Part shown: piece by piece, positions 1 through 64,000 of the stretch
Layout of the letters: each line of letters opens with the position of its first letter
Position numbering within the stretch: position 1 is the first letter of the stretch
Assembly (NCBI GenBank): GCA_020637445.1
Contig: JACJVZ010000001.1
Coordinates: 85,108-149,107, forward strand
Reading direction: 5' to 3'
DNA length: 64,000 nt
Source: Calditrichota bacterium
Lineage (GTDB): Bacteria > Electryoneota > RPQS01
Notes under the pieces: generated by a model
Database searches by the model: none
Told to the model about the DNA's origin: nothing
What the model saw: the letters and a program-made list of their open reading frames with translations, nothing else
Program-made: the position numbers and the translations under genes

Positions 1-2302
1 CACACCCAAAGGGATGACGGTGGACTTTCGAGAGTACCATCGGTATCCGAAAGCTCGGAGTCAGAATGATCCGCTGGATAGCTTTGGCCGGGACAGCGAA
101 CGGGATTCAGTCACAGTTAGTGGGCATGTTGTGCAGATTCACTATGTGGGTGCTGAGTCGAAACTGGCAACTGGTGATGGACTGCTGTCACACTATTCCA
201 ACTACTTCTTCGGTAGAGATTCCACGAACTGGCGCAGCCGAGTCTCCCACTATCAAACCGTAGTCGCCGAAGAAGTCTGGCCCGGCATCGACGTTGAATA
301 CCGCGTAGATAAGCAAGGCATTGAAACCATCTACCACGTCCAACCCGGTGCCGACCCCACCCAAATCCAAATAGACTACCTCGGTCTCGATGCTCCGCTA
401 GGAATTGATTCTCAAGGCAATCTCGTCCTAACCACATCCTTTGGCAAAGTCAAAGAGCTAGCTCCTTATGCCTATCAGATGGAAGGACGAACCCAAAAGC
501 GCATCGAATCAACCTATCGCATTATAGACACTGATCGCGTTGCGTTTGAGTTTGAGGTATTCGATGTGAGCAAAGAAATGGTGATTGATCCGCTGCTCTA
601 TGGAACATATTTGGGTGGTGGCAACGTAGACGAGTGCCATGTGGTTTGTCCTGCTCCGAATGGTGGAGCCTATGTGGCTGGTGGGACTCGTGCTCTGTCG
701 GGATTCCCAACAACACCAGGTGCCTACGATGAATCTGGACAGTTTGACGGCGAAAGAGAGTTTGTTTGCTGGTTTGGTCCGAATGGGGAGTTTATCGCGT
801 CCACGTTATATGGTGTGGCACAGACACAGAGCCAACCGCATACAAGAGGCGGGGCATGGGCAATGGTGTACGATTCTGTAAGAGCCGGGCTATGGATTGG
901 AGGATACGCACGGGACAATAATTGGCCGCTTACACCAGATGCATATGATACTGTGGTCGACGAGATCGGAGACGGTTTCATCATGAGATTTGATGACTCG
1001 CTAACTGACTTGCAGTACTGCTCCTTCCTTGGAGGAAACAGTACTGACTTAGTTACAACTTTGGATATTGGAAGGGATGGGAACCTATGTGCGGCAGGAG
1101 AGACATATTCATCTGATTTTCCAGTCACACCTGACGCGATTTTCACGACACATCGAGAATACGATTGCTTTGTCTGGGTATATGATTTTACCAGCCGCGA
1201 GGTTGTATTCTCAACCTATTTCGGGGGAAGCCGGAGCGAGATAAACACCCGTTCAATCCAAGTTGATCAAGAGGGGGTTATGTGGTTTGTTTCCAGAACG
1301 CAGAGCGATGACCTTCCTGTGACGGAGGATGCTTTTCAACAGACTATCGGGGATTCAGTGCCCGGAATTGACGATGTTTTGATTGCGGGGATTTCACTCG
1401 GTCCGCCCACGATTGTCTATTGCAGTTACCTCGGGGGAAGTGGGGGCGAAGAACCATTTACGCTTTCTGTCGTAGATTCTGATTTGTATGTAGCTGGGCG
1501 AACGAATTCGGTTGACTTTCCGGTTTCGCCAGACGCGTATGATACGACAGGACCGGAAGAAGTCGCTCCCAACTATTGGGACGCATTTGTCTCGCGCCTG
1601 AATTGGCGGACGAGTGAATATGTGGGGACGTTTTTTGGGGGAAGTGGAGGCGATCTGTATGTGCAGAATACAAATTGGGTGCACGACACGACACTTACCT
1701 TGCTGGGCTTCACAGACAGTGACAATCTGCCTGTGACGCCAGATGCGTATCAAAGCTGGCTGCGATTTTCTGACGGGTTTGTCACAAAGCTCTCTACGGA
1801 TCTTTGCCGTTTGAACTACTGCTCGTATCTGGGAGGATCAGGAATTGACGGATATGAATTTGCTTATGTCGTGAACGCCGATAGTCTATGGACGGTTGGG
1901 GCAACGCAGTCCAATAGTTTCCCCACGACCCCTGATGGGCTCCAACGCAACCGTGTTGGTCTGACGGACGGTTTTGTGCAGTACTTTGCAATCGACACAA
2001 CAGCCGACACAACCAGTTCTGCACACAACGTACCTATTCCCTCCGACTTCACTCTTGCCGCTTTTCCGAACCCCTTTAATTCTACAACAACCCTTGCATT
2101 CTACCTGCCCAAAGCATCTGAAGTCAAGATAGTCGTACACGATGTATTAGGTCGTGAAGTCATAAGGAATCACCTTGGTCGACTAAACGTCGGCCAGCAT
2201 GAATATCACCTCGACGGCTCGAACTGGGCCTCGGGGATTTACTTTGTTACTCTGGATAGGAATTCAATTCGGACAAGCGTCAAGCTTGCACTTGTCAATT
2301 AG
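1..2302 (+). CDS. Secreted SBBP-repeat (beta-propeller) protein with T9SS C-terminal sorting domain; probably 5'-truncated by the window edge
   Basis: Repeated '(S/Y)FLGG...D' segments typical of SBBP beta-propeller repeats. C-terminus AFPNPFNSTTTLAFYL...KIVVHDVLGREV matches the Por/T9SS C-terminal domain. No signal peptide after the ATG at 14, so the true start is probably upstream of the window. Confidence 0.55.
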   Translation, partial: TPKGMTVDFREYHRYPKARSQNDPLDSFGRDSERDSVTVSGHVVQIHYVGAESKLATGDGLLSHYSNYFFGRDSTNWRSRVSHYQTVVAEEVWPGIDVEYRVDKQGIETIYHVQPGADPTQIQIDYLGLDAPLGIDSQGNLVLTTSFGKVKELAPYAYQMEGRTQKRIESTYRIIDTDRVAFEFEVFDVSKEMVIDPLLYGTYLGGGNVDECHVVCPAPNGGAYVAGGTRALSGFPTTPGAYDESGQFDGEREFVCWFGPNGEFIASTLYGVAQTQSQPHTRGGAWAMVYDSVRAGLWIGGYARDNNWPLTPDAYDTVVDEIGDGFIMRFDDSLTDLQYCSFLGGNSTDLVTTLDIGRDGNLCAAGETYSSDFPVTPDAIFTTHREYDCFVWVYDFTSREVVFSTYFGGSRSEINTRSIQVDQEGVMWFVSRTQSDDLPVTEDAFQQTIGDSVPGIDDVLIAGISLGPPTIVYCSYLGGSGGEEPFTLSVVDSDLYVAGRTNSVDFPVSPDAYDTTGPEEVAPNYWDAFVSRLNWRTSEYVGTFFGGSGGDLYVQNTNWVHDTTLTLLGFTDSDNLPVTPDAYQSWLRFSDGFVTKLSTDLCRLNYCSYLGGSGIDGYEFAYVVNADSLWTVGATQSNSFPTTPDGLQRNRVGLTDGFVQYFAIDTTADTTSSAHNVPIPSDFTLAAFPNPFNSTTTLAFYLPKASEVKIVVHDVLGREVIRNHLGRLNVGQHEYHLDGSNWASGIYFVTLDRNSIRTSVKLALVN

Positions 2303-2327
2303 CAAATCATGTATCAGGGAGAAAAAG

Positions 2328-5300
2328 ATGAAAAGGACCTTGATTGGAATTCTTGCCTTCGTGTGGGTAGTTTGTATCACTCACTCTGGTTATGCACATT
2401 GGTACGACGTCAAACCCGGGATCCAGTCGACGGACACGACCGGCTTGGACAACACGCCGACCGTTTTGACGGACACGGTCTTAATTGTCTACACCGCCGA
2501 TTCACTGGAATGGTCGGCTCAAGATCTCGCCGAACAGCTTGCGGACTCGTTCGGAATAACGGCAACCACGGCCTTCGTTTCGGATTTTTATGCTGCTGAC
2601 TGCGGGTTGTCACCGGGCAATGACCAGATTATGCTCACTACACAGACCGATGGACTTTCAGCGTACGCTTCAAGTTCCAGTGTAATCGGAGACAGACTCT
2701 TCAATATTGTTCCGGGAACCTATGCTGCAAATGAAGCCTACGCGATACTCGCGCCCGGAGACACCTTCGGCACGCCGGCTTACAGCGCGAAATGCGTGAA
2801 GTGCTTTATTGCTTCAAAGAGTGTACGCGGCGTCTTGTATGGCGTGACCACGCTAATAGACGCTTTAGAAACGGCATCTGATTCAGTATTGCTCTGGCCG
2901 GCAATTGTAAAAGACTTTCCGACATTTTCTCGACGAATCATAGGAGAACCTTACGATCTCCATTCCACTGTACCTTGGTCTACGTCTCTTGATCATGCCG
3001 ACGGAATATTGACAGGCGCGCGGGACTTGTTGCTCAAAAACAAAGGTAACGGTTTCATGCAGTTCGGCGCAATTACTGGTGACGGGCTTGATTCTGCGGG
3101 TACCATCTACTCAAGGTTGCGCACGGGCGACACCACCTCCACTCATGTTGATACATGGGACAATCTCGGCATGGATTGGTATCAAGGAACCGGCAGATGG
3201 GGAGGAACAAACCCGCTGAGAAAGAGAGGAAAATCGTCCGCTGAAATATGCAAGACCGTCACCTTTGACACTACTTTCGTCTACTCCGGATCACCAGCAA
3301 TTACTCTCAAGCCCGTTGAAACAGAATATGATGTTCCCAATTTCAACTTCGACGAGAACAGCTTTGAGGGTTGGGACCAAAACTCCATCACTGGTTGGAA
3401 TCTTGCAACCGATGGCACAAACTTCATTGCGCGTAGTCCGTCTATCGCAGAAAGCAGCGTTGTGAGTCTTTCGCGCCTCATACCGCTTCAAGACAGCGTT
3501 GGGCTTCCTATGCGCCAGCTTGTGTTAGAGTTTAAAGCACGGCTTAACTCTGGAAGTTCTGCCGATATGTGGATTGAGTCTCTCATGCCTCCTGACAGTA
3601 ATGGACTCCCCATAACAAGCGAAGACACTCACACTTCCGGCGACTTCAGAAACTTTGATGTTAATCACAGTGATGCGGGGAGCCGATACAAGCATACGCT
3701 CACAACAACGTGGCAAACCTTGCATGTGGTATTTCTGAGCTACGGCATGAAATGGGACAGATTCACGTTTAAGTTCGAGAGCCTTTCGGGTAACTCGCAA
3801 GTGGACTTTGAAGGAGTCCGGCTTATTGAATCGGAAGTCTATTTTCTGACTATGTTACATAATGAGTCAGGAAATCGACCGCTTCCTAATTACGCATATT
3901 TGGTTATTGACAGTCTAGGAATTCCTGTCTTTACAACAACAAGTGAATTGGCTCCGGTTAATCGCTACTCGAATCAATATAGTAGTCTTTTTTGGTCCGA
4001 GCCAATCATGGCTGTGAGGAGCAATCACGTCGGTGGGAGGAGCTTCGCCGATCTGCAAGTAGATAGTATCTACACAGGACGATTATTCTATCATACACTT
4101 TGTACAAACGCCCTCCCAGCGTTCTTCGACACATTAGTGCCATTACAGCCCTTTGCCTACAATACGAATGGCACTGCCAATTGGACAGGCCCCATTCTGG
4201 ACAATACAAACACCGCGTTTTGGGTGGCAGATACGGCCGCCCAGAATCTTGCGGACAATATGCAAGCTGTAGAAATTTTGTGGGACTCCCTGGGGCCAGA
4301 GATGCCATATTCCGGCTACTTCAATCGGTCAAACGAGCATCGGCACTTTGGCTGGTCAAAAATGGAAGAAGGATTGGCGGACTCCAATAGTTGGACGCTT
4401 TCGGACATGTACGTCGATTTCTGCGGACATGTAGCTGATTCGATCAATACGCGCTTGAGCAAATCCGCACCTCTTTTGCTTTATTCCGACATGTTAAATC
4501 CCTACCACAACGGACAGTTGATATCCCGTGTAAACAACCCGTTTGCCCTTCTAAACGGCTACGACGTCAGCACAACCAATTTCTCCACGAATTCTGAGGA
4601 TCAGCCATTGGTGTTTGTTGATTGGTGGTCAAAGAACGTTTCAGACACTTCACATGCAACAGGAATCGTGAATGCCTACACGAGCATACTGAGTCCAGCA
4701 AACCAAAACTGGGAAGCCATGTTTGCCTTTTTGCCAGAGGATCGGGTCAATGATAATACATTTGCAGCGCGAGAGTCATTGTATGTTGAAATTGCCCTCG
4801 CTTGTTCATTGCGAAGAGAGGCCGGCTATAACTTCTCGGGTGGCGGATTGCTCTATGACTCTGAGGTAATGTCACCAGATTGGGCAGAATTCAAGGCAAG
4901 GGAAGAGTTCCTCCAGTTGTGGTGGAAAAATGATCCGGTCACTTGGGCTGCCGTTGCATTCGATAGACAAGTGGCATCCAGTCAATCTAGCCAGAACGCC
5001 ACCTATAAGTGCTACCCAGTCCCATATCCAGACGACAGCGAGGCCGAGGTTGATAGTGCAGTGCTACAGTATCGTTTCAATGGTGGCGGTAACTGGGAAA
5101 CACAGAAGGTTACTTATCAATCTGACAGTTTGTACGATTTCAGTCTTAGTTTACCTGATTCCGGCGGATATGTGCAATATCGGGTATGGGCGTTTGACGA
5201 TCTTGGGCGATATGGATCTAATCCTCCCTATGGGACAAAATGGACTGATCCTGAATCCGGCGAAAGCTCGTATTTCACTTTCGAGCGTCGAAAAACAGAT

Positions 5301-8300
5301 GCAATTGCGAAACCGGACACATTCTGGCTTCCGGGTGTAATCAGCAAGGAACACGTTGTCAAGGGAGGTGGTCGGCTTGTGTTCCAGCCATTGCCGGGAT
5401 ACAAGCATGCTACTCTTTACGTCGAAAATGATGCGAAGATTCGCGTTCTTGATAATTTCAGCAAGGTTATCTTCAATGGCTCCGATACAAGTTATATCCA
5501 TGTAAAACCCGCATGTCCGACTTGCACTTGGAAGGGAATTGAGGATAGCATTGGTGTCGTGAAGAAGAGTTTCGTGACCTTCGAGGAGGGCACAGGCATA
5601 GCAACAGAATTCAAATACGCAGAGTCCGATACTTCCGTTTACTTGGAGTCAGTAGCTTACAAAGATACTGTCAAGGTGATAGGGCCGACAAAAATTTCAG
5701 GAACGGCGACGTTTAACAAGCTCATTGTCGATTCTGGAGCCACACTGACAATTCTGCCTGGCAGTGAATTGTCGTTCTTTGAAGGCGGCCAACTACTTGT
5801 TCGTGATGGTGGACAACTAATAGCATTTGGCAATGACTCAACGGCGATTGCCTTTAAGGCCGCTGTCGATGGTTCACCATGGGAAGGTATTCACTGCGAG
5901 GTAGCACTTGCAGCCGAGGCGTGCTCGTTGGAATATGTCTCCGTATCCGGTGCGGTCGCAGGTTTGCTTGTAGATCATGGGCGTGCTCACGTCAAGAACA
6001 GCACGTTTGAAGACAACAGCTACGGAATCATGGTGAATAACGGCGGTTGGGTGGTCGCAGAGAGTTGTTCTCTGACAATAAATGGCACCGGATTACTTAC
6101 GACAAACTTGTCTAGCGTCGAACTTAGTGACGTTGTGGCAACTAACAACACTGGAGTCGGAATCAAAGCCTTGTCACGGTCGTCCCTCTACTTGTCAGAC
6201 TGTCTGATCAATGATAACGATGGGGACGGTTTGGCGGGCGGTATCGGACTATATACTGGATCCAGCGCCTTTATGGAATGTACAGAAGTCGACGCCAACA
6301 CGGGCTCTGGCATAACTGCCTATGGCGGCACTCTGATGCTCACATCGGTCGAAGAGATTGGTGACACGCTGACACAGTGGCATGGCAACAGAATCGAGCA
6401 TAATGTCACGATACCTTACGAGGGCCAGATTACTTTGCGGGACCGCGTCGCGCTTGCACTTTGGAATGGACATAACTGCATCCAAGACACCTCAGGTGCA
6501 GGGAAGCTGATTCACTGGGAGGACCAAGTGGGCTCAGACCGCTGGGCCGACACGTATTGGGGCTCTTTAGACACTTCATCGATCAAAAGCAAGCTGCCTT
6601 CCAGTGTAACGCTTGTTCGCATCGATTCGTCAGCCTCAAATTGTCCGACTTTTGCTGAAGATACCGGTGTCAACGACTCTTTGGTTCAGATCTTCCTTGA
6701 ACCGCACAACAATGAGCTGTCGGGTTACACCTCGTCAGCAGAGAGCAGTTACAAAGCGGTCATTCGTAATGCTCCAAGTTCAGACTATGCGTTTACTGCA
6801 TGTGACCGGCTATTGAATATTTGCCTTTTGGATAACAAGGATTTCGATGCTTTGGTGGATACGCTTGAAGTCTTGTATGGAAATACAAGCAGCACTTCCT
6901 TGAAGCGCTGGATTAAGAATGTTCAGGCATGGGCTACTGCTGAAGACGGTGATTTCGAAAAAGCACAAGGCAGGCTCGATTCACTCGCACAATATACACC
7001 AACAAGATTTGATCGCGTGTCCGCAAGAGTACAGCGTCAACTATTGGAAATCCGCGAGCTCGACCACGACACGACGACGGAATACAAGGCATCGGATTGC
7101 GTTGCCTATCTGGATTCCGCACAGAAAGTCCTTGAGCTAATGAAAGTGTGGACGAATACCACGATCAGCGATAGCGTCGTATTGTATGCTCCGACGACTG
7201 TTGAAGGACTAATCACGATCAGTCAGCCCAATGGACGTTTGACGATTCTGCCGCATCCAGGCGCCGAAGGTGCGACTGTGCGTTTCGTTTCGAACGGCGG
7301 GATTCAGGTCAATGGATCGAATACTTCGATTGGACGCGGAAAGCTCTACGTTTATGGCGAAGCAGATAACCGCGTGAATTTAATGTGGGATTCTTCAAGT
7401 GCGTATGGGAATATCTACTCAACATCTGGATATGTCGACTTGAAGCATGTCAATCTCACTGGAACTGGATGGGTGAACATAAACGAAGACCCATTTGGCT
7501 ATTGGCGCACACCGATTTTCATTGCCGATTCCTGCACGTTCAGTGGATTTGATGAGGGGCTTTGGCTCTTCGGTGCTACCGACTCATGTGAAATTTCGAA
7601 TTGCACGTTCGAGGATTTGGGTGGCGGAGCTGTGGGCTTCACGGGAATGGACGGTTCAGGACTCTCAATGGTATACAGCTCAAACGTTGTCATCGAGAAC
7701 TGCGATTTTGTTGACAACGCTGACAATGGTATCTATGGATACTATTGCGACAACATTGACGTGAGTGAAGCCGATGTTTCAGGCAGTGGAGATTACGGTC
7801 TTCTTGCCTGGGAATCTGCAAACTTTGACATTACCTGCAGCAATTTCCACGGGAACGGCGACACACTTGCGGAAATTTGGGTTGAAGACGGGTTAGTAAA
7901 TCTCGTTGGTGGACATACACAGGTTTCAGATAGTGACGGTGTGTTGATCTACTCAGGTGATGCCTCATACACAGATATTGAGGATGGTGAAAACAGTTTC
8001 GATCTGCTTGATGGAACGGGTTATTACTTGAAACTCGGGGACACCACCGCTACTTGGGATGTCACCTACAACGTATGGGCACCGTTAACTCCTGCAGACA
8101 GCGGCTTCTATAGCAAACTCTATCCCTCTACACCAAGTAAATGGACCATAGATTCTTCACTGGCGGCATTTATTGAGTGCGGAGGTGGCGGAACGAGTTC
8201 ACTTGGTGGTCAAAACCTGATTGTAGTTGGCGAGGATGAATCGTCCGGAACTTCCTCTACAGAATCTGATGGTCTAACAAAGAAATCTTCGTCTCTCTCG

Positions 8301-9164
8301 AAGTCAGCGGCGACTGCAAGGTCGGGTCTTGTTGCCAAGAGCAGCAAGATCATCGATCACCATGTGGAACTTGCGAAATGGCGAGAGTTCAGGGATGTAT
8401 CAAAGTCACCTGCGAACCGTCAGACAGCAATAGCCATCGGCAAACAGTTCTTGAATGAGTATCCAAATTCACCGCTTGTTCCTGCTGCTGTCATTCAATT
8501 GACATCCTTGGCGAAGCGTTCTAATGGTAAGTCAGAGATTTCTTCCTATCTTGCGCAACAGGCGTTGACAACGAAGAATGAATCGCACCGCGCATTGTTC
8601 ACGCGCAAAGCATATGTTGCCAAGGCGTTCGAAGGTAATCCAAGCGACGCTCTTGCGGGACTTGAAGGATTGGTCGAGACTTCTTTGACGAAGCGTGACT
8701 CGATCTGCGCGCTGGCGGATGCAATTGGCATCTACGCGGCCTTTAGGTCGAGCAATGATTTGACACCAAAGCATGAGTTTGTCAAAACAGCAACGTTGCC
8801 GGATCTCAAGCTTCGTATCAGAGAACTGTCTCGACGGCTTGATGGAAGTACGTTGGAAGCGGCGGAAAACGAAGTCCCGATACCGACATCCTATTCACTT
8901 TACCAGAACTACCCGAATCCGTTCAACCCCACGACGGAAATCCGTTTTGACCTTCCGGAAGCGGTTCGCGCGGAACTAAAGGTGTTTAACATCCTCGGTC
9001 AGGAGGTCGTGACTCTGGTGGACGACGTGCGAAACGCGGGTGCCTATCGCATCCTCTGGGACGGCAAGAACGCCGCCGGACTATCAGTGGCGTCTGGTGT
9101 CTATATCTATCAGTTGAAGACTCCGAACTTCACAAATGCCAAGAAAATGATGCTGCTCAGATAG
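2328..9164 (+). CDS. Giant (2279 aa) secreted right-handed beta-helix repeat protein with T9SS C-terminal sorting domain
   Basis: The six-frame ORF starts at 2199 but overlaps the upstream gene. The internal ATG at 2328 is preceded by AGGGAGAAAAAG and followed by the signal peptide MKRTLIGILAFVWVVCITHSGYA. Internal NosD/pectate-lyase-like beta-helix repeats (NCTFED..., IENCDFVDNADNGIYG..., TCSNFHGNGD). C-terminal YPNPFNPTTEIRFDLPE...KVFNILGQEV matches the T9SS C-terminal domain. Confidence 0.7.
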   Translation: MKRTLIGILAFVWVVCITHSGYAHWYDVKPGIQSTDTTGLDNTPTVLTDTVLIVYTADSLEWSAQDLAEQLADSFGITATTAFVSDFYAADCGLSPGNDQIMLTTQTDGLSAYASSSSVIGDRLFNIVPGTYAANEAYAILAPGDTFGTPAYSAKCVKCFIASKSVRGVLYGVTTLIDALETASDSVLLWPAIVKDFPTFSRRIIGEPYDLHSTVPWSTSLDHADGILTGARDLLLKNKGNGFMQFGAITGDGLDSAGTIYSRLRTGDTTSTHVDTWDNLGMDWYQGTGRWGGTNPLRKRGKSSAEICKTVTFDTTFVYSGSPAITLKPVETEYDVPNFNFDENSFEGWDQNSITGWNLATDGTNFIARSPSIAESSVVSLSRLIPLQDSVGLPMRQLVLEFKARLNSGSSADMWIESLMPPDSNGLPITSEDTHTSGDFRNFDVNHSDAGSRYKHTLTTTWQTLHVVFLSYGMKWDRFTFKFESLSGNSQVDFEGVRLIESEVYFLTMLHNESGNRPLPNYAYLVIDSLGIPVFTTTSELAPVNRYSNQYSSLFWSEPIMAVRSNHVGGRSFADLQVDSIYTGRLFYHTLCTNALPAFFDTLVPLQPFAYNTNGTANWTGPILDNTNTAFWVADTAAQNLADNMQAVEILWDSLGPEMPYSGYFNRSNEHRHFGWSKMEEGLADSNSWTLSDMYVDFCGHVADSINTRLSKSAPLLLYSDMLNPYHNGQLISRVNNPFALLNGYDVSTTNFSTNSEDQPLVFVDWWSKNVSDTSHATGIVNAYTSILSPANQNWEAMFAFLPEDRVNDNTFAARESLYVEIALACSLRREAGYNFSGGGLLYDSEVMSPDWAEFKAREEFLQLWWKNDPVTWAAVAFDRQVASSQSSQNATYKCYPVPYPDDSEAEVDSAVLQYRFNGGGNWETQKVTYQSDSLYDFSLSLPDSGGYVQYRVWAFDDLGRYGSNPPYGTKWTDPESGESSYFTFERRKTDAIAKPDTFWLPGVISKEHVVKGGGRLVFQPLPGYKHATLYVENDAKIRVLDNFSKVIFNGSDTSYIHVKPACPTCTWKGIEDSIGVVKKSFVTFEEGTGIATEFKYAESDTSVYLESVAYKDTVKVIGPTKISGTATFNKLIVDSGATLTILPGSELSFFEGGQLLVRDGGQLIAFGNDSTAIAFKAAVDGSPWEGIHCEVALAAEACSLEYVSVSGAVAGLLVDHGRAHVKNSTFEDNSYGIMVNNGGWVVAESCSLTINGTGLLTTNLSSVELSDVVATNNTGVGIKALSRSSLYLSDCLINDNDGDGLAGGIGLYTGSSAFMECTEVDANTGSGITAYGGTLMLTSVEEIGDTLTQWHGNRIEHNVTIPYEGQITLRDRVALALWNGHNCIQDTSGAGKLIHWEDQVGSDRWADTYWGSLDTSSIKSKLPSSVTLVRIDSSASNCPTFAEDTGVNDSLVQIFLEPHNNELSGYTSSAESSYKAVIRNAPSSDYAFTACDRLLNICLLDNKDFDALVDTLEVLYGNTSSTSLKRWIKNVQAWATAEDGDFEKAQGRLDSLAQYTPTRFDRVSARVQRQLLEIRELDHDTTTEYKASDCVAYLDSAQKVLELMKVWTNTTISDSVVLYAPTTVEGLITISQPNGRLTILPHPGAEGATVRFVSNGGIQVNGSNTSIGRGKLYVYGEADNRVNLMWDSSSAYGNIYSTSGYVDLKHVNLTGTGWVNINEDPFGYWRTPIFIADSCTFSGFDEGLWLFGATDSCEISNCTFEDLGGGAVGFTGMDGSGLSMVYSSNVVIENCDFVDNADNGIYGYYCDNIDVSEADVSGSGDYGLLAWESANFDITCSNFHGNGDTLAEIWVEDGLVNLVGGHTQVSDSDGVLIYSGDASYTDIEDGENSFDLLDGTGYYLKLGDTTATWDVTYNVWAPLTPADSGFYSKLYPSTPSKWTIDSSLAAFIECGGGGTSSLGGQNLIVVGEDESSGTSSTESDGLTKKSSSLSKSAATARSGLVAKSSKIIDHHVELAKWREFRDVSKSPANRQTAIAIGKQFLNEYPNSPLVPAAVIQLTSLAKRSNGKSEISSYLAQQALTTKNESHRALFTRKAYVAKAFEGNPSDALAGLEGLVETSLTKRDSICALADAIGIYAAFRSSNDLTPKHEFVKTATLPDLKLRIRELSRRLDGSTLEAAENEVPIPTSYSLYQNYPNPFNPTTEIRFDLPEAVRAELKVFNILGQEVVTLVDDVRNAGAYRILWDGKNAAGLSVASGVYIYQLKTPNFTNAKKMMLLR

Positions 9165-9187
9165 CATCGACCTGATTTGAAACAGAA

Positions 9188-9220
9188 AGCCTCAGCAATT
9201 TGCTGGGGCTTTTCTTTTTC
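9188..9220 (+). terminator. Rho-independent terminator after the giant gene
   Basis: AGCCTCAGCAA/TTGCTGGGGCT hairpin followed by TTTCTTTTTC. Confidence 0.55.
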
Positions 9221-9380
9221 TGGCATAAGAATCAGTCCAAGGACAAACTAATGGAGATTCACTGAATGGCAAATAGAGGCGAACTGCTGAAGGGACTTCT
9301 AACCGGGCTATCGAAGGTGCTGAAGGCGGTTTTGAAGCACCTATGAGGGCTTGACTTCCCCACAGTTCCTTTGTATCTTC

Positions 9381-9549
9381 TGGCGTCCTACCAAGCGGGG
9401 ATCCTTACTGGATTCCTGTACAACTTGTTATCATGCTGGCGGCCATTTCCCACACAAGGGATTTGGCCTCTGGTTGTTGAGTTGTGCAGGTTTCCCGCTT
9501 GGTAGGACAAGTAGGTAGCCGCCAGCAAGACGCCAGAGGTCTTTTTTTT
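9381..9549 (+). ncRNA. Candidate ~165-nt structured small RNA (5'/3' ends pair; ends in a U8 tract); identity unknown
   Basis: Sigma70-like TTGACT-17-TATCTT lies at 9350-9375. TCTGGCGTC (9379-9387) pairs with GACGCCAGA (9530-9538). CTACCAAGCGGG (9388-9399) pairs with CCCGCTTGGTAG (9494-9505). GCTGGCGGC (9435-9443) pairs with GCCGCCAGC (9520-9528), which gives an alternative or pseudoknot-like pairing. The element ends in TTTTTTTT at 9542-9549. No ORF of note lies within it. Confidence 0.25.
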
Positions 9550-9634
9550 GTCTGAAAGTTAAGACTGTGGCATAAGAGGCGGATAACGGGATTAATAGAG
9601 TCTCGTAGAAATACCGATCAAGAAGGAGCTTCTT

Positions 9635-10690
9635 ATGCACATTTGGATTCATGACTGTCTCGTCACTCGTTTGACGATCTTGACGCTGTCAAGTGTGAAG
9701 AGAAAAATTGCAGTTTTGATTATTGCCGTGATAAGTGTTCTCTCAGCATGCGGAGGTAGTAACACATCTCTGGAGAAGGAGGCACAGCGGGGGCGATTTG
9801 ATAAGATTCTCGAGAAAGTTAGCACCAGACTTCAAAAGAATATCTGCGATAGCCTTACTCTTCACGGCATAGACTTGCTACTTGATTCAAGAAATGCTGA
9901 GAAAGTAGGCTGGGATGTAATCAAAGAGCAAGCTACTCAGTGCTATCCAACACCTAGTGGGTTAAGAATTCGAAGCGCGCTGGCAGTGAAACATCCAGCA
10001 GTTTTGGACAGCATGTTCTGGCACACGATACGTGTATGGGCATCTGATCAAAACTTGAGCGCAGTTTCGGCGGTGGGACAAGGTTATCTTGGTTTGAAAA
10101 CAGGTCGTATGACATTTGTAAGCTCCCTTGTGAATATTTCAAATAGCATTCAGGAGCAAGTGGCCGCCAAAGGTCATGCCCAAGCTTGCTTGCCTCGGCT
10201 TGAACGAGAAATGTCAAATTCACACCTGGAGCCAATAAACTCGCAGTCACTGACGGCATATATGATTGCAAATACAGGATATCGTCAATACGAGATTGCG
10301 CTGCCGGAGCAGACATATCTTGGAAGGATGCCTTCTGATCGACATGCGGTACTAATTACAAAACAATCCTCTTTTGAATCGACGGGATGGTTTACGATTC
10401 GCGTGCGACGGCTCGATAATTCTGTGGTTAAACTCAGAGAGGAGTTTGGTTCCTTCAACCAAACGTGGCCTGTCTACGAGGAAGTTTCGGATGAAGAGAT
10501 ATCGAATTACAATCGTATGGTCGAGTTAGTCCAGTCCAAGAGTGATTCTCTCGGCTGGGCCCGCGAAACAATAGAAAAGGCAGATTCACGGATAAGAGTG
10601 TTGACAAAGAACTTTAACACTGTGTTAGCATGCAAATGCGATACAACAATAGCTTCTGCAATACCCTTTCTTTCAGGCGAAAAAAAATAG
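9635..10690 (+). CDS. Hypothetical lipoprotein
   Basis: Strong RBS GAAGGAG 6 nt before the ATG. N-terminal hydrophobic segment ends in the lipobox-like LSAC-GG. No recognisable catalytic motifs. Confidence 0.5.
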   Translation: MHIWIHDCLVTRLTILTLSSVKRKIAVLIIAVISVLSACGGSNTSLEKEAQRGRFDKILEKVSTRLQKNICDSLTLHGIDLLLDSRNAEKVGWDVIKEQATQCYPTPSGLRIRSALAVKHPAVLDSMFWHTIRVWASDQNLSAVSAVGQGYLGLKTGRMTFVSSLVNISNSIQEQVAAKGHAQACLPRLEREMSNSHLEPINSQSLTAYMIANTGYRQYEIALPEQTYLGRMPSDRHAVLITKQSSFESTGWFTIRVRRLDNSVVKLREEFGSFNQTWPVYEEVSDEEISNYNRMVELVQSKSDSLGWARETIEKADSRIRVLTKNFNTVLACKCDTTIASAIPFLSGEKK

Positions 10691-10727
10691 AAGTTCTGAT
10701 GCGTCATGAAGAGCTTTTGAGACTGAA

Positions 10728-10760
10728 GAAGACCTGAATCTACAGGTCTTCTTTTATTTT
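10728..10760 (+). terminator. Rho-independent terminator
   Basis: GAAGACCTG-aatcta-CAGGTCTTC followed by TTTTATTTTT. Confidence 0.6.
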
Positions 10761-10966
10761 TGAAGTCACACGAAAAAAAGTAACAATTACACGATTTCGG
10801 GACATCATTAGGGGGTACCCAGGGACATAGAAAAACCAACAAAAAAATTCCGAACTCGGTTTCGAGACCAGGTTCGGAATGATTCTTAGGGTATTAGGCG
10901 GATAGAAATACTGGTGGGGTTTATGTAGAAGCCGTGGCTTTTCGTGAAAGCATGCTCTTTAATCCC

Positions 10967-11010
10967 TTGACTCATGCCAAATTGCTCCGTATATTCATTG
11001 AACAAATGAA
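10967..11010 (+). promoter_or_regulatory. Candidate promoter (TTGACT-17-TATATT) overlapped by the palindromic operator TTCATT-GAACA-AATGAA; putative SOS/LexA-type box for imuB-dnaE2
   Basis: TTGACT at 10967-10972, TATATT at 10990-10995, and a perfect 6-5-6 palindrome at 10994-11010 about 18 nt upstream of the imuB ATG. imuB-dnaE2 cassettes are classically LexA-controlled. Confidence 0.35.
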
Positions 11011-11027
11011 TAAATTATGGCACCCTG

Positions 11028-12176
11028 ATGATTGTTTTTATTATATTTCCGAGATTCTACTTGTACGGAGTGCAACCAAGCCAGAAGCTCGTGGTGATTA
11101 GGAACCGAACCGTCCTTGAAGCATCAGATGAAGCGGCCTGGCACGGAGTTCGGGCTGGTGATACCGTCAGATTGGCACGAAGACGGTGTCCAGGTCTCGA
11201 AGTTCAGGAGTTTCGGCCAGAAGACTATTCAGATCGTTTCGATCAGGTGTGGTCCAAGGTCGCCGGATTCACGCCGATGGTTCAGACCACAGATCTTCAT
11301 CATGGCTACTTGGATATTACGAAGGACATCAAGCGGTTTGGCGACGCAGATACGATGGTTCGAAGTCTAAATGAAGAGCTGACGAAGACAACGGGCCTTA
11401 ATATCAATTGGGGCGGAGGCGCGGACAAATGGATGGCTTGGCTTGCTCGTGGGCACAACCAGTTTATCACTCCTGCGATGGAGTCTCTTGTCCTGTCTAA
11501 GCTACCAATCGAGTCTATGGCTTTGCCAGAACGAGTTACGGAGCGTCTCCACCATTTCGACATCCATACAGTCGCGCAAGTCATGGCTTTGCCTTCAGGT
11601 TTTCTAGAATCGCATCTCGGATTTGACCGGAACTTTGTGCTGAAGTGCTTGACCAGGCACAAAGAACCCGTTCGACCCAGCTTTCCACCCCGTAAGATTG
11701 AAGCTCACCTGGACATTGCAGAATCAGATGAATTTGCCCGTCAACGGGTGATAAAAGAAGTCGCAAGGGAAATTGTCACACAACTCACAGAAGCTGCCAT
11801 GCAGACCTCATGTTTACGAATATCCTACAAAACTAGAACGAAGAAGCACGAAATTGACCACAGACTCTCGCATGGAGTTCTAAGTGAAGAGCGACTTTCA
11901 AAGATCCTATTTGATTTGCTGCCAGACGGCATACAGCAAAGCCTAAAGAGCATTTGGGTTGAAGTCCTTGGATTACTTCCCCGACAAGTTACCCAAGACT
12001 TGCTTTGGGAAAAGTCCCTAACAAACAACACTGACGAACAGCTTGAACGCACACAAAACAAACTTCACACTCGGTACGGAGTTGATTCATTGGTTTCCGG
12101 AAGCACTGCATATGCACGCCAACGGCCGCGTTTTGCACAGCTAGTATATCAATCACGCGGACTAACCCTACCGTAA
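11028..12176 (+). CDS. imuB: ImuB-like Y-family polymerase homolog (non-catalytic subunit of the error-prone polymerase cassette)
   Basis: The N-terminus IIFPRFYLYG resembles the ImuB LWCPDWP start. UmuC/DinB-like segment AAWHGVRAGDTVRLARRRCPGLEV. Sits immediately upstream of dnaE2. Confidence 0.65.
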   Translation: MIVFIIFPRFYLYGVQPSQKLVVIRNRTVLEASDEAAWHGVRAGDTVRLARRRCPGLEVQEFRPEDYSDRFDQVWSKVAGFTPMVQTTDLHHGYLDITKDIKRFGDADTMVRSLNEELTKTTGLNINWGGGADKWMAWLARGHNQFITPAMESLVLSKLPIESMALPERVTERLHHFDIHTVAQVMALPSGFLESHLGFDRNFVLKCLTRHKEPVRPSFPPRKIEAHLDIAESDEFARQRVIKEVAREIVTQLTEAAMQTSCLRISYKTRTKKHEIDHRLSHGVLSEERLSKILFDLLPDGIQQSLKSIWVEVLGLLPRQVTQDLLWEKSLTNNTDEQLERTQNKLHTRYGVDSLVSGSTAYARQRPRFAQLVYQSRGLTLP

Positions 12177-12395
12177 CATGGAGCCCGTGAACGTCACATG
12201 TTCTTCAGGTGCGCCAAATTCATTGTTCTGGCGTGGTCAATCACAGCTGATAATCTGCGTCTTAGATCATTGGTGGGAAGCAGGACGCTGGTGGGAGACG
12301 GAAGTAGCACGGGAGTTCTTTCTTGTACTGACGAATCAACGACGCATACTTTTGTGCCGCAACCCTAACTCCGGAGATTGGCTTGCCAAGTCAGC

Positions 12396-15300
12396 ATGAG
12401 ATCACCCGTACCACTTATGGTTCGCAGCGAGTTCAGCTTTCTGAATGGCGCATCGCGGTTGGAAGAGCTTGTCAAAGTTGCTGCCCAACTTGGTTATGAC
12501 ACGCTTGCGCTTACCGATGTAGACCACTTGTGCGGAGTTCCGGAGTTTCTTGGGTTATGCAAACGCCACGGAGTGCGACCGATACTAGGGTTAGAACTTA
12601 CATTAAACACCGGCAGAGTAATCGCCCTTGCCAAATCGCGCAAGGGTTTTGCTTCTCTATGTAGGTTAGTTACGGAATCGCATCTGGAAAATGAACGGCG
12701 TCAGCCCATGCTTCAGGAAGATCGTCTTCTTGATGACGCAGATGACTTGATTCTGATTGCGGGTGGCAATGATGCACCATTCGCATCATGGGTTTATCAG
12801 CAACGCATAGATAGGGCAGAAGCCAGGCTCCGTGGTATGCAAAATAGACTAGGCGCAGATTTTTTCGTGCGCATAGAACGAACGTTACAACCAATGCAGC
12901 AGGAATTCAACGCAAGACTGACGAGCCTTTGTTCGGATTTGAGAATCCCAGTCGTAGCCTGCAACTCTGTTCACTACGCACGTCCTAATCAATATCGCAT
13001 CTTCGATTTGCTATCCTGCATTCGCAACCTAATTAAACTGGACGACCCGCATCCTGAACGACCAATCAATGGATTCGGTTATTTGCAAAGCCCTATAGCT
13101 TTCACAAGACTGTTTGCAGACATGCCACAGGCTTTGGAAATGACTCATTCCATCGCTGATCGCTGCGAGAATTACTCATTGAATGACGAGTTGTATCGAC
13201 CACGGTTTGGCAGCATTTCTGAAGATGCTTCAATCCGCGAACTGTACAAGTTAACAGAAGCTGGTGCCCGAAGAAAATACGGCAGCATCAATGATGAGCT
13301 CGACAAGCGGATCAAATACGAACTTAGTGTCATCACGGATTTAAGTTTTGCAGGATACTTTCTGATCGTCCATGACCTCTTGACTTTTGCGAGGTCAAAA
13401 GGCGTCAGATACGCAGGGCGGGGCAGTTCAGCCGACTCTGTTGTGGCCTTTTGTCTGGACATTACAAAGGTAGATGCTTTCGAGCGCAACCTACGGTTTG
13501 AGAGATTCATCAACCCGGAACGAAAGGAATCGCTGCCAGACATTGATATTGATTTCGACCGTCGGTACCGCGATGAGATAGTTCAATATGTCATTGGCAA
13601 GTACGGACAAGAACACGTCGCAGGCGTGGCATCCTTCAATCGATACAGAGCACGGGGCACGATCCGGGACGTTGCAAAAGCACTAGGCTTTGAAACAGAG
13701 GATATTGACAAGCTGGCCAGGTATTCCCATTGGGCGCTTTCTGCCAAACGGATTGCTTCTACACTCGATAGTAGGCCTGAAATACGATCTTTGCAGGTTG
13801 ACAAGAAGAAGTTCGAACTTCTGTTTGAACTTTGCGCGGGCTTGGATGATGTGCCAAGACACATTTCTGCACATCCATGCGGCGTAATGATAACAGGAGC
13901 GCCGGTTCAGGGAATCACGCCACTTCTGCGTGCAGCCAACGGCATGTTGATTTCGCATTATGACAAAGATGGTGTTGAAGATCTCGGCTTGGTCAAATTT
14001 GATTTGCTTTCATTGCCTACGCTAGGCGTAGTCGAAGATACGGCAGTAATGGTTCGGCAGCATTCGCCCAAGTTTGAGTATGACCAAATCCCACTTGATG
14101 ATGAAAAGACCTTCGAACTGCTACGATCTGGAGAAACCACCGGTGGATTTCAAAATGAAAGCCCAGCACAACAATCCCTCGCACCAAGACTGCAAGCACG
14201 AACCATTGAAGACGTCATTGCTGCCGTCGCGTTGATTCGGCCAGGTCCACTAAAAGGTGATATGGTCGAACCATTTGTCAGGCGTCGAAATGGCACGGAA
14301 GCGGTCACTACAATTCATCCAGTTATCGACACGATTCTGGAGCACACCTACGGCGTCGTTTTGTACCAAGAACAGGTAATCAGTATCGCAGTAGAACTAG
14401 CTGGGTTCACACCCGGCCAAGCCGATGTCTTACGCAGGACTATTTCTCACAATCGATCGTATGAGAAGATGGCCGAATTAGGCGAACAGTTTGTGAAACA
14501 GGCCATTGAACGCGGTGTTGAACCAGATTTGGCGCAGAAAGTCTTTACTTGGATTCAAGGCTACGCAGGATATGGCTTTTGTGAAGCACACGCAGCTTCA
14601 TTTGGGGATACGAGTTACAAAACAGCCTATCTACTTCAACATCATCCAGCTGAATTCTACGCTTCGCTACTGAATCATCAACCAATGGGGTTCTTTCCGG
14701 CTGCCACGTTGATGAATGAAGCCAGGCGAAGGGGAATTGCCGTTTTGGGACCGGATTGTAATAGCAGTGGTGCCACAACTACAGTCCAAAATGGGGCGAT
14801 TCGAATTGGGCTATTGCAGATTTCGGGAATGAACGAGGCGGAAGCGAAAGAAATAACTGGTGCAGCTCCGTATGTCTCGTGGGGTGATTTTGTACGGCGC
14901 GTTCGACTGAATCGCGACCTACTGGAGAACCTTGTTTTGTCAGGTGCGTTTGACTCGCTTCACAAGAATCGCAAAGAACTACTTTTCAGCTTAGGGACAA
15001 TTCTGCCGCCGATTGATACGGGCAAGCTTACGCTGGCCTTGGATCTTGAACCGGTGATTTCACGCAGACCGGACTTTGATGCCTTCACGCGTTCAATGCA
15101 GGAACATCGCGTTCTGGGCTTTTCACCAGATCGGCATATTATCTCTTTCTGGCGGGAGTCACTTGCGAAGCGGGGGATTCAGACATGCAGAGAAGTAAAG
15201 ACCAATCAAGATTCCAAAACAATTCTGTCAGCAGCCGGAGTTGTAATACGACCACACACACCACCAACTAAGTCCGGCAAACGAGTCATTTTCTTCTCCC

Positions 15301-15479
15301 TCGAAGATGAATCCGGACTATTGAACGTCACGGTCTTTCCGGACGTGCAGGAGAAGTTTGGTCATCTGATTCCAGGTCAATCAATGCTGGTTGTCACGGG
15401 CAGAAAGGACAAGCGTGGCAGCAATGGACTGACTGCGTCGCATCTGGCGCCACTTCCCAATAGATTTGGAAAAAAGTAA
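12396..15479 (+). CDS. dnaE2: Error-prone DNA polymerase III alpha-subunit homolog DnaE2 (ImuC)
   Basis: PHP domain start MVRSEFSFLNGASRLEELV. Pol III alpha motifs (HYDKDGVEDLGLVKFDLLSLPTL; GVVLYQEQV). About 1030 aa, which fits DnaE2 rather than the replicative DnaE. The start is taken at ATG 12396 or 12417; the six-frame ORF begins at a TTG at 12378. Confidence 0.85.
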   Translation: MRSPVPLMVRSEFSFLNGASRLEELVKVAAQLGYDTLALTDVDHLCGVPEFLGLCKRHGVRPILGLELTLNTGRVIALAKSRKGFASLCRLVTESHLENERRQPMLQEDRLLDDADDLILIAGGNDAPFASWVYQQRIDRAEARLRGMQNRLGADFFVRIERTLQPMQQEFNARLTSLCSDLRIPVVACNSVHYARPNQYRIFDLLSCIRNLIKLDDPHPERPINGFGYLQSPIAFTRLFADMPQALEMTHSIADRCENYSLNDELYRPRFGSISEDASIRELYKLTEAGARRKYGSINDELDKRIKYELSVITDLSFAGYFLIVHDLLTFARSKGVRYAGRGSSADSVVAFCLDITKVDAFERNLRFERFINPERKESLPDIDIDFDRRYRDEIVQYVIGKYGQEHVAGVASFNRYRARGTIRDVAKALGFETEDIDKLARYSHWALSAKRIASTLDSRPEIRSLQVDKKKFELLFELCAGLDDVPRHISAHPCGVMITGAPVQGITPLLRAANGMLISHYDKDGVEDLGLVKFDLLSLPTLGVVEDTAVMVRQHSPKFEYDQIPLDDEKTFELLRSGETTGGFQNESPAQQSLAPRLQARTIEDVIAAVALIRPGPLKGDMVEPFVRRRNGTEAVTTIHPVIDTILEHTYGVVLYQEQVISIAVELAGFTPGQADVLRRTISHNRSYEKMAELGEQFVKQAIERGVEPDLAQKVFTWIQGYAGYGFCEAHAASFGDTSYKTAYLLQHHPAEFYASLLNHQPMGFFPAATLMNEARRRGIAVLGPDCNSSGATTTVQNGAIRIGLLQISGMNEAEAKEITGAAPYVSWGDFVRRVRLNRDLLENLVLSGAFDSLHKNRKELLFSLGTILPPIDTGKLTLALDLEPVISRRPDFDAFTRSMQEHRVLGFSPDRHIISFWRESLAKRGIQTCREVKTNQDSKTILSAAGVVIRPHTPPTKSGKRVIFFSLEDESGLLNVTVFPDVQEKFGHLIPGQSMLVVTGRKDKRGSNGLTASHLAPLPNRFGKK

Positions 15480-15838
15480 GCCTCGACCGATTTGGTCAAG
15501 GCTTTTTAGGGTAAGTAGATTGGATGCATCTTAGGCACCCGATTCCAACGGCGAACCTACTGGATTCTTAACATCACCCCAATGCGACCAGTGGTCCAAC
15601 CACATACCAGTGAAGTTGGGAGCTTGTGGCACACGTTCATCATGAATTGGGTAGTCGACATCTGGTTTTATTGTCTTCCGGTTGTTTTCGATCGGTCGAT
15701 GAGGCAGAAAGAAATGCTGAATCGAATCTGACTTTCGCCTGAATCCGAGTTGTTTTAGTGTTTTTGTTGTGGGGTTTAGTGTGGATGTTGTCATGAATAT
15801 TCTTTCGTGATTTCTTGCGCAGTCTTGCCATTCAGAAA

Positions 15839-16108
15839 TGTAACCTGGATTTTGAATTTGTAACCAGCATGTAACCAACGTAAGGCGAGTATTTTCTAAC
15901 GTGTAACCATGTAACCAATTTTTGCGATACACACCCCACTATAAATGATTTTTTGATCGTCGTATTCAGCATTGAATCTAGTGAATTGAATTTTCTATAA
16001 TGAGAGTATCGTTCTAAAAAGGTTACAAGGTTACATTACTATTTCTACTCCACTTACGTGGTTACAATCAGGTTACATGAAGGTTACATTTTAGGAAAAC
16101 AGGTTACA
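15839..16108. repeat. Iteron-type origin candidate: 5x TGTAACC (15839-15916), a ~100-bp AT-rich spacer, then 6x GGTTACA (16021-16108) in mirror-image spacing
   Basis: Left heptamer starts: 15839, 15859, 15870, 15902, 15910. Right heptamer starts: 16021, 16029, 16059, 16071, 16082, 16102. The spacings mirror each other (left 20/11/32/8, right 8/30/12/11/20) around an AT-rich centre at 15917-16020. The region lies just downstream of, and overlaps the 3' end of, the replicase gene. Confidence 0.6.
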
Positions 16109-18997
16109 ATTATTATCAAAAGGTTTTTGTTTTGGCGTTTTCTTATTCGGCGTTTGACTTTCGTCGTCGTCTGCAAGCGATCTGCTGATTGCTTCAAAGC
16201 CCGATAGATCCAGCCCAAGCGTCGTTGCCAATTCTATGTCAACAATGATGCATTTCTTCGGCGCACTCTTCTTGCCATAACTATCATTCTTGAATCTTAC
16301 GGGGTGGTTTGTCTTAACGACAAATTCCTTTCGCGAATCAAGCTGCTTTTGATAGGCTGCGTAGTCACTTATTTCACCGTCGTAACCAATTCGACTGGCA
16401 TTTGCAGCAAATACTTGCGCTGCAGTCCTAAGGTGAATTGCGAGATATTCTTTGCTCGAGTCCAGACTTCTAATGTTTACGAACGCATAGTCTACATGCT
16501 GTTTCGCTAAGTCTCTTTCAGCCATTATTGCGAGTTGTTCGAGCAAGTAGTCAAACGAAAGTTTCACTTGACCATTGCCAGCACCAGTAACTTCTTCGAT
16601 TTGGATGTCGATCGCTTTCTGCAGGTCGATCTGCCCAGCCATCGAAATGCCGTACTTTGCTGCAAAGTCTTGCATCAACGTCAAACCGAACACCATGGCA
16701 GTAATGTTGTTTTGAATGCGGGGTGCGACATGCTTGTCGCCATACAAAGCTTTTGCAGTATTTTCTGCGTCAGCCAATCGCGCTGCCACATCCACTCCCA
16801 AGCAGAAAGGAATATATTGTGTCATGAAAGCCTGAAGATCAAGACCCTTCAAAGATCTAAATGCTGTTTGGCAAGCACTGTTCTTCTTGATTTCATCTGT
16901 GAATCCTGCAATCAACACACGTTCCAGAACGGCTGATTCCTTTACCTTGGATTCACCACACAAAACCACCGGTGCGGTCAAGTGGTAGTGTGTTACGGTC
17001 TGATCAGGATTACCCTTGTCTTCGATTTCTCCACGATAAACTTTGCGCAGCATTCTGGTCAGGTCCATTACCTGGCCATCACGCATATCGTATGGTTTGA
17101 ACTCGTCTAGGACGACAGGTACTGCATTTGTACTACTGAGCAGTTTCAGCATCGGAAACTGTTTCATGGTGCATGAAGACACAACAGGATCATCGTAACC
17201 GTGCAACGACATCATCAATTCCAGAAGTGAAGTCTTTCCGCCGCCCTGTGTACCATAACAGAACAATGCTGGGAAACTTCCGACTAAGTCCGTGATGCGT
17301 GGCTTCAACGGGACGGCGAAAAACCAACCTAGAATAGGCAGCATCACTTCCGGCTGATTGACGGCAAGAATATTGTTGAAGAATGTGTTGATAATGGATG
17401 CATAGTCAGTATCAGACATCTGCGAATATTTAACACGCGCATGAAGCGAATCCGAACTTTTGTCAAAAGGCATGATTTGCATCGGATTGATCTGACCGGC
17501 AGCGGTCAAATTCAGATCACGAACAACCCAAATGTCGTCGTGCAATCCAATACTGCGGGTTCCCTGTTTTCTAACAGCAACCTTAGATATGACATGCTGA
17601 CAGACGTCGATTACGTCCAGGTCGCTGCCATGAAAAGTTCCTTCGCTGTGCTTGGTTGCTTTCATGAACTTTCCACGCGTGTGCCAATCCGTGTTTTCGA
17701 TAGTAATCCCGGTCCATTCCTGACCGGAGATGTGTTTGATTGTGCAGTTCAAAACATCGCCGTCTGGCAGCATTAACAGTTCGCCAGCATCGATCGTAAA
17801 TGGCGTCAGCATGATAAAATCGCCGTTCTTTCCAATCTTGCCATAGCATCCGCTGCGTTCCACAATCGGGCTATCAATCGGGTCATACTTAGAAGCCCAA
17901 CCTGCAGGCGCTTTGGGAGCACCCACAGGCAATTCGAACTTCACGCCCTGATCCGCAAATGTTTCATAGCTTTGTGGGCCATTCCAGTTTTCGGCGATAT
18001 CGCAATACAGGTCATCTAGCTTCTCCTGGCTGAATCGCTCGGGTTCGCGCTTGCTCAATTCGGTAAATCGATCCCAACCACCCGTTTTTACCAAGTAGTT
18101 GGAGCCAACTCCCACCCAAGGGTCATAGTCCCACCCACAAGGGTTCTCTTCGAACATCCGAATTATTGGGCAGTGTTCGATCATACTGGCTAGACCTGGC
18201 TGATTCAATTGAATGCCGGAATTGGAAGCGTGCAACTTTGCATGGTCGACTTTCGAATTGCCAATAACACGCTTTACCGCCATTGCTGAGTTGCGCTGGA
18301 CTTCATCCAAAGTACGCACCGGATCATCAACAGGCTGAAAGTTTGTTGGATTAAGCAATTCACTTCGCTGACCAGACACCTTATGCAGTGCGAATGGTAG
18401 TTTTAGTAGGTTGCCAAGCCCTTTCTTCCCACTTATGGAATCTTGTTTGGGAAAGATTTCAATATGCAAACCGTCGGGCAGCATACCGATCTTTGAAATT
18501 AGTACACGACCAAGTTGTTTTGCCTGGGCCGCAGGAAACAATTCTTCAAACAACAGTATAACGTGGTATCCCTTGCGGCCACTAAATTCTAACAATGCAT
18601 GCAAGCCCAAGTCTTCACATGCCGAAAGCAGCTTGCACGCGGTGTCCTGAAGTGCGGGAAGGTACTCAAGTACCTTGTCTGTGTGTTCTTTGTTGACATC
18701 AATATCCAAGGCAAGGAATTTTACTTTGTCGTCCTTGTCAATGGGATAGATGCCGATAGTTGTGTCGCCTGCGACGTGATTCTGCAGATCGACAAGCGTT
18801 AGTTCGCAATTCTGCGGGTAATAGTCGCCATTCGATTGTTGAACGGCATAGTTGTCGGTTCTTGTAACAAACCTATGTAGTAATCCCGACGCAACCAGAA
18901 GCACCTGCGCCGGGTTGGTATCAAACTTGTTATCATTATTATGCTGTGTGGTAGCTGTCAGTGGTTCTTCCACTGCGTACGGTAATGCCATTCTCAT
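16091..18997 (-). CDS. Replicase: N-terminal archaeo-eukaryotic-type primase-polymerase (PrimPol) domain fused to a C-terminal D5/P4-like SF3 helicase P-loop NTPase
   Basis: AEP motifs IGIYPIDKDD...FLALDIDVN...SGRKGYHVILLF near the N-terminus. Walker A GTQGGGKTSLLELMM in the C-terminal half. 968 aa. Adjacent to the iterons. Confidence 0.75.
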   Translation of the reverse strand: MRMALPYAVEEPLTATTQHNNDNKFDTNPAQVLLVASGLLHRFVTRTDNYAVQQSNGDYYPQNCELTLVDLQNHVAGDTTIGIYPIDKDDKVKFLALDIDVNKEHTDKVLEYLPALQDTACKLLSACEDLGLHALLEFSGRKGYHVILLFEELFPAAQAKQLGRVLISKIGMLPDGLHIEIFPKQDSISGKKGLGNLLKLPFALHKVSGQRSELLNPTNFQPVDDPVRTLDEVQRNSAMAVKRVIGNSKVDHAKLHASNSGIQLNQPGLASMIEHCPIIRMFEENPCGWDYDPWVGVGSNYLVKTGGWDRFTELSKREPERFSQEKLDDLYCDIAENWNGPQSYETFADQGVKFELPVGAPKAPAGWASKYDPIDSPIVERSGCYGKIGKNGDFIMLTPFTIDAGELLMLPDGDVLNCTIKHISGQEWTGITIENTDWHTRGKFMKATKHSEGTFHGSDLDVIDVCQHVISKVAVRKQGTRSIGLHDDIWVVRDLNLTAAGQINPMQIMPFDKSSDSLHARVKYSQMSDTDYASIINTFFNNILAVNQPEVMLPILGWFFAVPLKPRITDLVGSFPALFCYGTQGGGKTSLLELMMSLHGYDDPVVSSCTMKQFPMLKLLSSTNAVPVVLDEFKPYDMRDGQVMDLTRMLRKVYRGEIEDKGNPDQTVTHYHLTAPVVLCGESKVKESAVLERVLIAGFTDEIKKNSACQTAFRSLKGLDLQAFMTQYIPFCLGVDVAARLADAENTAKALYGDKHVAPRIQNNITAMVFGLTLMQDFAAKYGISMAGQIDLQKAIDIQIEEVTGAGNGQVKLSFDYLLEQLAIMAERDLAKQHVDYAFVNIRSLDSSKEYLAIHLRTAAQVFAANASRIGYDGEISDYAAYQKQLDSRKEFVVKTNHPVRFKNDSYGKKSAPKKCIIVDIELATTLGLDLSGFEAISRSLADDDESQTPNKKTPKQKPFDNNCNLFS

Positions 18998-19229
18998 TTG
19001 CCTTTCTCTTAATATCGAAGACCAAAGTCTTCATCATGGTCTGTGCATTCAAAAAGTCCTGCACCCGCACAGACAGGGTATTGCGGAAAAATCCGTCTTC
19101 GATCGCCTTAATTTCGGGGCAGTCATCGAAACGGAAGAAGATTCGTCCAAGGTCGTCCACGTAGTAGTCTACGAATTGGTGGCCCTTGGCTTTCAAAGTC
19201 GTTATCAATCCAAAATCTTTTGTTTTCAT
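18939..19229 (-). CDS. Hypothetical small protein upstream of the replicase (its 3' end overlaps the replicase start)
   Basis: 96-aa ORF in the same orientation as the replicase. No motifs recognised. Confidence 0.3.
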   Translation of the reverse strand: MKTKDFGLITTLKAKGHQFVDYYVDDLGRIFFRFDDCPEIKAIEDGFFRNTLSVRVQDFLNAQTMMKTLVFDIKRKANENGITVRSGRTTDSYHTA

Positions 19230-19245
19230 TGTTGATTTCCTTTAG

Positions 19246-19609
19246 TTAGGGAATAAGTGGCAGAATTGTTCTTAGCCATTTCAGCATATCTTTCTTGCCC
19301 GCGTATCTGCTGCCGAACGCTGGTTGCGGCATCGGGAATTGTTGCGCGAGTGCGTGCGGAACTTGCAAAATGCTGCGATGCAGCAGGCATTGAAAGGCGA
19401 TTTCACTGGCAAACCTTCCGTCAGTAAGTCCTAAATGGCGCTTGATTGCTTGTGTATCGCTTGTGCCGATTGCCTTGTTTTCCCAGGGCAACCATAGAAT
19501 GTACCAACAACCTGCTACGCAGTAGCACTTTAGACCGTGGGCCATTAGGTAGTGCGCGGTCCTTTGGGCGCTCATCAGCGCCATTCCATGCAATATTTTC
19601 TTCTTCATG
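19246..19609 (-). CDS. Hypothetical protein (121 aa)
   Basis: Internal ATG preceded by AAGGAAG (MKKKILHG...). The longer upstream extension has no RBS. Confidence 0.35.
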
Positions 19610-19709
19610 TTTTCTTCCTTTGTGTTCTTAAGAAAAGCCGGATCATAGACCCGGCACACGAAGGAAGGAAGTTATCATCTTCATGCGCCGAGCATATCCA
19701 TATTCATTA

Positions 19710-19985
19710 TTATTGGCAGCGTCTTAGTCCTTCAAAAATGATCCACGCTGTGACGATCATCTTGTTATCAGTTTGCGGCTTCATGTAGTCGTGCCGCGTT
19801 AGAAATTCTATCAATTCGTGATGGTCATACAAGTTGACCAGTTGCTCTTGGCAATATAGATACGGATGCCGGTCATCCAAGGCCACAAAATCGGCATTAT
19901 CAGCTTCCAAGCTACTAAGTATGCCGGAAGCACGGCGTATGGCTTTATGTGCTGGAGTGTTGTTGCTTGTTTTGAAGCGCGGCAT
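19710..19985 (-). CDS. Hypothetical protein
   Basis: ORF whose ATG is preceded by AAGGGA. Overlaps the stop of the next gene by ~40 nt. Weak call. Confidence 0.25.
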   Translation of the reverse strand: MPRFKTSNNTPAHKAIRRASGILSSLEADNADFVALDDRHPYLYCQEQLVNLYDHHELIEFLTRHDYMKPQTDNKMIVTAWIIFEGLRRCQ

Positions 19986-20481
19986 TAAGTTCCCTTTGTT
20001 TCTGATTAATGAGTGCGATGATGTTTGCCTTGTTGTTAAGTATCTTGTTGACATGAATGCTGGTATCAGCCGGTTTCTTTGTATGCGTAGCGATCAAGTC
20101 ACTGTGGTGGAACTTGAAAAGTTCAAGTACAAACAAGCGGAGCCGTGTATCGTTGTCGAACAACGTGCCGTCATTCAGCAGTTTCTTTAAGTTTGCTAAT
20201 TCAGACTGAAAATTACGGGCGGTCAGCCATTCATCAAGATGAATTCCCAGCCCAATCAGATTGCCGGTTAACAACCTAGCCTGTTCTTTTGTTAAGTGAT
20301 CTTTGACTGTAAACAGGCCCGTGCGAATCAACAAGGCTTCAAGTTCTCGACGGCTTATAATATCGGTCACGTCTTCGCCATCACAGAGGTAGTGGAAGTT
20401 TGGAAACAAGACGGGAATACCGCCCATTTTCAACAAGGCCAACGCCTGTTCGAGTGCGGTTTCTTCAATGGTTTTTTTCAT
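19945..20481 (-). CDS. Hypothetical protein (178 aa)
   Basis: Clean ORF with coding-like composition. No motifs recognised. Confidence 0.4.
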   Translation of the reverse strand: MKKTIEETALEQALALLKMGGIPVLFPNFHYLCDGEDVTDIISRRELEALLIRTGLFTVKDHLTKEQARLLTGNLIGLGIHLDEWLTARNFQSELANLKKLLNDGTLFDNDTRLRLFVLELFKFHHSDLIATHTKKPADTSIHVNKILNNKANIIALINQKQRELNAALQNKQQHSST

Positions 20482-20996
20482 TCAATTTCCTTGGTTAATT
20501 CAGGGTTCTCACCCGAATGTTGTGCGGCTACTAACAGCCAGGAATCACAACAAAAAAGACCGAACGGACATGATGCATGTCGTCGATCGGTCTTTCGTCT
20601 ATAGTCTATGGGCGGGCGGCCGAATCGGCACAGCCCTAATTATTGGAGTCTATCAGGAAGCGAATTCCGTGGTTCTTCCGAGTTATTTAGTCGGTTACTG
20701 CAGTAGCCGGAATACCGACCCCTACTATATAGTATACTCAATTTTTCCCGGTTGTCAAGGCAATATTGCCCATTTTTCATCCCAAAATCAAAAAAATTCA
20801 ACTTTTTTCAGCCCATAGACACAGGTTCTCGTCGTTTTTCCCCTTCCACGGGAGCAAACCGCGCCTTGATTTTGAATCAACGAATTTGCACCTTTAATCC
20901 CGCTACGAACACCAAGTCTCTAGCATGGAAGAACCCCTATTAAATCGCACCTGCGATTTTTCGTGTTTTCGGGTACAAGAACTAAAGGAGGCTCCC

Positions 20997-21221
20997 ATGT
21001 TCGAAGACTTCTCGACCATTGAATCCCGCCTAGCTCCACACATTGTAAACGCTGTGTGTGATCTGCCTTCACTTTCCCATGCCGACATGTGGTTCCCTTG
21101 CTGCAACGGACAGCTGTTTCGAATGATCGAATGGACGGCAGTGTACTTGGATCGATTGGAGAACGGCCAGCCGGTAGAACAGAGTTCGCTTATCGGCCAC
21201 CCTGTATCCGGTCGTGGCTAA
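20997..21221 (+). CDS. Small hypothetical protein (74 aa)
   Basis: Strong SD AAAGGAGG 6 nt before ATG 20997. Followed directly by a terminator. Confidence 0.4.
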   Translation: MFEDFSTIESRLAPHIVNAVCDLPSLSHADMWFPCCNGQLFRMIEWTAVYLDRLENGQPVEQSSLIGHPVSGRG

Positions 21222-21241
21222 AAACTACAGCAACACACTGA

Positions 21242-21268
21242 AGCCAGTATTACTGCTGGCTTTTTTTG
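21242..21268 (+). terminator. Rho-independent terminator
   Basis: AGCCAG...CTGGCT hairpin followed by TTTTTTT. Confidence 0.55.
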
Positions 21269-21750
21269 TTCTCTGCGGATAGGTGCGAAGATATGTTCGC
21301 ACTTTCATAGCCCGGCGTTCTTTTTGTTCTCGTCGCGACCTCTCCTGATTCTTACCCCAGTTGGAGAGTGTCTGCTTCAAAAGATGTTCAATTTCGGGCG
21401 ATCGGATTTCCAACGTGCTCCCGCCTGGGAAAACTTGTCCTAGGGCAAATATGAAGGCCCGAGCCTCGGGACCTTAGGGGGCCTACCGGAGCGAAAATTC
21501 GGATAGACTCCTTAGATGCTGTAAGTTATAGGCTTAGAGAGTGGGCGGGAATCGACGAACTCGGAGTTGCCCTCGCCCCAAATTCCGACGCCGCCCGACG
21601 CTCCCGGTCGTTCAAACCACTAACTTATCCAGACTTATTCAATCCGGCTCAGATTCACCCAACATGCCGTGAACTGTTGAATTAGCACCAATGTATTTGT
21701 AGATTGAGGAGTTACGGTCCCACCTTCTTCAAGCCCTGCCATTTCACCCA

Positions 21751-24417
21751 ATGAAACAAGATAAAATAACGCTCTCGCAACTGGAGAGCTTTCTCTTTAA
21801 GGCTGCGGATATTCTTCGTGGCAAGATGGACGCTTCCGAATTCAAAGAGTTTATTTTCGGAATGCTTTTCATCAAACGAATGTCTGACGAGTTCGATCGA
21901 AAACGAGCTGAACTTCGCCGGCAGTACAAGCACTTACCTGCCGATAAGCTGGAATCACTTCTCGAAGACAAGACTTCCTACGGCGATACGTTCTTCGTTC
22001 CCAAGCGCGCCCGCTGGAGTGAAGAATGGGTAGACGAAAATGGTAAGCAAGTCCCCGCACTAAAGCACCTCAAGGAAGACATTGGAGCAATGCTGAACAA
22101 AGCATTGGCGGCTATCGAGGAAGCAAACGATGCCCTGTACGGTGTATTGAAATCCAATATCGTATTTACATCGGGCAAAGGCAAAGAAGGTAAGACTAAA
22201 GTTAGTGATAGTCAGTGGAAAGACCTACTCGATCACTTCAATGATCCGAAGTTTGTGCTGGTCAACGAAAACTTCGAATTTCCTGATCTGCTCGGTGCGG
22301 CGTACGAATATTTGATTAAGTACTTTGCAGACAGTGCCGGTAAAAAGGGCGGCGAATTCTATACGCCCGGCGAAGTAGTTCGATTGTTAATCCAGCTGGT
22401 TCGCCCACAATCCGGAATGACTATTTATGACCCCACGGCTGGCAGTGGTGGCTTTCTGATTCAATCACATCAGTATATCGAGGAGCAAGGGCAAAACCCG
22501 GAAGACATTTTTCTTTACGGCCAAGAATCGAATGGTACAACTTGGTCAATCAGCCAGATGAACATGATTCTGCACAATATCACGAAGTTCCTTATTGAGA
22601 ACGATGATACATTGCAGAATCCCTTGCATCTCGACGGAAATCAAATTAAGAAATTCGATATCGTGCTGGCAAACCCGCCGTTCTCGCAGAACTACAGTCG
22701 TACAGACATGAAGTTTGAAAGCAGGTTCCGCGAGTTCTGTCCTGAAAAAGGTAAGAAGGCTGATTTGATGTTCGTTCAGCATATGGCGGCGAGCTTGAAG
22801 TCTAAAGGACGAATGGCGACCATTATGCCTCACGGCGTTCTGTTTCGTGGCGGCAAAGAGAAGATCATTCGAAAGCTACTAATTGACGACAATATCATCG
22901 AAGCAATCATAAGTTTGCCTCCTGCACTTTTTTACGGTACCGGGATTCCTGCCTGCGTCCTGGTTATCAACCGAAACAAACCGGACACGATGCAGGACAA
23001 GATTCTGTTCATCAATGCCGACGCGGAATACGGTGAAGGGAAAGTTCAAAACAAGCTTCGCCCTGAAGACGTAGAGAAGATTGATTACGTCTTCACCAAC
23101 AAGCTTGAGATTCCTAAATACTCCCGTTTGGTAACTAAGGAAGAGATAATCAACACGCACGACCTGAACTTGAACATTCGCCGATATGTGGACAATACGC
23201 CTGATCCTGAACCCGAAGATGTGCAGGCGCATCTGATTGGTGGCGTGCCGATCCCAGAAGTCGAGGCACTCCAACCCATATACGACAAATTCAAATTCAA
23301 TCCCGAAGTCATTTTTCAGCCGGACCGGGAAGGCTATTTGGCGTTTCGTGCTGAGATAGATGGTAAGTCAAAGATCCGCGAATTGGTTGATGCGGACCCA
23401 GGAGTCCAAGAAACGCTGCAGGCCATGCATTCAGCGATTGAAGAGTGGTGGGACGTGGCGAAGGCGGACTTCGTGAAACTTGAAAATGACCGAAATAGTC
23501 TGCCAACGGTTCGCAAGGAACTCTTGGACCAAATCAAAAACAAGTTGATTCCTTTGGGAGTTCTCGATCAATTCCAAGCGGCGGGTGTGTTCGTCAACTG
23601 GTGGACGAAAATTCGCTACGACTTGAAGACGATCAGCAATCTCGGCTGGGTGCACATCCTGCTACCGGACGATTATCTAGTTCGCGAGTTCTTCCAGACC
23701 GAGCAAGACGAATTGGATCAACTTGACTCCTCGCTTAATGAAGAAGAAGCCACTCTTCAGGAAGCAGTCGAAGCCGTAGAATACGAACCCGACGAAGACG
23801 AAAAGGTGACGGCGACCGTAGTCAAGGGCTATCTAAAAGATACGATAGAGGATCTGGAAGATTCGACCGATGAGGCGGCCATTGCCGAACGATCTATGCT
23901 TGAAACACAACTTGCTGCAATCAAAACAAGCGAAAGTGCAATCAAGCAGTTAAAGATAGACATTAAGGAGAAGCAATCCGAGCTTGAGGAAAAGCTGGAG
24001 TTCAAGCGAAACGGGATTGATGACACAAAGATTGGACTGGAATCGCTACTGCTGCAAATTGATAAAGAACTGTCGACGATGAATCCCGAATCGAGGGCGA
24101 ATCAGAGAAAGATAAGTGCACTGGAAAGCGACAAGAAGAATATAGAGGCTCGAATTGCAGGACTTGAAGTACAACTCGCAGCCATCGGAGGGATAATATC
24201 AGCTGATCAATGCGAAGCTCTAATTCTGAAGAAACTGCATGATTTTGTAGACACCGAGCTTGGCAGATACCTCGCGGAAGCAATAAGAACGTTAGTCTCT
24301 AAATGTGAGAATTTGTATTCAAAATATGCATTCGACTTTGGCTCGTTAGCTGACAACAGTCAGCAAATTCAAGAAAGCATGGCACAAGTCTTTGTGGATT
24401 TGGGGTACAGGCCGTGA
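21751..24417 (+). CDS. hsdM: Type I restriction-modification N6-adenine methyltransferase HsdM, unusually long (888 aa) with a ~350-aa coiled-coil-like E/K/L-rich C-terminal extension
   Basis: HsdM_N-type start ([41 protein letters not shown]). Catalytic NPPF motif ([10 protein letters not shown]). AdoMet-binding region ([11 protein letters not shown]). Overlaps hsdS by ATGA. Confidence 0.85.
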
Positions 24418-25715
24418 TCGATTGTGAACACTGGGACGAGCGTCCAATTACCGATTTAGCTGACTTCATTGACGGATACGCGTTTGCGCCCGACGATTGG
24501 AGTAGGGAAGGTCTGCCTATCATTCGAATCGAACAACTTCGGAATTTTGATTCAGTTAGTGATTGGTATAGTGGAACATTGCCTATTGAAAATATTATCG
24601 AGAATGGCGATCTAATATTCTCCTGGAGTGCATCGCTCTTCTTAAAGATTTGGTCCCACGGAAAGGCAGCCCTTAATCAGCACCTTTTCAAAGTCGTGGA
24701 GCATGATGGTGTTGACCGACTGTATCTAAAGTACCTGATTGAATACAATTTGCCGCGACTTAAGAATGCGTCTCACGGGTCGACGATGCAACATGTCACT
24801 AGACGTGAGTTGCGGCAGTTTTTGGTTAGATATCCAATCAAAGAGTCAGAACAAGCCCTGATTGCTGCTTTGCTTCAAACCGTGGACAAAGCCATTGAGC
24901 AAACAGAAGCGATGATTGCCAAGCAAGAGCGAATCAAGACTGGATTGATGCAGGATCTGCTTACGAAAGGGATTGATAAGCACGGCAACATCCGCTCTGA
25001 AGCCACACACAAATTCAAGGACTCGCCGCTGGGCAGGATTCCGGAAGAATGGGAATGCGATGCCTTGGGTGCATATCTGAATTCTGGCGGAGGGTTTATT
25101 CAAACGGGACCATTCGGGAGCCAACTTCATTCCTATGAATACGTCGATGAAGGGATTCCGGTTGTAATGCCTCAAGATATGCTTGATGACGAGATCAGCC
25201 TGAAGTCTATTGCCCTCATAACTCCTAAGCGCGCGAAGGATCTTTCGCGACACAAAGTGGAAGTGAACGATGTTCTCTTTGCCCGCCGCGGCGAGCTAGA
25301 TAGATGTGCAGCAATCTATGAGAGAGAACAAGGCTGGATTTGTGGAACGGGATGCTTACTAATGCGGATGGCACGATCAAATCTTAATCCAACATGGGTG
25401 ACAATGACCTACAAGCATCACCGAATACAGAGACAAGTGCTTGCGCACGCTGTCGGATCTACAATGATAAACCTTAATCAAGGACTGCTTAAGGATCTCT
25501 CATTTCCGCGTCCAAGCCTTGCGGAACAACATGAGATCTGCCTAAGATTATCGACCTTTGACGCCTCGCTGTCTGGCCAGCATGTACTGCTCGGCAAATT
25601 GCAGTTACTTAAGTTAGGCCTCATGCAAGACCTTCTATCCGGCAAGGTCCCCGTTACGCATCTTCTAAAGCAAAGTGGTTCCGCAGATGTGGAGAATGTC
25701 GCATGCCCCGCGTAG
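24414..25715 (+). CDS. hsdS: Type I restriction-modification specificity subunit HsdS (two target-recognition domains)
   Basis: 433 aa with two repeated TRD halves separated by a conserved helical spacer ([11 protein letters not shown]... and [11 protein letters not shown]...). Lies between hsdM and hsdR with overlapping stops and starts. Confidence 0.8.
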
Positions 25716-28700
25716 ACCGCACGCCAGCCTATATTAAGATTGACGAGAAGAACCACGTCGAAGTGCCGTTTCTTGCACAGCTTGAGGGATTGGGATGGGA
25801 CGTAATACGGCTGGAGATGAAAGATCAAAAGCCCAAAGATACTTGGCGGACCGATTTTTCCGAAGTAATTCTCGAACCTGTACTAAGGCAATCGCTGAAG
25901 AAGATCAATCCGTGGATCGAAGACGATCAGGTTGACGACGTAATTCGCAGGCTGACCAGTTACACAGCGTCTGGGTTGCTAGACAATAACCGGCGGATTC
26001 TGGCGATGCTGTTGGAGAATATGTCGGTATCTGAAAATCGCAAGACCGGCGATCCTGATCCCACGGTCCGAATCATAGATTTTGAAAACAGGGACAACAA
26101 CTCCTTCATCGCTGTTTCGCAGCCCAAGTTTCGAGTGCCTGCCACGGAGCACCACATCTTTCCCGACATCGTGCTCTTCGTGAACGGTCTGCCCGTCGTG
26201 CTGGTCGAATGCAAATCCCCAAAGGTCAAGGAACCGATCCCCGAAGCGATAGACCAGATGATGCGCTACAGCCAACAACGAGGCGAAGAGAAAGAAGGCG
26301 TTCCGCAGCTCTTCTATTTCAATCAGTTCATTGTTGCCACCTGCCGCCAGCAAGCGAAGTTTGGAACCATCACAACGCACACAGAGCGCCACTTCTACCG
26401 CTGGACCGATCCCTACCCCAAAAGCCTGAACGATTTGGAGCACGGCGCCAGCAGCCCCAATGACCAGCAACGCTTGGTGGCCGGTATGTTGGACAAGGAT
26501 AACCTGCTTAGCCTGATACGGACGTTTACGCTGTTCAAGACCAACGACAAAGGCAAGTTGATCAAAGTCGTCGGCCGCTACCAGCAATTTCGTGCGGTCA
26601 AGAAAGCCGTCGGCCGTTTGCTGACGGGCACAAACCGGCAGGAACGCAGTGGTATTATTTGGCATACCCAAGGATCTGGCAAGTCCCTGACAATGATGTT
26701 CATGGTACGCGAAATGTACCGCCATCCTGAGCTTTCTAAATGGAAAGTTGTCTTTGTCACGGACCGTACGCAGCTGGAACAACAGTTACGCGAGACAAGT
26801 CAGAGTATCGGCTTCACGGTCAAGCCTGCGGACTCGATAGCGAAATTGAAGGAGTTGCTGCCGACTGATTCTTCTGACCTGATCATGGCGATGATCCACA
26901 AGTTTCAGGAAAGGGAGTTACAAGAGGCCTTCCCTGAGCTGAACACGAGTCAGAATGTGCTTGTAATGACAGACGAAGCACACCGGTCGCAATACAAGCT
27001 GCTTGGGGCGAACTTGGATCGAGCACTCCCCAATGCGACGAAAATCGGATATACAGGCACGCCTATCGATAGGACCGAACAGGTGTTTGGCGACTACATT
27101 GACAAGTATACGATGCGGGAAGCCATCGAAGACGGTGTAACACTTTCCATCGTGTACGAAGGCAGAACGCACAATGCAGAAGTTGACGACGCCGAAGCGA
27201 TGGATACGGACTTTCAAGATGTTTTCAGCGATTGCAAGATCGACGAGCGCCTAAAAATTCTGGGCTATTCATCACGCCTGGCGTATCTTGAAGCTGAACC
27301 AACCATCACAGCCAAAGCGAAGGACATGGTGAAGCACTATGTTTCGCAGGTCTTTCCCAATGGATTTAAGGCACAGGTGGTTGCTGTTTCCCAAGAGGCC
27401 GCCGTTCGCTACAAGAAAGCTCTTGAATCGGCCTTGCAAGGCATGATAGAAGGACTGGAAAAGCATAACCCGCGCAAAATCAACATTGAGCGACTAAAGC
27501 AGCTCAAAGTTGAAGTTGTGATATCGGGAGGCCACAACGATCTGCCGCACATTAAGGAACATGCAGACTCATCTAAACACAAGACACATATTAAGAGCTT
27601 TACACTGCCCTTCGACACGGAAGACGAAGGCGTCAAAGGCGACGTTGGAATCCTGGTTGTAATGAATATGCTGATTACCGGATTCGATGCACCCATCGAG
27701 CAGGTAATGTACCTCGACCGTGTCATCACGGACCATAATTTGCTTCAGGCTATCGCCCGAGTTAATCGCGTAGGTGAAGAAGGCAAAGACAAAGGGTTTG
27801 TTGTAGATTACGTAGGTGTCGGCCATCATTTGAAGGACGCGATAAAGAGCTACGACGAGCGTGAACAGGCAGAGGTCGTGAAATGCTTGTCTACGCCAGC
27901 AGAAGAACTAAATGAACTCGTCGCGGCAAGCAATAGCCTGAAAGAAATGCTTGCAAAGCACGGATTGACGAACCTGTCTGATCACGATGCCTTCTTCGAC
28001 CTCTTTTACGACGAAGACGTTAGATATGATTATCTTGAGGCCTTCAAGAAGCTTACAAAGAGTTTGAACTTAGTGTTTCCGCGCAAAGAAGCGCTCGAAT
28101 ATCTTAACGAGTATCAGTCATTATCCGAGATTAATGCGCTTGCCGCTTCTCACCTGAACGACGACCGTCTTAGTTTGAAGGGCGTCCCCGCGAAGTTAAG
28201 AAGAATTACGGATGCGCATCTTGTTTCAAAAGGCATCGAACAGAAGGTCGCGCCTATTTCCATTTTTGATGACTCGTTTATCGAAAACGTCAAGAAGCGC
28301 AGTCGGGCAAAGACAAAAGCCGCTGAAGTGGAACATGCGATTCGTCACCACATTGAAGTGAACATAAATGACGACCCAGAGCTATATGCTTCTTTCGCAG
28401 AGGCGCTAGAGCGCATTTTCCAAGACTTCAAGGACAACTGGCAGGCAATTTTCGAGGAGCTAGAGAAGCTAAGAGCGAGAATAAGAAATCTGCCGCAGCC
28501 ACCTGCCGGGCTGACCCGAAAGAAACACATGCCATTCTTCCGAATTCTTGCAAGAGAAATCTACGGAAAACGTTTTGGCGATGACACATTTACAGATGAA
28601 GAAGAAGACAATTTAGTCGAGCTCACACACGAAGTTGTTGAGACAATCGTCCGTGAAACCAAACTAATCGGCTTTTGGGATAGCACTCCTTCACAGAACA

Positions 28701-28840
28701 GGCTTGAAGCCGACCTTCAGGGGATACTGTTGTCTGAGCGGTTTAGCAAGTTGCCCAACGTTTTGGATAACTGGAAACCGATTAGATCGCGGCTCATGGA
28801 GAAAGCCTATACTTCTCGCGACATTTTGTCGTACGCCTAG
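25703..28840 (+). CDS. hsdR: Type I restriction enzyme endonuclease/helicase subunit HsdR
   Basis: N-terminal PD-(D/E)xK region (VLVECKSPKV). SF2 helicase motifs (GSGKSLTMMF; DEAH box MTDEAHRSQY). 1045 aa. Confidence 0.85.
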   Translation: MPRVDRTPAYIKIDEKNHVEVPFLAQLEGLGWDVIRLEMKDQKPKDTWRTDFSEVILEPVLRQSLKKINPWIEDDQVDDVIRRLTSYTASGLLDNNRRILAMLLENMSVSENRKTGDPDPTVRIIDFENRDNNSFIAVSQPKFRVPATEHHIFPDIVLFVNGLPVVLVECKSPKVKEPIPEAIDQMMRYSQQRGEEKEGVPQLFYFNQFIVATCRQQAKFGTITTHTERHFYRWTDPYPKSLNDLEHGASSPNDQQRLVAGMLDKDNLLSLIRTFTLFKTNDKGKLIKVVGRYQQFRAVKKAVGRLLTGTNRQERSGIIWHTQGSGKSLTMMFMVREMYRHPELSKWKVVFVTDRTQLEQQLRETSQSIGFTVKPADSIAKLKELLPTDSSDLIMAMIHKFQERELQEAFPELNTSQNVLVMTDEAHRSQYKLLGANLDRALPNATKIGYTGTPIDRTEQVFGDYIDKYTMREAIEDGVTLSIVYEGRTHNAEVDDAEAMDTDFQDVFSDCKIDERLKILGYSSRLAYLEAEPTITAKAKDMVKHYVSQVFPNGFKAQVVAVSQEAAVRYKKALESALQGMIEGLEKHNPRKINIERLKQLKVEVVISGGHNDLPHIKEHADSSKHKTHIKSFTLPFDTEDEGVKGDVGILVVMNMLITGFDAPIEQVMYLDRVITDHNLLQAIARVNRVGEEGKDKGFVVDYVGVGHHLKDAIKSYDEREQAEVVKCLSTPAEELNELVAASNSLKEMLAKHGLTNLSDHDAFFDLFYDEDVRYDYLEAFKKLTKSLNLVFPRKEALEYLNEYQSLSEINALAASHLNDDRLSLKGVPAKLRRITDAHLVSKGIEQKVAPISIFDDSFIENVKKRSRAKTKAAEVEHAIRHHIEVNINDDPELYASFAEALERIFQDFKDNWQAIFEELEKLRARIRNLPQPPAGLTRKKHMPFFRILAREIYGKRFGDDTFTDEEEDNLVELTHEVVETIVRETKLIGFWDSTPSQNRLEADLQGILLSERFSKLPNVLDNWKPIRSRLMEKAYTSRDILSYA

Positions 28841-28845
28841 TTACA

Positions 28846-29520
28846 ATGACAATCACATACGAAACGCGACACTCAAAACGCAAAACCATTTCGATAACCG
28901 TCGAACGGGACCGTTCCGTAGTGGTACATGCGCCATTGGGTACGACAAAGGGAGCCATCGACCGTATTGTCGAAAAGAAGAAGTCATGGATAAAGGAAAA
29001 ACTCCGGCATCCCTTGAAGTATGACAATGAAAAGCGACCTGTTGAATTTGTTTCAGGCGAATCTGTGTACTACATGGGCAGAGAATATCGACTTGAAATT
29101 CGCAAGGGCGGCAACGAGACAATCGAAATTCAAGGGTCATTCATTGTTACAAGTTCAAGTAGGGAGCGTGCACGAGAAGTATTTCGCAATTGGTGCAAGT
29201 CCGAGGCTCGCGAGAGATTCGTGCCACGCGTCCACGAAATTGCGAAACGACTCGGAGTTTTACCAAGCCGCGTATCGATCACGGACTCCAAATACAGGTG
29301 GGGATCCTGCACTCCGAAAGGTACTGTAACTCTAAATTGGAGACTTGTGAAAGCTCCCCCTACAGTAGTTGATTACGTGATAGTACACGAATTAGCGCAT
29401 CTCAAAGAACTCAATCACTCTCCGGACTTTTGGACGATCGTAAAGACGCACGCCCCGAAACAGAGAGAAGCGAGGGAGTGGCTGAAGCAGCACGGAAGTG
29501 CTCTGGAAGCAAATTTCTAA
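28846..29520 (+). CDS. Zinc-dependent metallopeptidase/hydrolase of the YgjP/DUF45 (M48-like) family, commonly linked to type I R-M loci
   Basis: HExxH motif VIVHELAHLKELNHSPDFW. 224 aa. Lies 6 nt after the hsdR stop. Confidence 0.65.
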   Translation: MTITYETRHSKRKTISITVERDRSVVVHAPLGTTKGAIDRIVEKKKSWIKEKLRHPLKYDNEKRPVEFVSGESVYYMGREYRLEIRKGGNETIEIQGSFIVTSSSRERAREVFRNWCKSEARERFVPRVHEIAKRLGVLPSRVSITDSKYRWGSCTPKGTVTLNWRLVKAPPTVVDYVIVHELAHLKELNHSPDFWTIVKTHAPKQREAREWLKQHGSALEANF

Positions 29521-29635
29521 TACGCTGCTCCATACACGAGCATCATACAAAAGTATCTCATCGCATGAAAATGCCAAAACTCATACATGATTTCGCAACA
29601 CCGATTCTCGGTTAATCACCGAGGACAGAGTACCT

Positions 29636-30919
29636 GTGAAGCTGCGAAATGTTTCGTTTACAGTTTGGCTCCAGAGCCACAGCAAGAAGGACCCCGAGGA
29701 GAAATGGCTTCGCGAACTTTACCCGTGGCCAGTACTTGCGCAAGTAGACTACGATGAAAGGCAAATTGGCAAGCCCCAAGTAATTGAATTTGATGGTGCC
29801 GGGTACTTGATTACTCTAGAGTCCATGAAATGGCAACCGACGCATGGCACCTATAGGTATCGTTTACACGTTGAGTCAGACGGGCTTGGGTGGCACGCAA
29901 GATCGTATTCAGATAGGTTTGATTTGTGCGCAACTCCGGACGGCTTGTTTGTGACACTTTTTCACACAAGCAGACAAGAGCCACTCGAAAGAATTGCGAG
30001 GGCGTTCTTTGCGCGCCGATGGGAAGATATTAATCCAAGGTTGTTCGAGAATCTTGCTGTATCTCGATTTCTAGCTGCAAGCATCGTTGCACAAATAGTA
30101 GAAGACCTTTCTTGGGAGATTCCGCTTACGCACTACCCAAACGCACGTCTTTCAGGAACTGTGGCGCCAATGTTCGCAAACGGCAACAACTTATGGCTGG
30201 GGTATCGCTTCTTGTCGGAAACTGCTTACGCATGGGCGCGAACGGCCGCCTTGATGTCCCAGCAAGTAGTTGCTTTGTACTTCGCTGATACGAAGTACCA
30301 GTACAAAGTCGATTTGCCACAAAATGCCAGAGTCTTGTCAGTCGTTGAAATGGATAAGAACGAGCTCGGAGGTCGCTACCACGACTACATACGCATTCTC
30401 CTGCGAGGATTAGAGCTACCTAATGGCGTTTCAAATATCGACCTACTCAGTTCCATAGTTGAGGGACGGATTGAGTCTCCTCCGATCTCAATCTCGGAGG
30501 CAGATGTAAACGAGTCACTAGCGGCCCTAAAGTGTCCTTGTTTCTCAAAGTCTGAGCTCCGCTATCAACTTGCCGCTGCAGTTGTTCTGAACGCATGGAT
30601 CGAAGCAGAACGACTCCTAGGCTTTGTTAAGCGGAAGAAATTCTATGCCTTTAAGCAAAAGGTTGGTACGCTAGCGCGGTGGGCCAGTGAGTTCAGTCCT
30701 CCAGGTGTACAAGTGTGGACAGAGGTCATTGACAAGGATCATGGAGCAGTTGTCTACATTCGAATCGACAACGTCGACTTTAGCTTTCATGCAATTCCAA
30801 GTCAAGACAAGTGGAGCAACTCAAAAACGCCTACACCTGCTTGGAGCGGTGTTCGCTTGAAGCCCATTGCTCCTATCGTCTTAAAGTGGGCCAGATCAAT
30901 GCGTGATTCAAACGTCTAA
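29636..30919 (+). CDS. Hypothetical protein (427 aa; GTG start)
   Basis: Long ORF with no motif I can assign. Lies between the peptidase gene and repeat copy 1. Confidence 0.45.
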   Translation: MKLRNVSFTVWLQSHSKKDPEEKWLRELYPWPVLAQVDYDERQIGKPQVIEFDGAGYLITLESMKWQPTHGTYRYRLHVESDGLGWHARSYSDRFDLCATPDGLFVTLFHTSRQEPLERIARAFFARRWEDINPRLFENLAVSRFLAASIVAQIVEDLSWEIPLTHYPNARLSGTVAPMFANGNNLWLGYRFLSETAYAWARTAALMSQQVVALYFADTKYQYKVDLPQNARVLSVVEMDKNELGGRYHDYIRILLRGLELPNGVSNIDLLSSIVEGRIESPPISISEADVNESLAALKCPCFSKSELRYQLAAAVVLNAWIEAERLLGFVKRKKFYAFKQKVGTLARWASEFSPPGVQVWTEVIDKDHGAVVYIRIDNVDFSFHAIPSQDKWSNSKTPTPAWSGVRLKPIAPIVLKWARSMRDSNV

Positions 30920-31035
30920 TGTCTTGGCTAAGAAGAACTTTGCTTCTGATCGAGAAGTGGCGGGTGCTTTATACCACGGTTAGACCACATAACACACTGG
31001 GCTATCCGCCACCCGCGCCGGAAGCAGAAAACAAT

Positions 31036-31113
31036 AGCTTCCGTCTCCGCCAAGCTGCGACGGAAGTAACCAAGTGTAATCCTACAACTGGTACAGAGAA
31101 TGGGGGCAGACCA
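31036..31113 (+). repeat. Direct repeat copy 1 (hairpin CTTCCGTC/GACGGAAG followed by the core TAATCCTACAACTGGTACAGA...GGGCAGACCA)
   Basis: Homologous over ~85 bp to 37527-37599. The hairpin has compensatory substitutions relative to copy 2. Contains a 21/21-nt identical core. Confidence 0.7.
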
Positions 31114-31196
31114 TTGTGACCTTCGTTTGGACCAAAAACTCACTGAAGATACAAAGCGAGAGTAAGGCATAGCCTACAATCAATAGAGGGCATTCT

Positions 31197-32804
31197 ATGA
31201 AAGCGATTATTACGTGGATCGTCATTACGGTGACTTGTCTAATCGTAATGCCGACGCTGGGTTGGAATCCGTCCGACTTCTTTCACCAGTACTGGCCTAA
31301 ACCTGTTGCATCTTTTCTGTCATTCTTGGCAAGCGCAAAATTCCTATTGCCAGTTGCAATACCTGTTTGCATTTCTGGCTTGTTCGGAAAGAGTCGTCCG
31401 ACGACAAAAGAATTTTACAGACATCGTCCAGTCTGGGTGTTCGTTTCGTTTGCTACCGCTGCTGTTATCTGGTTGATAATGCTAGTCGGCTGGAAGACAG
31501 AGATTACAATGCCCAACTCTACCACGCTTGGCGCAGATGGTATTAGGTACGATTGGCTGTCGCGACTAGGTGTGATAGTTTTGCTTGCTGGCGTGGCAGC
31601 ATTTTTCATCAAGAGGCCATTGACATCCAGTTTTTTCAAAGATTTGCGCCAACAAGCTTCAGGAGACAATGGTTCGATCTCAAGGACAATCACCGGCGGT
31701 GTGCACTGGTGGAGCTTGATCTCTCTGCTGGGTACCGCTACGCTGGCGTTCATAAGTTTCGAGTGGTTGTCGCTCGACTCGTCGCTTGCATGGAAGTTGA
31801 TTGTCATTGTTCCGGCATTTCTGTGCTTTTGGCTGGTGGGAGGTGTGATGGTGTTGCATGTCAATGAGATAGGCATACTAACTTCGTACAATAACCCTAA
31901 CCCTCATCCTTGGGTCCTACGCCGTTCAGTTGACCATCAAAAGGGTTACATTGAGCAGGACGCCTATCATACGGATAAAACAAAGGATTCTGACGGTACA
32001 GTTCTGAGGACAGGATTGAACATTTATTGCTTACCGTTCTGGCTTCCTTTTATCGGAATCACTCTCTTAACGAGAGAAATCGAACAACGCTTCGGTACAA
32101 CTCCCCTATTCCCGACGAAGCCAGTTGCGAGTGACGGACAACCAGATGACCCCAATCGGAGAAGACTCGTTGGCCCGAAAGTGCAGATAAAATTTCGCAT
32201 GCGCGTTTGCTGGAACGAGGCACCTTTTACTTTTTTACACATATCCTTTTCTGAACAGAACAATATTCGCCAGAATGCAGTCAAAGCGCTTTCCGCTTTG
32301 ATGGTTAATAAATTCAGCGAGATGAGTGTTGAAGAGGTATACACTTTGCTCCATTACACTCCCTATCGTAACACGGGTAGTGGTGATGCTAATCGTATCA
32401 CATCCGATTTAGCTGAAACGCCATGGGATAGGTTTCAAAGTGAAGCAGCGCGCCTTCTCTTTCAGGAGTTCGGTGCCAGAGTAATAACGATTCAAATTGA
32501 AGACATTAATCTAGATCCCGATCTTGAAAGAGCTATTCAGGCACAGGCTGCGGCCACTACAGAAGTGGAACGCCAGACGATCCTTGGGCAAGCCGAGGGG
32601 CGTAGAGAAGCCAGCCTGATAAAGGACTTTGCTCGACAAGTTTTCGGAATTCCCGCCAATCAGGAAGTTTCTGAAGCAAAAATGTTGGAAGCATTAGCGG
32701 AGTACAACAAACTAAACAAATTCAGAAACTCCAACATAGTGATTGACGGGAGTGACGAAAGGCGGCAAATTATTCTGGGCATTGATTATAGCCGAACACG
32801 TTAG
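31197..32804 (+). CDS. Multi-pass membrane protein with a C-terminal SPFH (band-7/stomatin/flotillin-like) domain
   Basis: About 300 aa of hydrophobic helices. C-terminal ...VITIQIEDINLDPDLERAIQAQAAATTEVERQTILGQAEGRREAS matches the SPFH signature region. Confidence 0.55.
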   Translation: MKAIITWIVITVTCLIVMPTLGWNPSDFFHQYWPKPVASFLSFLASAKFLLPVAIPVCISGLFGKSRPTTKEFYRHRPVWVFVSFATAAVIWLIMLVGWKTEITMPNSTTLGADGIRYDWLSRLGVIVLLAGVAAFFIKRPLTSSFFKDLRQQASGDNGSISRTITGGVHWWSLISLLGTATLAFISFEWLSLDSSLAWKLIVIVPAFLCFWLVGGVMVLHVNEIGILTSYNNPNPHPWVLRRSVDHQKGYIEQDAYHTDKTKDSDGTVLRTGLNIYCLPFWLPFIGITLLTREIEQRFGTTPLFPTKPVASDGQPDDPNRRRLVGPKVQIKFRMRVCWNEAPFTFLHISFSEQNNIRQNAVKALSALMVNKFSEMSVEEVYTLLHYTPYRNTGSGDANRITSDLAETPWDRFQSEAARLLFQEFGARVITIQIEDINLDPDLERAIQAQAAATTEVERQTILGQAEGRREASLIKDFARQVFGIPANQEVSEAKMLEALAEYNKLNKFRNSNIVIDGSDERRQIILGIDYSRTR

Positions 32805-32905
32805 TCCGAGTTGCCCCCGGCAGATTGCTGTCCACATCTACATTGCCTCATTCACTTGGCTGTTTGCCCCCCGCTGTTGCTCCTTCACTGTTTTAGTCAG
32901 CGCTT

Positions 32906-33901
32906 TTGGCACAAAAGAATAGGGACAACATGCCCGACCTAAACCACCTTCAACGCGCACTGCGCATTCTTCAGCGGTTGATGACTCACGATCGAGTCAC
33001 AGTTGCGGAACTGCATGAACTGCTAGACAAACAGGTCGATAAGCGTTCGATTCAACGGATGTTGAATTCCATAGAAGGCGCGAATATCCCGTTGCGATTT
33101 GAAACCGGAGCACATGGTGTTCGGTACTACAGATTGCAGCGGGAATTTGATTTTGTGCCGATGATGCTGGAGCCGGATGACTTGTTGGCGGGCATTCTTT
33201 TGGGACAGTTCAAAGAACTGTTTCAAGGCACAAAGATTGGCGACAATATCAAACGTGTCTTTGAACGCATGGAGCAGCTCGTGCCGCCCGATGGAGTCGA
33301 GATCGCTTCAGCATTCTGGGATGTCAATGATGCTTTCTCGTATCACGAAGCTGGTCGAGTCGACATCAAGCCATTCAGCCACGTCCTGATGGACCTGTTC
33401 AAAGCACTTCTGGCGCGCAAAGTGTGTTGGGTGAAGTACAAAGGGAAGTCGTATCAGATTCATCCATACAGTCTGATTCTGCATACCGGATCGCTCTACG
33501 CAGTCGTCTTTCAACCTTATCACAAGTCGTACATCTATCTGTCGTTGCCACGCATCGAGGAGATTACGCCGACTGACGAGATCTTTGAACGTGATCCCAA
33601 GTTTAGCCTAAGAGAGTTTATGAAGGACAAGTTCGGCATCTGGTCGGACAAGCCTGCGACAGTGAAAATCAAATTCGCCAAGCTTGTTCGTCCGTCAATA
33701 GAAGGACGCGTCTGGCATCACAGTCAGTCGATAAGAGAACTTAAGTCCGGTGACATCGTACTCACAATGAAAGTAGGTATTACGGAAGAACTGATTGCGT
33801 GGATTCTGCGATGGGGGAAGTATGGAATCGTGCAGTCCCCTAAGAAGCTGCAAGACAGAATCAAGCGGACCCTAAGAGAAACTCTGAAGAGTTACAGATA
33901 G
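32906..33901 (+). CDS. HTH plus WYL-domain transcriptional regulator (YafY/BrxR/CapW-like)
   Basis: N-terminal wHTH (LQRALRILQRLMTHDRVTVAELHELLDKQVDKRSIQRML). C-terminal WYL-type region (YSLILHTGSLYAVVFQPYHKSYIYLSLPRIEEI). Confidence 0.65.
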   Translation: MAQKNRDNMPDLNHLQRALRILQRLMTHDRVTVAELHELLDKQVDKRSIQRMLNSIEGANIPLRFETGAHGVRYYRLQREFDFVPMMLEPDDLLAGILLGQFKELFQGTKIGDNIKRVFERMEQLVPPDGVEIASAFWDVNDAFSYHEAGRVDIKPFSHVLMDLFKALLARKVCWVKYKGKSYQIHPYSLILHTGSLYAVVFQPYHKSYIYLSLPRIEEITPTDEIFERDPKFSLREFMKDKFGIWSDKPATVKIKFAKLVRPSIEGRVWHHSQSIRELKSGDIVLTMKVGITEELIAWILRWGKYGIVQSPKKLQDRIKRTLRETLKSYR

Positions 33902-33907
33902 CACGTC

Positions 33908-34288
33908 ATGATTTGTCGCTCTGGCTGGTATTTTTCAGCCATGAAGACAACATCTCCCACCCCAAAGCCCGGCCGCAAGATCGTTATCGATCTTAAGTCT
34001 GTTCCTGTTAACTACAAAGCGGCAACGAGGTTATTCTGTCAGCGATATCTAACCGCAGCACTACGAATGTACTCATGGAATGTGACCAAATGTGCAAAAG
34101 CGCTTGGAATCAGCAGGAGGACATTGCAGCTCAGGATGAGGCAGTTTGGAATTCAGGAGGGCATGAACATCGAGTCCAATGCGCATTTCATCACTGCAAA
34201 AGAAACCTCAATGGCTATTGACTCCGATTCGGCATTAGAACCTACTTCCTTAGATGTCAGCAGCCGGAGTGAAAATGTCGTCCAATAA
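33908..34288 (+). CDS. Small Fis-type HTH DNA-binding protein
   Basis: C-terminal HTH_8-like motif WNVTKCAKALGISRRTLQLRMRQFGI. Confidence 0.45.
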   Translation: MICRSGWYFSAMKTTSPTPKPGRKIVIDLKSVPVNYKAATRLFCQRYLTAALRMYSWNVTKCAKALGISRRTLQLRMRQFGIQEGMNIESNAHFITAKETSMAIDSDSALEPTSLDVSSRSENVVQ

Positions 34289-35801
34289 CGGCTATCGATA
34301 TCTGTCCAAGTCTAGGCTAATGGCACTTCATCAGTGCCCATTGCGGCTTTGGAACGAGGTGCACCGACGCGATCTGATGCAGGCGCCGTCAGCAGAAGCC
34401 CAAGCTCGGTTTGACGCTGGAACGATGGTTGGTGAGCTTGCTCGCGATCTCTATCCCCAAGGTAGGTTGATAGCGGAGAAGTACTGGGAAATCGCAATGG
34501 CCAAGATTCACACAAACGAAGCACTGGCCGACAAGTCCATTCCGGCACTGTTTGAACCGGCGTTCGAGTATCGGCAGACCCGCGTACGCTGCGATATTCT
34601 CGTTCGTGGAAAAGGCGGCTGGCAGCTCTGGGAAGTCAAGAGCGTAGTCAATCCCAAAGAATACCACGTGCTTGACGTTGCAATTCAGGCGCATGTACTG
34701 AAGAAGTCGATGGAGGCGTCCGGGAGCGACTGTAATTTCGAGAATATTGGCGTAGTCCATCTAAACAATGAATATGTCTACGACGGCAAGAAGTATGATG
34801 CAAATAGTCTCTTCAGCCGATTTGAGTGCTTAGATGAAGCGTTGGACATTGAGATTCCAGTTGAAGACTTGATTTCTGAGGGTCTAGAAATCGCCACGTC
34901 GACAATACCGCCGCAGATTAAGCCTGGCGGTCAATGCACAGATCCTTACGACTGCCCATTCCTTGGCAGTGCCTGTGATGTGCCGGAACGGCATCCACTG
35001 ATGTTGGTGCCAGGCGTTGGTCCGGCCAAGCTTGAGAGTCTTATTGCACAGGGAATCAACACACTGGACGATCTTGCAGCCAGCAGCGTAGTCTTAAATG
35101 GCCCCCAGCAGCGCATGATGAAGGCCGAAGAGACTGGACAATGCGTGGTCGAACCGACATTGTCTGAATATCTGGCGGCAATAGGATATCCCAGATATCA
35201 TCTTGACTTCGAGACGTTCATGCCTGCGCTTCCTAGATACAAAGGTACGCGGCCATTTCAGGCGCTGCCGTTCCAGTACTCAGTTCATTTCGAAGAATCT
35301 GAACGACGACCTGCACAGCACTTTGGCTATCTGCATTCGGAAGATTCAGATCCAAGGCGGTTGCTCACCGAGCATATGCTTGATGTCCTTGAACAGCACC
35401 CAGACGCGCCAGTCCTAATGTACACAGCGTACGAGAAACGGGTTCTCAATGCGCTTGCAGATGAACTTCCTGAATACGCAGACCGATTGAATACCGTCGC
35501 TGATCGACTCGTTGATTTGTGTGCCATCGTCAAGGACAATATCTACCATCCGGACTTCAACGGCAGCTTTTCTATCAAAAGTGTATTGCCTGCCTTGGTC
35601 CCGGAACTCGGATACGATGATCTTGAAATTGCGGATGGTACAGCGGCTTCGCTGAAGTACATGGAGATGATCGAGCTAGCCAAGTCTGACAAAACTTCGG
35701 CGAAGGTGATATTGAACCAGCTTTGGGAGTATTGTAAACGCGATACGGAGGCGATGATTGCCGTCGTGTCACGGCTTAACATATTGTCAGCGGGTATTTG
35801 A
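34275..35801 (+). CDS. Cas4/RecB-like PD-(D/E)xK nuclease with a 1+3 Cys Fe-S arrangement, a helix-hairpin-helix motif and a ~250-aa C-terminal domain of unknown function (DUF2779-like)
   Basis: Start chosen at the ATG with GGAG 6 nt upstream. N-terminal Cys (HQCPLRLW). D...E.K core (RCDILVRGKGGWQLWEVKSV). C-x5-C-x6-C (CTDPYDCPFLGSAC). HhH (LVPGVGPAKLESLIAQGI). Confidence 0.55.
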   Translation: MSSNNGYRYLSKSRLMALHQCPLRLWNEVHRRDLMQAPSAEAQARFDAGTMVGELARDLYPQGRLIAEKYWEIAMAKIHTNEALADKSIPALFEPAFEYRQTRVRCDILVRGKGGWQLWEVKSVVNPKEYHVLDVAIQAHVLKKSMEASGSDCNFENIGVVHLNNEYVYDGKKYDANSLFSRFECLDEALDIEIPVEDLISEGLEIATSTIPPQIKPGGQCTDPYDCPFLGSACDVPERHPLMLVPGVGPAKLESLIAQGINTLDDLAASSVVLNGPQQRMMKAEETGQCVVEPTLSEYLAAIGYPRYHLDFETFMPALPRYKGTRPFQALPFQYSVHFEESERRPAQHFGYLHSEDSDPRRLLTEHMLDVLEQHPDAPVLMYTAYEKRVLNALADELPEYADRLNTVADRLVDLCAIVKDNIYHPDFNGSFSIKSVLPALVPELGYDDLEIADGTAASLKYMEMIELAKSDKTSAKVILNQLWEYCKRDTEAMIAVVSRLNILSAGI

Positions 35802-35888
35802 TACTGGGCTGCCCTATTTCATACCAACATGAATCAATTGATTTGCGATCATACTAATATGTAGTAACGCGTAAGAACTGTAAGAACA

Positions 35889-36989
35889 ATGGCAATTAGA
35901 CGAAAGCAGCACATTCCCACTTTGCGTGAAATTGTCCGGCGGATTCCCAAAGAAAACGACCTTTTCTCCGAAGTGTTTTCACGTGAGTCAGTAATAAATG
36001 CGATCGACCGGCTTTTTGTCAAACGCAACATGTATGGATACAGCAGTTGGTTTGTGCTGGAATGTGCTGGAGAGTTATCCCGACAGTACAGCGACCTCGC
36101 AGCTGCCATGCTTGAACGTGCTGCAGACTACATTCTTGAACGCGATGGCCTACGAAGTGCAGATGAATGTCAGAATCTGGTGTCTGAAGCGGCGACACAT
36201 TGGCTTATGTCGGACAATATTGCTGAGTACAACGAAACGAACTTGCATCGTATTTCTATTAGCCTTAAGTCAACTAAACAACGTGAGCTTTTTGTTTCAG
36301 AGGAACATCTCGGTAGTCTAATTGTGCTGTACGATACAGCAGAAAGATACTTTGAATCAGGTAATTTGGAAAGGGCTCTTGAGACGTTTCAGCTATTTAT
36401 GAGAGAGATGGAAGTCGAAGAACAGTACGTGGCGGCCGGTGATGCAGCCTTAAGATGTATGTTGGTTTGTGCTGCATTGGAGAATTGGCCTAAGACCCAA
36501 GATTTCGCCTTGGAGTCGCTGGAACTGTATAAGCGATCAGAAGAGGATATGGATCTAGACGATATGCTTCTTTGCAATTACTACACGGGCAAAGCCATGT
36601 ACTTCATGGCGGCAGCCGCTAACGCTGGCAGTATTATAGATTGTCTTACTTTCTGCAAAGAGGATGATGAAGACAGAGAGATGCTCACAAGAAACGGAGT
36701 TGACTTCCGCGAGATGGATCAAATGCTAGCGAGATGCCATGCAATACGAGGCGAACTGTGCTTTCAGAAATGGGCCTATCAAAACAACTCGACGCTTCTC
36801 AGCGATGCTGAGGCTGATCTAATAAAGTCAGCAGAGATGCTTGAGGAAGAGCCGGAACGCCCGCGCAGAGTACTGGCACGAGTGTACGCCGCATTAAGCA
36901 CCGTCTATAGTGCAAAAGGTAGCATAGATGAAGCAGCAGAATATCGCGAAAAAGCTCTTAGATTCGGATTTGATTTATCCGAAGAATAA
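35889..36989 (+). CDS. Hypothetical all-helical (TPR-like?) protein, 366 aa
   Basis: Clean ORF. Amphipathic helical-repeat character. No catalytic motifs. Confidence 0.45.
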   Translation: MAIRRKQHIPTLREIVRRIPKENDLFSEVFSRESVINAIDRLFVKRNMYGYSSWFVLECAGELSRQYSDLAAAMLERAADYILERDGLRSADECQNLVSEAATHWLMSDNIAEYNETNLHRISISLKSTKQRELFVSEEHLGSLIVLYDTAERYFESGNLERALETFQLFMREMEVEEQYVAAGDAALRCMLVCAALENWPKTQDFALESLELYKRSEEDMDLDDMLLCNYYTGKAMYFMAAAANAGSIIDCLTFCKEDDEDREMLTRNGVDFREMDQMLARCHAIRGELCFQKWAYQNNSTLLSDAEADLIKSAEMLEEEPERPRRVLARVYAALSTVYSAKGSIDEAAEYREKALRFGFDLSEE

Positions 36990-37055
36990 TGTATTAGTAT
37001 AGTTTGCATTGGCTCCACGACGGGTGGCGCAATAAGAATGCGATATTGAAGAGTA

Positions 37056-37376
37056 ATGGGCAGCACCTACGAAGCAACGTGCCAGTCTTGTAACCATCAC
37101 TTTGATTTCCAAATTAGCGGAGGCATGACATTCCACTATCTGCACTGCGACAAATGTGGGGCTGGTAAGGCCATCGCCTTTGACGAACTTGAAGTTGTTG
37201 CTGGCGAACCACAATGTCCTGGGATAAATTTAGATCACAATTTGAAAGTTGAATGCGTTGCAGACAAGTGTCTTTGTGGGGGACACTTTCGATTCAATGC
37301 GCCAGTTCGATTCCCATGTTGTCATTCAACTGATGTCGATTGGGACGAAGACAATCCGCAAGAGAACTATGACTAG
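37056..37376 (+). CDS. Small zinc-ribbon protein (106 aa, multiple CxxC pairs)
   Basis: CQSCNHH...HCDKCG...CPG...CVADKCLCGGH...CCH is a Cys-rich metal-binding pattern. Confidence 0.45.
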   Translation: MGSTYEATCQSCNHHFDFQISGGMTFHYLHCDKCGAGKAIAFDELEVVAGEPQCPGINLDHNLKVECVADKCLCGGHFRFNAPVRFPCCHSTDVDWDEDNPQENYD

Positions 37377-37526
37377 AGGCATAATACCAGACAGTTCACA
37401 GATCGCGTTAACCACAATTCGGGCTTCGCAGTGAACCCTTTCGGGGGCCTCCGTACTCTTGCTACATTAATACCGAAAGGTTCGCTGGGTTACCAACTGT
37501 TCGCGCCGGGGACAGAAGAACAATTG

Positions 37527-37599
37527 CTGCCGTCTCACTCCGCCGGACGGCAGTAAGTATGCCTAATCCTACAACTGGTACAGAAATATGGGCAGACCA
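37527..37599 (+). repeat. Direct repeat copy 2 (hairpin CTGCCGTC/GACGGCAG followed by the core TAATCCTACAACTGGTACAGA...GGGCAGACCA)
   Basis: See copy 1. The first 21 nt of the core are identical. The hairpin keeps its pairing through TT->TG and AA->CA changes. Confidence 0.7.
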
Positions 37600-37730
37600 A
37601 CCTAGCCTACCCAACCTTGCCGGGTCCCTTTCCTGCTGATCAATATGTCGCGAATCAACTGCAAAAATGGCATTTTTGATAGGTCCTATTGCTGCAAAGC
37701 AACTTATCATTCAAGAAAGGGAGATTCTGA

Positions 37731-39743
37731 ATGTCTGACGAAACTACTGTCCGTAACGTAATCACTTCAATAGATCAGCATGTTCGCGATGTTTTTGGTA
37801 CTTCAAAGGCGTACCATATTGACATCTATCAACGGGAGTATCGGTGGGATAAGGACAATGTCGACACGTTGCTGAATGACCTTCAGATTCGTTTCGAACA
37901 ACATCAGCGCATTGAAACGGATCCCAAAGAAATCCATAAGGATGTTCTCAAGCGCTTCGAGCCATATTTTCTTAACACCTATTTGACCCACAGCACCAAT
38001 TCGACAACGGCTATCGTTGACGGTCAACAACGACTTTCGACCATCTTGCTAATGCTGATAAAGCTTCGGTCTATTCTCACTGAAATAGAAGGTGGTGAAA
38101 GCGCATCAACCAAGACATTTTCAAGCAAAAGCCTTGAACGTCTGATCTTCGAAACTGATGATTTCGGCGATGCGAATCGCTTCAAAGTCTATAATGAAAA
38201 TCGCGAGGCAGCCTTTCGCGGGCTGATAGACAATGCACCTGTCGATCCCTGCGACGAGACACAGAATCGGATTAATGAGAACTACACATTCATAAGTCAA
38301 CAGTTTGATGTATATTTCAAGATTGATGGCGATAGTAAGCAAGAGTGGGACTTATCAAAACTCACACACTACATTTTCTTTCTTCTTGACCGAGTATCAA
38401 TTGTAGAGATCAAGATAGAACGACAACAGCATGTTGCAACAATTTTTGAGGTTGTAAACGACCGTGGACTCGGACTCAAGCCTTATGAGATATTGAAGGG
38501 TAAGTTGTTAGGCAATCTTCCACCTGTTGAGAAGGAATATGCCAACAAGGTATGGACTGACCTTCAAAACAGATACTTCGCTTCCGATGTCAAAAATAGT
38601 ACTGATTCAAAGATCACACTTGATATGTTCTTTCAAACGTACTTTCGTGCCAAATTCGCTGAAAGCGAAGCGGATTACGTAAAGTACGAAAACGACTATC
38701 ACTACGAGATATATCGGAACAAAGACATTTCCAAGTACTTTGGCAACTTCTCCGACACACGCATTCTTTACGACAAGATTGTTAATGAGATAAAGTATTT
38801 CGCGGAACTGTACCTCAATTTACGCACCGGCTACTTTGATGAATTTCTGATTTACAACAAGCTTCTTGATCAGAATCAGCAGTACCTCTTGATAATGTCC
38901 TCGGTGATTCTGAATGATCCAAGTCGCGATACTAAAGTCACAGGGATTGCGCGGAAGTTTGACCAACTCCACTCTGTGCTCCGATTGCTTGATGTATATG
39001 ACAGTAACGTGTTTCAGCGTTATATCTACAAATTGAATAAACGAATTCGTAATGTATCTATGCTTGACGCAATCCACGTGTTCGATAGTACCTTGATAGA
39101 AGCACTCGTTGAAGGTGAAACTATCGCTCCAGAAGACGTAAATAATGTTGCCGATATTTTCCAGTATGAACGGTTCAGAGCTATGAGGAATCGCTGGACT
39201 AATTTCAGCAAGTATGTGCTGTTGCGCGTCGACCGCTACTTAGCGGAGCACTTAGACAAGCCTTCGTATACGACGAAAGGATCTTTGCAGGATTTGGAAG
39301 ACCACTTCAACAAGAGTACACGAAAGATTTATGGTATGCATCTTGAGCATATCTATGCGCGAAACGAGGAAAACTTCGACCAATTTAGGGATGTTAATGG
39401 CATATTTGACGAACAGCACTTTAATACAGTTCGGAATCAGCTGGGCTTGGTTCTACTTCTAAAAGACCGTCAGAACGAAAGCAGCAATAATGAATCATAT
39501 AGGATGAAAATGGAGCGATATCGTACGAGTAACTTTATCTGGAATGAACTTATGGTCGGCCATCTAGATATTGTGGACAAACGAAAGTTACCCGACAAAT
39601 TTGCATTTGAGAGGGTGGATCCTGATTCTAGCGGTGCCTTTCCAAGCGATAAGTGGGGGGCCCGACAGCAACTAATGTATAATGCTGTAAAAACCGTCTG
39701 GCTTGATGATGTTATGAATTGGGAGCAAACATTAAATGAATAA
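37731..39743 (+). CDS. GmrSD-like type IV (modification-dependent) restriction endonuclease: DUF262 N-terminal domain plus DUF1524 His-Me finger C-terminal domain
   Basis: DUF262 motifs (IDIYQREYRWDKDNV; IVDGQQRLSTILLML). C-terminal GMHLEHIYARNE fits the DUF1524 (D/E)H-I-x nuclease motif. 670 aa. Confidence 0.7.
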   Translation: MSDETTVRNVITSIDQHVRDVFGTSKAYHIDIYQREYRWDKDNVDTLLNDLQIRFEQHQRIETDPKEIHKDVLKRFEPYFLNTYLTHSTNSTTAIVDGQQRLSTILLMLIKLRSILTEIEGGESASTKTFSSKSLERLIFETDDFGDANRFKVYNENREAAFRGLIDNAPVDPCDETQNRINENYTFISQQFDVYFKIDGDSKQEWDLSKLTHYIFFLLDRVSIVEIKIERQQHVATIFEVVNDRGLGLKPYEILKGKLLGNLPPVEKEYANKVWTDLQNRYFASDVKNSTDSKITLDMFFQTYFRAKFAESEADYVKYENDYHYEIYRNKDISKYFGNFSDTRILYDKIVNEIKYFAELYLNLRTGYFDEFLIYNKLLDQNQQYLLIMSSVILNDPSRDTKVTGIARKFDQLHSVLRLLDVYDSNVFQRYIYKLNKRIRNVSMLDAIHVFDSTLIEALVEGETIAPEDVNNVADIFQYERFRAMRNRWTNFSKYVLLRVDRYLAEHLDKPSYTTKGSLQDLEDHFNKSTRKIYGMHLEHIYARNEENFDQFRDVNGIFDEQHFNTVRNQLGLVLLLKDRQNESSNNESYRMKMERYRTSNFIWNELMVGHLDIVDKRKLPDKFAFERVDPDSSGAFPSDKWGARQQLMYNAVKTVWLDDVMNWEQTLNE

Positions 39744-41241
39744 AGACTTAGGCGTCTTCCCTTTTGGAAAAGAAGTTGTAGAAGTTAGGCAAGCTGATGA
39801 TTCTCCGAAGAGCGTGTTTATACTAGGTGTTTATGCTAGTGCAGTACACGCTCGATGGATAGGAGCAAATGGAAGGGAATTGGTTAAGTCATTGTCCGTG
39901 TGCAGCGAGTCTGAGATATTCTGGGATGGGTCAAACCAAGACTTGATAATACAAAGAATTGTAGTTCCTAATGATGCTGGAAAGCTAAAGCCATCACATC
40001 TTAATGGCGAGTCAGGAAAGGCTCTCGACAAGCATTTCCTCGCACCACTTCATCTAAATCGGTCACAAGTATGGCTTTCCGACTTGTTACCTTTCTTCCA
40101 TGTGAGGCCTGGGAGTAAACAGGAAAAGCGGATCCACGATACATACAACAATCTTGCAGTTGAGAAAGGATGGCCAGTTGCGAATATCAGAAAACTATCT
40201 ACAAAGTTTGAAACAACTGTTGAACGGGTTTATGAGATAGTAGCTGAGCTTGTTTTGTCTGGTGCTGACATCTTGATTACTCTTGGTGATGATCCGCTGC
40301 GCCTATTTACTTCAAGATTTGATCAGTGGCACCGAGCGAGCCTAAGTGAATACGCTTCCTATGGCAACACATACAAAATCGAAATAGACGGTCGATCATT
40401 GCTGCACTTGCCGCTAGTGCATCCGCGACAGGCTGGAAGACTTGGGAATCACTCCTCCAAATGGAGCGATCTTCATGACCACTGGAAACACGGTGATCCC
40501 AGTTGTTTGATACGATGCCGATTATACGACAATGATTTGTCAAACGTCAACTTTGATAATATTCCAAATTATTGTGGTCGAAACCCTTATTCTGTTTTGC
40601 AATATCTAATCATGCGCTTCTGCACTTACATAGTTAAAAGAGACAAGGGACTAGCTCCTAATCCCTTCTACGGCTACTGCACACTTGCGCTATGTACGCC
40701 TAATCATATGGGGATTAGGCTAAGTGCCGGTGACTGGATTGCAGGATTTACCGACAGAGCGTCAGGTAACAAGCTCGTCTATTGCATGCGAGTTGATGAG
40801 GTGCTTGACTTGGATCACTATTACCATGACCAACGCTTCCAACGCAAGAAGCCCCAGCACAATGGAACTGCTCGGCAGCGAGTCGGTGATAACATGTATT
40901 GGAGAGATGAACGAGGTGTATGGAAACGAGACCCTGAAGCTAGTTTGCACTTCAAGAAGGAGCACTTCAATAGGGATACTCGGCACGCTTTAGTTTACAT
41001 TGGCAGACGATTCCACTATCTTGGTAGGGTAGCCTCTGTTGTTCCGCCGAAGTTCCATGTGCTACCGCCTGCCGGCCGAGGAGTAAGGACGAATCATGAA
41101 GACAATCTTGTTAATGACTTCCTGTCATGGGTGCAGGAATCATTCGAGGTCGGAATTACAGCAATGCCGAGTATGTTTAGTGGTACTTCGGGATGCAGTA
41201 CCGATACTGGTTCCAGTCGCAAAAGCGTCGTATGCGGCTAA
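39736..41241 (+). CDS. Hypothetical 501-aa protein translationally coupled to the GmrSD-like gene; its N-terminal half may have a UDG-like fold lacking canonical catalytic residues (tentative)
   Basis: The start ATGAATAA overlaps the upstream stop. Segments FILGVYASAVHAR, ADILITLGDD and LHLPLVHPRQAG occur in the order and spacing of UDG motifs (ILGQDPY..AHG / LG / HPS) but with the catalytic residues substituted. Cys-rich C-terminal half. Confidence 0.4.
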   Translation: MNKDLGVFPFGKEVVEVRQADDSPKSVFILGVYASAVHARWIGANGRELVKSLSVCSESEIFWDGSNQDLIIQRIVVPNDAGKLKPSHLNGESGKALDKHFLAPLHLNRSQVWLSDLLPFFHVRPGSKQEKRIHDTYNNLAVEKGWPVANIRKLSTKFETTVERVYEIVAELVLSGADILITLGDDPLRLFTSRFDQWHRASLSEYASYGNTYKIEIDGRSLLHLPLVHPRQAGRLGNHSSKWSDLHDHWKHGDPSCLIRCRLYDNDLSNVNFDNIPNYCGRNPYSVLQYLIMRFCTYIVKRDKGLAPNPFYGYCTLALCTPNHMGIRLSAGDWIAGFTDRASGNKLVYCMRVDEVLDLDHYYHDQRFQRKKPQHNGTARQRVGDNMYWRDERGVWKRDPEASLHFKKEHFNRDTRHALVYIGRRFHYLGRVASVVPPKFHVLPPAGRGVRTNHEDNLVNDFLSWVQESFEVGITAMPSMFSGTSGCSTDTGSSRKSVVCG

Positions 41242-41987
41242 TTAGACCTCTATCATACCAACTTCAAGATGTAGTACTGATCTAGCCCCAGAAAACTGTA
41301 CCACTTTGAAAGCAACTGAATAGTCACAAAAGTATTTCTGCACGCTCTCGCTCCGACAAATCGCCCAAAGTCGTCTCGATGTCACTCTAAACGACATTGA
41401 AAACAAAGACTTTTGAGGCCGTTGGAAGTCGGATCAAGAGACTGTTCCTGATGGAGTGTTAAGCCGAGCAAAAACAGTGGGTGTTGGGATGGTGTTTTAG
41501 GAACAGGATGTCGTGTGGGATGTCGGTTGGATGTTTTCTTGGTTAGAAGTAGAATTGGGGTCTGTTTTCGAGCAGAGCGTGTTGACAAGTCTGCTTTCGG
41601 GCAGGCTTTTGCGAGGAGCGAACCAATGGGTCGTCGGATTTGACGACTTTCATTGACTAACGAAACGAGCGACTGTGATTGTTCTTCACAGTCGCATTTC
41701 TTATTGGTGCGGCCCTCAAAGTCAGAGCCAAAAAATGCGGAGTGAACGTACTTGCAGTGCAGCTGATCGAGCAAAACGAAGCTGACCAAAACGGCCAGGC
41801 CAAATTGCTCCCTCAACTAATAGCCGCGACGGCCGGAATCGGGAAGTCTCGGGGGCTTTCACTTCCCCTCGCCTTTTCTATTGATTGAGAGGCATCGACA
41901 ACTGAATTGTCATCATCACTTGTGCCGCAAAACGGCAAATTATTTTTCGATATTTCATCACCTGACAACGTATTTGCTTGACGAGCA

Positions 41988-42749
41988 TTGAAGCAAACTT
42001 ATGCGGAACGATGCGATTTCATCCGTTTCATTTGCATTCTGAAGTTCGTGCTGTTAAATTCTGCTAGTGCTATTTCATGGAAGCAGCGATTCAGACAGGA
42101 CATTAAGATGATTTCGACAGCTAAAATTGACTGGAAGGCGCGCAAAAGGTCGAAGCGCCAGTTTCCGGACGGCATTTGGTCTCGGGCCATTGATCCGTCA
42201 AGTGTTTACCTGTATCGAGCGAACATTCCATTCTACGACCCGAAAAGCAATGCAGGGCCTAGCGATCTCTTCGTACCGGAGTGCCCGCCGGTGTTTTCAA
42301 ATCGGATCGACTTCGCGGAATGGGTGGCTGTGGATGCTAAAAACTACGGAGTAAATTTCGAAGCGGACTACGAGTGGTTTCTCAGGGTCGTTGACGATCT
42401 CAATCTTTATGAGGAAGTAGTTACCCAGGCCTCGAACCACCTAGTGGATACAATCGAGTTTATGGGACCCAATCCGGTGATCAGTCTTGACCACGTTGTC
42501 GGGACTTTGGCGCTTCCACTAATTCTTGAGCGCCTTGTCAAACGGCGCGTGCTCTTGTGGCTGTTTTCTCGCTACGAGAAAGTGGACGTTGTTGCGCGAC
42601 GATTGTCCTATAAACCTGGATCGGATAAACAATGGCCAGGACTTCGGACGTTGTTGAGTCGGTGCGGATTGACGTTGCTAGACGTTCAGAATCCGCAAGC
42701 GTCATGCACGATCTTGGGCGCCGAACGAAAATGGCTAACGAGCAACTAG
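41988..42749 (+). CDS. Hypothetical protein (253 aa; alternative start at 42108)
   Basis: Clean ORF followed by a strong terminator. Confidence 0.4.
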   Translation: MKQTYAERCDFIRFICILKFVLLNSASAISWKQRFRQDIKMISTAKIDWKARKRSKRQFPDGIWSRAIDPSSVYLYRANIPFYDPKSNAGPSDLFVPECPPVFSNRIDFAEWVAVDAKNYGVNFEADYEWFLRVVDDLNLYEEVVTQASNHLVDTIEFMGPNPVISLDHVVGTLALPLILERLVKRRVLLWLFSRYEKVDVVARRLSYKPGSDKQWPGLRTLLSRCGLTLLDVQNPQASCTILGAERKWLTSN

Positions 42750-42772
42750 ACCGAATCAGATTCGCACGCACA

Positions 42773-42806
42773 GTAAACCCGGCTTCCGCCGGGTTTACTG
42801 TTATTG
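42773..42806 (+). terminator. Rho-independent terminator (perfect 11-bp stem), followed by a second 9-bp hairpin
   Basis: GTAAACCCGGC-ttcc-GCCGGGTTTAC followed by TGTTATT. Then GTTGCAGAG...CTCTGCAAC. Confidence 0.6.
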
Positions 42807-43194
42807 GAGGTATGGTTTGTTGCAGAGCCACTCTGCAACACAGATTTTGTTGGCGTGGGCGTTGGCAATAGTGGAAGCGAAAACACGATAGCCGTAAGTT
42901 TGTTCGGTTGGGACGAAGCCAGCACTGTCTACTTCTGAGAATGCGGCAACCCAATCTCTGTGCTTTCAGGCTTTAATTTTTCGCTCGCACACCTCGGCCC
43001 TGAACAAAGCAAGGCGCGCGTATCGTGTCCGACTTCATCAAGAAGTTTGGTCCCCAAGGACGTGCGGTTGATTTGAATGAGTCTTCAAGGGTGCTCATAC
43101 TTTGATGGGACTTGTTGCTCAGAATTTCAATCGCGTCTAGGCGCTCACTTGCACGGTTCCCTGGATTGAACCGAATAACAATAAAGGAGGACTA

Positions 43195-43944
43195 GTGTAC
43201 AACAACCGAATTCATCTGTTCCCTTTCGGACTCGCTGAAGAAGACTATAAGAATTCCCGGTGGGGCGAGGAGGAAGATATCAGTGGTCTCGGCGTTTATG
43301 TGACGCTAATCGCAACAGACCAGAGAACAATGATATTGAAAACTTCGAACAGTTGCGCTTGCGTCAAGCGAATCAAACCTGCGTTGAAGGTATTAGATGG
43401 CCGCCCCGTGGAAAACCGGCGCATCGACACTATCTTTGAACCCTGCGCGTTGGACGCTCACCGAGACCTGTTGCGTTCATTTACCAACGAACACCGTCGC
43501 TGGATTGTCGATGGATGGTATGTTCAGGTTGGGTTTGCTAAGTACGACTCAGTAGGCCAGCCTGGAATCGAAACGTGTATCGGCACATCCATGCTGCTGT
43601 ACGATATCTTGACTGTCCGACACGGTTCAACCTTCACAGTCGACCACGAGCCCCTTGAGCTTTCGGCCAACTCTGTGCGGGACATTAAGCTGGCAATGGG
43701 GCAACACTTCCAGTTCGGGTCAGTCATTTTCACGCCGACTCTGGAACGATACCGAAACAAGGTTGCCGTGATGTGCCGCGCGGCCCTGGCAGGCGAGAAT
43801 CCCGTCAAAGCGTATCAAGAATTCCTTTCCGCTTCGAAAACTCACTTCCTCGATTTCGAGATTCGTGACGCCCCTGACAAGTACGAGACATACGTCACCG
43901 TCAAGGGCGGTCCAGAGAATCGCGCCTGGCGTCAGCAACAGTAG
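43195..43944 (+). CDS. Hypothetical protein (249 aa, GTG start)
   Basis: SD AAAGGAGG 6 nt upstream of the GTG. No motifs recognised. Confidence 0.45.
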   Translation: MYNNRIHLFPFGLAEEDYKNSRWGEEEDISGLGVYVTLIATDQRTMILKTSNSCACVKRIKPALKVLDGRPVENRRIDTIFEPCALDAHRDLLRSFTNEHRRWIVDGWYVQVGFAKYDSVGQPGIETCIGTSMLLYDILTVRHGSTFTVDHEPLELSANSVRDIKLAMGQHFQFGSVIFTPTLERYRNKVAVMCRAALAGENPVKAYQEFLSASKTHFLDFEIRDAPDKYETYVTVKGGPENRAWRQQQ

Positions 43945-44081
43945 CGTTTTCGGTCAATTTAGGAGATCGCTCCACGGAATAGGTGAGTTGCATTGGCAAC
44001 CGAGCAAATCAAGACGACACAACCCAGCAAGAACTACAGATTAGAACCGCAGGAAAATTACAACTGTTTCAGGAGGAATCG

Positions 44082-44498
44082 ATGAAAGACTTCAAGAATC
44101 TCAAGATCGGGACAATGTTCCAGATCGGAATCGTCAAGGAAGTCCAGATGAAAAGTGTGGAAGACTCAAACGGAAAAGTGCTTCCCAAAGTCTTCCTCAA
44201 AGTCGAGGCAGGCACCAACACATTTCACGTGGACGAAGCATTCGCTTGTGGACGTGACCGAGTTGCAAAACCTCAGGGCATGTGGCTCAAACTTGATCCT
44301 GACGGCAACATTCTTGCCTCATGCACGGTCGCAAAAGTGTTGACCTACTACAATGCATCTACATTGCGTGACATGGTCGGCACCCAAGTTTCTTTGTATC
44401 CAAAGCCACAAGGTTTCCTTGTGATCGTCGCCGTAAACCAGGTCAATGGTCACCGCCCCCCAACTCTCGCCGCAAGCGGAAGTAACCGGCAAAGTTGA
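44082..44498 (+). CDS. Hypothetical protein (138 aa)
   Basis: ATG preceded by CAGGAGG. Beta-rich composition. No motifs recognised. Confidence 0.4.
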   Translation: MKDFKNLKIGTMFQIGIVKEVQMKSVEDSNGKVLPKVFLKVEAGTNTFHVDEAFACGRDRVAKPQGMWLKLDPDGNILASCTVAKVLTYYNASTLRDMVGTQVSLYPKPQGFLVIVAVNQVNGHRPPTLAASGSNRQS

Positions 44499-44529
44499 GG
44501 TTCATATTACACGGTATAAGGTAGAGTAG

Positions 44530-44817
44530 GTGAAATCCGTGGGCGAAAAGCTGGACGAGATCCTCGAAATTCTTCGAGAGTATCGCGTTGAATCCGGTGA
44601 AGCGGTTTGGCTCACGCCGGAGGAAGCGGCCGATCGTCTGCGGATTTCGCGTTCGCGCATCTACCAGTACATTCACGAAGGGAGCATCCCATTCCACCGA
44701 TTGCCCGAGTCGAATTTGATTCGACTGAACACGCTCGAACTCGATGCGTGGGTACGGAGTGGGTCGCAACCGCCAAGACAAGTCTCGAAAGAAGCAATCA
44801 GGAGGATTCTAAAATAA
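44530..44817 (+). CDS. Excisionase-family HTH DNA-binding protein (Xis-like)
   Basis: LTPEEAADRLRISRSRIYQYIHEGSIPFHRL is a MerR-like excisionase HTH. Its stop TAA overlaps the integrase start (TAATG). Confidence 0.65.
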   Translation: MKSVGEKLDEILEILREYRVESGEAVWLTPEEAADRLRISRSRIYQYIHEGSIPFHRLPESNLIRLNTLELDAWVRSGSQPPRQVSKEAIRRILK

Positions 44818-45842
44818 TGCCCGTCACGGTACGATGGACAGAAAGGAAAAAGGGTCGAACATACTTTCTCGACATCGTTCACGACGGCCGCAGGAAGAAG
44901 GTGTCGCTCGGCCCAGTTAGCAGTCGCGAGGCTCGCGAAATCGCCGCACGAACGGAGCGTGAACTTCTACTCAATGGTTGGCCCGACGACAAGCCAGGCA
45001 ATCTGACGTTTTCAGAGTTCATGACGCAGTACTTCGACTACTGCATTGCAACAAAGTCTGGCAGCACGGTGAAGACGGATCGATATGCGCTCCAAACCTT
45101 CGCGAAGTACATCGGAAACGCGCAGTTGTCCGAAATCACGACCGACAAGATTGAAGAGTTCCGGCTGTATTTGCTGCGAAAAGTGAAGCCCAATTCCGTG
45201 AACGTTGTGCTTCGTCATTTGAAATCAGCGATGTCCTGGGCTGCCCAACGAGGTCTGATTTCAGCGAGCCCGGCAGCGAAGGTGAAACTGAACCGTGTAC
45301 CCCGGAACACGCACATGCGATTCCTCGACGACGCAGAGATCCAACGCCTACGGGACGCAATAGGCGATGACCTTCAACTTCGGCGCGTAGTAGACTTCGC
45401 GTTGTGGACGGGTCTGCGCCGCAATGAGATAGTGAACTTGCAATGGTCGGATGTCGATTTGAATCGTAAGGTGCTCATCGTTCAGAATAAGGCAGGGTTC
45501 CGCACCAAGTCGGGCAAGTCACGCAGCGTACCGATAAACAGCCAGCTTGAAGAGATGCTGAACGTGATGAAGGCCGCTGGCGCGAGACATGGAGATCACG
45601 TCTTCCCTTTGAACTATTGGACATTGGGCCAGCATTTCCGACGTGTTGCGCGTGCGGCCGGGTTGGACGGATTCAACCTTCACACGCTACGACACACGTT
45701 CGCATCGCATTTGATCATGGCCGGTGCTGACATTCGGTCCGTGCAGGAACTCTTAGGTCATCACGACATCTCGGTAACAATGATCTACAGCCATTTAAGT
45801 CGCGACCATCTAACAGCGACCGTCGAGAAGCTGAAATACTGA
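44817..45842 (+). CDS. int: Tyrosine site-specific recombinase (phage-type integrase)
   Basis: C-terminal catalytic region ...HTLRHTFASHLIMAGADIRSVQELLGHHDISVTMIYSHL carries the R...H-x-x-R...Y signature. RBS AGGAGGA lies upstream of ATG 44817. The longer six-frame extension from 44607 is rejected. Confidence 0.85.
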   Translation: MPVTVRWTERKKGRTYFLDIVHDGRRKKVSLGPVSSREAREIAARTERELLLNGWPDDKPGNLTFSEFMTQYFDYCIATKSGSTVKTDRYALQTFAKYIGNAQLSEITTDKIEEFRLYLLRKVKPNSVNVVLRHLKSAMSWAAQRGLISASPAAKVKLNRVPRNTHMRFLDDAEIQRLRDAIGDDLQLRRVVDFALWTGLRRNEIVNLQWSDVDLNRKVLIVQNKAGFRTKSGKSRSVPINSQLEEMLNVMKAAGARHGDHVFPLNYWTLGQHFRRVARAAGLDGFNLHTLRHTFASHLIMAGADIRSVQELLGHHDISVTMIYSHLSRDHLTATVEKLKY

Positions 45843-45843
45843 A

Positions 45844-45876
45844 CAGGAGACCAAATTGGCCTCCTGTTTCTTTTAG
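45844..45876 (+). terminator. Rho-independent terminator after int
   Basis: ACAGGAG...CTCCTGT followed by TTCTTTT. Confidence 0.55.
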
Positions 45877-45918
45877 GTCTCGCGTATTTTTTGTCGGACT
45901 GAAAATGTCGTCGAAAAA

Positions 45919-45940
45919 AACGGGACAGAAACGGGACAGA
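45919..45940 (+). repeat. Tandem 11-bp direct repeat AACGGGACAGA x2 (possible integrase arm-type or regulatory sites), followed by TTGGTTG-ATAC-TGGTTG
   Basis: Seen directly in the sequence, between int and the tRNA. Confidence 0.5.
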
Positions 45941-45983
45941 TTGGTTGATACTGGTTGCTAAAATCTGGACATACGAATGAACA

Positions 45984-46027
45984 CTTGCGCAAATCCGAAA
46001 AACAAAAAAGCCCTGCAAAACAATGTT
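45984..46027 (-). terminator. Terminator for the tRNA (minus strand)
   Basis: Read on the minus strand: AAAGCCCTGC...GCAGGGCTTT hairpin followed by TTTTTTGTTTTT. Confidence 0.55.
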
Positions 46028-46046
46028 TTAGCAGGGCTTTAACCAG

Positions 46047-46119
<73 letters not shown>

Positions 46120-46189
46120 TTGGGAAGGCCAAGAAAGTACAAAATCCCGAGTTGATTGTCAAGTGGAGAATTTTCGTGGGGTTGGCAGC

Positions 46190-47029
46190 CTACCGTTCAC
46201 GGGCCGGCCGGGGAGCCCAGAAACCGGCGAGAATGGCGAGCGCAACCGCGCTTCCAAGAGAAAGCAACACCCAGCCGGAAGGAGCGGAGATTGGAGTCAA
46301 GATTAACCATCCAACGAACATCATACCGGCACGCAAAACCAGAATCGATACTAGTCCAGCCAGTAGACCCAACACGATTTCAATGATGAGCTGGACAAGT
46401 TCGAGGTCTCTTGGACGAATACCCAGCATGAGCATCAATTGCCAAGCGGTCCGCCTGTTGCGCAAGATCGCTCGCAAAGCCAGACCTACGAGTATCCACG
46501 CAAAAACCGCAAGTGCGCCGATGATGTAGGCCGTCTTGCCGCGCAGCTTGGCGATCCAGTCGTCAAGCCGTTCCCATAAATCCCGCGGATAAATTGCCTG
46601 CAGCACTCCGGGCTTGGCCGATATTTCGGTTACAAATTGATCCAAAGATTCTCGTGTCGGAGCGCGCAGCTTTACACGCAAGATCGGCGGGAACGGATTC
46701 TCGGTCAAAATGTCACGCAGCGATTCGCCCAACTCCTGTTCCACTTCTTCCAAAACCTCACGGGGAGCAAGGGACGTCACAGCCAGCACGTCGGGACGGT
46801 TCCGCAATTCCCGGGCGAGAGCCGTCTGCAGCGAATCATTCGGCGTTGACAGTTCAATCTCGATTGACAGATCATTGAGAAGGGAACCTTTCAATGAGCT
46901 GATCGTCTGCACCGAGATAATCAAGCCTGCCAACAAAGATGTCGAAAGCGAGAGCAGCAAGACGGCCAAAAGCGCCAACGTGGGCCGGGCTATCAACGTC
47001 TGCCATGAAAGTCTGAATAGCAATCCCAT
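46190..47029 (-). CDS. ftsX: Cell division ABC transporter permease FtsX
   Basis: 279 aa with four TM segments and a periplasmic loop. Lies immediately downstream of ftsE and overlaps it by 1 nt. Confidence 0.7.
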   Translation of the reverse strand: MGLLFRLSWQTLIARPTLALLAVLLLSLSTSLLAGLIISVQTISSLKGSLLNDLSIEIELSTPNDSLQTALARELRNRPDVLAVTSLAPREVLEEVEQELGESLRDILTENPFPPILRVKLRAPTRESLDQFVTEISAKPGVLQAIYPRDLWERLDDWIAKLRGKTAYIIGALAVFAWILVGLALRAILRNRRTAWQLMLMLGIRPRDLELVQLIIEIVLGLLAGLVSILVLRAGMMFVGWLILTPISAPSGWVLLSLGSAVALAILAGFWAPRPARER

Positions 47030-47694
47030 CAGACTAACCTACCTTCACGCACGGTCATTTTCTTAGCGCGGCGCGCAAGTTCCGTTGGACGGTGCGTCGT
47101 AAGTACGATAGCCGTACCGCGGGTGTGCGCAAAAGAGAGCAGCGATTCAATCAACTCCACGGATTCGCTGTCCAGATGCGCGAAGGGTTCGTCCGCCAGA
47201 AGTAAAACTGGAGAGTGAATCAACGCACGCGCCATCTGCAATCTTGCTTGCTCGCCGCCGGAAAGTTCATGCGGCTTCCGCAACGCGGCACCGGTCAGCC
47301 CGGCTTCAAGCAGAGCTTTTGTCCCGCGAGCTCGGCACTCCGAAGCAGGCACGCCCGCAATATGAAGGGGCAATGCAACATTGTCGAGGACCGATTCCTC
47401 CTCCAAAAACATCGGCTGCTGAGTCACCACACCGAGTTTTCGCCGCAGCAACGGCTTCTTGTGGGTCGGCAAGGGACGCAACGAAATCCCCACGACTTCG
47501 CCATAGCCCGCCGAGGGTGCAAGATGTCCATAGAGAGCTCTGACCAACGATGTTTTGCCGCTGCCGGTTGGTCCTTCGATGATGAGGAAGTCACCGGCCT
47601 GTAAAATCAAATCCAGCCCGGCCAGAACTGTTTTTCCGCCATTAGAAATCGCGCAATTCTGGAGCAAAACAACGGGCTTACGTTCAGTGGTCAT
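47029..47694 (-). CDS. ftsE: Cell division ABC transporter ATP-binding protein FtsE
   Basis: Walker A GPTGSGKTS. ABC signature LSGGEQARLQMARAL. Walker B LLLADEP. Confidence 0.8.
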   Translation of the reverse strand: MTTERKPVVLLQNCAISNGGKTVLAGLDLILQAGDFLIIEGPTGSGKTSLVRALYGHLAPSAGYGEVVGISLRPLPTHKKPLLRRKLGVVTQQPMFLEEESVLDNVALPLHIAGVPASECRARGTKALLEAGLTGAALRKPHELSGGEQARLQMARALIHSPVLLLADEPFAHLDSESVELIESLLSFAHTRGTAIVLTTHRPTELARRAKKMTVREGRLV

Positions 47695-47972
47695 TTAAGG
47701 AAGGATGAGCGGAATGATGGGATAGAGTGTGCAAGCGGGTTTCGCACGGTCTCTAATCAGACCATGCAGTGAAATTTTTAAGTTAATACCAAACAAATAA
47801 TTAAAATCAAGAACGAGGGTCAAATCTTTTTAGATTGCACCTTTTCACGCTTGCAAAAGTGAGAGGAAATTGAGTATATTCTTGGTCTTAAGACGAAAGA
47901 CGTGAAAAAATGGCAACATGCCATTGTCTATGTCAAGGTAAGCAGGGTCCAAGTTAAAAGTCAAGGAGCAGC

Positions 47973-49970
47973 ATGCCAAATCCCGGAATAATCTCCCTCG
48001 TGGCGGGTGCAGTCGGTCTCGTAATCGCATTTCTGATCTATGGAATGGTCAAGAAGCAGCCTGCGGGAACGGACGTGATGAAAAGTCTCGCGGAAAAGAT
48101 TCACAAAGGCGCCATGGTCTTTCTGAAGGCCGAATACAAGATATTGGCGGGCTTCGTGGTTCTCGTAGCGGTGCTTTTGTTCTTTTTCCACCCCGAACAT
48201 GAAACCGCATACGCGTTCATCGTCGGCGCCGCCTGTTCGATGTTAGCCGGTTACATTGGCATGAATGCCGCAACGATTGCGAACGTCCGCACGACGTGGG
48301 CAGCCAAGGAAAAGGGTCAAGGTCCCGCATTGGTTACCGCGTTTTCCGGCGGAGCGGTGATGGGTTTGGCCGTCGCGTCGTTGGGCTTGATTGGCTTGGG
48401 CGGCTTGTACTACATGCTGGACTTGAATCCCAATGTCAAGGTCGAAGATGCGCTTGTAGGGATGTCGATGGGTGCGTCCTCAATCGCGCTTTTCGCCCGT
48501 GTCGGTGGCGGTATCTTCACCAAAGCTGCTGACGTAGGTGCCGACCTCGTGGGCAAGATGGAGTACAATTTGAACGAAGACGATCCGCGCAACCCCGCCG
48601 TGATCGCCGACAATGTCGGTGACAACGTGGGCGACACCGCCGGAATGGGCGCGGACTTGTTTGAAAGCTATGTCGGCTCGATAGTCGCGGCCATCGCGAT
48701 TGCCGGAACAGGTGCCGCCTATGCATCGCAGAAACTGGCCTTCATGGGCTATCCGATGTTCCTCGCGGTTGCCGGTTTGGTCGCGTCGGTGGTTGGTATC
48801 TTTGCCGTCCGGTTGTTCCAAAAGGGCGATCCTGCGAAAGCGCTGTCATCAGGAACGCTGATTTCCGCGCTTCTTTTCTGGGTCTTCGGTTATTTCGTTA
48901 CGACCGCTCTTGACTTGAAAATGGGCGTATTCTGGGCGATGGTGTCCGGTTCGGTAGTCGGTGGTTTGATTGGCCGCATCACGGAATACTACACGTCCGG
49001 CAGTCCGGTGCAGAAGATTGCGAAGTCGTCGATGACGGGATCCGCCACGACCATCATCACGGGCGTGGCCGTCGGTCTTGAATCCGTTGCGATTCCGATT
49101 ATCTTGATCGGCGCTTCGATTTGGACGAGCTTTTATTTCGCGGACCTCTATGGTATCGCTATTGCCGGTATGGGTATGCTCGCCACGGTGGGCATCGTGA
49201 TGGCCGTCGACGCGTACGGTCCGATCGCGGACAACGCGGGTGGTATTTCCGAGCAGGCTCACTTGGGTCCCGAAGTTCGCAAGATTACCGACAAGCTCGA
49301 CAGTTTGGGCAACACGACCGCCGCGATCGGCAAGGGTTTCGCGATTGGATCTGCGGCTTTGGCTGCGCTCGCGTTGTTCTCCGCCTACACGACGGCAGTC
49401 GGTATCGACATGATCAACCTCGTGGATGCGAAGGTTGTGATCGGTTTGTTCCTTGGTGGCATGATGGCATTTTGGATCGGCGCATTGACGATGACGGCTG
49501 TCGGTCGCGCGGCCTCGGCGATGGTGAACGAGGTTCGCCGCCAGTTTACCGAAATCAAGGGATTGTTGGAAGGTAAAGAAGGTGTGGAACCCGACATCGA
49601 ACGCTGCGTCGCGATTTCCACTCAAGGCTCGCTGCGCGAAATGATTTTGCCCGGCGTGTCCGCGATTTTGGCTCCGATCATTGTCGGTTTCACACTTGGA
49701 CCGCAGGCGCTCGGCGGGCTGCTGGCAGGTGCGACGCTGGCCGGCGTGCTGTTGGCACTCTTTATGGCCAATGCAGGTGGTGCATGGGACAACGCCAAGA
49801 AGTACATTGAATCCGGAGAACACGGCGGCAAGGGCTCGGATGCTCATAAGGCTGCCGTCGTCGGCGACACGGTAGGCGATCCATTCAAGGATACGACCGG
49901 TCCGTCGATGAATATCTTGATCAAGTTGATGGCGATCGTGGCACTCGTGCTCGCGCCGCTGCTTAAGTAG
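47973..49970 (+). CDS. hppA: Membrane-bound proton/sodium-translocating pyrophosphatase (H+-PPase)
   Basis: [18 protein letters not shown] and DNVGDNVGD...[10 protein letters not shown] motifs. 665 aa with many TM helices. Confidence 0.9.
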
Positions 49971-49991
49971 ATTCGATTAGTATGAAAGTGA

Positions 49992-50026
49992 AACGGGCGA
50001 CCATGTTGGTCGCCCGTTTTTTTATT
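49992..50026. terminator. Bidirectional rho-independent terminator between hppA and the converging transporter gene
   Basis: AACGGGCGACC...GGTCGCCCGTT flanked by T/A tracts. Confidence 0.6.
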
Positions 50027-50828
50027 GTGATTTTGCGAATACTCTCGCAACCAAGAACAGCGCGAAGAGCAAGAGCACGATAATAGGGCCCGGCGAGAGT
50101 CCATAGTTCACGGCAATGACCGCGCCGACCAAAGATGTGAACGCACCCATGAGAACGGACATCGTTACCACGGTCGAAGCTCTTTGACTCATCAGTCCCG
50201 CCGTGGCGCCCGGAATCACCAAGAGTGCGCCAACCAACAGCACTCCGGCAATTTTCATTGCCAATGCAATCGTAACAGCTAAAACCGACAGGCTTCCCAA
50301 ATGCAGCAATTTGACCGGCAGTCCGGCGATGCGCGCGCCTTCAGGATCAAACAAGAAGAGCAACAACTCTTCCCAATAGAACACGAGAGCTAAGACGACC
50401 ACCAGGGCCAGCGCCGCGAGGAAATACACGTCGCCAAGAAATACTTGATCAAGAGAGCCGACGAGAAACTCTTCAAGGTGTCCGCCGCCGCAATCGTCGT
50501 GACTGTGCATCTGGTCATGCACTCCCGACAGCAAAAGTCCGAACGCGACGGCCGCGGCCAACAGGATGCCGATGGCACTGTCAGAGGAAATGTCGTCACG
50601 TTTGGGCAAGAGTCCGACCGCGATGCTAAAGATCAAAGCAGTCAAGAGTGCCACGGGAAACACGGGCCAATGTAAAAACAGAGCAAGTCCGACTCCCGCG
50701 ATCATTCCGTGTGAGGCTCCATGTCCCATGAAAGCCATCCGGCGATGCACAACCATGAACGACTGAGCGCCGCAAGAAATTCCGAGCAAGACGGCCGCGA
50801 CCAGCATCGGCCAAAACTCAATGTTCAT
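50022..50828 (-). CDS. Metal (Zn/Mn-type) ABC transporter permease
   Basis: ZnuB/ABC-3 family-like hydrophobic protein. Overlaps the upstream ATPase gene. Confidence 0.65.
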
Positions 50829-51600
50829 GGGGGCCTACCACCATATGCGGAAGTGAGTGATCGTGGAACACCAGCTTCGCGGGGCATCCGTAGATCTTTT
50901 CGACGTCCGCGGTCGAGAGCTTTTCGGGCGCGTCGTGAAAATGAAGCTGTACATTTAGACAAGCGAGCCGGTCGCAGATAGGAGATATTGCACCGACGTC
51001 GTGCGACACCAGCACAACCGTAAGTTTACGCTCCAGCCGCCATTCGGCGAGCCACTGATTCAGCAAGTCTTGCCCCTGCGCATCGACTCCAACCGTCGGC
51101 TCATCCAGAAGCAGGAGTTCCGGTTCATGCACCAGTGCCCGCGCCACCAGGATTCTTTGTTTTTGTCCGCCGGAAAGAGTCCACCAGGTTTTGTTTTTGT
51201 GCGTGGTCATCCCGACTCGTTCGAGCGCGCGCGCAGTCTTTTGTTCGCTTGCGCTTTTACCGAGCTTTGGTAAGCCGTGTGCGAGGAGTCCCATCGCAAC
51301 AACTTGCTCTGCCGTGACGGGAAAGCGCGCCGTAAATTCGCGCTGCTGCGGAACGTGCCCGACTTTGCGCCGCCAGTTCGTTCCCGTGCGCGGGTCATCT
51401 CCAAACACACGCACGCTGCCGGACAACGGGGCTTCCAATCCCAGCAGCAGTTTTAGCAGCGTGGATTTTCCCCCGCCGTTAGGTCCGATCAGTCCGACAA
51501 ACGCACCCGCTTCCAGTTCCAGCGAAACATGTTCAAGCGCGTTCGTATTTCCATAACGAAAAGTTACGTCGGACAATGTTACAATTGAATTCGTACTCAA
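50818..51600 (-). CDS. Metal ABC transporter ATP-binding protein
   Basis: Walker A GPNGGGKST. LSGGQKQRILVARAL. LLLLDEPTVGVD. Confidence 0.75.
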   Translation of the reverse strand: MSTNSIVTLSDVTFRYGNTNALEHVSLELEAGAFVGLIGPNGGGKSTLLKLLLGLEAPLSGSVRVFGDDPRTGTNWRRKVGHVPQQREFTARFPVTAEQVVAMGLLAHGLPKLGKSASEQKTARALERVGMTTHKNKTWWTLSGGQKQRILVARALVHEPELLLLDEPTVGVDAQGQDLLNQWLAEWRLERKLTVVLVSHDVGAISPICDRLACLNVQLHFHDAPEKLSTADVEKIYGCPAKLVFHDHSLPHMVVGPHEH

Positions 51601-52433
51601 GGCTGCTTATGTAAGTTTTGAAGTGAATCTTCTTGGAGCACGTCAAGCGTGTGCTCGAGTAAGGATAAGTCTCCGATCTTTCCGTGTCCGGGAATCACAA
51701 TTTGGGGAGCCAGCGGCAGCAGAGAGCGCACGGAGTTAGGCCAATCGCGCATCACTGCGTCGCTCTTGTTGCCCACACGCTTTCCGGCAAGAATGAGACA
51801 ACCGCCGAACAAAACATTGCGCTCCGGCAGCCAGACCACAACATTGTCGGGCGAATGTCCCGCACCGGGAAAGATCGTTCGTACTTCTTCATCATCAAAC
51901 TGCAGGGAAAGACCCTGCTTGAGAGGAAACAGCGAGTCCGGAGCGGCAAGTTCCAAATTCTGAAAGTACTCTGACCACAGCGAATCTCCGCCGACGTAGT
52001 CCAGCAAGAGAACCCGCATAGGATCGATTCTGCTTTCGAGGAGTTCCGCACACAAATCCGACCCGTACACGGGAATACCGCGCTCTAAATAGACCTCATT
52101 CCCACCTGTTCTGTCATTGTGGAAGTGTGTATTGATCGCGGCAAACCGGAGGGGATGAAACTTGTCAATGAGCCAGTCAAGCCAGAGTGCGGTGCTAAGG
52201 GTATCGTTTGGAGAGTCCACCAGCAGAAGCGTCGAGTCGCGCATCAGGGCGGCCAGAAAATTCGAGGTATACGGAGAGTCGTGGGTCCCGACAATCGTAC
52301 TTTTGTCTAAGGCAGTCTCCGTCACCCTCCCGAACTGCGTTTCGCAAACGACTTGCGCCGGTTCGGAAGCTGGCAGTATAGACGCATGCACTAAGATACT
52401 TGCAACAATCAAACAAGTCAGTGACTTTGTCAT
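51597..52433 (-). CDS. Secreted MBL-fold metallo-hydrolase
   Basis: H-x-H-x-D-R motif (THFHNDRTGG) and later His/Asp ligands. The internal start MTKSLTCLIVASIL gives a signal peptide. Confidence 0.55.
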   Translation of the reverse strand: MTKSLTCLIVASILVHASILPASEPAQVVCETQFGRVTETALDKSTIVGTHDSPYTSNFLAALMRDSTLLLVDSPNDTLSTALWLDWLIDKFHPLRFAAINTHFHNDRTGGNEVYLERGIPVYGSDLCAELLESRIDPMRVLLLDYVGGDSLWSEYFQNLELAAPDSLFPLKQGLSLQFDDEEVRTIFPGAGHSPDNVVVWLPERNVLFGGCLILAGKRVGNKSDAVMRDWPNSVRSLLPLAPQIVIPGHGKIGDLSLLEHTLDVLQEDSLQNLHKQP

Positions 52434-52437
52434 GCGT

Positions 52438-53337
52438 CTAATCACGAGAGGGTTCGGCAATCGCCGGAGTTCTGGGTTCCAGGACGACAATTAGAATACA
52501 CAGGACGATAAGTACCGCCCCGACCAATGTCCAGCCTGTGGGAACTTCTGAAAAAATAGACCATCCCAAGAGCGTCGCACCAACGGGTTCGCCTAAGATC
52601 GAAGCAGACACGACAAATGCCGGGAGATATCCGACGGCGAAATTTAAGAGAGTATGTCCAATAAGGGTTGGGACCAGCGCGAGCAGCAAAAGCGCCGTCC
52701 AGCTATCGCTCGTGAAGCCTGTCAGAGGTTTGTGTGCAAAGCCCGCCAAGGCCATTAGAATAATCGATCCACTGACATGCATCACGAGCATAAACGGAAC
52801 GATCGGCGTGGTTTTGCGAAACGTTCTCGCAAACAGCACAAAGACGGCGGCCAAAACCGACGCGGCCAAGGCCAGCAAATTCCCGGTCAGTGCTGTTTCT
52901 CCGCTGCCTCCGCCAAATGTAATCGCCGCCATTCCCGCCACGGCGCCAAAAATCGCGATCCGGCTCAGCCAACTGACGGCTTCCTTGAGGAAGATCGTGC
53001 CCAAAAAGGCGGTGAATATCGGTTGAGTACAGGTCAGAAACGTAGACGCGGCGATAGACGTATAACTTAGGCTGGTGATAAAGCAAACTTGATGCAGGGC
53101 AATAATCGCCGTGGCACCGAAAATTCCGAGCAGCTTTTTCGGCCCCATTTCCCTCAGAGCCTGCCGCACGGTAGGGCTTAAAAGCGCAAACAGGAAGATA
53201 ATCGCGCAAAACCCGCTGCGCCAAAATGCCGCCGCCATTGGCGGAACATGTGCAGACCGGATGAAGATCGCCGCCGTCGAAACGGCCAAGATAGCGGGGA
53301 AAAGGGCGACTTTTGCGCGAGCTGGGAAGTCGGTCAA
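52438..53337 (-). CDS. EamA/DMT-family transporter
   Basis: 299 aa with ten hydrophobic helices in a duplicated EamA-like arrangement. Confidence 0.6.
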   Translation of the reverse strand: MTDFPARAKVALFPAILAVSTAAIFIRSAHVPPMAAAFWRSGFCAIIFLFALLSPTVRQALREMGPKKLLGIFGATAIIALHQVCFITSLSYTSIAASTFLTCTQPIFTAFLGTIFLKEAVSWLSRIAIFGAVAGMAAITFGGGSGETALTGNLLALAASVLAAVFVLFARTFRKTTPIVPFMLVMHVSGSIILMALAGFAHKPLTGFTSDSWTALLLLALVPTLIGHTLLNFAVGYLPAFVVSASILGEPVGATLLGWSIFSEVPTGWTLVGAVLIVLCILIVVLEPRTPAIAEPSRD

Positions 53338-53515
53338 GATGGGTCTATTGAGTTTAAGAGTCTGTCACAGGGCTTGCAACCTGATTTCGGACTGACTTCC
53401 AGCCCGTAAGTTCAGAAAATATACAAAACGACCCTGAGATTCACAATTGGCCGGTCTTGGACAAATGGGCCAGTTGCGCTTGCAAGAGGTTGTATTTTTT
53501 GATATTTTGAGGATT

Positions 53516-54730
53516 ATGAAGATGAAAACGACCGGAATATTCCTGTGCCTGATGTTCCTTTGGACCACCAGTGGCCATAGCCAGTACTTGGCAGTGCGCG
53601 GCAGTGTTCCGCTTACGCCTCGTACCGATGTGGCGATTTCCGGGACAAGTGCCTTTGCCTGTGGCGCAAACTCCCTGAGTATTGTGTCGTTTTTTAATCC
53701 GTCTTCTCCGGCCGTGACCGGTCAGGTTGCCCCGGGCGTGGGAGATCTTTTGGCCGTTGCCGTGAATGACGGCTATGCCTATTGCGCGGGCAACGTGAGC
53801 GGCATTGTGGTGATCGACGTCAGTGATTTGTCCGATCCGACATGGGTACGCAACGTACAGGCCGCCGCACCGGTCTTGCACGTTTCCGTCAGTGACACGT
53901 TTTTGGCGGTTTCGACGTCACTCAATGTGACGCTGTACGGGTTGAGGAATCCGGAGCAGCCGCATTTCTTGGCGACATTTGGCCGTCCGGCCAATCGCGT
54001 GGCAATCGACGCCGGCACACGCAAGATTCACTGTGCAGGCACGACCGGAGCTTTTCTATTGGGCTGGACAGTGAATCAAGGTGTCGTGACCTTGAGCAGT
54101 GCCGATGAGTTCGGTTCGACTGCTTTTACTCACGTTGCTCTGGGAAACTCGTACGCCAACTATATTCAGAACCTCCAGTTCAGCGCGCTGAACAAGACCA
54201 CTTATTCGCTCGCCGGGCAATATGGAGCCGTGGCCCAAATCACCGCGCTGGCTTCGGGATCGAATTTCTCGGTCATTGGGCTGGCAACCAGCGGTGTCGA
54301 GTACCTCCGGCAAACGAATGCAACTCCGGTATTTTCATCGTCCGTGCAAACTCCCGGCGGGGTTGCAGGCTTGGCCATATCTTCGAACGAACAGCTAATG
54401 GTCGCGGCAACTTCTGCGGGCGTCACCATAATCGCAAATTCGCCGCTTGCATCGGACCCTGTGGCACCGCTGCCTGAAGCGTTCACTTTGTCTGCTTTTC
54501 CCAATCCGTTTAACAGCCGAACGACCCTTTCTTGGACGGGTTCATTGCACGGTGGTGCTGAGCTTTCCGTTACCGACATACTTGGTCGCGAGGTCATGCG
54601 GTCGGCGGTGCCCGCAGGCACCAACACGCGGCAATTGGATTTTAGCGGTTTGGGGGCGGGAAGCTATTTCGTGAACTTTGAGACGCCACAAACACGCTCT
54701 GAACCATTGCGTGTGATCTACCTCCCCTAA
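53516..54730 (+). CDS. Secreted LVIVD-repeat protein with T9SS C-terminal sorting domain
   Basis: Signal peptide MKMKTTGIFLCLMFLWTTSG. LVIVD-type repeat (GIVVIDVSDLSDP). C-terminal AFPNPFNSRTTLSW...TDILGREV matches the T9SS C-terminal domain. Confidence 0.65.
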   Translation: MKMKTTGIFLCLMFLWTTSGHSQYLAVRGSVPLTPRTDVAISGTSAFACGANSLSIVSFFNPSSPAVTGQVAPGVGDLLAVAVNDGYAYCAGNVSGIVVIDVSDLSDPTWVRNVQAAAPVLHVSVSDTFLAVSTSLNVTLYGLRNPEQPHFLATFGRPANRVAIDAGTRKIHCAGTTGAFLLGWTVNQGVVTLSSADEFGSTAFTHVALGNSYANYIQNLQFSALNKTTYSLAGQYGAVAQITALASGSNFSVIGLATSGVEYLRQTNATPVFSSSVQTPGGVAGLAISSNEQLMVAATSAGVTIIANSPLASDPVAPLPEAFTLSAFPNPFNSRTTLSWTGSLHGGAELSVTDILGREVMRSAVPAGTNTRQLDFSGLGAGSYFVNFETPQTRSEPLRVIYLP

Positions 54731-54811
54731 AGTTCGCGCGTTCCGTTCGCTTTTCCGGGTCTCCGGGAACTCGACCTATCGTTTGCTCCATTCTCGAACA
54801 ACCATTCGACT

Positions 54812-55138
54812 ATGAATTTCCTTCAACTCATCGTGGAGGCGCTGCTGTATTACTTGGCGTGCTCGCTGCTTGCCAAGAAAGAAGACGCGCCCGGCTTCAT
54901 TCGTGTTTTGGTCGTTGTGCTCGCGCTGGCCTTTGTCTCCGGCGGAATCAACGCAGTACTTCCTAACTTCTGGATCTCGAGCGCGATCATCGCGATCATC
55001 AATTTCTTCATTTTGTGGATCGGCCTCGGAATAGGACTGTTCCGTACGGTGCTCGCATTGATTGCGGTGATGATTTTGCGTTCGCTGCTGCAATATTACT
55101 TTGGTCCTACCGGACAAGGCCCCGCACTCTTCACCTAA
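54812..55138 (+). CDS. Small membrane protein (108 aa)
   Basis: Three hydrophobic helices. Its stop overlaps the next start (TAATG). Confidence 0.4.
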   Translation: MNFLQLIVEALLYYLACSLLAKKEDAPGFIRVLVVVLALAFVSGGINAVLPNFWISSAIIAIINFFILWIGLGIGLFRTVLALIAVMILRSLLQYYFGPTGQGPALFT

Positions 55139-56361
55139 TGCGACTACTTCTTACTCTATTGTTACTTGCTTCTGCCGCGCAGTCCGCTGAACTCACGCGG
55201 CAGAAATTTCTTTTGTCCTTTCCCGAGATCTCCTACGACGACAATAGTGTGTTCTTCTCGAACGACGAGTGGTCGGCTGTATTTGTTGGGAAAGAGGGCG
55301 CGATGTTTACGGTTCCGCGCGATTCCATCGAAATACCGACACCCCTTGAGAGCGGCCGTACGTGCAAAGTCGTCGTGGGAAACGCGACGTACTCGTGCAG
55401 CCCGCTCCGCGGCAACTCCCTTGTCCGGCAGGACGCGTTCGGCAATTCGGACAAGACGATCTCGGCGCCCAATGTCCGCGCGATGGAAGCCTTGGCCGAA
55501 GCATGGGATAAACCGGATGTATCTAAGGCGGACGTGACCGAAGAGCTCGGCCCGCTGTGTGAAGACGCGAGCAAGGTTTGGTTCGGATTGGTTGCTTATT
55601 ATCGAAACGGACAGGACCCCGTGCCCGGTTTGGGCTGGTATGACACACGCACGGATCAATTCGGTCGAGTGTATGCCGCCTCACTTGAAGATTTTCTTCC
55701 GCGTTGGATCGGCGTGCGTCAGGATACAGTTTGGATATTTTGCGTCCCGACTGGAGCAGACGTCGGCGGAAAACTGTTGAATTATTCAATTCAGAGCGGG
55801 ACGGTAGGCATCATAAGTCCCAGCGCTTACGGCATTCCCGGCGATACACTTTTGAATGTCGCGATGTGGAGGAACAACTTGCTTTTGGCCACGGAGAATG
55901 CGGTCGCCATCTGGCCGCATGGTAAAACACCGTGGGTCTGGCAAACGGACGCGTACGCCACTCGCGTAGGTACATGGCTCAAGTTTATGACGTTTGACAT
56001 GGCCAACGGCCTGAAGGTCATTGGCGGAGATTTCTTTCCCTTGCCGATAAACAAACCTGCGCAGGCTTTCGCAAAAGTCGGCGATTGGATAGAGCTTCTT
56101 GCACCGACCGGCATCGAAGCAACGATGCCGTTAACCCGATGGAACAAGCGAAAAGACAGGTTTACGTCTATCGATTGGGGCTGCGGGGATCAAATGTGTT
56201 TTGAACGGATAAAGATCAACGTGTCCGGCGCGAATCACGAAATGGATTTGCTCGACGCTCCGCTCGCTCCGCTTGGGGACGAAGGTTCACAGAAAAAAGT
56301 CGGCATGCGCGCGGGCTGGGCACCTGCGTATGACCTTGTGCCGGTACTAATGAAGAAGTAG
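55138..56361 (+). CDS. Secreted hypothetical protein
   Basis: Signal peptide MRLLLTLLLLASAAQSA. No motifs assigned. Confidence 0.5.
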   Translation: MRLLLTLLLLASAAQSAELTRQKFLLSFPEISYDDNSVFFSNDEWSAVFVGKEGAMFTVPRDSIEIPTPLESGRTCKVVVGNATYSCSPLRGNSLVRQDAFGNSDKTISAPNVRAMEALAEAWDKPDVSKADVTEELGPLCEDASKVWFGLVAYYRNGQDPVPGLGWYDTRTDQFGRVYAASLEDFLPRWIGVRQDTVWIFCVPTGADVGGKLLNYSIQSGTVGIISPSAYGIPGDTLLNVAMWRNNLLLATENAVAIWPHGKTPWVWQTDAYATRVGTWLKFMTFDMANGLKVIGGDFFPLPINKPAQAFAKVGDWIELLAPTGIEATMPLTRWNKRKDRFTSIDWGCGDQMCFERIKINVSGANHEMDLLDAPLAPLGDEGSQKKVGMRAGWAPAYDLVPVLMKK

Positions 56362-56370
56362 ATTGGTTAC

Positions 56371-57855
56371 ATGAAGCGAAGATTTCTGATTTGTTTGATA
56401 GCATTGGCCGCGGGGGCGACAGCGTTGTTGGCGCAGCCCGCCGTAACACTCGAAGACTTGCTCGAGGAAGCGGAGACTGCGCTGGCCGAAGCGAAAGCAC
56501 ACGAAGTGCAAGTAATCTCTCCCCGTCGCGTGGCAAAGGCAGAAGAATCGATTCGCGAAGCACGTGACAAGATGGGGAAGGCGGGTAGCGATAATCTCGT
56601 GCGCTTGAATCTGGAGAGTGCGTTGGAATCTCTCGAAACCGCGGTAACACATGCAGAGACGGCTCGACCTAAGCTGCAGAGCATCCTCGAAGCCCGCGAC
56701 GCCGCCAAAGCCGCGGGAGCGGAAGTTAGTAATCTGCCGGCGTGGCAGCAAGCAGAACGCGGGCTTATGGAGATTGCCGGAAAGATTGAGCAGGGAATTG
56801 AATCGGAGCTTAGTGGATTGCGCGAACCGCTTGCGCAGCAGTATTGGGCGGCGCGCCGCGAAGCCTTGCGTGATGGTCTGCTCGCAAATGCGAAGTCGGA
56901 CATCGCGGCCGCGGAGAAGCTCGACGGTGACAAACATTTCCCGACTTTGATGGCTCGTTCGCGACAGGCTATGTCGCGGGCAGAAGCGCTGCTTGCACAA
57001 GAAAACCTCGACGATTGCCGAATAGCGGCGCAGGAAGCATCCGATTACGCAATCCACGCGAAGGGACAAATTGAATACAGTGCGAGTGCCAAATCTTCGC
57101 GCTCGCCGGACGAGGCGCTTTTGCTGCCGTACGACGACCTGCTGACCAAGATGGCAGCGGAATGGGGGGAAACTCTGTCGTTTGAAGGCGGTGGCGAGGC
57201 CGCCATTCGCCGCTTCGAAGAAATGTACGCTCGCAACATGGCTCGAGAGAAAGCAGTCCGTGATTCACTCGAAGGCGTAGTAATGACGTCGCGAGAGAGT
57301 ATGGAGAACTCGTTGACGGACATGCAAACGAGTTTGGCCGACCAGCAAAACAAAATGACCGAGTGCGAGCAGCGAATTGCGGATATCCGAGCGGAGCGTG
57401 ATTTGGCGGTGAGCCGCCTAAGGAAGCGTGAATTGACCGCGCAGCGCGCGCAAATCGCGCAGACGGCATTTGATCCGGGGGATGCCGTGGTCTATCAAAA
57501 TATGGACGGAAATATCATCATTCATCTGTACGGCGTAAAATTTTCCAGTGGCCAAGCAACCTTAGGCAAGGATCAGAAGTCTATATTAAAGAAGGCGGCG
57601 GAAGCGATAGAAGTCTTTCCGGACGTGAAAGTCGTCGTCGAGGGACATACCGATGCCGAAGGTTCGGAGTCGAGCAATCAAGAATTGTCGGAAAAACGCG
57701 CTGCGGCAGTTGGAAAAATGCTCGAAGGCGAGCTCAAATCGAAAGTGGCGATTGAAACGGTCGGCAAGGGTGAATCTACGCCAATTGCCTCGAATGATAC
57801 GGCCCGCGGACGGGCACTCAACAGAAGAATCGACTTAGTATTAACATTGCCGTAA
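56371..57855 (+). CDS. OmpA-family protein with an N-terminal coiled-coil region
   Basis: C-terminal OmpA-like domain (VVEGHTDAEGSESSNQELSEKRAAAV...GRALNRRIDL). Signal peptide present. Confidence 0.75.
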   Translation: MKRRFLICLIALAAGATALLAQPAVTLEDLLEEAETALAEAKAHEVQVISPRRVAKAEESIREARDKMGKAGSDNLVRLNLESALESLETAVTHAETARPKLQSILEARDAAKAAGAEVSNLPAWQQAERGLMEIAGKIEQGIESELSGLREPLAQQYWAARREALRDGLLANAKSDIAAAEKLDGDKHFPTLMARSRQAMSRAEALLAQENLDDCRIAAQEASDYAIHAKGQIEYSASAKSSRSPDEALLLPYDDLLTKMAAEWGETLSFEGGGEAAIRRFEEMYARNMAREKAVRDSLEGVVMTSRESMENSLTDMQTSLADQQNKMTECEQRIADIRAERDLAVSRLRKRELTAQRAQIAQTAFDPGDAVVYQNMDGNIIIHLYGVKFSSGQATLGKDQKSILKKAAEAIEVFPDVKVVVEGHTDAEGSESSNQELSEKRAAAVGKMLEGELKSKVAIETVGKGESTPIASNDTARGRALNRRIDLVLTLP

Positions 57856-57856
57856 T

Positions 57857-60352
57857 ATGAAACGGATCATCATTTTTTTGGTTTTGCTGACAGCGGCGGC
57901 CGTTCACGCAAGTGACCGTTCGCCGTTGCTTCTCAATTATGGTCAGGGAATCCTGAACACGGGCTCAACACCCGGGTCATACATGGGAGCGATAGGTTCG
58001 TTTTGGAATCCCGCGGGGTGGTCCACGATGTCCCGCTCAGAAGCGGTATTTTCGTGGGATGACCGCAACGATGCGCGCAAACGGCTCGACAATTGGGGAG
58101 TTTATCTCGGTGGTCATGGTCTCGGAGCGGTGGTACGCAGGAATTTGGTGTACCGGAACGACGATTACTATGCAATCGATGACTATCAACTTGCCATGTC
58201 CGGAGGCAGCCGAGGTGAAGGCTGGGGCATCGCCTACGGGTGGTCCAAAGGAGACAGCGCAAAGGAGTTGCGCCAGCACTACTTGACGGTCGGGAATGTT
58301 TACCGTCCGTACAAGTATGTCTCAATCGGCAGTGCGTGGACGCTTGGATTGCGGAACGGCAGGTCGAGGTTTCAAGGTGATTTGGGATTAAGACCGTTTG
58401 CGGGGTCGCACAAGCTCACGCTGTTCGGAGATCTTGCGGCTCACGACAAGGACAACTTCAAGACGATGCAGTGGGGCGGAGGAGTCGAGGTTATGCCCCT
58501 GAACGGCGTTCGCATATCCGCCAAAATCTCCAAACTCTTTCCTGACGATCCAGCTCCGTGGTTCACACTTGGGATTGGTCTTTCCGTCGATGAGGCAGGC
58601 GTGCACGTTACGCCGAACTACAATAAGAAATCCGATATTCAGTATACGAGCTACGCCGTTCGAATTGGCAAAGTCGAGCCAAGTTTTTCCGGACAAGAGA
58701 AAGGCAAGCGCGTCGTGGCGCTTGGCATGCGCGGCACTCTAACCTATCAGAAGTCGCGCTGGTTTGATCCCGGTCGGCAAACGTTGACTGAAATGCTTCA
58801 GCTTGTTGAGGATGCTAAGAACGACCGGAGCGTCGGCGGCATTGCGATGAATCTTTCAGGATTCAATGCACCGCGGGAATTGGTCTGGGAGCTGACTGAA
58901 AAACTCAAGGAGTTTCGTGCCGCTGGCAAAAAAGTTTACATGTATGTAGACCGTCCCACGATGACTCAAGTCTATCTTCTGACGCAAGCGGACTACTCGT
59001 GGATGGATCCGCTGGGTTCGATGGACATGTTGGGGTGGTTGATGGGCGGCACCTATTACAAAGGAATGCTTGAGAAGCTCGGCATCGGCGTCGAGGAGTT
59101 TCGCTACTTCACGTACAAGTCCGCATTCGAAAGATTGGCCCGCGAAGACATGTCCAAAAAGGACCGCGAGCAGCGCATGAGTTTGCTGTCCGATTTTCAC
59201 GACGAATGGTCGCATGCGATAGAAGAGAATTTGGGAATCAGTGCGGATTCGATCAAACTCGCGATGGATTCGCTTGGTTTGATCACCGCTCACGAAGCTG
59301 AACGGTTCGGTTTTGTGGATACGGTCGCTCGCTGGACGGATGCCGCGGACATAATTGAAAGCGAGCGCGGTTCTCGTGCGAAGTTTGTCGAGCGCGGCGA
59401 GCTTAATGAGGACAAACACAGCGATCCGCGGTGGGGAGAATATCCCAAAGTCGCGGTCGTTTACGCGCTTGGCGAATGTGCGATGGATACGGGTATTCGC
59501 GCGCGCTATACGTCAAGGCTTCTGCGCAGGCTTGCCAAGGATGACAATATTCAGGCCGTGGTCTTGCGTGTCGACTCTCCGGGCGGGGACGGTCTGGCAT
59601 CGGACTTGGTGGCCGACGGTATGCGTGACGTCTCAAAAAAGAAGCCGATGATTGTCTCTCAAGGGCGAGTCGCGGCGTCAGGCGGCTATTGGCTGAGTTC
59701 ACCCGGCGACCGGGTGTTTACGTCACCTTTCACGATTACCGGGTCAATAGGAGTGATTGCCGGTTGGCTGTGGAACGAGCGGCTGACTGAGAAAACCGGT
59801 TTGACATTCGACAAAGTACAGATTGGCAAGCATGCCGACTTGGGAATGGGAATAGAGCTTCCATTTATTGGCGTCGAAGTTCCCAACCGCGACGTCGACG
59901 ACGAGGAGCGGGCGCGTGTCGAGAAGATCATTCGCGGGCACTACGACGATTTTGTGGGAAGAGTGGCCGAAGACCGCAGCCTGCCGCGTGAAGATGTGGA
60001 AGAAGTTGCGCAAGGTCGAGTGTGGGGTGGGCGCGCCGCGATTGAGCATGATCTTGTGGATGAGATTGGCGGTTTGGAACAATCGATTCTTTATGCCAAG
60101 GACAAAGCAGGAATCCGCCCGAATGAGAAGATTGAGCTGGTTGAGTTTCCGAAGCCCGGCTTGATCAATTTTGACAGGTTGTTTGCACCGGCCTCGCCGT
60201 TGGCGGCTGTCGGATTGAAACTCGGGCTCTTTGGCCGAGGGGAAGACAATGTGGACGAGTTCCCACATGAACTGAAAGTCATTAAGTTGTATTCAGAACA
60301 TCCCGGACAGCCTTTGCTCCTCCTGCCTCCAGAAGACATGATCGAAGATTAA
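57857..60352 (+). CDS. sppA: Signal peptide peptidase SppA (S49 family, two-domain 67K-type) with an N-terminal extension
   Basis: Two S49 peptidase regions. Catalytic-region motif RVAASGGYWLS. 831 aa. Signal peptide present. Confidence 0.75.
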   Translation: MKRIIIFLVLLTAAAVHASDRSPLLLNYGQGILNTGSTPGSYMGAIGSFWNPAGWSTMSRSEAVFSWDDRNDARKRLDNWGVYLGGHGLGAVVRRNLVYRNDDYYAIDDYQLAMSGGSRGEGWGIAYGWSKGDSAKELRQHYLTVGNVYRPYKYVSIGSAWTLGLRNGRSRFQGDLGLRPFAGSHKLTLFGDLAAHDKDNFKTMQWGGGVEVMPLNGVRISAKISKLFPDDPAPWFTLGIGLSVDEAGVHVTPNYNKKSDIQYTSYAVRIGKVEPSFSGQEKGKRVVALGMRGTLTYQKSRWFDPGRQTLTEMLQLVEDAKNDRSVGGIAMNLSGFNAPRELVWELTEKLKEFRAAGKKVYMYVDRPTMTQVYLLTQADYSWMDPLGSMDMLGWLMGGTYYKGMLEKLGIGVEEFRYFTYKSAFERLAREDMSKKDREQRMSLLSDFHDEWSHAIEENLGISADSIKLAMDSLGLITAHEAERFGFVDTVARWTDAADIIESERGSRAKFVERGELNEDKHSDPRWGEYPKVAVVYALGECAMDTGIRARYTSRLLRRLAKDDNIQAVVLRVDSPGGDGLASDLVADGMRDVSKKKPMIVSQGRVAASGGYWLSSPGDRVFTSPFTITGSIGVIAGWLWNERLTEKTGLTFDKVQIGKHADLGMGIELPFIGVEVPNRDVDDEERARVEKIIRGHYDDFVGRVAEDRSLPREDVEEVAQGRVWGGRAAIEHDLVDEIGGLEQSILYAKDKAGIRPNEKIELVEFPKPGLINFDRLFAPASPLAAVGLKLGLFGRGEDNVDEFPHELKVIKLYSEHPGQPLLLLPPEDMIED

Positions 60353-60379
60353 CGACTTAAAGCGTAAGAACTCGTTTGT

Positions 60380-60414
60380 GGCGAGCGACCAATAGGTCGC
60401 TCGCCTGTTTTTTT
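60380..60414 (+). terminator. Rho-independent terminator after sppA
   Basis: GGCGAGCGACC...GGTCGCTCGCC followed by TGTTTTTTT. Confidence 0.6.
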
Positions 60415-60562
60415 GACGTTTACGATTTTATGAAATCTTCTTTAGGTGAGTCAAATTGATTGCAAATTCAACAAGCATTTGCGATATTCAGCGAATTGGC
60501 TGAATCCGAGACGTGTGTCATTTTGTTTGCCAGTTGGGTCATAACCGTTTAATGGAGTCCGT

Positions 60563-63500
60563 ATGAAAATCTCTGGAAGTTTGGTAAGTCGATCGTCAAT
60601 GTTGCTTTTGCTTGCTTGTTTGGCGTTGAGTCCATGGTATGCATGGTCACAAACGGCAAAACAAACGAGTACGCAGCAGTTGCGCAAAGAACCACTTGAA
60701 TCGATGCCGTTTCGAGTTGATTCGCGCGCCGATCAAATAGAAGCAAATAGTACTGAACCCGTTTCAGGAGTCGTACGGTATGCGCCGCCAGAAAACTGGG
60801 AACAGATTCGCGAAGAGTGGAATCCGCTCGACTTACTTGTGGGCGCCAACGCGCGCTGCAATCAAGACGCGTTTGGAAGCTGGCAGAATGAAATCTCGAT
60901 TTCGGGAAGCCCGATTTCGACGAGCTATGCTTTGGCCGGTTCGAACGACTATCGCGGTTCCGATTCCAGAGCCGGGTTTTACCGTACCATTGACGGCGGC
61001 GCGACTTGGACCGATGTGTTGCAAGGTATCGGCAATGCGACGTTGGACGCCGCCGGCGACCCTGTTTGCACAATTGACCGTACGGGCAGAATGTACGCGG
61101 CCTATATCGCGTTTGACCGCAGCCCTGGCGTCGACAACGGACTTTACGTTCAGCGTTCATTGGACAACGGCTTAACGTGGACGACACCGACGGCGGTGAT
61201 TCAGCATATCGGCGGCGGCAATCCGGACTTTGAAGACAAGCCCTACGCCTGCGCGGATATCACTCCCGGTTCGCCGTACTTGGGTCGCTATTACATTACG
61301 TGGACAAAATTCCGTGCGTCCGGCGGCAATCCTATCTACTTTTCTCGGTCAACGGACGGCGGCGCAACTTTTTCCACGGGTGTCCAGATTTCTTCAGGGA
61401 CGAATTGTCAGTTCTCGTGTCCGACGGTCGGCCCGAATGGTGAGATCTATGTGACCTGGCAGGAAGGCGGCAACACCGTTAAGTTCAGGAAATCGCTCGA
61501 CGGTGGCACGACGTGGCAGCCGATCGTGACCGTTGCGACTTACAGCAGCTCGTTCCCGACAAATCCTTGCGGGACTTTCCGACACATCATGTATCCGGTA
61601 ATTGGCAGCGACATCAGCGGCGGCGCTTACAATGGAAACATCTACATTGCATATGGAGCAAGCGTTTCGAGCAGCCCGGAGATCTACTTCACGCGCTCGA
61701 CGGACGGCGGCTCCTCGTGGTCAGTGCCCTACCGTTTGAACGACGTGGCGACCGGTTGGCAGTACCATCACTGGATGGCAGTCAATCCGACAAACGGATT
61801 GATTGGCGCCGCGTGGCTGGATACGCGAGAAGATGGCAGTTCCTGCCAATATAAGAACTACGGATCGATCTCGAACAACGGCGGCGCGAGCTTCCCGGCT
61901 GCAGCTCCTGTTGCGACGGTTGCCTCAAACCCAACGTCTTCCGTCTTCCTCGGGGACTACAACGGCGTTTCCTACCACGGTGACCACTTCTTTGCCGGTT
62001 GGACGGACTTGAGAAACGACGCGGGCGATTGTTATGCGGCGACGTTCGCGCCAGACCCTGTTGCACCGGCAAACGATGCTTGTCCGGGCACATTTGTTAG
62101 CATACCCTACACAGGCACGGGTTCTACGCAATTTGCGAATCACGAAACAGCGAACTGTTTGGGCAACGTGTCGCCGGACGTGTTCTACTATTTCTTCGCC
62201 GATTCCTGTGGAAGCGACATAACAGTATCGCTGTGCGGTTCGGGCTATGACACGGCGTTGGAAATTCTGGGCGGTTGCGGCGGAACTTCGCTCTTCTGTA
62301 ATGACGATTTCTGCAGTCTCCAAAGCAGCATTACGTTTACGCCGACTGCGAACACATATTACACTGTGCGGGTATTTGGATTCACGACGCACTCCGGTGA
62401 CTACACGATCAATATCACGCAAGCCGGAACGCCGCCCGCCAACGATAATTGCAGCGGCGCCACGGCGATCACAGCGCTGCCGTATTCGGATACGGGCAGC
62501 ACATGTTTCGCGGCAAACGACTACGACTATTGTTTCATGAACCAGTCGCCGGAAGTTGTTTATACGCTTACCTTGACGGATTGCGAGGATGTTACGGTGT
62601 CGCTGTGCGGATCGTTCTACGACACTCGTTTGACGGTTCGTACCGGCGGAGCTTGCCCGGGAACGGATGAAATTGCCTGCAACGACGATTTCTGCGGGCT
62701 GCAGAGCCAGGTTACGTTCTCGGCCACGCAAGGTGTGGTCTATTACATCATCGTCGGTGGATTCAGCACGCATCGCGGAGCCTATACGTTGAACATCACC
62801 GGAACGTCGCTTGCTCCGGCAAACGATGTTTGCTCCGGCGCGTATGTGATCAATTCATTGCCCTATACTGATACGGGCAGCACGCTTTGTGCGAATGCGG
62901 ACTATTCGTATTTTGGCTGCTATTCCGATGATTTCATGTCCCGCGACGTTGTCTACCGCTTGAACGTCCCCACTTGCCAAACAGTGCAAGTCAGTACATG
63001 TGACCCGGGGACGAATTACGACACGCGTATTCAGGTGATGGCTGGCGGCGCCTGCCCCGGCAACACACTGGTTGCCTGCAACGATGACTTCTGCGGTCTT
63101 CAGAGTGAATTGTCGTTCGGCGCCTTGGCCAACACGGACTACTACATCTTGATCCGCGGCTATCGTGATTACTCGTATGGCGATTACATCATGACCGTGA
63201 CCAGCCTCGGAAGTTACACGTCGGCCAATGACGTTTGCCCGGGCACGAGCATCACGGCGATTCCTTATACCACGTTCGGAAATACGAGCTGCTCGAATGA
63301 CGACTATGCGAACGGCGATTGCTACTTCTCTGAAAGCTCGCCGGAAGACGTGTTCAACCTAACTCTCGGTACGACGCAGTACGTGACGGTGTCGCTGTGC
63401 GGATCGGGCTATGACACGGGATTGAAAGTCCGCCGCGGTGGAGCCTGTCCGGGTGACGTCATGGTTGTTTGCGATGACGATGCGGCTTGCGGCGGCTCGA

Positions 63501-64000
63501 ATTCGCTGCTTAGCACCGTTGAATTCACAGCCAATGCTGGAGTGACCTACTTCATTCAGGTTAGTGGTTTTACGTCAAACTCCGGTCCGTACACGTTCCA
63601 TGTCGAACCCAGTATCGGTGATCCCGTGGATTCGCTCGTAATCAAGTCCGTCGGAAATACGGTTCAACTGTGGTGGGACGGTTCGCCCAGCGCGTATTAC
63701 TACTATATCCATCGCTCGGCGTCGCAGAACGACTTGTTCTCGTGGACAACCCTTGTCGATGCCACACTAAGTCCGACCACGACATGGACAGATCCGGCGA
63801 CATTGTCTGATCAACTGTATTACGGCGTCACGGCAGTTCCGGACTACATGATTCCGGCACTATTGGCCGCTGGTCTTGGCGAACGTCCGATTCAGGAAGT
63901 GCTTCGCGATGCGAACGCGCAATTGAAGATCACGGCAGAGCCTGTTGAGGCTGTCGAGTACTATTCTGGACCGATTTCGGACAGCCCCGAGCTTGCCGAA
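60563..64000 (+). CDS. Large secreted BNR/Asp-box (sialidase-like beta-propeller) protein followed by four tandem ~125-aa Cys-rich domains; runs off the window end (3' partial)
   Basis: Not in the supplied ORF track because it has no stop inside the window. Frame-2 ORF with signal peptide (MKISGSLVSRSSMLLLLACLAL). Five Asp-box motifs (TIDGGATWTD, SLDNGLTWTT, STDGGATFST, SLDGGTTWQP, STDGGSSWSV). Then repeats beginning (P)AND-x-C. Confidence 0.65.
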   Translation, partial: MKISGSLVSRSSMLLLLACLALSPWYAWSQTAKQTSTQQLRKEPLESMPFRVDSRADQIEANSTEPVSGVVRYAPPENWEQIREEWNPLDLLVGANARCNQDAFGSWQNEISISGSPISTSYALAGSNDYRGSDSRAGFYRTIDGGATWTDVLQGIGNATLDAAGDPVCTIDRTGRMYAAYIAFDRSPGVDNGLYVQRSLDNGLTWTTPTAVIQHIGGGNPDFEDKPYACADITPGSPYLGRYYITWTKFRASGGNPIYFSRSTDGGATFSTGVQISSGTNCQFSCPTVGPNGEIYVTWQEGGNTVKFRKSLDGGTTWQPIVTVATYSSSFPTNPCGTFRHIMYPVIGSDISGGAYNGNIYIAYGASVSSSPEIYFTRSTDGGSSWSVPYRLNDVATGWQYHHWMAVNPTNGLIGAAWLDTREDGSSCQYKNYGSISNNGGASFPAAAPVATVASNPTSSVFLGDYNGVSYHGDHFFAGWTDLRNDAGDCYAATFAPDPVAPANDACPGTFVSIPYTGTGSTQFANHETANCLGNVSPDVFYYFFADSCGSDITVSLCGSGYDTALEILGGCGGTSLFCNDDFCSLQSSITFTPTANTYYTVRVFGFTTHSGDYTINITQAGTPPANDNCSGATAITALPYSDTGSTCFAANDYDYCFMNQSPEVVYTLTLTDCEDVTVSLCGSFYDTRLTVRTGGACPGTDEIACNDDFCGLQSQVTFSATQGVVYYIIVGGFSTHRGAYTLNITGTSLAPANDVCSGAYVINSLPYTDTGSTLCANADYSYFGCYSDDFMSRDVVYRLNVPTCQTVQVSTCDPGTNYDTRIQVMAGGACPGNTLVACNDDFCGLQSELSFGALANTDYYILIRGYRDYSYGDYIMTVTSLGSYTSANDVCPGTSITAIPYTTFGNTSCSNDDYANGDCYFSESSPEDVFNLTLGTTQYVTVSLCGSGYDTGLKVRRGGACPGDVMVVCDDDAACGGSNSLLSTVEFTANAGVTYFIQVSGFTSNSGPYTFHVEPSIGDPVDSLVIKSVGNTVQLWWDGSPSAYYYYIHRSASQNDLFSWTTLVDATLSPTTTWTDPATLSDQLYYGVTAVPDYMIPALLAAGLGERPIQEVLRDANAQLKITAEPVEAVEYYSGPISDSPELAE
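62064..63600 (+). repeat. Four tandem coding repeats (~369-405 bp each; ~70% DNA identity) inside the BNR-protein gene
   Basis: Repeat starts are marked by the ANDxC codons at 62072, 62441, 62822 and 63227. Recurring CGSGYDT / CNDDFCGLQS segments. Confidence 0.6.

Follow-up and report, generated by a model that had tools for sequence, protein, structure and literature searches.

The window, by which we mean the whole 64,000-nucleotide stretch of Calditrichota DNA analyzed here, contains a 270-bp region at the end of a long primase-helicase gene in which a single heptamer recurs in two opposed sets. The question that this locus raises is whether the region is an origin of replication and, if so, what it would replicate. 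We consider it very likely that the region is the vegetative origin of a mobile element, about 30 kb long and integrated in the genome, which carries anti-phage defence genes; the origin would be fired by the element's own initiator, a protein of 968 amino acids called Rep below. All of the support for this rep-ori interpretation is computational, and comes from the sequences and from the predicted structure of Rep.

Five copies of TGTAACC start at 15839, 15859, 15870, 15902 and 15910 on the plus strand, and six copies of the reverse complement, GGTTACA, start at 16021, 16029, 16060, 16071, 16082 and 16102. The sequence-only reading of this DNA had reported the same eleven heptamers in two inverted arrays; ten of its 11 starts were correct, and the one given as 16059 has to be moved to 16060. 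The window as a whole holds 17 copies of the heptamer, compared with 4.6 ± 2.3 expected from shuffled sequences (17 or more copies were seen in 0 of 100 shuffles), and 11 of these 17 fall in the 270-bp region, where about 0.03 would be expected at the rate seen elsewhere. Other 7-mers of the window form no comparable cluster, none rising above 4 to 6 copies, and no second cluster of the heptamer was found elsewhere in the window.

The two arrays are symmetric about an axis at approximately 15968.5. The inner two pairs of heptamers are exactly symmetric, the next two are 1 bp off and the outermost is 10 bp off, which agrees with the mirror-image spacing noticed in the sequence-only reading. The spacings, 20, 11, 32 and 8 bp on the left and 8, 31, 11, 11 and 20 bp on the right, are close to multiples of one helical turn, with the exception of the inner doublets. 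The heptamer itself is a near-palindrome of the form N-GT-W-AC-N. Between the arrays lies a core of 104 bp that is 70% AT, compared with 50% AT for the window, a value equalled by 0.04% of 104-bp windows; an AT-rich stretch of about 100 bp had been noticed at this place. A search of 15700–16250 for DnaA boxes, allowing at most one mismatch, found none. The outermost heptamer on the rep side ends 8 bp ahead of the rep stop codon, and the remaining copies lie beyond the stop. Because the stop codon occupies 16091–16093, the copy at 16102–16108 falls within the last rep codons, as had been claimed, and it encodes the residues C-N-L in the C-terminal end of Rep (...NNCNLFS*).

The heptamers are not the only repeated words in the region. 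A second motif with an 11-bp core, TACTCGMCTTA, occurs at 15881–15891 and 16046–16056, with a degenerate copy at 15998–16008 at the edge of the AT-rich core; the two full copies, one inside each array, form an inverted pair (Table 1). For this motif, AATACTCGACTTA was kept even in related loci in which Rep is only 41–54% identical. Both edges of the AT-rich core carry a conserved block as well. The block on the Rep-proximal side contains a -10-like TATAAT together with the degenerate copy of the second motif, and its pattern GA[TA]AC.CTC.TTATA can still be recognized in diverged loci. We note that the second motif and the two core-edge blocks are unexplained by binding of Rep to the heptamers alone.

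Table 1. Positions of the features of the proposed rep-ori region and of the presumed element around it (numbering of the window).
Feature	Position	Strand	Description
Conserved small ORF, 87 aa from the ATG at 15794	15531–15794	-	directly after the origin
Rep-distal iteron array	15839–15916	+	five TGTAACC, inverted relative to the proximal array
Second conserved motif	15878–15891		ACGTAAGGCGAGTA; TACTCGCCTTACGT on the minus strand; lies in the distal array, within its 32-bp spacer
AT-rich core, presumed DNA-unwinding element	15917–16020		centre variable among relatives, both edges conserved
Conserved block, Rep-distal core edge	15925–15943		CGATACACACCCCACTATA on the plus strand; GGTGTGT on the Rep strand
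Conserved block, Rep-proximal core edge	15996–16018		TATAATGAGAGTATCGTTCTAAA on the plus strand; invariant in five loci
Rep-proximal iteron array	16021–16108	-	six heptamers reading TGTAACC on the Rep strand; invariant in L001, L018, L020 and L043, with identical offsets from the stop
Second-motif partner copy	16046–16059		TACTCCACTTACGT on the plus strand; lies in the proximal array, within its 31-bp spacer
rep, 968-aa primase-helicase-initiator	16091–18997	-	AEP domain, linker and Cch/SaPIbov1-Rep-like module
DUF5659 gene, 96 aa	18939–19229	-	PF18903, E 1.2e-6; overlaps the start of rep
Type I restriction-modification system	21751–28840		cargo
GmrSD	37731–39743		cargo
Nmad2	39736–41241		cargo
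Tyrosine integrase, presumed recombinase of the element	44607–45842	+	opposite end; adjoins tRNA-Lys
tRNA-Lys(CTT), presumed integration landmark	46046–46119	-	G+C change at its right

Rep is 100% identical to a hypothetical protein in a Calditrichaeota MAG. The gene had been described from the letters as a primase-polymerase/helicase, and this description held when its domains were analyzed. The primase-polymerase part is an AEP domain at about residues 40–250, which matched PF22548 (E 3.5e-33) and the CAPP structures 7nqd and 7nqf (E 1.5e-28 against 7nqd; Foldseek TM 0.85–0.89 on the target), and which keeps its acidic and His motifs (LDIDV, GYH and FPKQD) intact. The nearest relatives of this domain in sequence are defence-associated, namely the CRISPR-associated CAPP, DRT UG10 and the Pfam model named 'TOTE conflict system', and the PrimPol and UG10 models of PADLOC also matched. 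A helical linker (about residues 260–370) joins the AEP domain to the rest of the protein. Residues 371–968 make up a module like that of Cch and SaPIbov1 Rep, with a beta-rich N-terminal tier, an AAA+ core whose Walker A (GGGKTS) and Walker B (VVLDE) motifs are intact and conserved, and a C-terminal domain. No Pfam model, DUF927 included, matched this part of Rep.

We modelled the C-terminal module with AF2 on an alignment of 44 sequences (pLDDT 89.5, pTM 0.84). The top full-length fold matches of this predicted structure were SCCmec Cch and SaPIbov1 Rep, at a sequence identity of only 10–12%. An AF2 model of the full-length protein was set aside, for its residues 370–700 were poor (pLDDT 62) and Foldseek matched it through the AEP domain only. 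In the model of the module, about residues 830–945 (the last 115 or so modelled residues) consist of helices and beta-hairpins; this part appears winged-helix-like and is a putative DNA-recognition domain. Between the Rep of the window and the protein P0010 the putative recognition domain is 42% identical, as against 73% for the helicase core, suggesting that the former evolves faster than the motor. As a whole, Rep is predicted to be of the AAA+ helicase-initiator type, MCM-like or SF3, putatively hexameric and with a putative C-terminal winged-helix domain.

We compared the region with 13 related loci, of which 12 encode a Rep that is 41–82% identical to that of the window or shares the C-terminal module only, and one is a natural helicase swap. 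The sequence-only reading had made its case depend on homologous islands having iterons at this position, and a two-set array similar to that of the window was present directly after the stop codon in all 13. The spacing 20, 11, 11, 31, 8 / 8, 32, 11, 20 was kept in 8 of the 13 while the spacers diverged. In the loci with a Rep 75–82% identical (L001, L018, L020 and L043/44/45) the heptamers match those of the window, as do their offsets from the rep stop, which in these close relatives are -17, 3, 14, 25, 56 and 64 on one side and about 175, 183, 215, 226 and 246 on the other. Every heptamer present on the contigs of L001, L018, L020 and L043 is invariant, the contig of L018 ending before the eleventh. 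Identity to the window was 84–87% for the non-coding origin, 66–74% for the last 900 nt of rep and 47–54% for the ORF that follows, so that by alignment conservation is higher in the origin than in the coding sequences beside it. In the loci with a Rep 41–54% identical the spacers can no longer be aligned, and the register of the heptamers persists. The two arrays differ in their number of copies (6 vs 5, 6 vs 7 or 7 vs 8), about six per side being usual.

The word itself has drifted between clades, taking the forms TGTAACC, AGTTACC, GGTTACA and TGTTACG. Among the more diverged loci, L046 and L047 have TGTAAC(C/T) in the proximal array and GGTTACA in the distal one, L048 and L053 have AGTTACC and GGTAACT, and L021, L049 and L052 have GGTTACA and TGTAACC, which is the opposite apparent polarity. 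These three heptamer classes differ at positions 1, 4 and 7 only. Because the word is a near-palindrome and the classes differ only at these positions, the apparent flip in polarity can be reached through AGTTACC as an intermediate. The opposite iteron polarity in the L021/L049/L052 clade is not obviously predicted by a strict model in which the orientation of the iterons sets that of the rings. A comparison of the C-terminal domains of 12 sequences revealed no clean class-specific residues for the iteron classes.

Three loci in which primases and helicases have been exchanged naturally show which part of the protein the word goes with. L054, of Bacteroidota type, has a BT4734-like primase joined to a C-terminal module about 42% identical to that of the window, and 11 GGTTACA/TGTAACC heptamers follow its stop codon. 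L056, a marine locus with an NrS-1-like primase, has four TGTTACG, an AT-rich core and four CGTAACA. L057, conversely, has the AEP type found in the window (58% identical over the N-terminal third) with a DUF5906/SF3 helicase, and its origin is built of a different word, GTGGTAA / TTACCAC, in an inverted layout of like kind. These swaps together show that the word follows the helicase-initiator module and not the primase.

The C-terminal module is spread widely. Among the 44 aligned members the module is fused to four unrelated primase types, which are AEP-TOTE in 18, BT4734-like_N (mostly with PriCT_1) in 15, NrS-1-like in 3 and DnaG zinc-ribbon/Toprim in 3. The module also matches a DUF927 protein on a 12.9-kb haloarchaeal plasmid of Natronococcus and the 'primases' of Halorubrum virus CGphi46 and of Vibrio phages. 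In an exhaustive search the module matched 1,718 representatives of clusters built at 50% identity with E<=1e-3, and 1,068 of them with E<=1e-10; it is mostly the C-terminal part of proteins of 800–1,100 amino acids; collections of plasmids and phages contained only distant relatives, and IMG/VR contained two, both of the DnaG type. Fusion to varied primases and occurrence in plasmid and virus proteins are the signature of a replicative helicase. Downstream of the genes of the DnaG-type relatives, which are about 30% identical, no array was found. Clusters of 'CGACAAG' upstream of the DnaG-type relatives found in Myxococcota were considered as iterons and rejected, as they are Asp-Lys codons inside a gene.

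Among known systems, the region is most readily set beside the origins of the SaPIs. A SaPI ori consists of 6–12 short iterons directly downstream of rep, with an AT-rich centre and two oppositely oriented sides, and SaPI Rep binds it through a C-terminal winged-helix domain, probably as two hexamers (PMC9371898; PMC7581432). The published work also places Cch among the DUF927 proteins and relates it to SaPIbov1 Rep (PMC7581432; PMC9371898). In SaPI5, PriRep (PDB 7ola) combines primase and initiator-helicase in one polypeptide with the ori directly downstream, as in the window (PMC9371898). The region shares with SaPI-type replicons an origin immediately downstream of the initiator-helicase gene and iterons in two opposed sets around an AT-rich region, 6 + 5 here and 6–12 in that type; in replicons of that type Rep also recognizes its iterons specifically, opens the origin without ATP and sustains autonomous replication, functions predicted for the Rep of the window, to which the co-variation of heptamer and helicase module lends indirect support. 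Since the locus is built like SaPI origins, we regard it as a new example of a known design and not as a new design.

The locus differs from SaPIbov1 in several respects. The SaPIbov1 Rep/ori (PDB 8tch) involves a protein only about 12% identical in sequence to the Rep of the window, SaPI iterons are penta- or hexanucleotides instead of a heptamer, SaPIbov1 has a separate pri gene where the window has a primase fused to the helicase, and its host is Staphylococcus, whereas the window belongs to Calditrichota and has relatives on Bacteroidota-type and marine contigs. Compared with SaPIbov1, the element of the window is about 30 kb long, bears defence cargo, has no detected packaging genes and carries the second 11-bp motif inside each array. 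SCCmec Cch (DUF927; PDB 5dgk) has no fused primase, and published work on Cch states that no origin had been identified in SCC elements; the Rep of the window has a fused primase and an obvious candidate origin, and does not match Pfam DUF927.

Satellite phage P4 likewise has a fused primase-helicase, its alpha protein, whose C-terminal DNA-binding domain recognizes short repeated octamers (TGTTCACC) in the origin of this integrative element. P4 alpha belongs to a different protein family, and P4 also depends on a further cis site, crr, which lies several kb from the origin; the window has no second heptamer cluster that would correspond to it. The large T antigen of SV40 and papillomavirus E1 are SF3 helicases of eukaryotic viruses with an N-terminal origin-binding domain and far fewer sites. 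By analogy, the design of the window is reminiscent of both the P4 alpha/ori and the large T antigen/E1 origins.

The sequence-only reading had likened the region to the rep-ori modules of phage-inducible islands and of plasmids, and the likeness in layout stands insofar as the layout is that of a SaPI ori; membership in the PICIs and the classical iteron plasmid type do not. Like PICIs, the element of the window combines an integrase with a pri-rep-ori module. PICIs and phage satellites are, however, compact (roughly 8–18 kb) and carry genes for packaging or capsid redirection (terS, cpm, ppi or similar) and a helper-responsive repressor, while the element appears to span about 30.5 kb and no such genes were detected. 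Its size and the lack of detected packaging or phage-interference genes therefore leave PICI membership unsupported. Classical iteron plasmids (RepA/pi/TrfA; a review is PMC4980987) likewise have repeated initiator sites beside an AT-rich unwinding element, but these are direct repeats of 17–22 bp on one side, and the winged-helix Rep monomers that bind them depend on DnaA and DnaB of the host. The window differs from them in its 7-bp sites, two inverted sets, lack of a DnaA box and an initiator that is itself a helicase, and an origin of the Rep_3/RepA/TrfA type was rejected on the 7-bp inverted words, the lack of a DnaA box in 15700–16250 and the presence of primase and AAA+ domains. The AEP domain is of the PF22548 type, as in TOTE, CAPP and DRT systems; membership in these systems is otherwise not supported, for neither a fused nor an adjacent cas, RT or SF2-helicase partner was found, and the fusion partner is a Cch-like helicase. 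A literature search found no description of GGTTACA-type iterons or of the Rep family of the window.

The surroundings of the region fit an integrated element. The dnaE2 terminator at 15478–15504 marks its probable left end, and the integrase and tRNA-Lys lie at the other; the G+C content is 0.42–0.52 left of 46 kb and 0.54–0.57 to the right. Besides the defence systems of Table 1, the cargo to the right of rep includes small ORFs without an assigned function, a YgjP peptidase, SPFH, WYL/WCX, Fis-HTH and DUF2779 proteins and TPR proteins. The upstream cargo of the relatives varies, comprising methyltransferases with BfiI, an E2/ThiF/JAB system, an SNF2 protein, or OLD with UvrD. Since the DUF5659-rep-ori module is kept in relatives while their upstream cargo differs, the module is backbone and not cargo. 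The DUF5659-rep arrangement was also found in the Bacteroidota-type loci L054 and L055 and on the P0050 contig. Homologues of the small ORF follow the origin in L001, L020, L043, L047, L049 and L057, and the ORF matched no known family.

Relatives have a conserved non-coding element directly after the module; in the window, a 4.5-kb imuB-dnaE2 segment lies between the two. RNAalifold on this non-coding element revealed a terminator hairpin only, and an Rfam scan of the window and three loci revealed the tRNA only. Pfam and PHROG scans of the ORFs, several of which had no match, detected no packaging or capsid genes (terminase, capsid, portal) and no Stl-like gene. A search within the window for a direct repeat of the 300 bp proximal to the tRNA-Lys and the integrase, as expected of att sites, found none at the Rep end. 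The only notable match in that search was an 18-bp near-repeat at 34265–34282 and 45895–45912.

Could the arrays be something other than an origin? They fill the whole intergenic region upstream of the conserved small ORF on the same strand, and a promoter-like TTGAAT-18-TATAAT (10 of 12 positions matching, sigma-70-like) lies on the plus strand at 15972–16001, within the core and with its -10 inside the conserved block. Initiators commonly autoregulate through their iterons. These points would fit an operator or promoter at which a regulator, be it Rep, DUF5659 or the small downstream protein, controls the small ORF (15794–15531) or an antisense transcript and has no role in initiation. We consider this explanation unlikely, because the array geometry is kept in loci without the small ORF (L046, L048, L053, L054 and L056), the heptamer co-varies with the helicase-initiator module, and eleven sites in two inverted sets within 270 bp around an AT-rich gap are origin-like. 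The promoter-like matches, moreover, are at chance level (2 vs 1.8 from shuffles). Autoregulation through the heptamers may coexist with function as an origin.

It is very unlikely that the region acts as a large imperfect palindrome, that is, that a hairpin or cruciform serves as an origin of transfer, a single-strand initiation site or a recombination hotspot and that the fold matters, not the heptamers. As single-stranded DNA, 286 nt of the region fold with -44.6 kcal/mol, compared with -22.0 ± 3.3 for shuffles (z = -6.8), and the arms are 76–85% complementary, but it is the heptamers and the second motif that supply nearly all of this complementarity. The two arms have different spacers, which drift independently in relatives with no compensatory change; since they are not kept complementary, the fold is a by-product of the inverted words. 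The unequal copy numbers of the two sides also argue against a palindrome, and the element yielded neither a relaxase nor a rolling-circle Rep.

Repeated arm sites are a feature of the tyrosine recombinases that serve integrative elements, and the arrays lie only 300–580 bp from the probable left end, so one might see in them arm-type sites for the integrase or a directionality factor, as part of an att architecture instead of an origin. This is highly improbable: the integrase end (45.8–46.05 kb) has no heptamer, the nearest lying beyond the element at 46628; in every locus the arrays accompany the rep stop, whatever the distance to an integrase (3 kb in L057, about 26 kb in the window); and the heptamer changes with the helicase module. 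That Rep is a defence effector of the CAPP, DRT or TOTE kind and the repeats a regulatory or decoy DNA target in a defence island is scarcely to be credited, for although the best AEP matches (PF22548 of TOTE, CRISPR-associated Prim-Pol and DRT UG10) and the neighbouring cargo (type I restriction-modification, GmrSD, WYL and Nmad2) point that way, the other two thirds of Rep is by its predicted fold a Cch/SaPIbov1-Rep-like replicative helicase, and the module is elsewhere fused to classical replicative primases, including the DnaG type, and in elements with varying cargo invariably occupies the conserved backbone end, a pattern of a maintenance function.

If the region is the vegetative origin of the element, as we think, a mechanism can be proposed by analogy with SaPI Reps. 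The fast-evolving, winged-helix-like C-terminal domain of the AAA+ module of Rep would recognize TGTAACC. The array of six proximal heptamers and that of five distal heptamers, oppositely oriented and with copies mostly one to three helical turns apart, would each receive one hexamer ring. The two Rep rings would then melt the 104-bp, 70% AT core and load themselves without a separate loader, and the fused AEP primase-polymerase would make the first primers. A host polymerase would complete bidirectional replication of the circle formed when the element is excised, by which the element would replicate autonomously.

A wider proposal is possible, though we hold it with considerable doubt. The loci may represent a large cross-phylum family of Rep-ori pairs, in which a Cch-like initiator acts on heptamers with a GT[AT]AC core, the geometry is frozen, and the word and its polarity switch; the second motif may be read by a second factor, for example DUF5659 or the small downstream protein, which would make this a two-factor origin. 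The orientation of the two rings in self-loading MCM-like helicases has been stated to be an open question (PMC9371898), and if the proposal is true, the natural polarity variants could settle it.

The features that we consider worth following are a word that drifts on a frozen geometry, the second motif, and a spread that crosses phyla. Natural iteron variants on a fixed scaffold, together with the swaps of primase and helicase, provide material for studies of origin specificity and of the loading of double rings. The best structural match in the family is SCCmec Cch, for which no origin had been identified. If the rep-ori reading is confirmed, the initiator family of Cch and SaPIbov1 Rep would reach far beyond the staphylococci, with about 1,000 representatives of 50%-identity clusters that are mostly unannotated. 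The DUF5659 gene, rep and the 270-bp ori would then be a compact replicon for Calditrichota and related bacteria of the FCB group, in which genetic tools are scarce. Confirmation would also mean that defence islands in these phyla carry SaPI-like modules for self-replication, which bears on how such islands are amplified and spread.

A non-coding element of about 125 nt, with the sequence AAGCATGC...ATCTC...AACCAGGnCCCAAA, is conserved in the window and in related loci. In the relatives it lies directly 3′ of the module made up of rep (the primase-helicase-initiator gene), the origin and a small ORF; in the window, 4.5 kb separates the module from the element. This gap is filled exactly by an imuB-dnaE2 mutagenesis cassette, with the island's small ORF on one side and the non-coding element on the other. 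Because the cassette lies between two parts that abut in relatives, its position suggests that imuB-dnaE2 was inserted at the end of the island or was acquired by it. In the window, dnaE2 and the small ORF have a bidirectional terminator in common. The non-coding element itself ends in a terminator hairpin that shows compensatory changes, and structural support is limited to this terminator. Rfam gave no match for the element. It may represent a small RNA, or else the end or the att region of the mobile element.

Coordinates of the features in the window and in related loci
Feature	Locus	Position	Strand	Remark
Conserved non-coding element	window	10839-10960	minus	
Conserved non-coding element	L020	1849-1973		
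Conserved non-coding element	L043	3501-3620		
Conserved non-coding element	L046	13009-13130		
Conserved non-coding element	L047	13631-13750		
Conserved non-coding element	L057	~11300-11420		
imuB-dnaE2 cassette	window	11028-15479		imuB, IMS family; dnaE2, error-prone Pol III alpha
Bidirectional terminator	window	15478-15504		
Small ORF after origin	window	15531-15794	minus	conserved family of unknown function
Promoter-like TTGAAT-18-TATAAT	window	15972-16001	plus	inside AT-rich core
DUF5659 gene	window	18939-19229	minus	overlaps rep start
DUF5659 gene	L054	2675-2968		overlaps rep start
DUF5659 gene	L055	5745-6029		overlaps rep start
Origin	L057	10683-10830		
GTGAACA/TGTTCAC cluster	L003	944-1251		
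GTGAACA/TGTTCAC cluster	L011	4446-4757		
GTGAACA/TGTTCAC cluster	L017	983-1289		
Defence cargo	window	21751-41241		type I R-M (HsdM, HsdS, HsdR) and YgjP-like peptidase; SPFH protein, WYL/WCX regulator, Fis-type HTH, DUF2779, TPR protein; GmrSD, Nmad2-domain protein (gene overlapping GmrSD stop)
Near-repeat CGGAGTGAAAATGTCGTC	window	34265-34282		
Near-repeat CGGACTGAAAATGTCGTC	window	45895-45912		
Beta-helix/NosD and Por_Secre_tail proteins	window	14-9164		
Beta-helix/NosD and Por_Secre_tail proteins	L001, L043, L047, L048, L052, L055, L057			flanks

The small ORF of the window had no match in Pfam or PHROG. Its family (consensus ...LGFRRRK...KPDVDYP.HDERVPQAP.F.GMW.DHWSHWGDV.NPVGSP.ESGA) is kept directly 3′ of the origin in many relatives, including the helicase-swapped locus L057. 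At the other end of rep, the overlap with a DUF5659 gene occurs in both Calditrichota and Bacteroidota-type loci. The DUF5659 protein is a candidate for an accessory factor in replication or regulation, and possibly reads the second origin motif, TACTCGMCTTA. The promoter-like site in the AT-rich core faces into the 3′ end of rep, in antisense orientation, and its -10 element falls in a block that is invariant across five loci; the site may serve transcriptional activation of the origin or produce an antisense RNA.

L057 represents a natural domain swap, in which Rep combines an AEP-TOTE primase, as in the window, with a DUF5906/SF3 helicase. The word in its origin is GTGGTAA/TTACCAC, which replaces TGTAACC. 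The element is compact (~7.5 kb), with the integrase only ~3 kb upstream. The Myxococcota loci whose helicase-module relatives are of DnaG type hold an intergenic group of about eight GTGAACA/TGTTCAC words, in both orientations, 5.5-9 kb upstream of the DnaG-type gene. The word forms the core of the iteron of phage P4, TGTTCACC. The cluster may be the origin of those elements.

The island in the window carries dense defence cargo. An 18-bp direct near-repeat (blastn-short E 0.04) has one copy just 3′ of the integrase gene; its second copy falls where the HTH and DUF2779 genes meet. The pair may be due to chance, or it might delimit a nested unit of 11.6 kb that bears the integrase. Nearly all related loci are flanked at the Rep-origin end by very large beta-helix/NosD proteins that carry Por_Secre_tail (type IX secretion) sorting domains, in many cases close to a ThiF-family gene. 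The recurrence of these flanks suggests that the insertion neighbourhood is conserved or that the elements lie in tandem.

Follow-up and report, generated by a model that had tools for sequence, protein, structure and literature searches.

Does a row of five co-directional genes inside a genomic island constitute one undescribed defence system, or is the conserved unit smaller? The question is raised by an island near a tRNA-Lys gene in a Calditrichota MAG, within a window (the whole stretch of DNA analysed, 64,000 nucleotides long) for which a preliminary description had proposed that a WYL regulator, a Fis-type HTH protein, a nuclease, a helical protein and a zinc-ribbon protein form a single defence module. 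The five ORFs, here called A to E, were verified at the coordinates below, which are given together with the main features around them.

21751 to 28840, + strand: type I R-M system (HsdM, HsdS, HsdR) in the upstream part of the island (Pfam N6_Mtase, Methylase_S, HSDR_N/SWI2_SNF2)
32906 to 33901, + strand: A, wHTH-WYL-WCX transcription regulator (Pfam WYL, WCX; PADLOC WYL models)
33908 to 34288, + strand: B, small Fis-type HTH protein, 126 aa (Pfam HTH_8, 3.7e-10)
34275 to 35801, + strand: C, predicted DUF2779 two-nuclease protein, 508 aa from M8 (Pfam PF11074, AlphaFold)
35889 to 36989, + strand: D, TPR solenoid, 366 aa (TPR_12, 5e-8)
37056 to 37376, + strand: E, double zinc-ribbon protein, 106 aa, DUF8255 (precomputed Pfam PF26783)
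37731 to 39743, + strand: GmrSD (Pfam GmrSD_N, GmrSD_C; PADLOC Orf5, HEC-06)
39736 to 41241, + strand: 501-aa protein with a C-terminal Nmad2 domain (Pfam Nmad2, 1.4e-43)
44607 to 45842, + strand: tyrosine integrase of the island (Pfam Phage_integrase, 1.5e-33)
46046 to 46119, - strand: tRNA-Lys(CTT) (ARAGORN, Rfam)

Organization of the locus and its island

Pfam, AlphaFold and the individual residues agree with the domain calls made earlier for all five ORFs (WYL, Fis-HTH, D..E.K nuclease, helical D and zinc-ribbon E), and the location of the block in a mobile element, between a type I R-M system and a type IV enzyme, is borne out by the R-M genes, GmrSD, the integrase and the tRNA listed above. 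The region is poorer in GC than the core on its right-hand side and has an integrase/tRNA junction, with tRNA-Lys(CTT) as the probable integration site of the island. To locate the far end of the island, a direct repeat of the 3' end of tRNA-Lys was sought, and no match of 14 nt or longer was found. The five genes are spaced by 6, -14, 87 and 66 nt, the tightly packed part being A-B-C (a 6-nt gap between A and B, and a 14-nt overlap between B and C), and no strong terminator-like site lies between them on the + strand. Further downstream, the Nmad2-domain gene overlaps GmrSD by 8 nt. The tRNA was the sole match in an Rfam scan of the window, and therefore no known RNA lies in the 354 nt that separate E from GmrSD. 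An ImuB/DnaE2 cassette lies 20 kb upstream, within the window.

Among the PADLOC-DB v2.0.0 profiles, only WYL and weak Cas4 models (E 0.0016-0.03) matched, for A and C, and D and E had no matches, so that A to E do not correspond to a defence system catalogued in these HMMs. The earlier remark that the combination was not recognised as any named system stands to this extent, but the nuclease itself is a Cas4-like/DEDDy fusion already known as DUF2779.

The regulator and the Fis-type protein

Pfam places an HTH at residues 13-84 of A, WYL at 160-221 (6.6e-7) and WCX at 251-327 (7.7e-13), i.e., the N-terminal HTH, central WYL and C-terminal WCX of a wHTH-WYL-WCX regulator of about 300 aa, and PADLOC WYL models match it at 6e-25. 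Its true start is probably the ATG at 32930, giving 323 aa, since homology to its relatives begins there and the homologues are 323 aa long. In sequence, the solved structures nearest to A are three chains of DriD (7U02, 7TZV and 8TP8; E about 4e-6), and no similarity to solved BrxR/CapW structures was detectable at E<0.01. Thus, the designation BrxR/CapW-like given previously to this regulator holds for its three-domain architecture but not for its nearest solved relatives. Orthologues of A, with 45-96% identity, are found near DUF2779 genes in loci L001, L005, L095, L098, L101, L102 and L105. A common operator motif was sought upstream of seven WYL orthologues and nothing convincing was found. 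Judging only from its position, A would control the adjacent co-directional genes.

WYL regulators bind ssDNA (PMC9186387, PMC11662680, PMC11804915), which is also the likely signal for A by analogy with DriD, PafBC and SiwR, in whose regulons (PMC9186387, PMC11804915, PMC10693628) a WYL regulator likewise stands beside DNA-processing genes, whereas the context of A is an integrase-bounded island with restriction systems. BrxR/CapW islands, such as that of pEFER with BrxR-BREX-BrxU (PMC9122601, PMC8565348, PMC11662680), share the regulator architecture; there too, the regulator opens a block of co-directional genes at its 5' end, the block includes a type IV enzyme of the GmrSD family, and the cargo is mosaic; BrxR-type regulators are common alongside type IV restriction enzymes (PMC9122601). 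However, the constant partner in the window is the DUF2779 nuclease, not BREX or CBASS, and an extra Fis-type HTH protein follows a regulator whose closest solved relatives are those of DriD.

Homologues of this Fis-type protein, B, occur in L001 (72% identity), L005 (84%) and L102 (44%), each immediately 3' of the WYL gene, and B is restricted to four close loci. Its matches in PADLOC-DB were marginal, the best being the C-terminal HTH of RtcR_PspF2 (8.9e-5). B is predicted to be a lineage-specific co-regulator.

The DUF2779 nuclease

The longest ORF of C spans 34254-35801, but its homologues favour a start at the ATG at 34275, giving 508 aa and an overlap with B of exactly the 14 nt described before. 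The C-terminal portion of about 200 aa is PF11074 DUF2779 (1.9e-35) / RNase_H_2, and residues 315-440 score 122.3 bits on the DUF2779 model against a gathering cut-off of 23.3, which makes C a member of the family. In the PD-(D/E)xK site, D107 and K122 are invariant and E120 nearly so; the Fe-S-type cysteines are kept in a 1+3 pattern (C21 / C221, C227, C234) with the spacing C-x5-C-x6-C, an HhH motif is matched weakly (HHH_5, 2.8e-4), and the DEDDy residues are D311, E313, D414, Y486 and D490 (D107, K122, D311 and E313 being numbered from M8). A sequence search of the PDB with C yielded nothing beyond Pol beta, matched weakly through the HhH. In fold searches with the AlphaFold model (pLDDT 94.6), the N-terminal half resembles Cas4, Dna2 and MGME1, and the C-terminal half resembles PolB-exonuclease, MrfB, ERI1 and ExoI. 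C is therefore predicted to unite two nucleases in a single chain, a Cas4-like Fe-S PD-(D/E)xK domain and a DEDDy 3'-5' exonuclease, together with a helix-hairpin-helix (HhH) DNA clamp, and the catalytic residues of both halves are intact. The C-terminal domain had been called uncharacterised; it is instead the DEDDy exonuclease domain, and both the fusion and the DEDDy assignment of DUF2779, which is RNase H-like family F.17, were already in the literature (PMC3985635, PMC13621843). A shared homology break at 35756 was considered as a cassette or att boundary and rejected, as it merely marks the start of the variable tail at the C-terminus of C.

C has the fold, the D-E-K active site and the 1+3 cluster of cysteines in common with Cas4, AddB, Dna2, Exo5 and MGME1, but is fused to a DEDDy exonuclease and HhH and has no helicase partner in the window. 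Unlike Cas4, it has no cas1, cas2 or repeat array nearby: none of the ORFs tested over 14-47694 has a Cas domain, and TRF detected no repeat array in the window. The DUF2779 protein of JCVI-syn3.0 (MMSYN1_0389) has the same full-length Cas4-like and DEDDy halves, with catalytic residues that are kept in C; C has all four Fe-S cysteines and the mycoplasma protein only two, and C lies in a mobile island with a WYL regulator instead of being a solitary core gene. The TM0106-family RecB-like nucleases (TIGR03491) have a sister architecture (Cas4-like plus RNase_H_2), but C scores 53 bits against their cut-off of 97.45 and is therefore not a member of that family. A TM0106-type gene is also found divergent from the WYL gene on a Sphingobium plasmid.

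Extent of the conserved unit

The closest relative carries a WYL-Fis-DUF2779-GmrSD-Nmad2 block with a nuclease 86% identical to C, and across L001-L004 the identities are 96% for WYL, 72% for Fis, 86% for C, 97% for GmrSD and 90% for Nmad2. GmrSD follows C immediately in L001, and the closest relatives have about 90 bp in place of the 1.8 kb that holds D and E in the window. Because these relatives keep the rest of the block, D and E amount to a 1.8-kb indel; both are absent from L001-L006. Repeats and inverted repeats of the kind expected for cassette or att-like sites were sought at the flanks of this insertion, and matches were at chance level. The flanks of the L001-L004 block differ from the window on both sides.

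D is all-helical (AF2 pLDDT 86), and its fold search returned only generic TPR scaffolds (LGN, KLC). A word-based search retrieved only the query, and a full HMMER scan of 1.84e9 cluster representatives was needed to find its relatives, five full-length homologues besides its own truncated copy. Two of them, in L099 and L100, are chromosomal and follow mfd, and a D-like gene (25% identical) lies downstream of WYL-Fis-REC in L102. For E, the word-based search over 5.8e9 proteins retrieved only E itself, and the only homologue found (51% identical) is in L101, immediately before Nmad2-Nmad3 and 2.8 kb downstream of C. A two-gene D-E unit was rejected, because no zinc ribbon follows the D homologues in L099 and L100; the one in L100 is followed by a GNAT acetyltransferase and that in L099 by a short ORF fragment that is not a zinc ribbon. 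D is cargo that the closest relatives lack and not a conserved partner of C, and E, likewise cargo, probably goes with the GmrSD-Nmad2 pair rather than with C.

That all five genes form one obligate undescribed defence system, as was proposed earlier, is in our opinion very improbable. Their common direction, their short spacing, the lack of a strong terminator-like site between them, and the D-like gene of L102 and E homologue of L101 are all compatible with it. However, the nearest relatives dispense with D and E, the two genes occur together in none of the 163 other DUF2779 loci and do not co-occur outside this strain, the few homologues of D lie mostly in an mfd-linked chromosomal context and that of E next to Nmad2-Nmad3, and B is confined to its four close loci.

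Only WYL and DUF2779 recur together across genomes; the five-gene set is not conserved. A WYL orthologue is present in 8 of the 13 subfamily loci, and of the 163 family loci 26 have a WYL gene and 15 an AAA+ ATPase, with 11 loci having both, so that the pairing of regulator and nuclease contained in the preliminary description does recur. In 14 of 22 loci, L095 and L098 included, WYL lies upstream of C and in the same direction. The two genes share a strand, and 0-7 unrelated genes separate them or come just after them; these include GmrSD, IetA-like AAA+ ATPases, a McrBC-like pair and further PD-(D/E)xK proteins. In L005 and L101 the regulators are set apart from C by an insertion of five to six genes, one of which encodes an AAA+ ATPase; the order is WYL...AAA-GmrSD-C in L095 and L098, whose GmrSD genes have no detectable relation to that of the window or to each other; C follows a McrBC-like pair with a 4-nt overlap in L097, and is upstream of WYL in L102. 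On plasmids of Rhodoferax and Diaphorobacter isolates the order is ATPase-DUF2779-WYL, and on that of a Sphingobium isolate the ATPase is divergent from WYL-DUF2779. We found no name for the triad of WYL, AAA+ ATPase and DUF2779 in the literature searched. The window does not contain this triad, defined here by an AAA+ ATPase of about 600-750 aa in the block: with the ATPases of L095, L098 and L005 as queries, tblastn detected none in the window. The identity matrices of WYL and C are correlated (Mantel r 0.88, a value reached by 0 of 2000 permutations), although this co-divergence could simply reflect host phylogeny, which would weigh against our preferred explanation.

Conserved WYL and C genes that bracket variable cargo in a fixed orientation could also belong to the backbone of the mobile element, serving, e.g., excision, replication or transfer of the island, with the defence genes as hotspot cargo. 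The integrase and tRNA-Lys at the island end of the window, the serine recombinase of L095, the integrase and unk253 homologues common to the window and L101, and the plasmid copies of DUF2779 are all consistent with this. We nevertheless consider it unlikely, since the L001 block runs into housekeeping genes and the nearest 10 kb hold no integrase, gene order varies (C comes before WYL in L102 and on the plasmids of Rhodoferax and Diaphorobacter), most members of the family lie on chromosomes away from mobility genes, and the family is nearly missing from phages (2 partial matches in 50,697 records).

The DUF2779 family at large

DUF2779 is a large family, with more than 1,900 database clusters matched at E<=0.001 although just 8,000 candidates were scored, and with over 500 matches in every contig collection scanned. 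In Nitrospirales it is a syntenic core gene with two conserved housekeeping neighbourhoods, either beside a MATE transporter or within HemN-DUF4112-C-AroQ-EF-P-AccB-AccC, and membership in the family alone is therefore no proof of defence. Furthermore, the gene ranks as quasi-essential in JCVI-syn3.0 (PMC13621843), and growth is poor in a transposon mutant of Mycoplasma bovis (PMC7373297), so that the family may be one of repair or replication nucleases. In 42 other genomes, the genes at two positions on either side of DUF2779 are mixed and no family recurs in more than three loci, which counts against our preferred explanation. An SOS-response-associated peptidase is encoded near a Croceicoccus copy, and on plasmids DUF2779 is surrounded by PLD nucleases, helicases, NERD proteins and TA systems.

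It is thus possible, though we would call it doubtful, that the locus is a DNA-damage repair module, in which a DriD/PafBC-like A senses the ssDNA left by genotoxic stress and induces an end-processing nuclease, the island and its restriction genes being incidental. The DriD chains as best solved relatives of A, the Nitrospirales synteny, the growth relevance in mollicutes and the resemblance of the folds of C to the repair nucleases Dna2, MGME1, Exo5, AdnAB and MrfB would all fit, as would the ImuB/DnaE2 cassette and the Croceicoccus peptidase. A repair role is harder to reconcile with the occurrence of the subfamily pair at varying chromosomal sites in related genomes, amid GmrSD, McrBC-like, PD-(D/E)xK and integrase/recombinase genes, with the fast turnover of cargo between WYL and C that is typical of defence islands, and with the neighbours of the plasmid copies.

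Discussion

The explanation that we prefer, and to which we give an even chance, is that the region is a mosaic with the A-B-C operon as its evolutionary core, encoding a WYL-controlled nuclease that degrades DNA ends, and not a single five-gene system. What the preliminary description had right is that a WYL regulator heads a co-directional block with an uncatalogued nuclease in a mobile region resembling a defence island; a defence role for WYL-DUF2779 is inferred. By analogy with DriD, PafBC, CapW and BrxR, A would sense ssDNA arising in infection or DNA damage and would turn on the co-directional genes. C would then degrade DNA ends from both polarities and finish DNA cut by the neighbouring modification-dependent restriction enzymes with no need of RecBCD, while D and E would be cargo inserted into the slot between C and GmrSD. 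Against this explanation we counted the core synteny in Nitrospirales, the quasi-essentiality in mollicutes, the lack of the frequent AAA+ partner in the window, DriD as the nearest solved relative of A and the lack of a shared operator motif.

A broader proposal, which we regard as speculative, is that WYL and DUF2779, usually with an AAA+ ATPase, are a widespread uncatalogued mobile immune module, of which the window would hold an ATPase-less variant with a Fis-HTH protein in its place. DUF2779 would be in that case a RecBCD-independent "finisher" that degrades foreign DNA in both strand polarities after modification-dependent cleavage of the GmrSD/McrBC type, and the ssDNA produced would feed back on the WYL sensor.

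The locus also advises caution, as the close packing of genes in defence islands does not delimit a system; of the five genes in this row, D and E are cargo that the closest relatives lack. While the Cas4-like/DEDDy fusion was already known, its mobile, WYL-linked occurrence is what is seen here, and it adds C as a candidate effector for WYL-controlled islands. DUF2779 is a large bacterial family, quasi-essential in a minimal cell, and part of it is mobile and linked to a regulator of the ssDNA-sensing type, AAA+ ATPases and type IV restriction genes. These links are a concrete and testable lead on the function of this family.

Organisation of the locus

All five ORFs that the preliminary description joined into one undescribed defence module are present in one direction, and their surroundings (type I R-M system, GmrSD, integrase/tRNA-Lys) are as it had stated.

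Features of the window
21751-28840, type I R-M system
32906-33901 (likelier start ATG 32930), A, regulator with HTH, WYL and WCX domains
33908-34288, B, Fis-type HTH_8 protein
from 34254 (longest ORF), C, DUF2779 nuclease; ATG 34275 (508 aa) is backed by the homologue alignment
35889-36989, D, TPR protein
37056-37376, E, Cys-rich zinc ribbon
37731-39743, GmrSD, type IV restriction enzyme downstream of E
39736-41241, Nmad2 protein downstream of GmrSD, 501 aa, domain in the C-terminal half
44607-45842, tyrosine integrase, abutting tRNA-Lys
46046-46119, tRNA-Lys

Starting C at ATG 34275 gives the 14-nt overlap with B described earlier, and A-B-C are packed as an operon. GC content is 0.42-0.50 over 32-42 kb, against 0.51-0.57 right of tRNA-Lys. 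Upstream of A lie a YgjP-like peptidase and, at 29636-32804, the stretch separating the type I R-M/YgjP genes from A, a 427-aa unknown protein lacking Pfam or PADLOC matches and an SPFH/Band 7 multi-pass membrane protein of 535 aa; no counterpart of either was found in the islands of the relatives. A mutagenesis cassette some 20 kb 5' of A-E (9635-15479) comprises a 351-aa ORF in the ImuA position without Pfam match, ImuB (IMS family) and DnaE2 with the PHP-Pol III alpha-HHH-OB domain set. Between it and the type I R-M system lies a conflict-system-type gene (16091-18997, minus strand), whose 968-aa product includes an AEP-TOTE primase-polymerase domain and has PADLOC matches to PrimPol and the N-terminal region of DRT UG10 models. 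The 8-nt overlap of the GmrSD and Nmad2 genes (37731-41241) suggests that they are translationally coupled; gene calls in the related locus L001 divide the Nmad2 gene into pieces of 259 and 211 aa. The E-GmrSD spacer (37377-37730, 354 nt) has no Rfam match, L001 conserves its final ~166 nt, and an 82-aa antisense ORF is called within it in metagenome contigs L087-L093.

Identity of the nuclease

C is 100% identical to the NCBI entry 'MAG: DUF2779 domain-containing protein [Calditrichaeota bacterium]' and is a full-length member of Pfam DUF2779 (122 bits, cut-off 23.3). Across an alignment of 38 homologues the PD-(D/E)xK residues D107, E120 and K122, the cysteines C21, C221, C227 and C234, and the DEDDy residues D311, E313, D414, Y486 and D490 are all conserved, and AlphaFold, run with this alignment, gives a confident model (pLDDT 94.6); the C-terminal ~250 aa, previously taken for an uncharacterised domain, are therefore a 3'-5' exonuclease. 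The combination of two nucleases in one protein has been described before: in a 2014 survey of RNase H-like proteins DUF2779 appears as family F.17, partnered by PD-(D/E)xK (PMC3985635), and a 2026 analysis of JCVI-syn3.0, which terms the family uncharacterised, gives the same description for the quasi-essential MMSYN1_0389 (PMC13621843). No solved structure for C was detectable by sequence, and PADLOC-DB v2 holds no model for it apart from weak Cas4 matches. Assignment to CRISPR Cas4 was rejected because neither cas genes nor an array lie nearby, and C is not a member of the TM0106 family.

Relatives of the block

The nearest relatives (L001-L004; C 86% identical) keep the window order of WYL (96%), Fis (72%), C, GmrSD (97%) and Nmad2 (90%) without D and E, about 90 bp standing there for window positions 35757-37563 in the DNA alignment, so that the proposed single module did not hold. 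The flanks of this common block differ on both sides, so either it has moved or its surroundings were replaced. L005 and L006 (C 83%) retain WYL-Fis, followed by six other genes, including PAD_porph and an AAA+ ATPase, and then C, 3' of which a 192-aa gene and a PDDEXK_4 gene replace D, E, GmrSD and Nmad2.

D has very few relatives: its sole match among 5.8e9 proteins in a word-based search was D itself, and five full-length homologues emerged when 1.84e9 cluster representatives were scanned in full with HMMER. Both retrievable loci (L099, 3753-4772; L100, 8001-9188) carry the homologue downstream of mfd and of one or two paralogous proteins of ~600 aa without Pfam match, in what looks like a chromosomal context, with no zinc-ribbon, WYL or DUF2779 neighbour in either. 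A relative 25% identical to D lies in L102 between WYL-Fis-REC and an SF1 helicase. The family ends in a conserved GFDLSEE tail, and the model of D is a generic TPR solenoid. The one homologue found for E shares 51% identity and is encoded in L101, where it lies 2.8 kb 3' of C and directly precedes Nmad2 and Nmad3; since E in the window likewise precedes GmrSD-Nmad2, it appears to track Nmad2 rather than C. The L101 run at 13243-16058 (DHH-like 360-aa protein, E-type zinc ribbon, Nmad2, Nmad3) suggests that DUF8255 zinc ribbons belong with nucleotide-modification-associated genes. D and E occur together in this strain only, and the original five-gene model is very improbable.

Association of WYL regulators with DUF2779

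Among the 13 distinct loci of the C subfamily (at least 44% identity), an orthologous WYL gene occurs in eight, an IetA-like AAA+ ATPase in five, Fis in four and Nmad2 in three.

Layouts of further loci carrying C homologues
L095, WYL-[252 aa, AAA, GmrSD]-C-PDDEXK_13...serine recombinase
L098, WYL-[seven genes incl. M48 peptidase, DUF3825, AAA, GmrSD]-C
L101, WYL-[five genes, AAA]-C-...-ZnE-Nmad2-Nmad3-...-integrase
L102, C-214-320-WYL-Fis-REC-TPR-helicase
L105, WYL and C divergent
L097, NTP_transf-McrB-like-McrC-like-C

The GmrSD genes found in the window, in L095 and in L098 show no detectable similarity to each other, so the type IV slot has been refilled independently. In L105 a 1708-aa ORF without Pfam match (11634-16760, minus strand) directly follows DUF2779 in convergent orientation.

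Genome, metagenome and plasmid collections gave 163 distinct DUF2779 loci, with ORFs in fetched loci called by a simple longest-ORF rule. WYL lay within the flanks of 26, an AAA+ ATPase accompanied 15 (11 together with WYL) and GmrSD eight, counts that are lower bounds because many metagenome contigs are short. WYL and ATPase co-occur above expectation (Fisher p 2e-7, not corrected for phylogeny). Of 22 loci, 14 have WYL upstream of C on the same strand, four have it upstream and divergent, and four have it downstream. WYL and C show correlated pairwise identities (Mantel r 0.88, reached in 0/2000 permutations), a correlation to which shared host phylogeny could contribute. Annotated isolate plasmids carry ATP-binding protein-DUF2779-WYL (Rhodoferax, Diaphorobacter), an ATPase divergent from WYL-DUF2779 (Sphingobium), helicase-ATPase-DUF2779-PLD (Planktothrix) and NERD-AAA-metallophosphoesterase-x-DUF2779 (Selenomonas). 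Sphingobium yanoikuyae plasmid p-A-Sy (L184, 8450-10662) also carries a divergent pair made up of a second WYL gene and a RecB-like nuclease of the TM0106 family, the sister architecture of DUF2779, only 1 kb from the WYL-DUF2779 pair.

The AAA+ ATPase frequent beside WYL/DUF2779 elsewhere is absent from the window. These ATPases have two architectures, double AAA (L038, L011, L025, L183, L185) and single AAA (L005, L095, L098, L101, L105). All those inspected (L005, L095, L098, L038, L011, L025, L183) bear a hydrophobic-Gly-Phe motif (MGF, IGF, VGF, LGF) at or a few residues before the C-terminus, and their sole PADLOC matches, on the ATPase core, are IetA and TRIP13.

Possible role

The locus is like the defence island of pEFER, which is headed by a BrxR-type WYL regulator and includes a type IV enzyme; it differs in that its constant partner is a DUF2779 nuclease, an extra Fis-HTH protein is present and A is not detectably close to BrxR/CapW. 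A is built like the WYL regulators that sense ssDNA, with DriD chains as its nearest solved relatives by sequence, and C joins an HhH DNA-binding element to two nuclease active sites, both intact and expected to act with opposite polarity. By analogy with DriD, PafBC, CapW and BrxR (PMC9186387, PMC11804915, PMC11662680, PMC9122601), A would sense ssDNA and control the co-directional genes, and C would resect or destroy DNA ends, for which GmrSD cleavage of modified phage DNA is a plausible source in this island. The A/C pair recurs amid fast-changing defence-type cargo; the main rival, a DNA-damage repair module merely resident in the island, is possible and rather unlikely. To an A/C core in a mosaic island, with an ssDNA-responsive A controlling an end-degrading C in defence, we would give even chances, its structural and comparative parts being much firmer than the defence role. 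We found no paper linking DUF2779 to WYL regulators or defence islands in the literature searched, and the recurrent WYL(+AAA+)+DUF2779 association thus appears undescribed.

A backbone function of the mobile element is an improbable reading. Phages almost entirely lack DUF2779 (two partial matches in 50,697 records), and few plasmids carry it (32/72,556). About 35 Nitrospirales genomes hold the family in just two conserved neighbourhoods. From reading the sequences rather than from database matches, we take these to be an adjoining MATE transporter (Nitrospira group) and HemN-DUF4112-DUF2779-AroQ-EF-P-AccB-AccC, the latter in L041, L060, L072-L075, L078, L084 and other Nitrospirales loci. The two neighbours on either side in 42 further genomes span 168 Pfam families, ribosomal protein L21 and sugar epimerases included, none in more than three loci, with WYL tied for the top at three. 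A Mycoplasma bovis DUF2779 transposon mutant is listed beside growth-deficient DnaB, HolA and RecD mutants (PMC7373297). Taken with the Nitrospirales synteny, the mixed neighbours and the scarcity in phages and plasmids, this makes the family as a whole look like a nucleic-acid housekeeping enzyme, of which one branch has been recruited into mobile, WYL-controlled contexts.

What the first reader, a model, noticed from the sequence alone, without database searches (positions are those of the whole stretch)
37731..41241. GmrSD-like type IV restriction enzyme translationally coupled to a 501-aa protein of unknown, possibly UDG-like, fold
The DUF262 (DGQQR) plus DUF1524 enzyme is a modification-dependent nuclease family. 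Its stop overlaps the start of the next gene (ATGAATAA), which implies co-expression. The partner's N-terminal ~250 aa has hydrophobic-strand/loop segments in the order of the uracil-DNA-glycosylase motifs (ILG..., ...LG..., ...HP...) but without the canonical catalytic Asp or Asn. That pattern would fit a base-flipping or modified-base sensor rather than a glycosylase. GmrSD-type enzymes are normally single-protein, so an obligate partner would be unusual.
Basis: inference. Interest (0 to 1): 0.6.

Follow-up and report, generated by a model that had tools for sequence, protein, structure and literature searches.

The report
Three-part defence against modified phage DNA
In a bacterial defence island, a nuclease that cuts chemically modified phage DNA is co-expressed with a protein that fuses a DNA-glycosylase-like half to a modified-base-reader-like half; these halves are separate genes in a sister strain, and the whole is a new variant of recently described glycosylase-based phage defences, not a new principle.

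Summary

- The C-terminal half is an Nmad2 domain (Pfam 1.4e-43). Its model has a PUA-like fold (YTH/ASCH/EVE/McrB-N), the fold of modified-base readers.
- The 501-aa protein is a recent fusion. In a sister lineage (95% nt identity, 18 contigs) the halves are separate genes, and two in-frame stops there (TGA, TAA) are CGA and CAA here.

The fusion is real (17 independent contigs) but unique among 1.84 billion representative proteins.

The partner is not a general GmrSD companion. The closest other GmrSD relatives lie in BREX-like loci. The UDG-like and Nmad2 families are mostly solitary.

UDG-fold plus PUA-like pairings do recur independently: the published Brig3-BapA operon, TIR-Nmad2-MazG-UDG plasmid operons, and a UDG-like-ASCH fusion.

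Best reading: a cassette against phages with modified DNA, in which a GmrSD nuclease is joined to a Brig-like glycosylase working with a PUA-like reader or unmasking enzyme. It is a new variant of a known kind, of moderate interest.

The parts
37564..37730 (+). Conserved upstream region of the cassette (presumed promoter and 5' leader)
   Evidence: The 95% nt identity block shared with L005 starts at 37564, 167 nt before the GmrSD ATG. Sequence immediately to the left (35757-37563) is absent from L005. The sigma-70 consensus scan was uninformative.
37731..39743 (+). GmrSD-family type IV restriction enzyme, 670 aa (DUF262/ParB-like N domain with DGQQR; DUF1524 His-Me-finger nuclease C domain)
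   Evidence: Pfam GmrSD_N 7.7e-28 and GmrSD_C 2.1e-8. PADLOC Orf5, HEC-06 and SspE-type models. Motifs at residues 97-101 and 537-545. dN/dS 0.11 against L005. Deposited as MCB1060986.1, Calditrichota.
39736..39743 (+). 8-nt overlap ATGAATAA between the GmrSD stop and the partner start
   Evidence: Conserved as ATGTATAA in L005 and in all 9 listed sister-lineage places, where the genes overlap by 8 nt.
39736..40512 (+). UDG-fold (Brig-like) domain of the 501-aa protein, residues 1-259; a separate 259-aa gene in the sister lineage
40513..40611 (+). Linker, residues 260-292: a translated former intergenic spacer. CGA at 40513-40515 and CAA at 40600-40602 replace the TGA and TAA stops of the sister lineage
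   Evidence: Alignment with L005. Identity is 82.8%, with substitutions spread 5/5/7 over codon positions. JC distance 0.195 is at or above the dS of the flanking genes. pLDDT is low at the corresponding ends of both models.
40612..41241 (+). Nmad2 domain (PF18753), residues 293-501, PUA-like (YTH/ASCH/EVE-type) fold; a separate 211-aa gene with its own ATG in the sister lineage

Best explanation
This is a compact, co-transcribed anti-phage cassette in a tRNA-Lys-linked defence island of a Calditrichota bacterium. It is aimed at phages whose DNA carries modified, probably cytosine-derived, bases. It combines two ways of attacking such DNA.

1. GmrSD is a modification-dependent (type IV) nuclease that cuts modified DNA.

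2. The translationally coupled second protein joins a UDG-fold glycosylase of an uncharacterised Brig-like family to an Nmad2 domain with a PUA-like fold. The Nmad2 part flips out and recognises the modified base, or strips its decoration, as the ASCH-like hydrolase BapA does for Brig3. The UDG-like part then excises the base and leaves abasic sites that block phage replication.

The two halves were adjacent genes. In this lineage two T-to-C changes removed both in-frame stops and fused them.

Shown here: the domain identities and folds, the operon structure, the fusion event, purifying selection on all three genes, and the independent recurrence of UDG-fold plus PUA-like pairings.

Inferred: the defence role, glycosylase activity, the cytosine-type substrate, the division of labour between the two halves, and any cooperation with GmrSD.
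For: Cassette unity:
- The block 37564-41239 is 95% identical to L005, while the neighbouring WYL-DUF2779 block is 86% identical. Homology stops exactly at the Nmad2 stop codon.
- The 8-nt overlap is conserved.
- All three genes are under purifying selection: dN/dS 0.11, 0.22 and 0.34.

Fusion:
- The genes are split in L005 and in all 9 places shown of the 18 contigs carrying that lineage's GmrSD.
- They are fused on 17 independent contigs and in two NCBI MAG records.
- A fusion that persists implies both halves act at the same place and time.

Folds:
- UDG fold for the N-terminal half.
- PUA-like fold for Nmad2.

Active-site hints:
- The motif-B His is kept.
- A near-invariant Asp116 aligns to the uracil-recognising Asn80 of Thermus UDG.
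- Brig1 has an essential Glu147 and Brig3 an essential Asp127 facing the base pocket.

Independent UDG plus PUA-like partnerships:
- The Brig3-BapA overlapping operon. BapA is ASCH-like and was compared by its authors to PDB 5GUQ, which is also a hit of the Nmad2 model.
- TIR-Nmad2-MazG_C-UDG operons, complete on three unrelated plasmids and with the same genes close by on a fourth.
- A UDG-138aa-Nmad2 arrangement in L135-L137.
- P0119, which is this same UDG-like family fused to an ASCH domain.

Defence context:
- The island holds type I R-M, an AEP-TOTE protein, a WYL regulator, an integrase and a tRNA.
- Nmad2 is fused to TIR in P0425 and is gene 5 of a validated E. coli defence system.
- Both families are patchy, with variable neighbourhoods, and absent from phage genomes.
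Against: - No biochemical or phage data exist for either partner family.
- PADLOC and NCBIfam give no hit for the partner.
- Outside the two sister lineages, this UDG-like family, Nmad2 and GmrSD do not co-occur. The trio may therefore be a chance stacking.
- The GmrSD-linked copies differ from the family at eight positions that are at least 90% conserved, including P92E and N124R, which are 100% conserved elsewhere. This could mean altered or lost activity.
- The motif mapping rests on a weak profile alignment (hhalign probability 19%, E 1.3e-3).
- Nmad2 is about 200 aa with one barrel-type domain. BapA has two barrels and more than 250 aa, so they are probably not orthologues.
- Some family members lie in non-defence neighbourhoods (P0119).
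Confidence: 0.55

Rival explanations
1. Simple stacking. GmrSD, the UDG-like gene and Nmad2 are three autonomous single-gene functions that sit in a row in a defence island. They are co-transcribed but have no mechanistic interplay. The fusion is a neutral accident.
For: Each family is mostly solitary, with variable neighbours. The closest other GmrSD relatives are in BREX-like loci. The linker evolves neutrally. The fusion is unique among 1.84 billion representative proteins.
Against: UDG-fold plus Nmad2 or ASCH pairings recur at least four times independently, with different UDG families. The cassette moves and is conserved as one unit with a conserved overlap. The fused form persists on 17 contigs, with both halves under purifying selection.
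Confidence: 0.25
2. The UDG-like domain is a catalytically dead base-flipping sensor that, with Nmad2, recognises modified DNA and directs or activates GmrSD. This would be analogous to the inactivated EndoIII sensor domain of END nucleases.
For: The window copy gives no Pfam UDG hit. Eight family-conserved residues are replaced in the GmrSD-linked lineage, including the otherwise invariant P92 and N124. The genes are translationally coupled. There is a precedent for a glycosylase fold used as a sensor (END nucleases, PMC12191111).
Against: 65 of 73 conserved positions are kept, including E58, D116 and H229. dN/dS of 0.22 fits a maintained enzyme as well as a sensor. GmrSD enzymes of this clade work in other loci without such a partner. 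The UDG-like family is mostly solitary, so it must act on its own.
Confidence: 0.12
3. Not defence. The UDG-like-Nmad2 protein is a repair or epigenetic-maintenance enzyme for the host's own DNA, for example removing damaged or aberrantly modified bases, or protecting self DNA from GmrSD.
For: UDG-superfamily enzymes are classically repair enzymes. Some family members, such as P0119, lie among housekeeping-type genes.
Against: Distribution is sparse and patchy: 368 relatives in 185,579 species genomes. The gene sits inside an integrase- and tRNA-linked island with R-M and other conflict genes. Nmad2 is linked to TIR. Type I R-M genes are the commonest neighbours of the family.
Confidence: 0.06

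Closest known systems
Brig3-BapA operon (Mejia-Pitta et al., bioRxiv 10.64898/2026.02.25.707755)
   Different: Sequence relationship to Brig3 or BapA could not be tested because no sequences were available. BapA has two barrels and more than 250 aa, while Nmad2 is about 200 aa and belongs to its own Pfam family. Here the two parts are fused and sit behind a GmrSD. No activity is known.
Brig1 and Brig2 stand-alone defence glycosylases (PMC11078745; bioRxiv 10.1101/2025.10.29.685425)
   Same: UDG fold, with family-4 UDGs as the best structural matches (Sulfolobus tokodaii UDG for Brig1; 4zby ranks second here). They are single genes scattered in defence islands, often near BREX or R-M. The Asn position is acidic (Brig1 E147).
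   Different: The family here is a distinct, strongly conserved group (GVYASAVHARW, ASEPEIFW, LNGPSG, WLCDL, LGD, HPRQ motifs) with extra N-terminal strands. Homology to Brig1 or Brig2 was not tested. The substrate is unknown.
GmrSD / BrxU type IV restriction enzymes
   Same: DUF262 with DGQQR plus a DUF1524 nuclease. The closest relatives lie inside BREX-like loci, like BrxU.
   Different: Here the gene is not in a BREX locus. It heads a small operon with a glycosylase-like and reader-like partner. This is seen only in two sister Calditrichota lineages.
TIR-Nmad2-MazG/MazG_C-UDG predicted conflict system (DefensePredictor Fig. 6F and S12, PMC13092281; Burroughs et al. 2015, cited there)
   Same: Nmad2 and a UDG-superfamily gene share one operon.
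   Different: That UDG belongs to a different family with no significant sequence match to the window's. That system has TIR and MazG_C genes and no GmrSD. It is predicted, not validated.
PUA-superfamily sensor domains of modification-dependent nucleases (McrB-N, VcaM4I EVE-HNH, PD-T4-3) and END nucleases with an inactive EndoIII sensor
   Same: A reader fold for flipped modified bases is coupled to a DNA-attacking effector.
   Different: Here the effector fused to the PUA-like domain is a glycosylase fold rather than a nuclease. Nmad2 also has many invariant polar and Cys/His residues, which suggest an enzyme rather than a passive reader.

Membership tests
GmrSD-family type IV restriction enzyme | N-terminal DUF262 (ParB/Srx-like) domain with DGQQR motif | tested here: met
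   Pfam GmrSD_N 7.7e-28, residues 19-259. DGQQR at 97-101.
GmrSD-family type IV restriction enzyme | C-terminal DUF1524 His-Me-finger nuclease domain | tested here: met
   Pfam GmrSD_C 2.1e-8, residues 487-606. HLEHIYARN at 537-545.
GmrSD-family type IV restriction enzyme | Cleaves only DNA that carries modified bases | not testable with these tools
   Needs enzyme assays or phage plating.
UDG superfamily | Alpha/beta UDG fold | tested here: met
UDG superfamily | Sequence match to Pfam PF03167 | tested here: inconclusive
   72 of 92 family members match (best E 6.3e-8), but the window copy itself does not.
UDG superfamily | Motif B (HPS-type His after the last core strand) | tested here: met
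   LVHPRQ aligns with FHPAYL of 1ui0. H229 is near-invariant and P230 invariant.
UDG superfamily | Motif A with catalytic Asp/Asn/Glu (GQDPY, GINPG or GE.PG) | tested here: inconclusive
   There is no canonical motif. Two candidates exist: LGVYAS after strand 27-33, and the invariant SE-P-E (E58) after strand 48-57.
Brig-type antiviral DNA glycosylases | Acidic residue in place of the uracil-recognising Asn (Brig1 E147, Brig3 D127) | tested here: inconclusive
   Near-invariant D116 (WLCDL) aligns with N80 of 1ui0, but the hhalign probability is only 19% (E 1.3e-3).
Brig-type antiviral DNA glycosylases | Sequence homology to Brig1, Brig2 or Brig3 | not tested
No Brig structure appeared in the PDB copy.
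Brig-type antiviral DNA glycosylases | Excises a modified phage base and protects against the phage | not testable with these tools
   Needs biochemistry and plaque assays.
Nmad2 (PF18753) | Match above the Pfam gathering score, with conserved motifs D.GLAPNP, C....CTPNH and GDN.Y | tested here: met
   149.2 bits against a cutoff of 26.1. 39 of 39 conserved positions present.
PUA-like superfamily (ASCH/EVE/YTH) | PUA-like beta-barrel fold | tested here: met
BapA-like accessory hydrolase | ASCH-like protein encoded directly after a UDG-superfamily defence glycosylase | tested here: met
BapA-like accessory hydrolase | Homology to BapA, two-barrel architecture, and removal of glucose from glucosyl-5hmC | not tested
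   No BapA sequence was available. The size difference (about 200 aa against more than 250 aa) argues against orthology. Activity needs assays.

The most novel reading that the evidence does not exclude
The UDG-like-Nmad2 pair is a general two-step 'recognise or unmask, then excise' machine. Nmad2 would be a previously unrecognised PUA-like enzyme family that removes or reads decorations on hypermodified pyrimidines in DNA. The natural fusion would be the Rosetta-stone proof of that partnership. In this cassette the pair would also cooperate mechanistically with GmrSD, for example by exposing substrates for it, or by GmrSD cutting at the damaged sites. The three parts would then form one integrated system rather than parallel layers.
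Probability: 0.2. Interest if true: 0.75.

Novelty: new variant of a known kind. Interest (0 to 1): 0.5.

Why it matters
Glycosylase-based immunity (Brig1 in 2024; Brig2, Brig3-BapA and the Dag enzymes in 2025-26) is a young field with few families.

- This locus points to a large UDG-fold family with no functional annotation: 368 relatives in species genomes, with an acidic residue where Brig1 and Brig3 have theirs. It is a candidate further Brig family.
- It gives Nmad2, described in 2026 as 'of unknown function', a concrete structural hypothesis: a PUA-like modified-base module.
- It gives Nmad2 a concrete partner: UDG-fold enzymes, seen in four independent arrangements plus a natural gene fusion.

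If confirmed, this would generalise the Brig3-BapA logic of unmasking then excising. It could also supply new enzymes for detecting or removing modified bases.

The link to GmrSD itself looks lineage-specific, which limits that part of the interest.

Tried and rejected
- One alignment of the full protein with homologues of both halves (A1) was unusable. MAFFT superimposed the two domain sets, so the domains were aligned and modelled separately. No interdomain model was therefore obtained.
- Pfam on the isolated N-terminal half (E up to 10), PADLOC and NCBIfam gave nothing for the partner.
- Sequence and profile searches of the PDB gave nothing significant.
- The afdb50 fold library was not available.
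- Iyer et al. 2013, where I believe Nmad domains were first described, is not held. Searching 'Nmad2' found only unrelated papers. The Nmad5 and Tmn work is a different domain.
- The viral-contig scan and the GenBank phage search found no relative of either domain. A phage-derived origin is therefore not supported by these collections.
- The sigma-70 promoter scan found no more sites than shuffles.
- Searches for an att repeat of the tRNA-Lys 3' end found none in the window, so the far end of the island is undefined.
- The next-closest Nmad2 (P0122, 66% identity) has no UDG-like gene within 385 nt upstream. DNA for P0121 was not retrievable.
- An assembly or sequencing artefact as the cause of the fusion is rejected. 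Two separate stop codons are changed, and the exact protein recurs on 17 contigs from different projects.
Full report
**1. The observation**

The two ORFs are where the finding says: 37731..39743 (+, 670 aa) and 39736..41241 (+, 501 aa). The junction reads ...AATGAATAAAG. The second gene's ATG (39736) lies 8 nt before the end of the first gene's TAA stop.

The first protein is a GmrSD-family enzyme. It hits Pfam GmrSD_N (7.7e-28) and GmrSD_C (2.1e-8). It has DGQQR at residues 97-101 and the nuclease motif HLEHIYARN at 537-545. It also matches PADLOC Orf5, HEC-06 and SspE-type models.

**2. Context**

The window comes from a Calditrichota bacterium. The exact proteins are deposited as MCB1060986.1 and MCB1060987.1 from Calditrichota MAGs.

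The genes lie in a lower-GC segment (about 0.42-0.50, against about 0.55 beyond 48 kb). That segment ends at an HTH_17 excisionase-like gene, a tyrosine integrase (44607-45842) and tRNA-Lys (46046-46119).

The segment also carries:
- a type I R-M system with a YgjP peptidase (21751-29520);
- an AEP-TOTE protein (16091-18997, minus strand);
- an SPFH protein;
- a WYL/WCX regulator;
- a DUF2779 RecB-like nuclease.

This is a defence island.

**3. The partner has two domains, not one**

Residues 296-482 are an Nmad2 domain (PF18753, 1.4e-43). The N-terminal half gives no family hit on its own. It does have many standalone homologues of about 275 aa at 40-48% identity, several of them annotated as uracil-DNA glycosylase. 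The C-terminal half has many standalone Nmad2 homologues of about 200 aa.

**4. The 501-aa ORF is a gene fusion**

A genome scan with the UDG-like family found 368 relatives. One of them, L005, is 91% identical.

Synteny between L005 and the window:
- L005 positions 6566-10240 match window 37564-41239 at 95% nt identity.
- The WYL-HTH-DUF2779 block matches at only 86%.
- Window 35757-37563 (a TPR gene and a DUF8255 zinc-ribbon gene) is missing from L005.
- Homology stops at the Nmad2 stop codon.

In L005 the UDG-like gene (259 aa) ends at a TGA. A 96-nt spacer follows, in the same frame and with a second stop (TAA). Nmad2 (211 aa) then starts at its own ATG (MRFCTY...). In the window these two stop codons are CGA (40513-40515) and CAA (40600-40602), and the spacer has become a 33-residue linker.

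The linker region evolves without coding constraint:
- It is 82.8% identical, with substitutions spread 5/5/7 over the three codon positions.
- Its JC distance of 0.195 is at or above the dS of the flanking genes (0.13-0.15).
- The genes themselves are under purifying selection: dN/dS 0.11 for GmrSD, 0.22 for the UDG-like gene and 0.34 for Nmad2.

The split form was seen in all 9 places shown, out of 18 contigs that carry the sister lineage's GmrSD, from several sequencing projects. The exact fused protein occurs on 17 contigs from independent assemblies. The fusion is therefore real.

An exhaustive HMMER search of 1.84 billion representative proteins found 1874 relatives. None of the best 150 covers both domains. 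The fusion is confined to this lineage.

**5. Folds**

The UDG-like domain model has pLDDT 92.1 and pTM 0.88.
- Foldseek against the whole PDB agrees (UdgX and family-4 UDG, E about 2e-6).
- 72 of 92 family members match Pfam UDG.

**6. Active-site reasoning (inference)**

The family alignment shows strongly conserved blocks: GVYASAVHARW, ASEPEIFW.G, LNGPSG, WLCDL, LGD.P and LVHPRQ.

A profile alignment to Thermus family-4 UDG was made. That sequence was recalled from memory and then verified as identical to PDB 1ui0. The alignment is weak (E 1.3e-3, probability 19%) but colinear.
- It places H229 on the motif-B His.
- It places D116 on Asn80, the residue that reads uracil.

In Brig1 the equivalent residue is Glu147, and in Brig3 Asp127 faces the 5hmC pocket. 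Both are essential. From my own knowledge (Kavli et al. 1996), the Asn204Asp change in human UNG confers cytosine excision. An acidic residue at this position therefore suggests a cytosine-type substrate.

The canonical motif A is absent. An invariant Glu58-Pro59 after a core strand is a candidate equivalent, but I could not verify this without model coordinates.

The GmrSD-linked copies keep 65 of 73 highly conserved positions. They differ at V29I, A52S, A56C, P92E, C115S, N124R and L146W, and in the window only at P59S. That fits a changed specificity, or less likely a loss of catalysis. Nmad2 keeps all 39 of its conserved positions, including D303, C315, C320, N323-H324 and D385-N386. That pattern looks enzymatic rather than purely aromatic-cage.

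**7. Is the partnership conserved?**

With GmrSD: no.
- Of the 80 UDG-like loci, only L005 has a GmrSD or an Nmad2.
- No neighbour family occurs in more than 7 of the 80 loci. The commonest neighbours are type I R-M subunits.
- Of the 80 Nmad2 metagenome loci, none has this UDG-like family or a GmrSD.
- The four closest non-orthologous GmrSD proteins (60-61% identity) lie in BREX-like loci between a PglX-type methylase and SNF2 and PglZ genes. This is the known BrxU situation.

Between UDG-fold and PUA-like proteins: yes, repeatedly and independently.
- (a) The published Brig3-BapA operon. BapA is ASCH-like, strips glucose from glucosyl-5hmC, and so creates Brig3's substrate.
- (b) Plasmids of Beijerinckia, Mesorhizobium and Cupriavidus carry the operon TIR(ThsB-like) -> Nmad2 -> MazG/MazG_C -> UDG(PF03167). 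An Agrobacterium plasmid has Nmad2 and MazG -> UDG close by, separated by an opposite-strand gene. This matches a system predicted in DefensePredictor. That UDG has no significant sequence match to the window's family.
- (c) L135-L137 carry UDG -> 138 aa -> Nmad2.
- (d) P0119 is this same UDG-like family (41% identity) fused to an ASCH domain, in the same order.

Nmad2 has further defence links. It occurs fused to TIR (P0425) and to Nmad3 (P0484). It is gene 5 of a validated E. coli defence system that includes a 5-hmdU DNA kinase.

Neither domain has relatives in 50,697 phage genomes or, by pattern scan, in IMG/VR.

**8. Mechanism proposed**

The cassette is transcribed from upstream of GmrSD, and translation of the second gene is coupled through the overlap.
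- GmrSD attacks modified DNA as a type IV nuclease.
- In the second protein, the PUA-like Nmad2 part binds the flipped modified base. It either targets the enzyme to such DNA or removes the decoration.
- The UDG-like part then cleaves the N-glycosidic bond, leaving abasic sites that stall phage replication, as shown for Brig1 and Brig3.

The two arms would give layered protection, for example against phages that carry GmrSD inhibitors. Direct cooperation between the arms is possible but has no support yet.

Rivals, in order of likelihood:
- Mere stacking of independent genes.
- A dead-glycosylase sensor serving GmrSD. END nucleases, with their inactive EndoIII sensor, are a precedent.
- A repair role.

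**9. Verdict**

The 'obligate GmrSD partner' reading is not supported. The more interesting content is the natural UDG-like-Nmad2 fusion and the recurrent pairing of UDG-fold and PUA-like proteins. This is a new variant of a known kind, glycosylase-based defence with an accessory PUA-like protein next to a type IV enzyme. Interest is moderate.

Noticed in passing
window 35757-37563: A TPR protein gene (35889-36989) and a 106-aa zinc-ribbon gene (37056-37376, Pfam DUF8255 on record) lie between DUF2779 and GmrSD in the window lineage. They are absent from the sister locus L005, which has only about 90 nt there. This is an insertion or deletion inside the island.
   Followed up: partly
window 32906-35801: A WYL/WCX regulator, a Fis-type HTH_8 protein and a DUF2779 RecB/Cas4-like nuclease precede the cassette on the same strand. 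They are conserved with L005 at only 86% nt identity, against 95% for the cassette. WYL regulators of the BrxR type are known (from memory) to control defence islands, so this one might regulate the cassette.
   Followed up: no
L174-L181 (relatives of the GmrSD): The closest non-orthologous GmrSD proteins (60-61% identity) are embedded in BREX-like loci between a roughly 910-aa N6_N4 methylase and SNF2 helicase and PglZ genes. They often overlap the downstream helicase gene.
   Followed up: partly
L192, L194, L196, L197 (plasmids of Beijerinckia, Mesorhizobium, Cupriavidus, Agrobacterium): A recurrent operon: ThsB-like TIR (about 155 aa) -> Nmad2 -> MazG/MazG_C (about 370 aa) -> UDG (about 220 aa). 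It often sits beside further TIR and SIR2 genes. In Parabacteroides (L193) the genes after Nmad2 are a nucleotide kinase and a radical SAM enzyme.
   Followed up: partly
P0119 / L191 6721-7821: A 366-aa protein fuses this same UDG-like family (41% identity) to an ASCH domain. It lies among housekeeping-type genes rather than in an obvious defence island. Other relatives carry GNAT acetyltransferase, DUF5677 or DUF7695 domains.
   Followed up: partly
L005 record title: The sister contig (CAZHAK010000001.1, 335 kb) is labelled 'uncultured Alphaproteobacteria', yet it shares 86-95% nt identity with the window. The window's proteins are deposited as Calditrichota. One of the labels is probably a binning or classification error.
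   Followed up: no
window 16091-18997 (-) and 21751-29520 (+): An AEP-TOTE conflict-system primase-like protein (968 aa), and a complete type I R-M system (HsdM, HsdS, HsdR) followed by a YgjP-like metallopeptidase, lie in the same island.
   Followed up: no
window 11028-15479: An ImuB-like (IMS family) gene is followed by a DnaE2-type polymerase III alpha gene. This is an error-prone polymerase cassette next to the defence island.
   Followed up: no
window 14-9164: Two very large secreted-type proteins: 762 aa with DUF7948 and a Por_Secre_tail domain, and 2321 aa with a right-handed beta-helix and an FlgD-Ig-like C-terminus. The Por_Secre_tail domain suggests a type IX secretion signal, which would fit a bacterium of the Fibrobacterota-Chlorobiota-Bacteroidota group.
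   Followed up: no
window 41242-44500: Between the cassette and the integrase lie ORFs with no family match (41988-42749, 43195-43944, 43983-44498) and a terminator-like hairpin at 41669-41695. These genes are absent from L005, where a histidine kinase and response regulator pair follows instead.
   Followed up: partly
window 46046-46119 and whole window: tRNA-Lys(CTT) abuts the integrase end of the island, and GC rises from about 0.48 to about 0.55 beyond about 48 kb. No direct repeat of the tRNA 3' end was found within the window, so the other island boundary is undefined or lies outside.
   Followed up: partly
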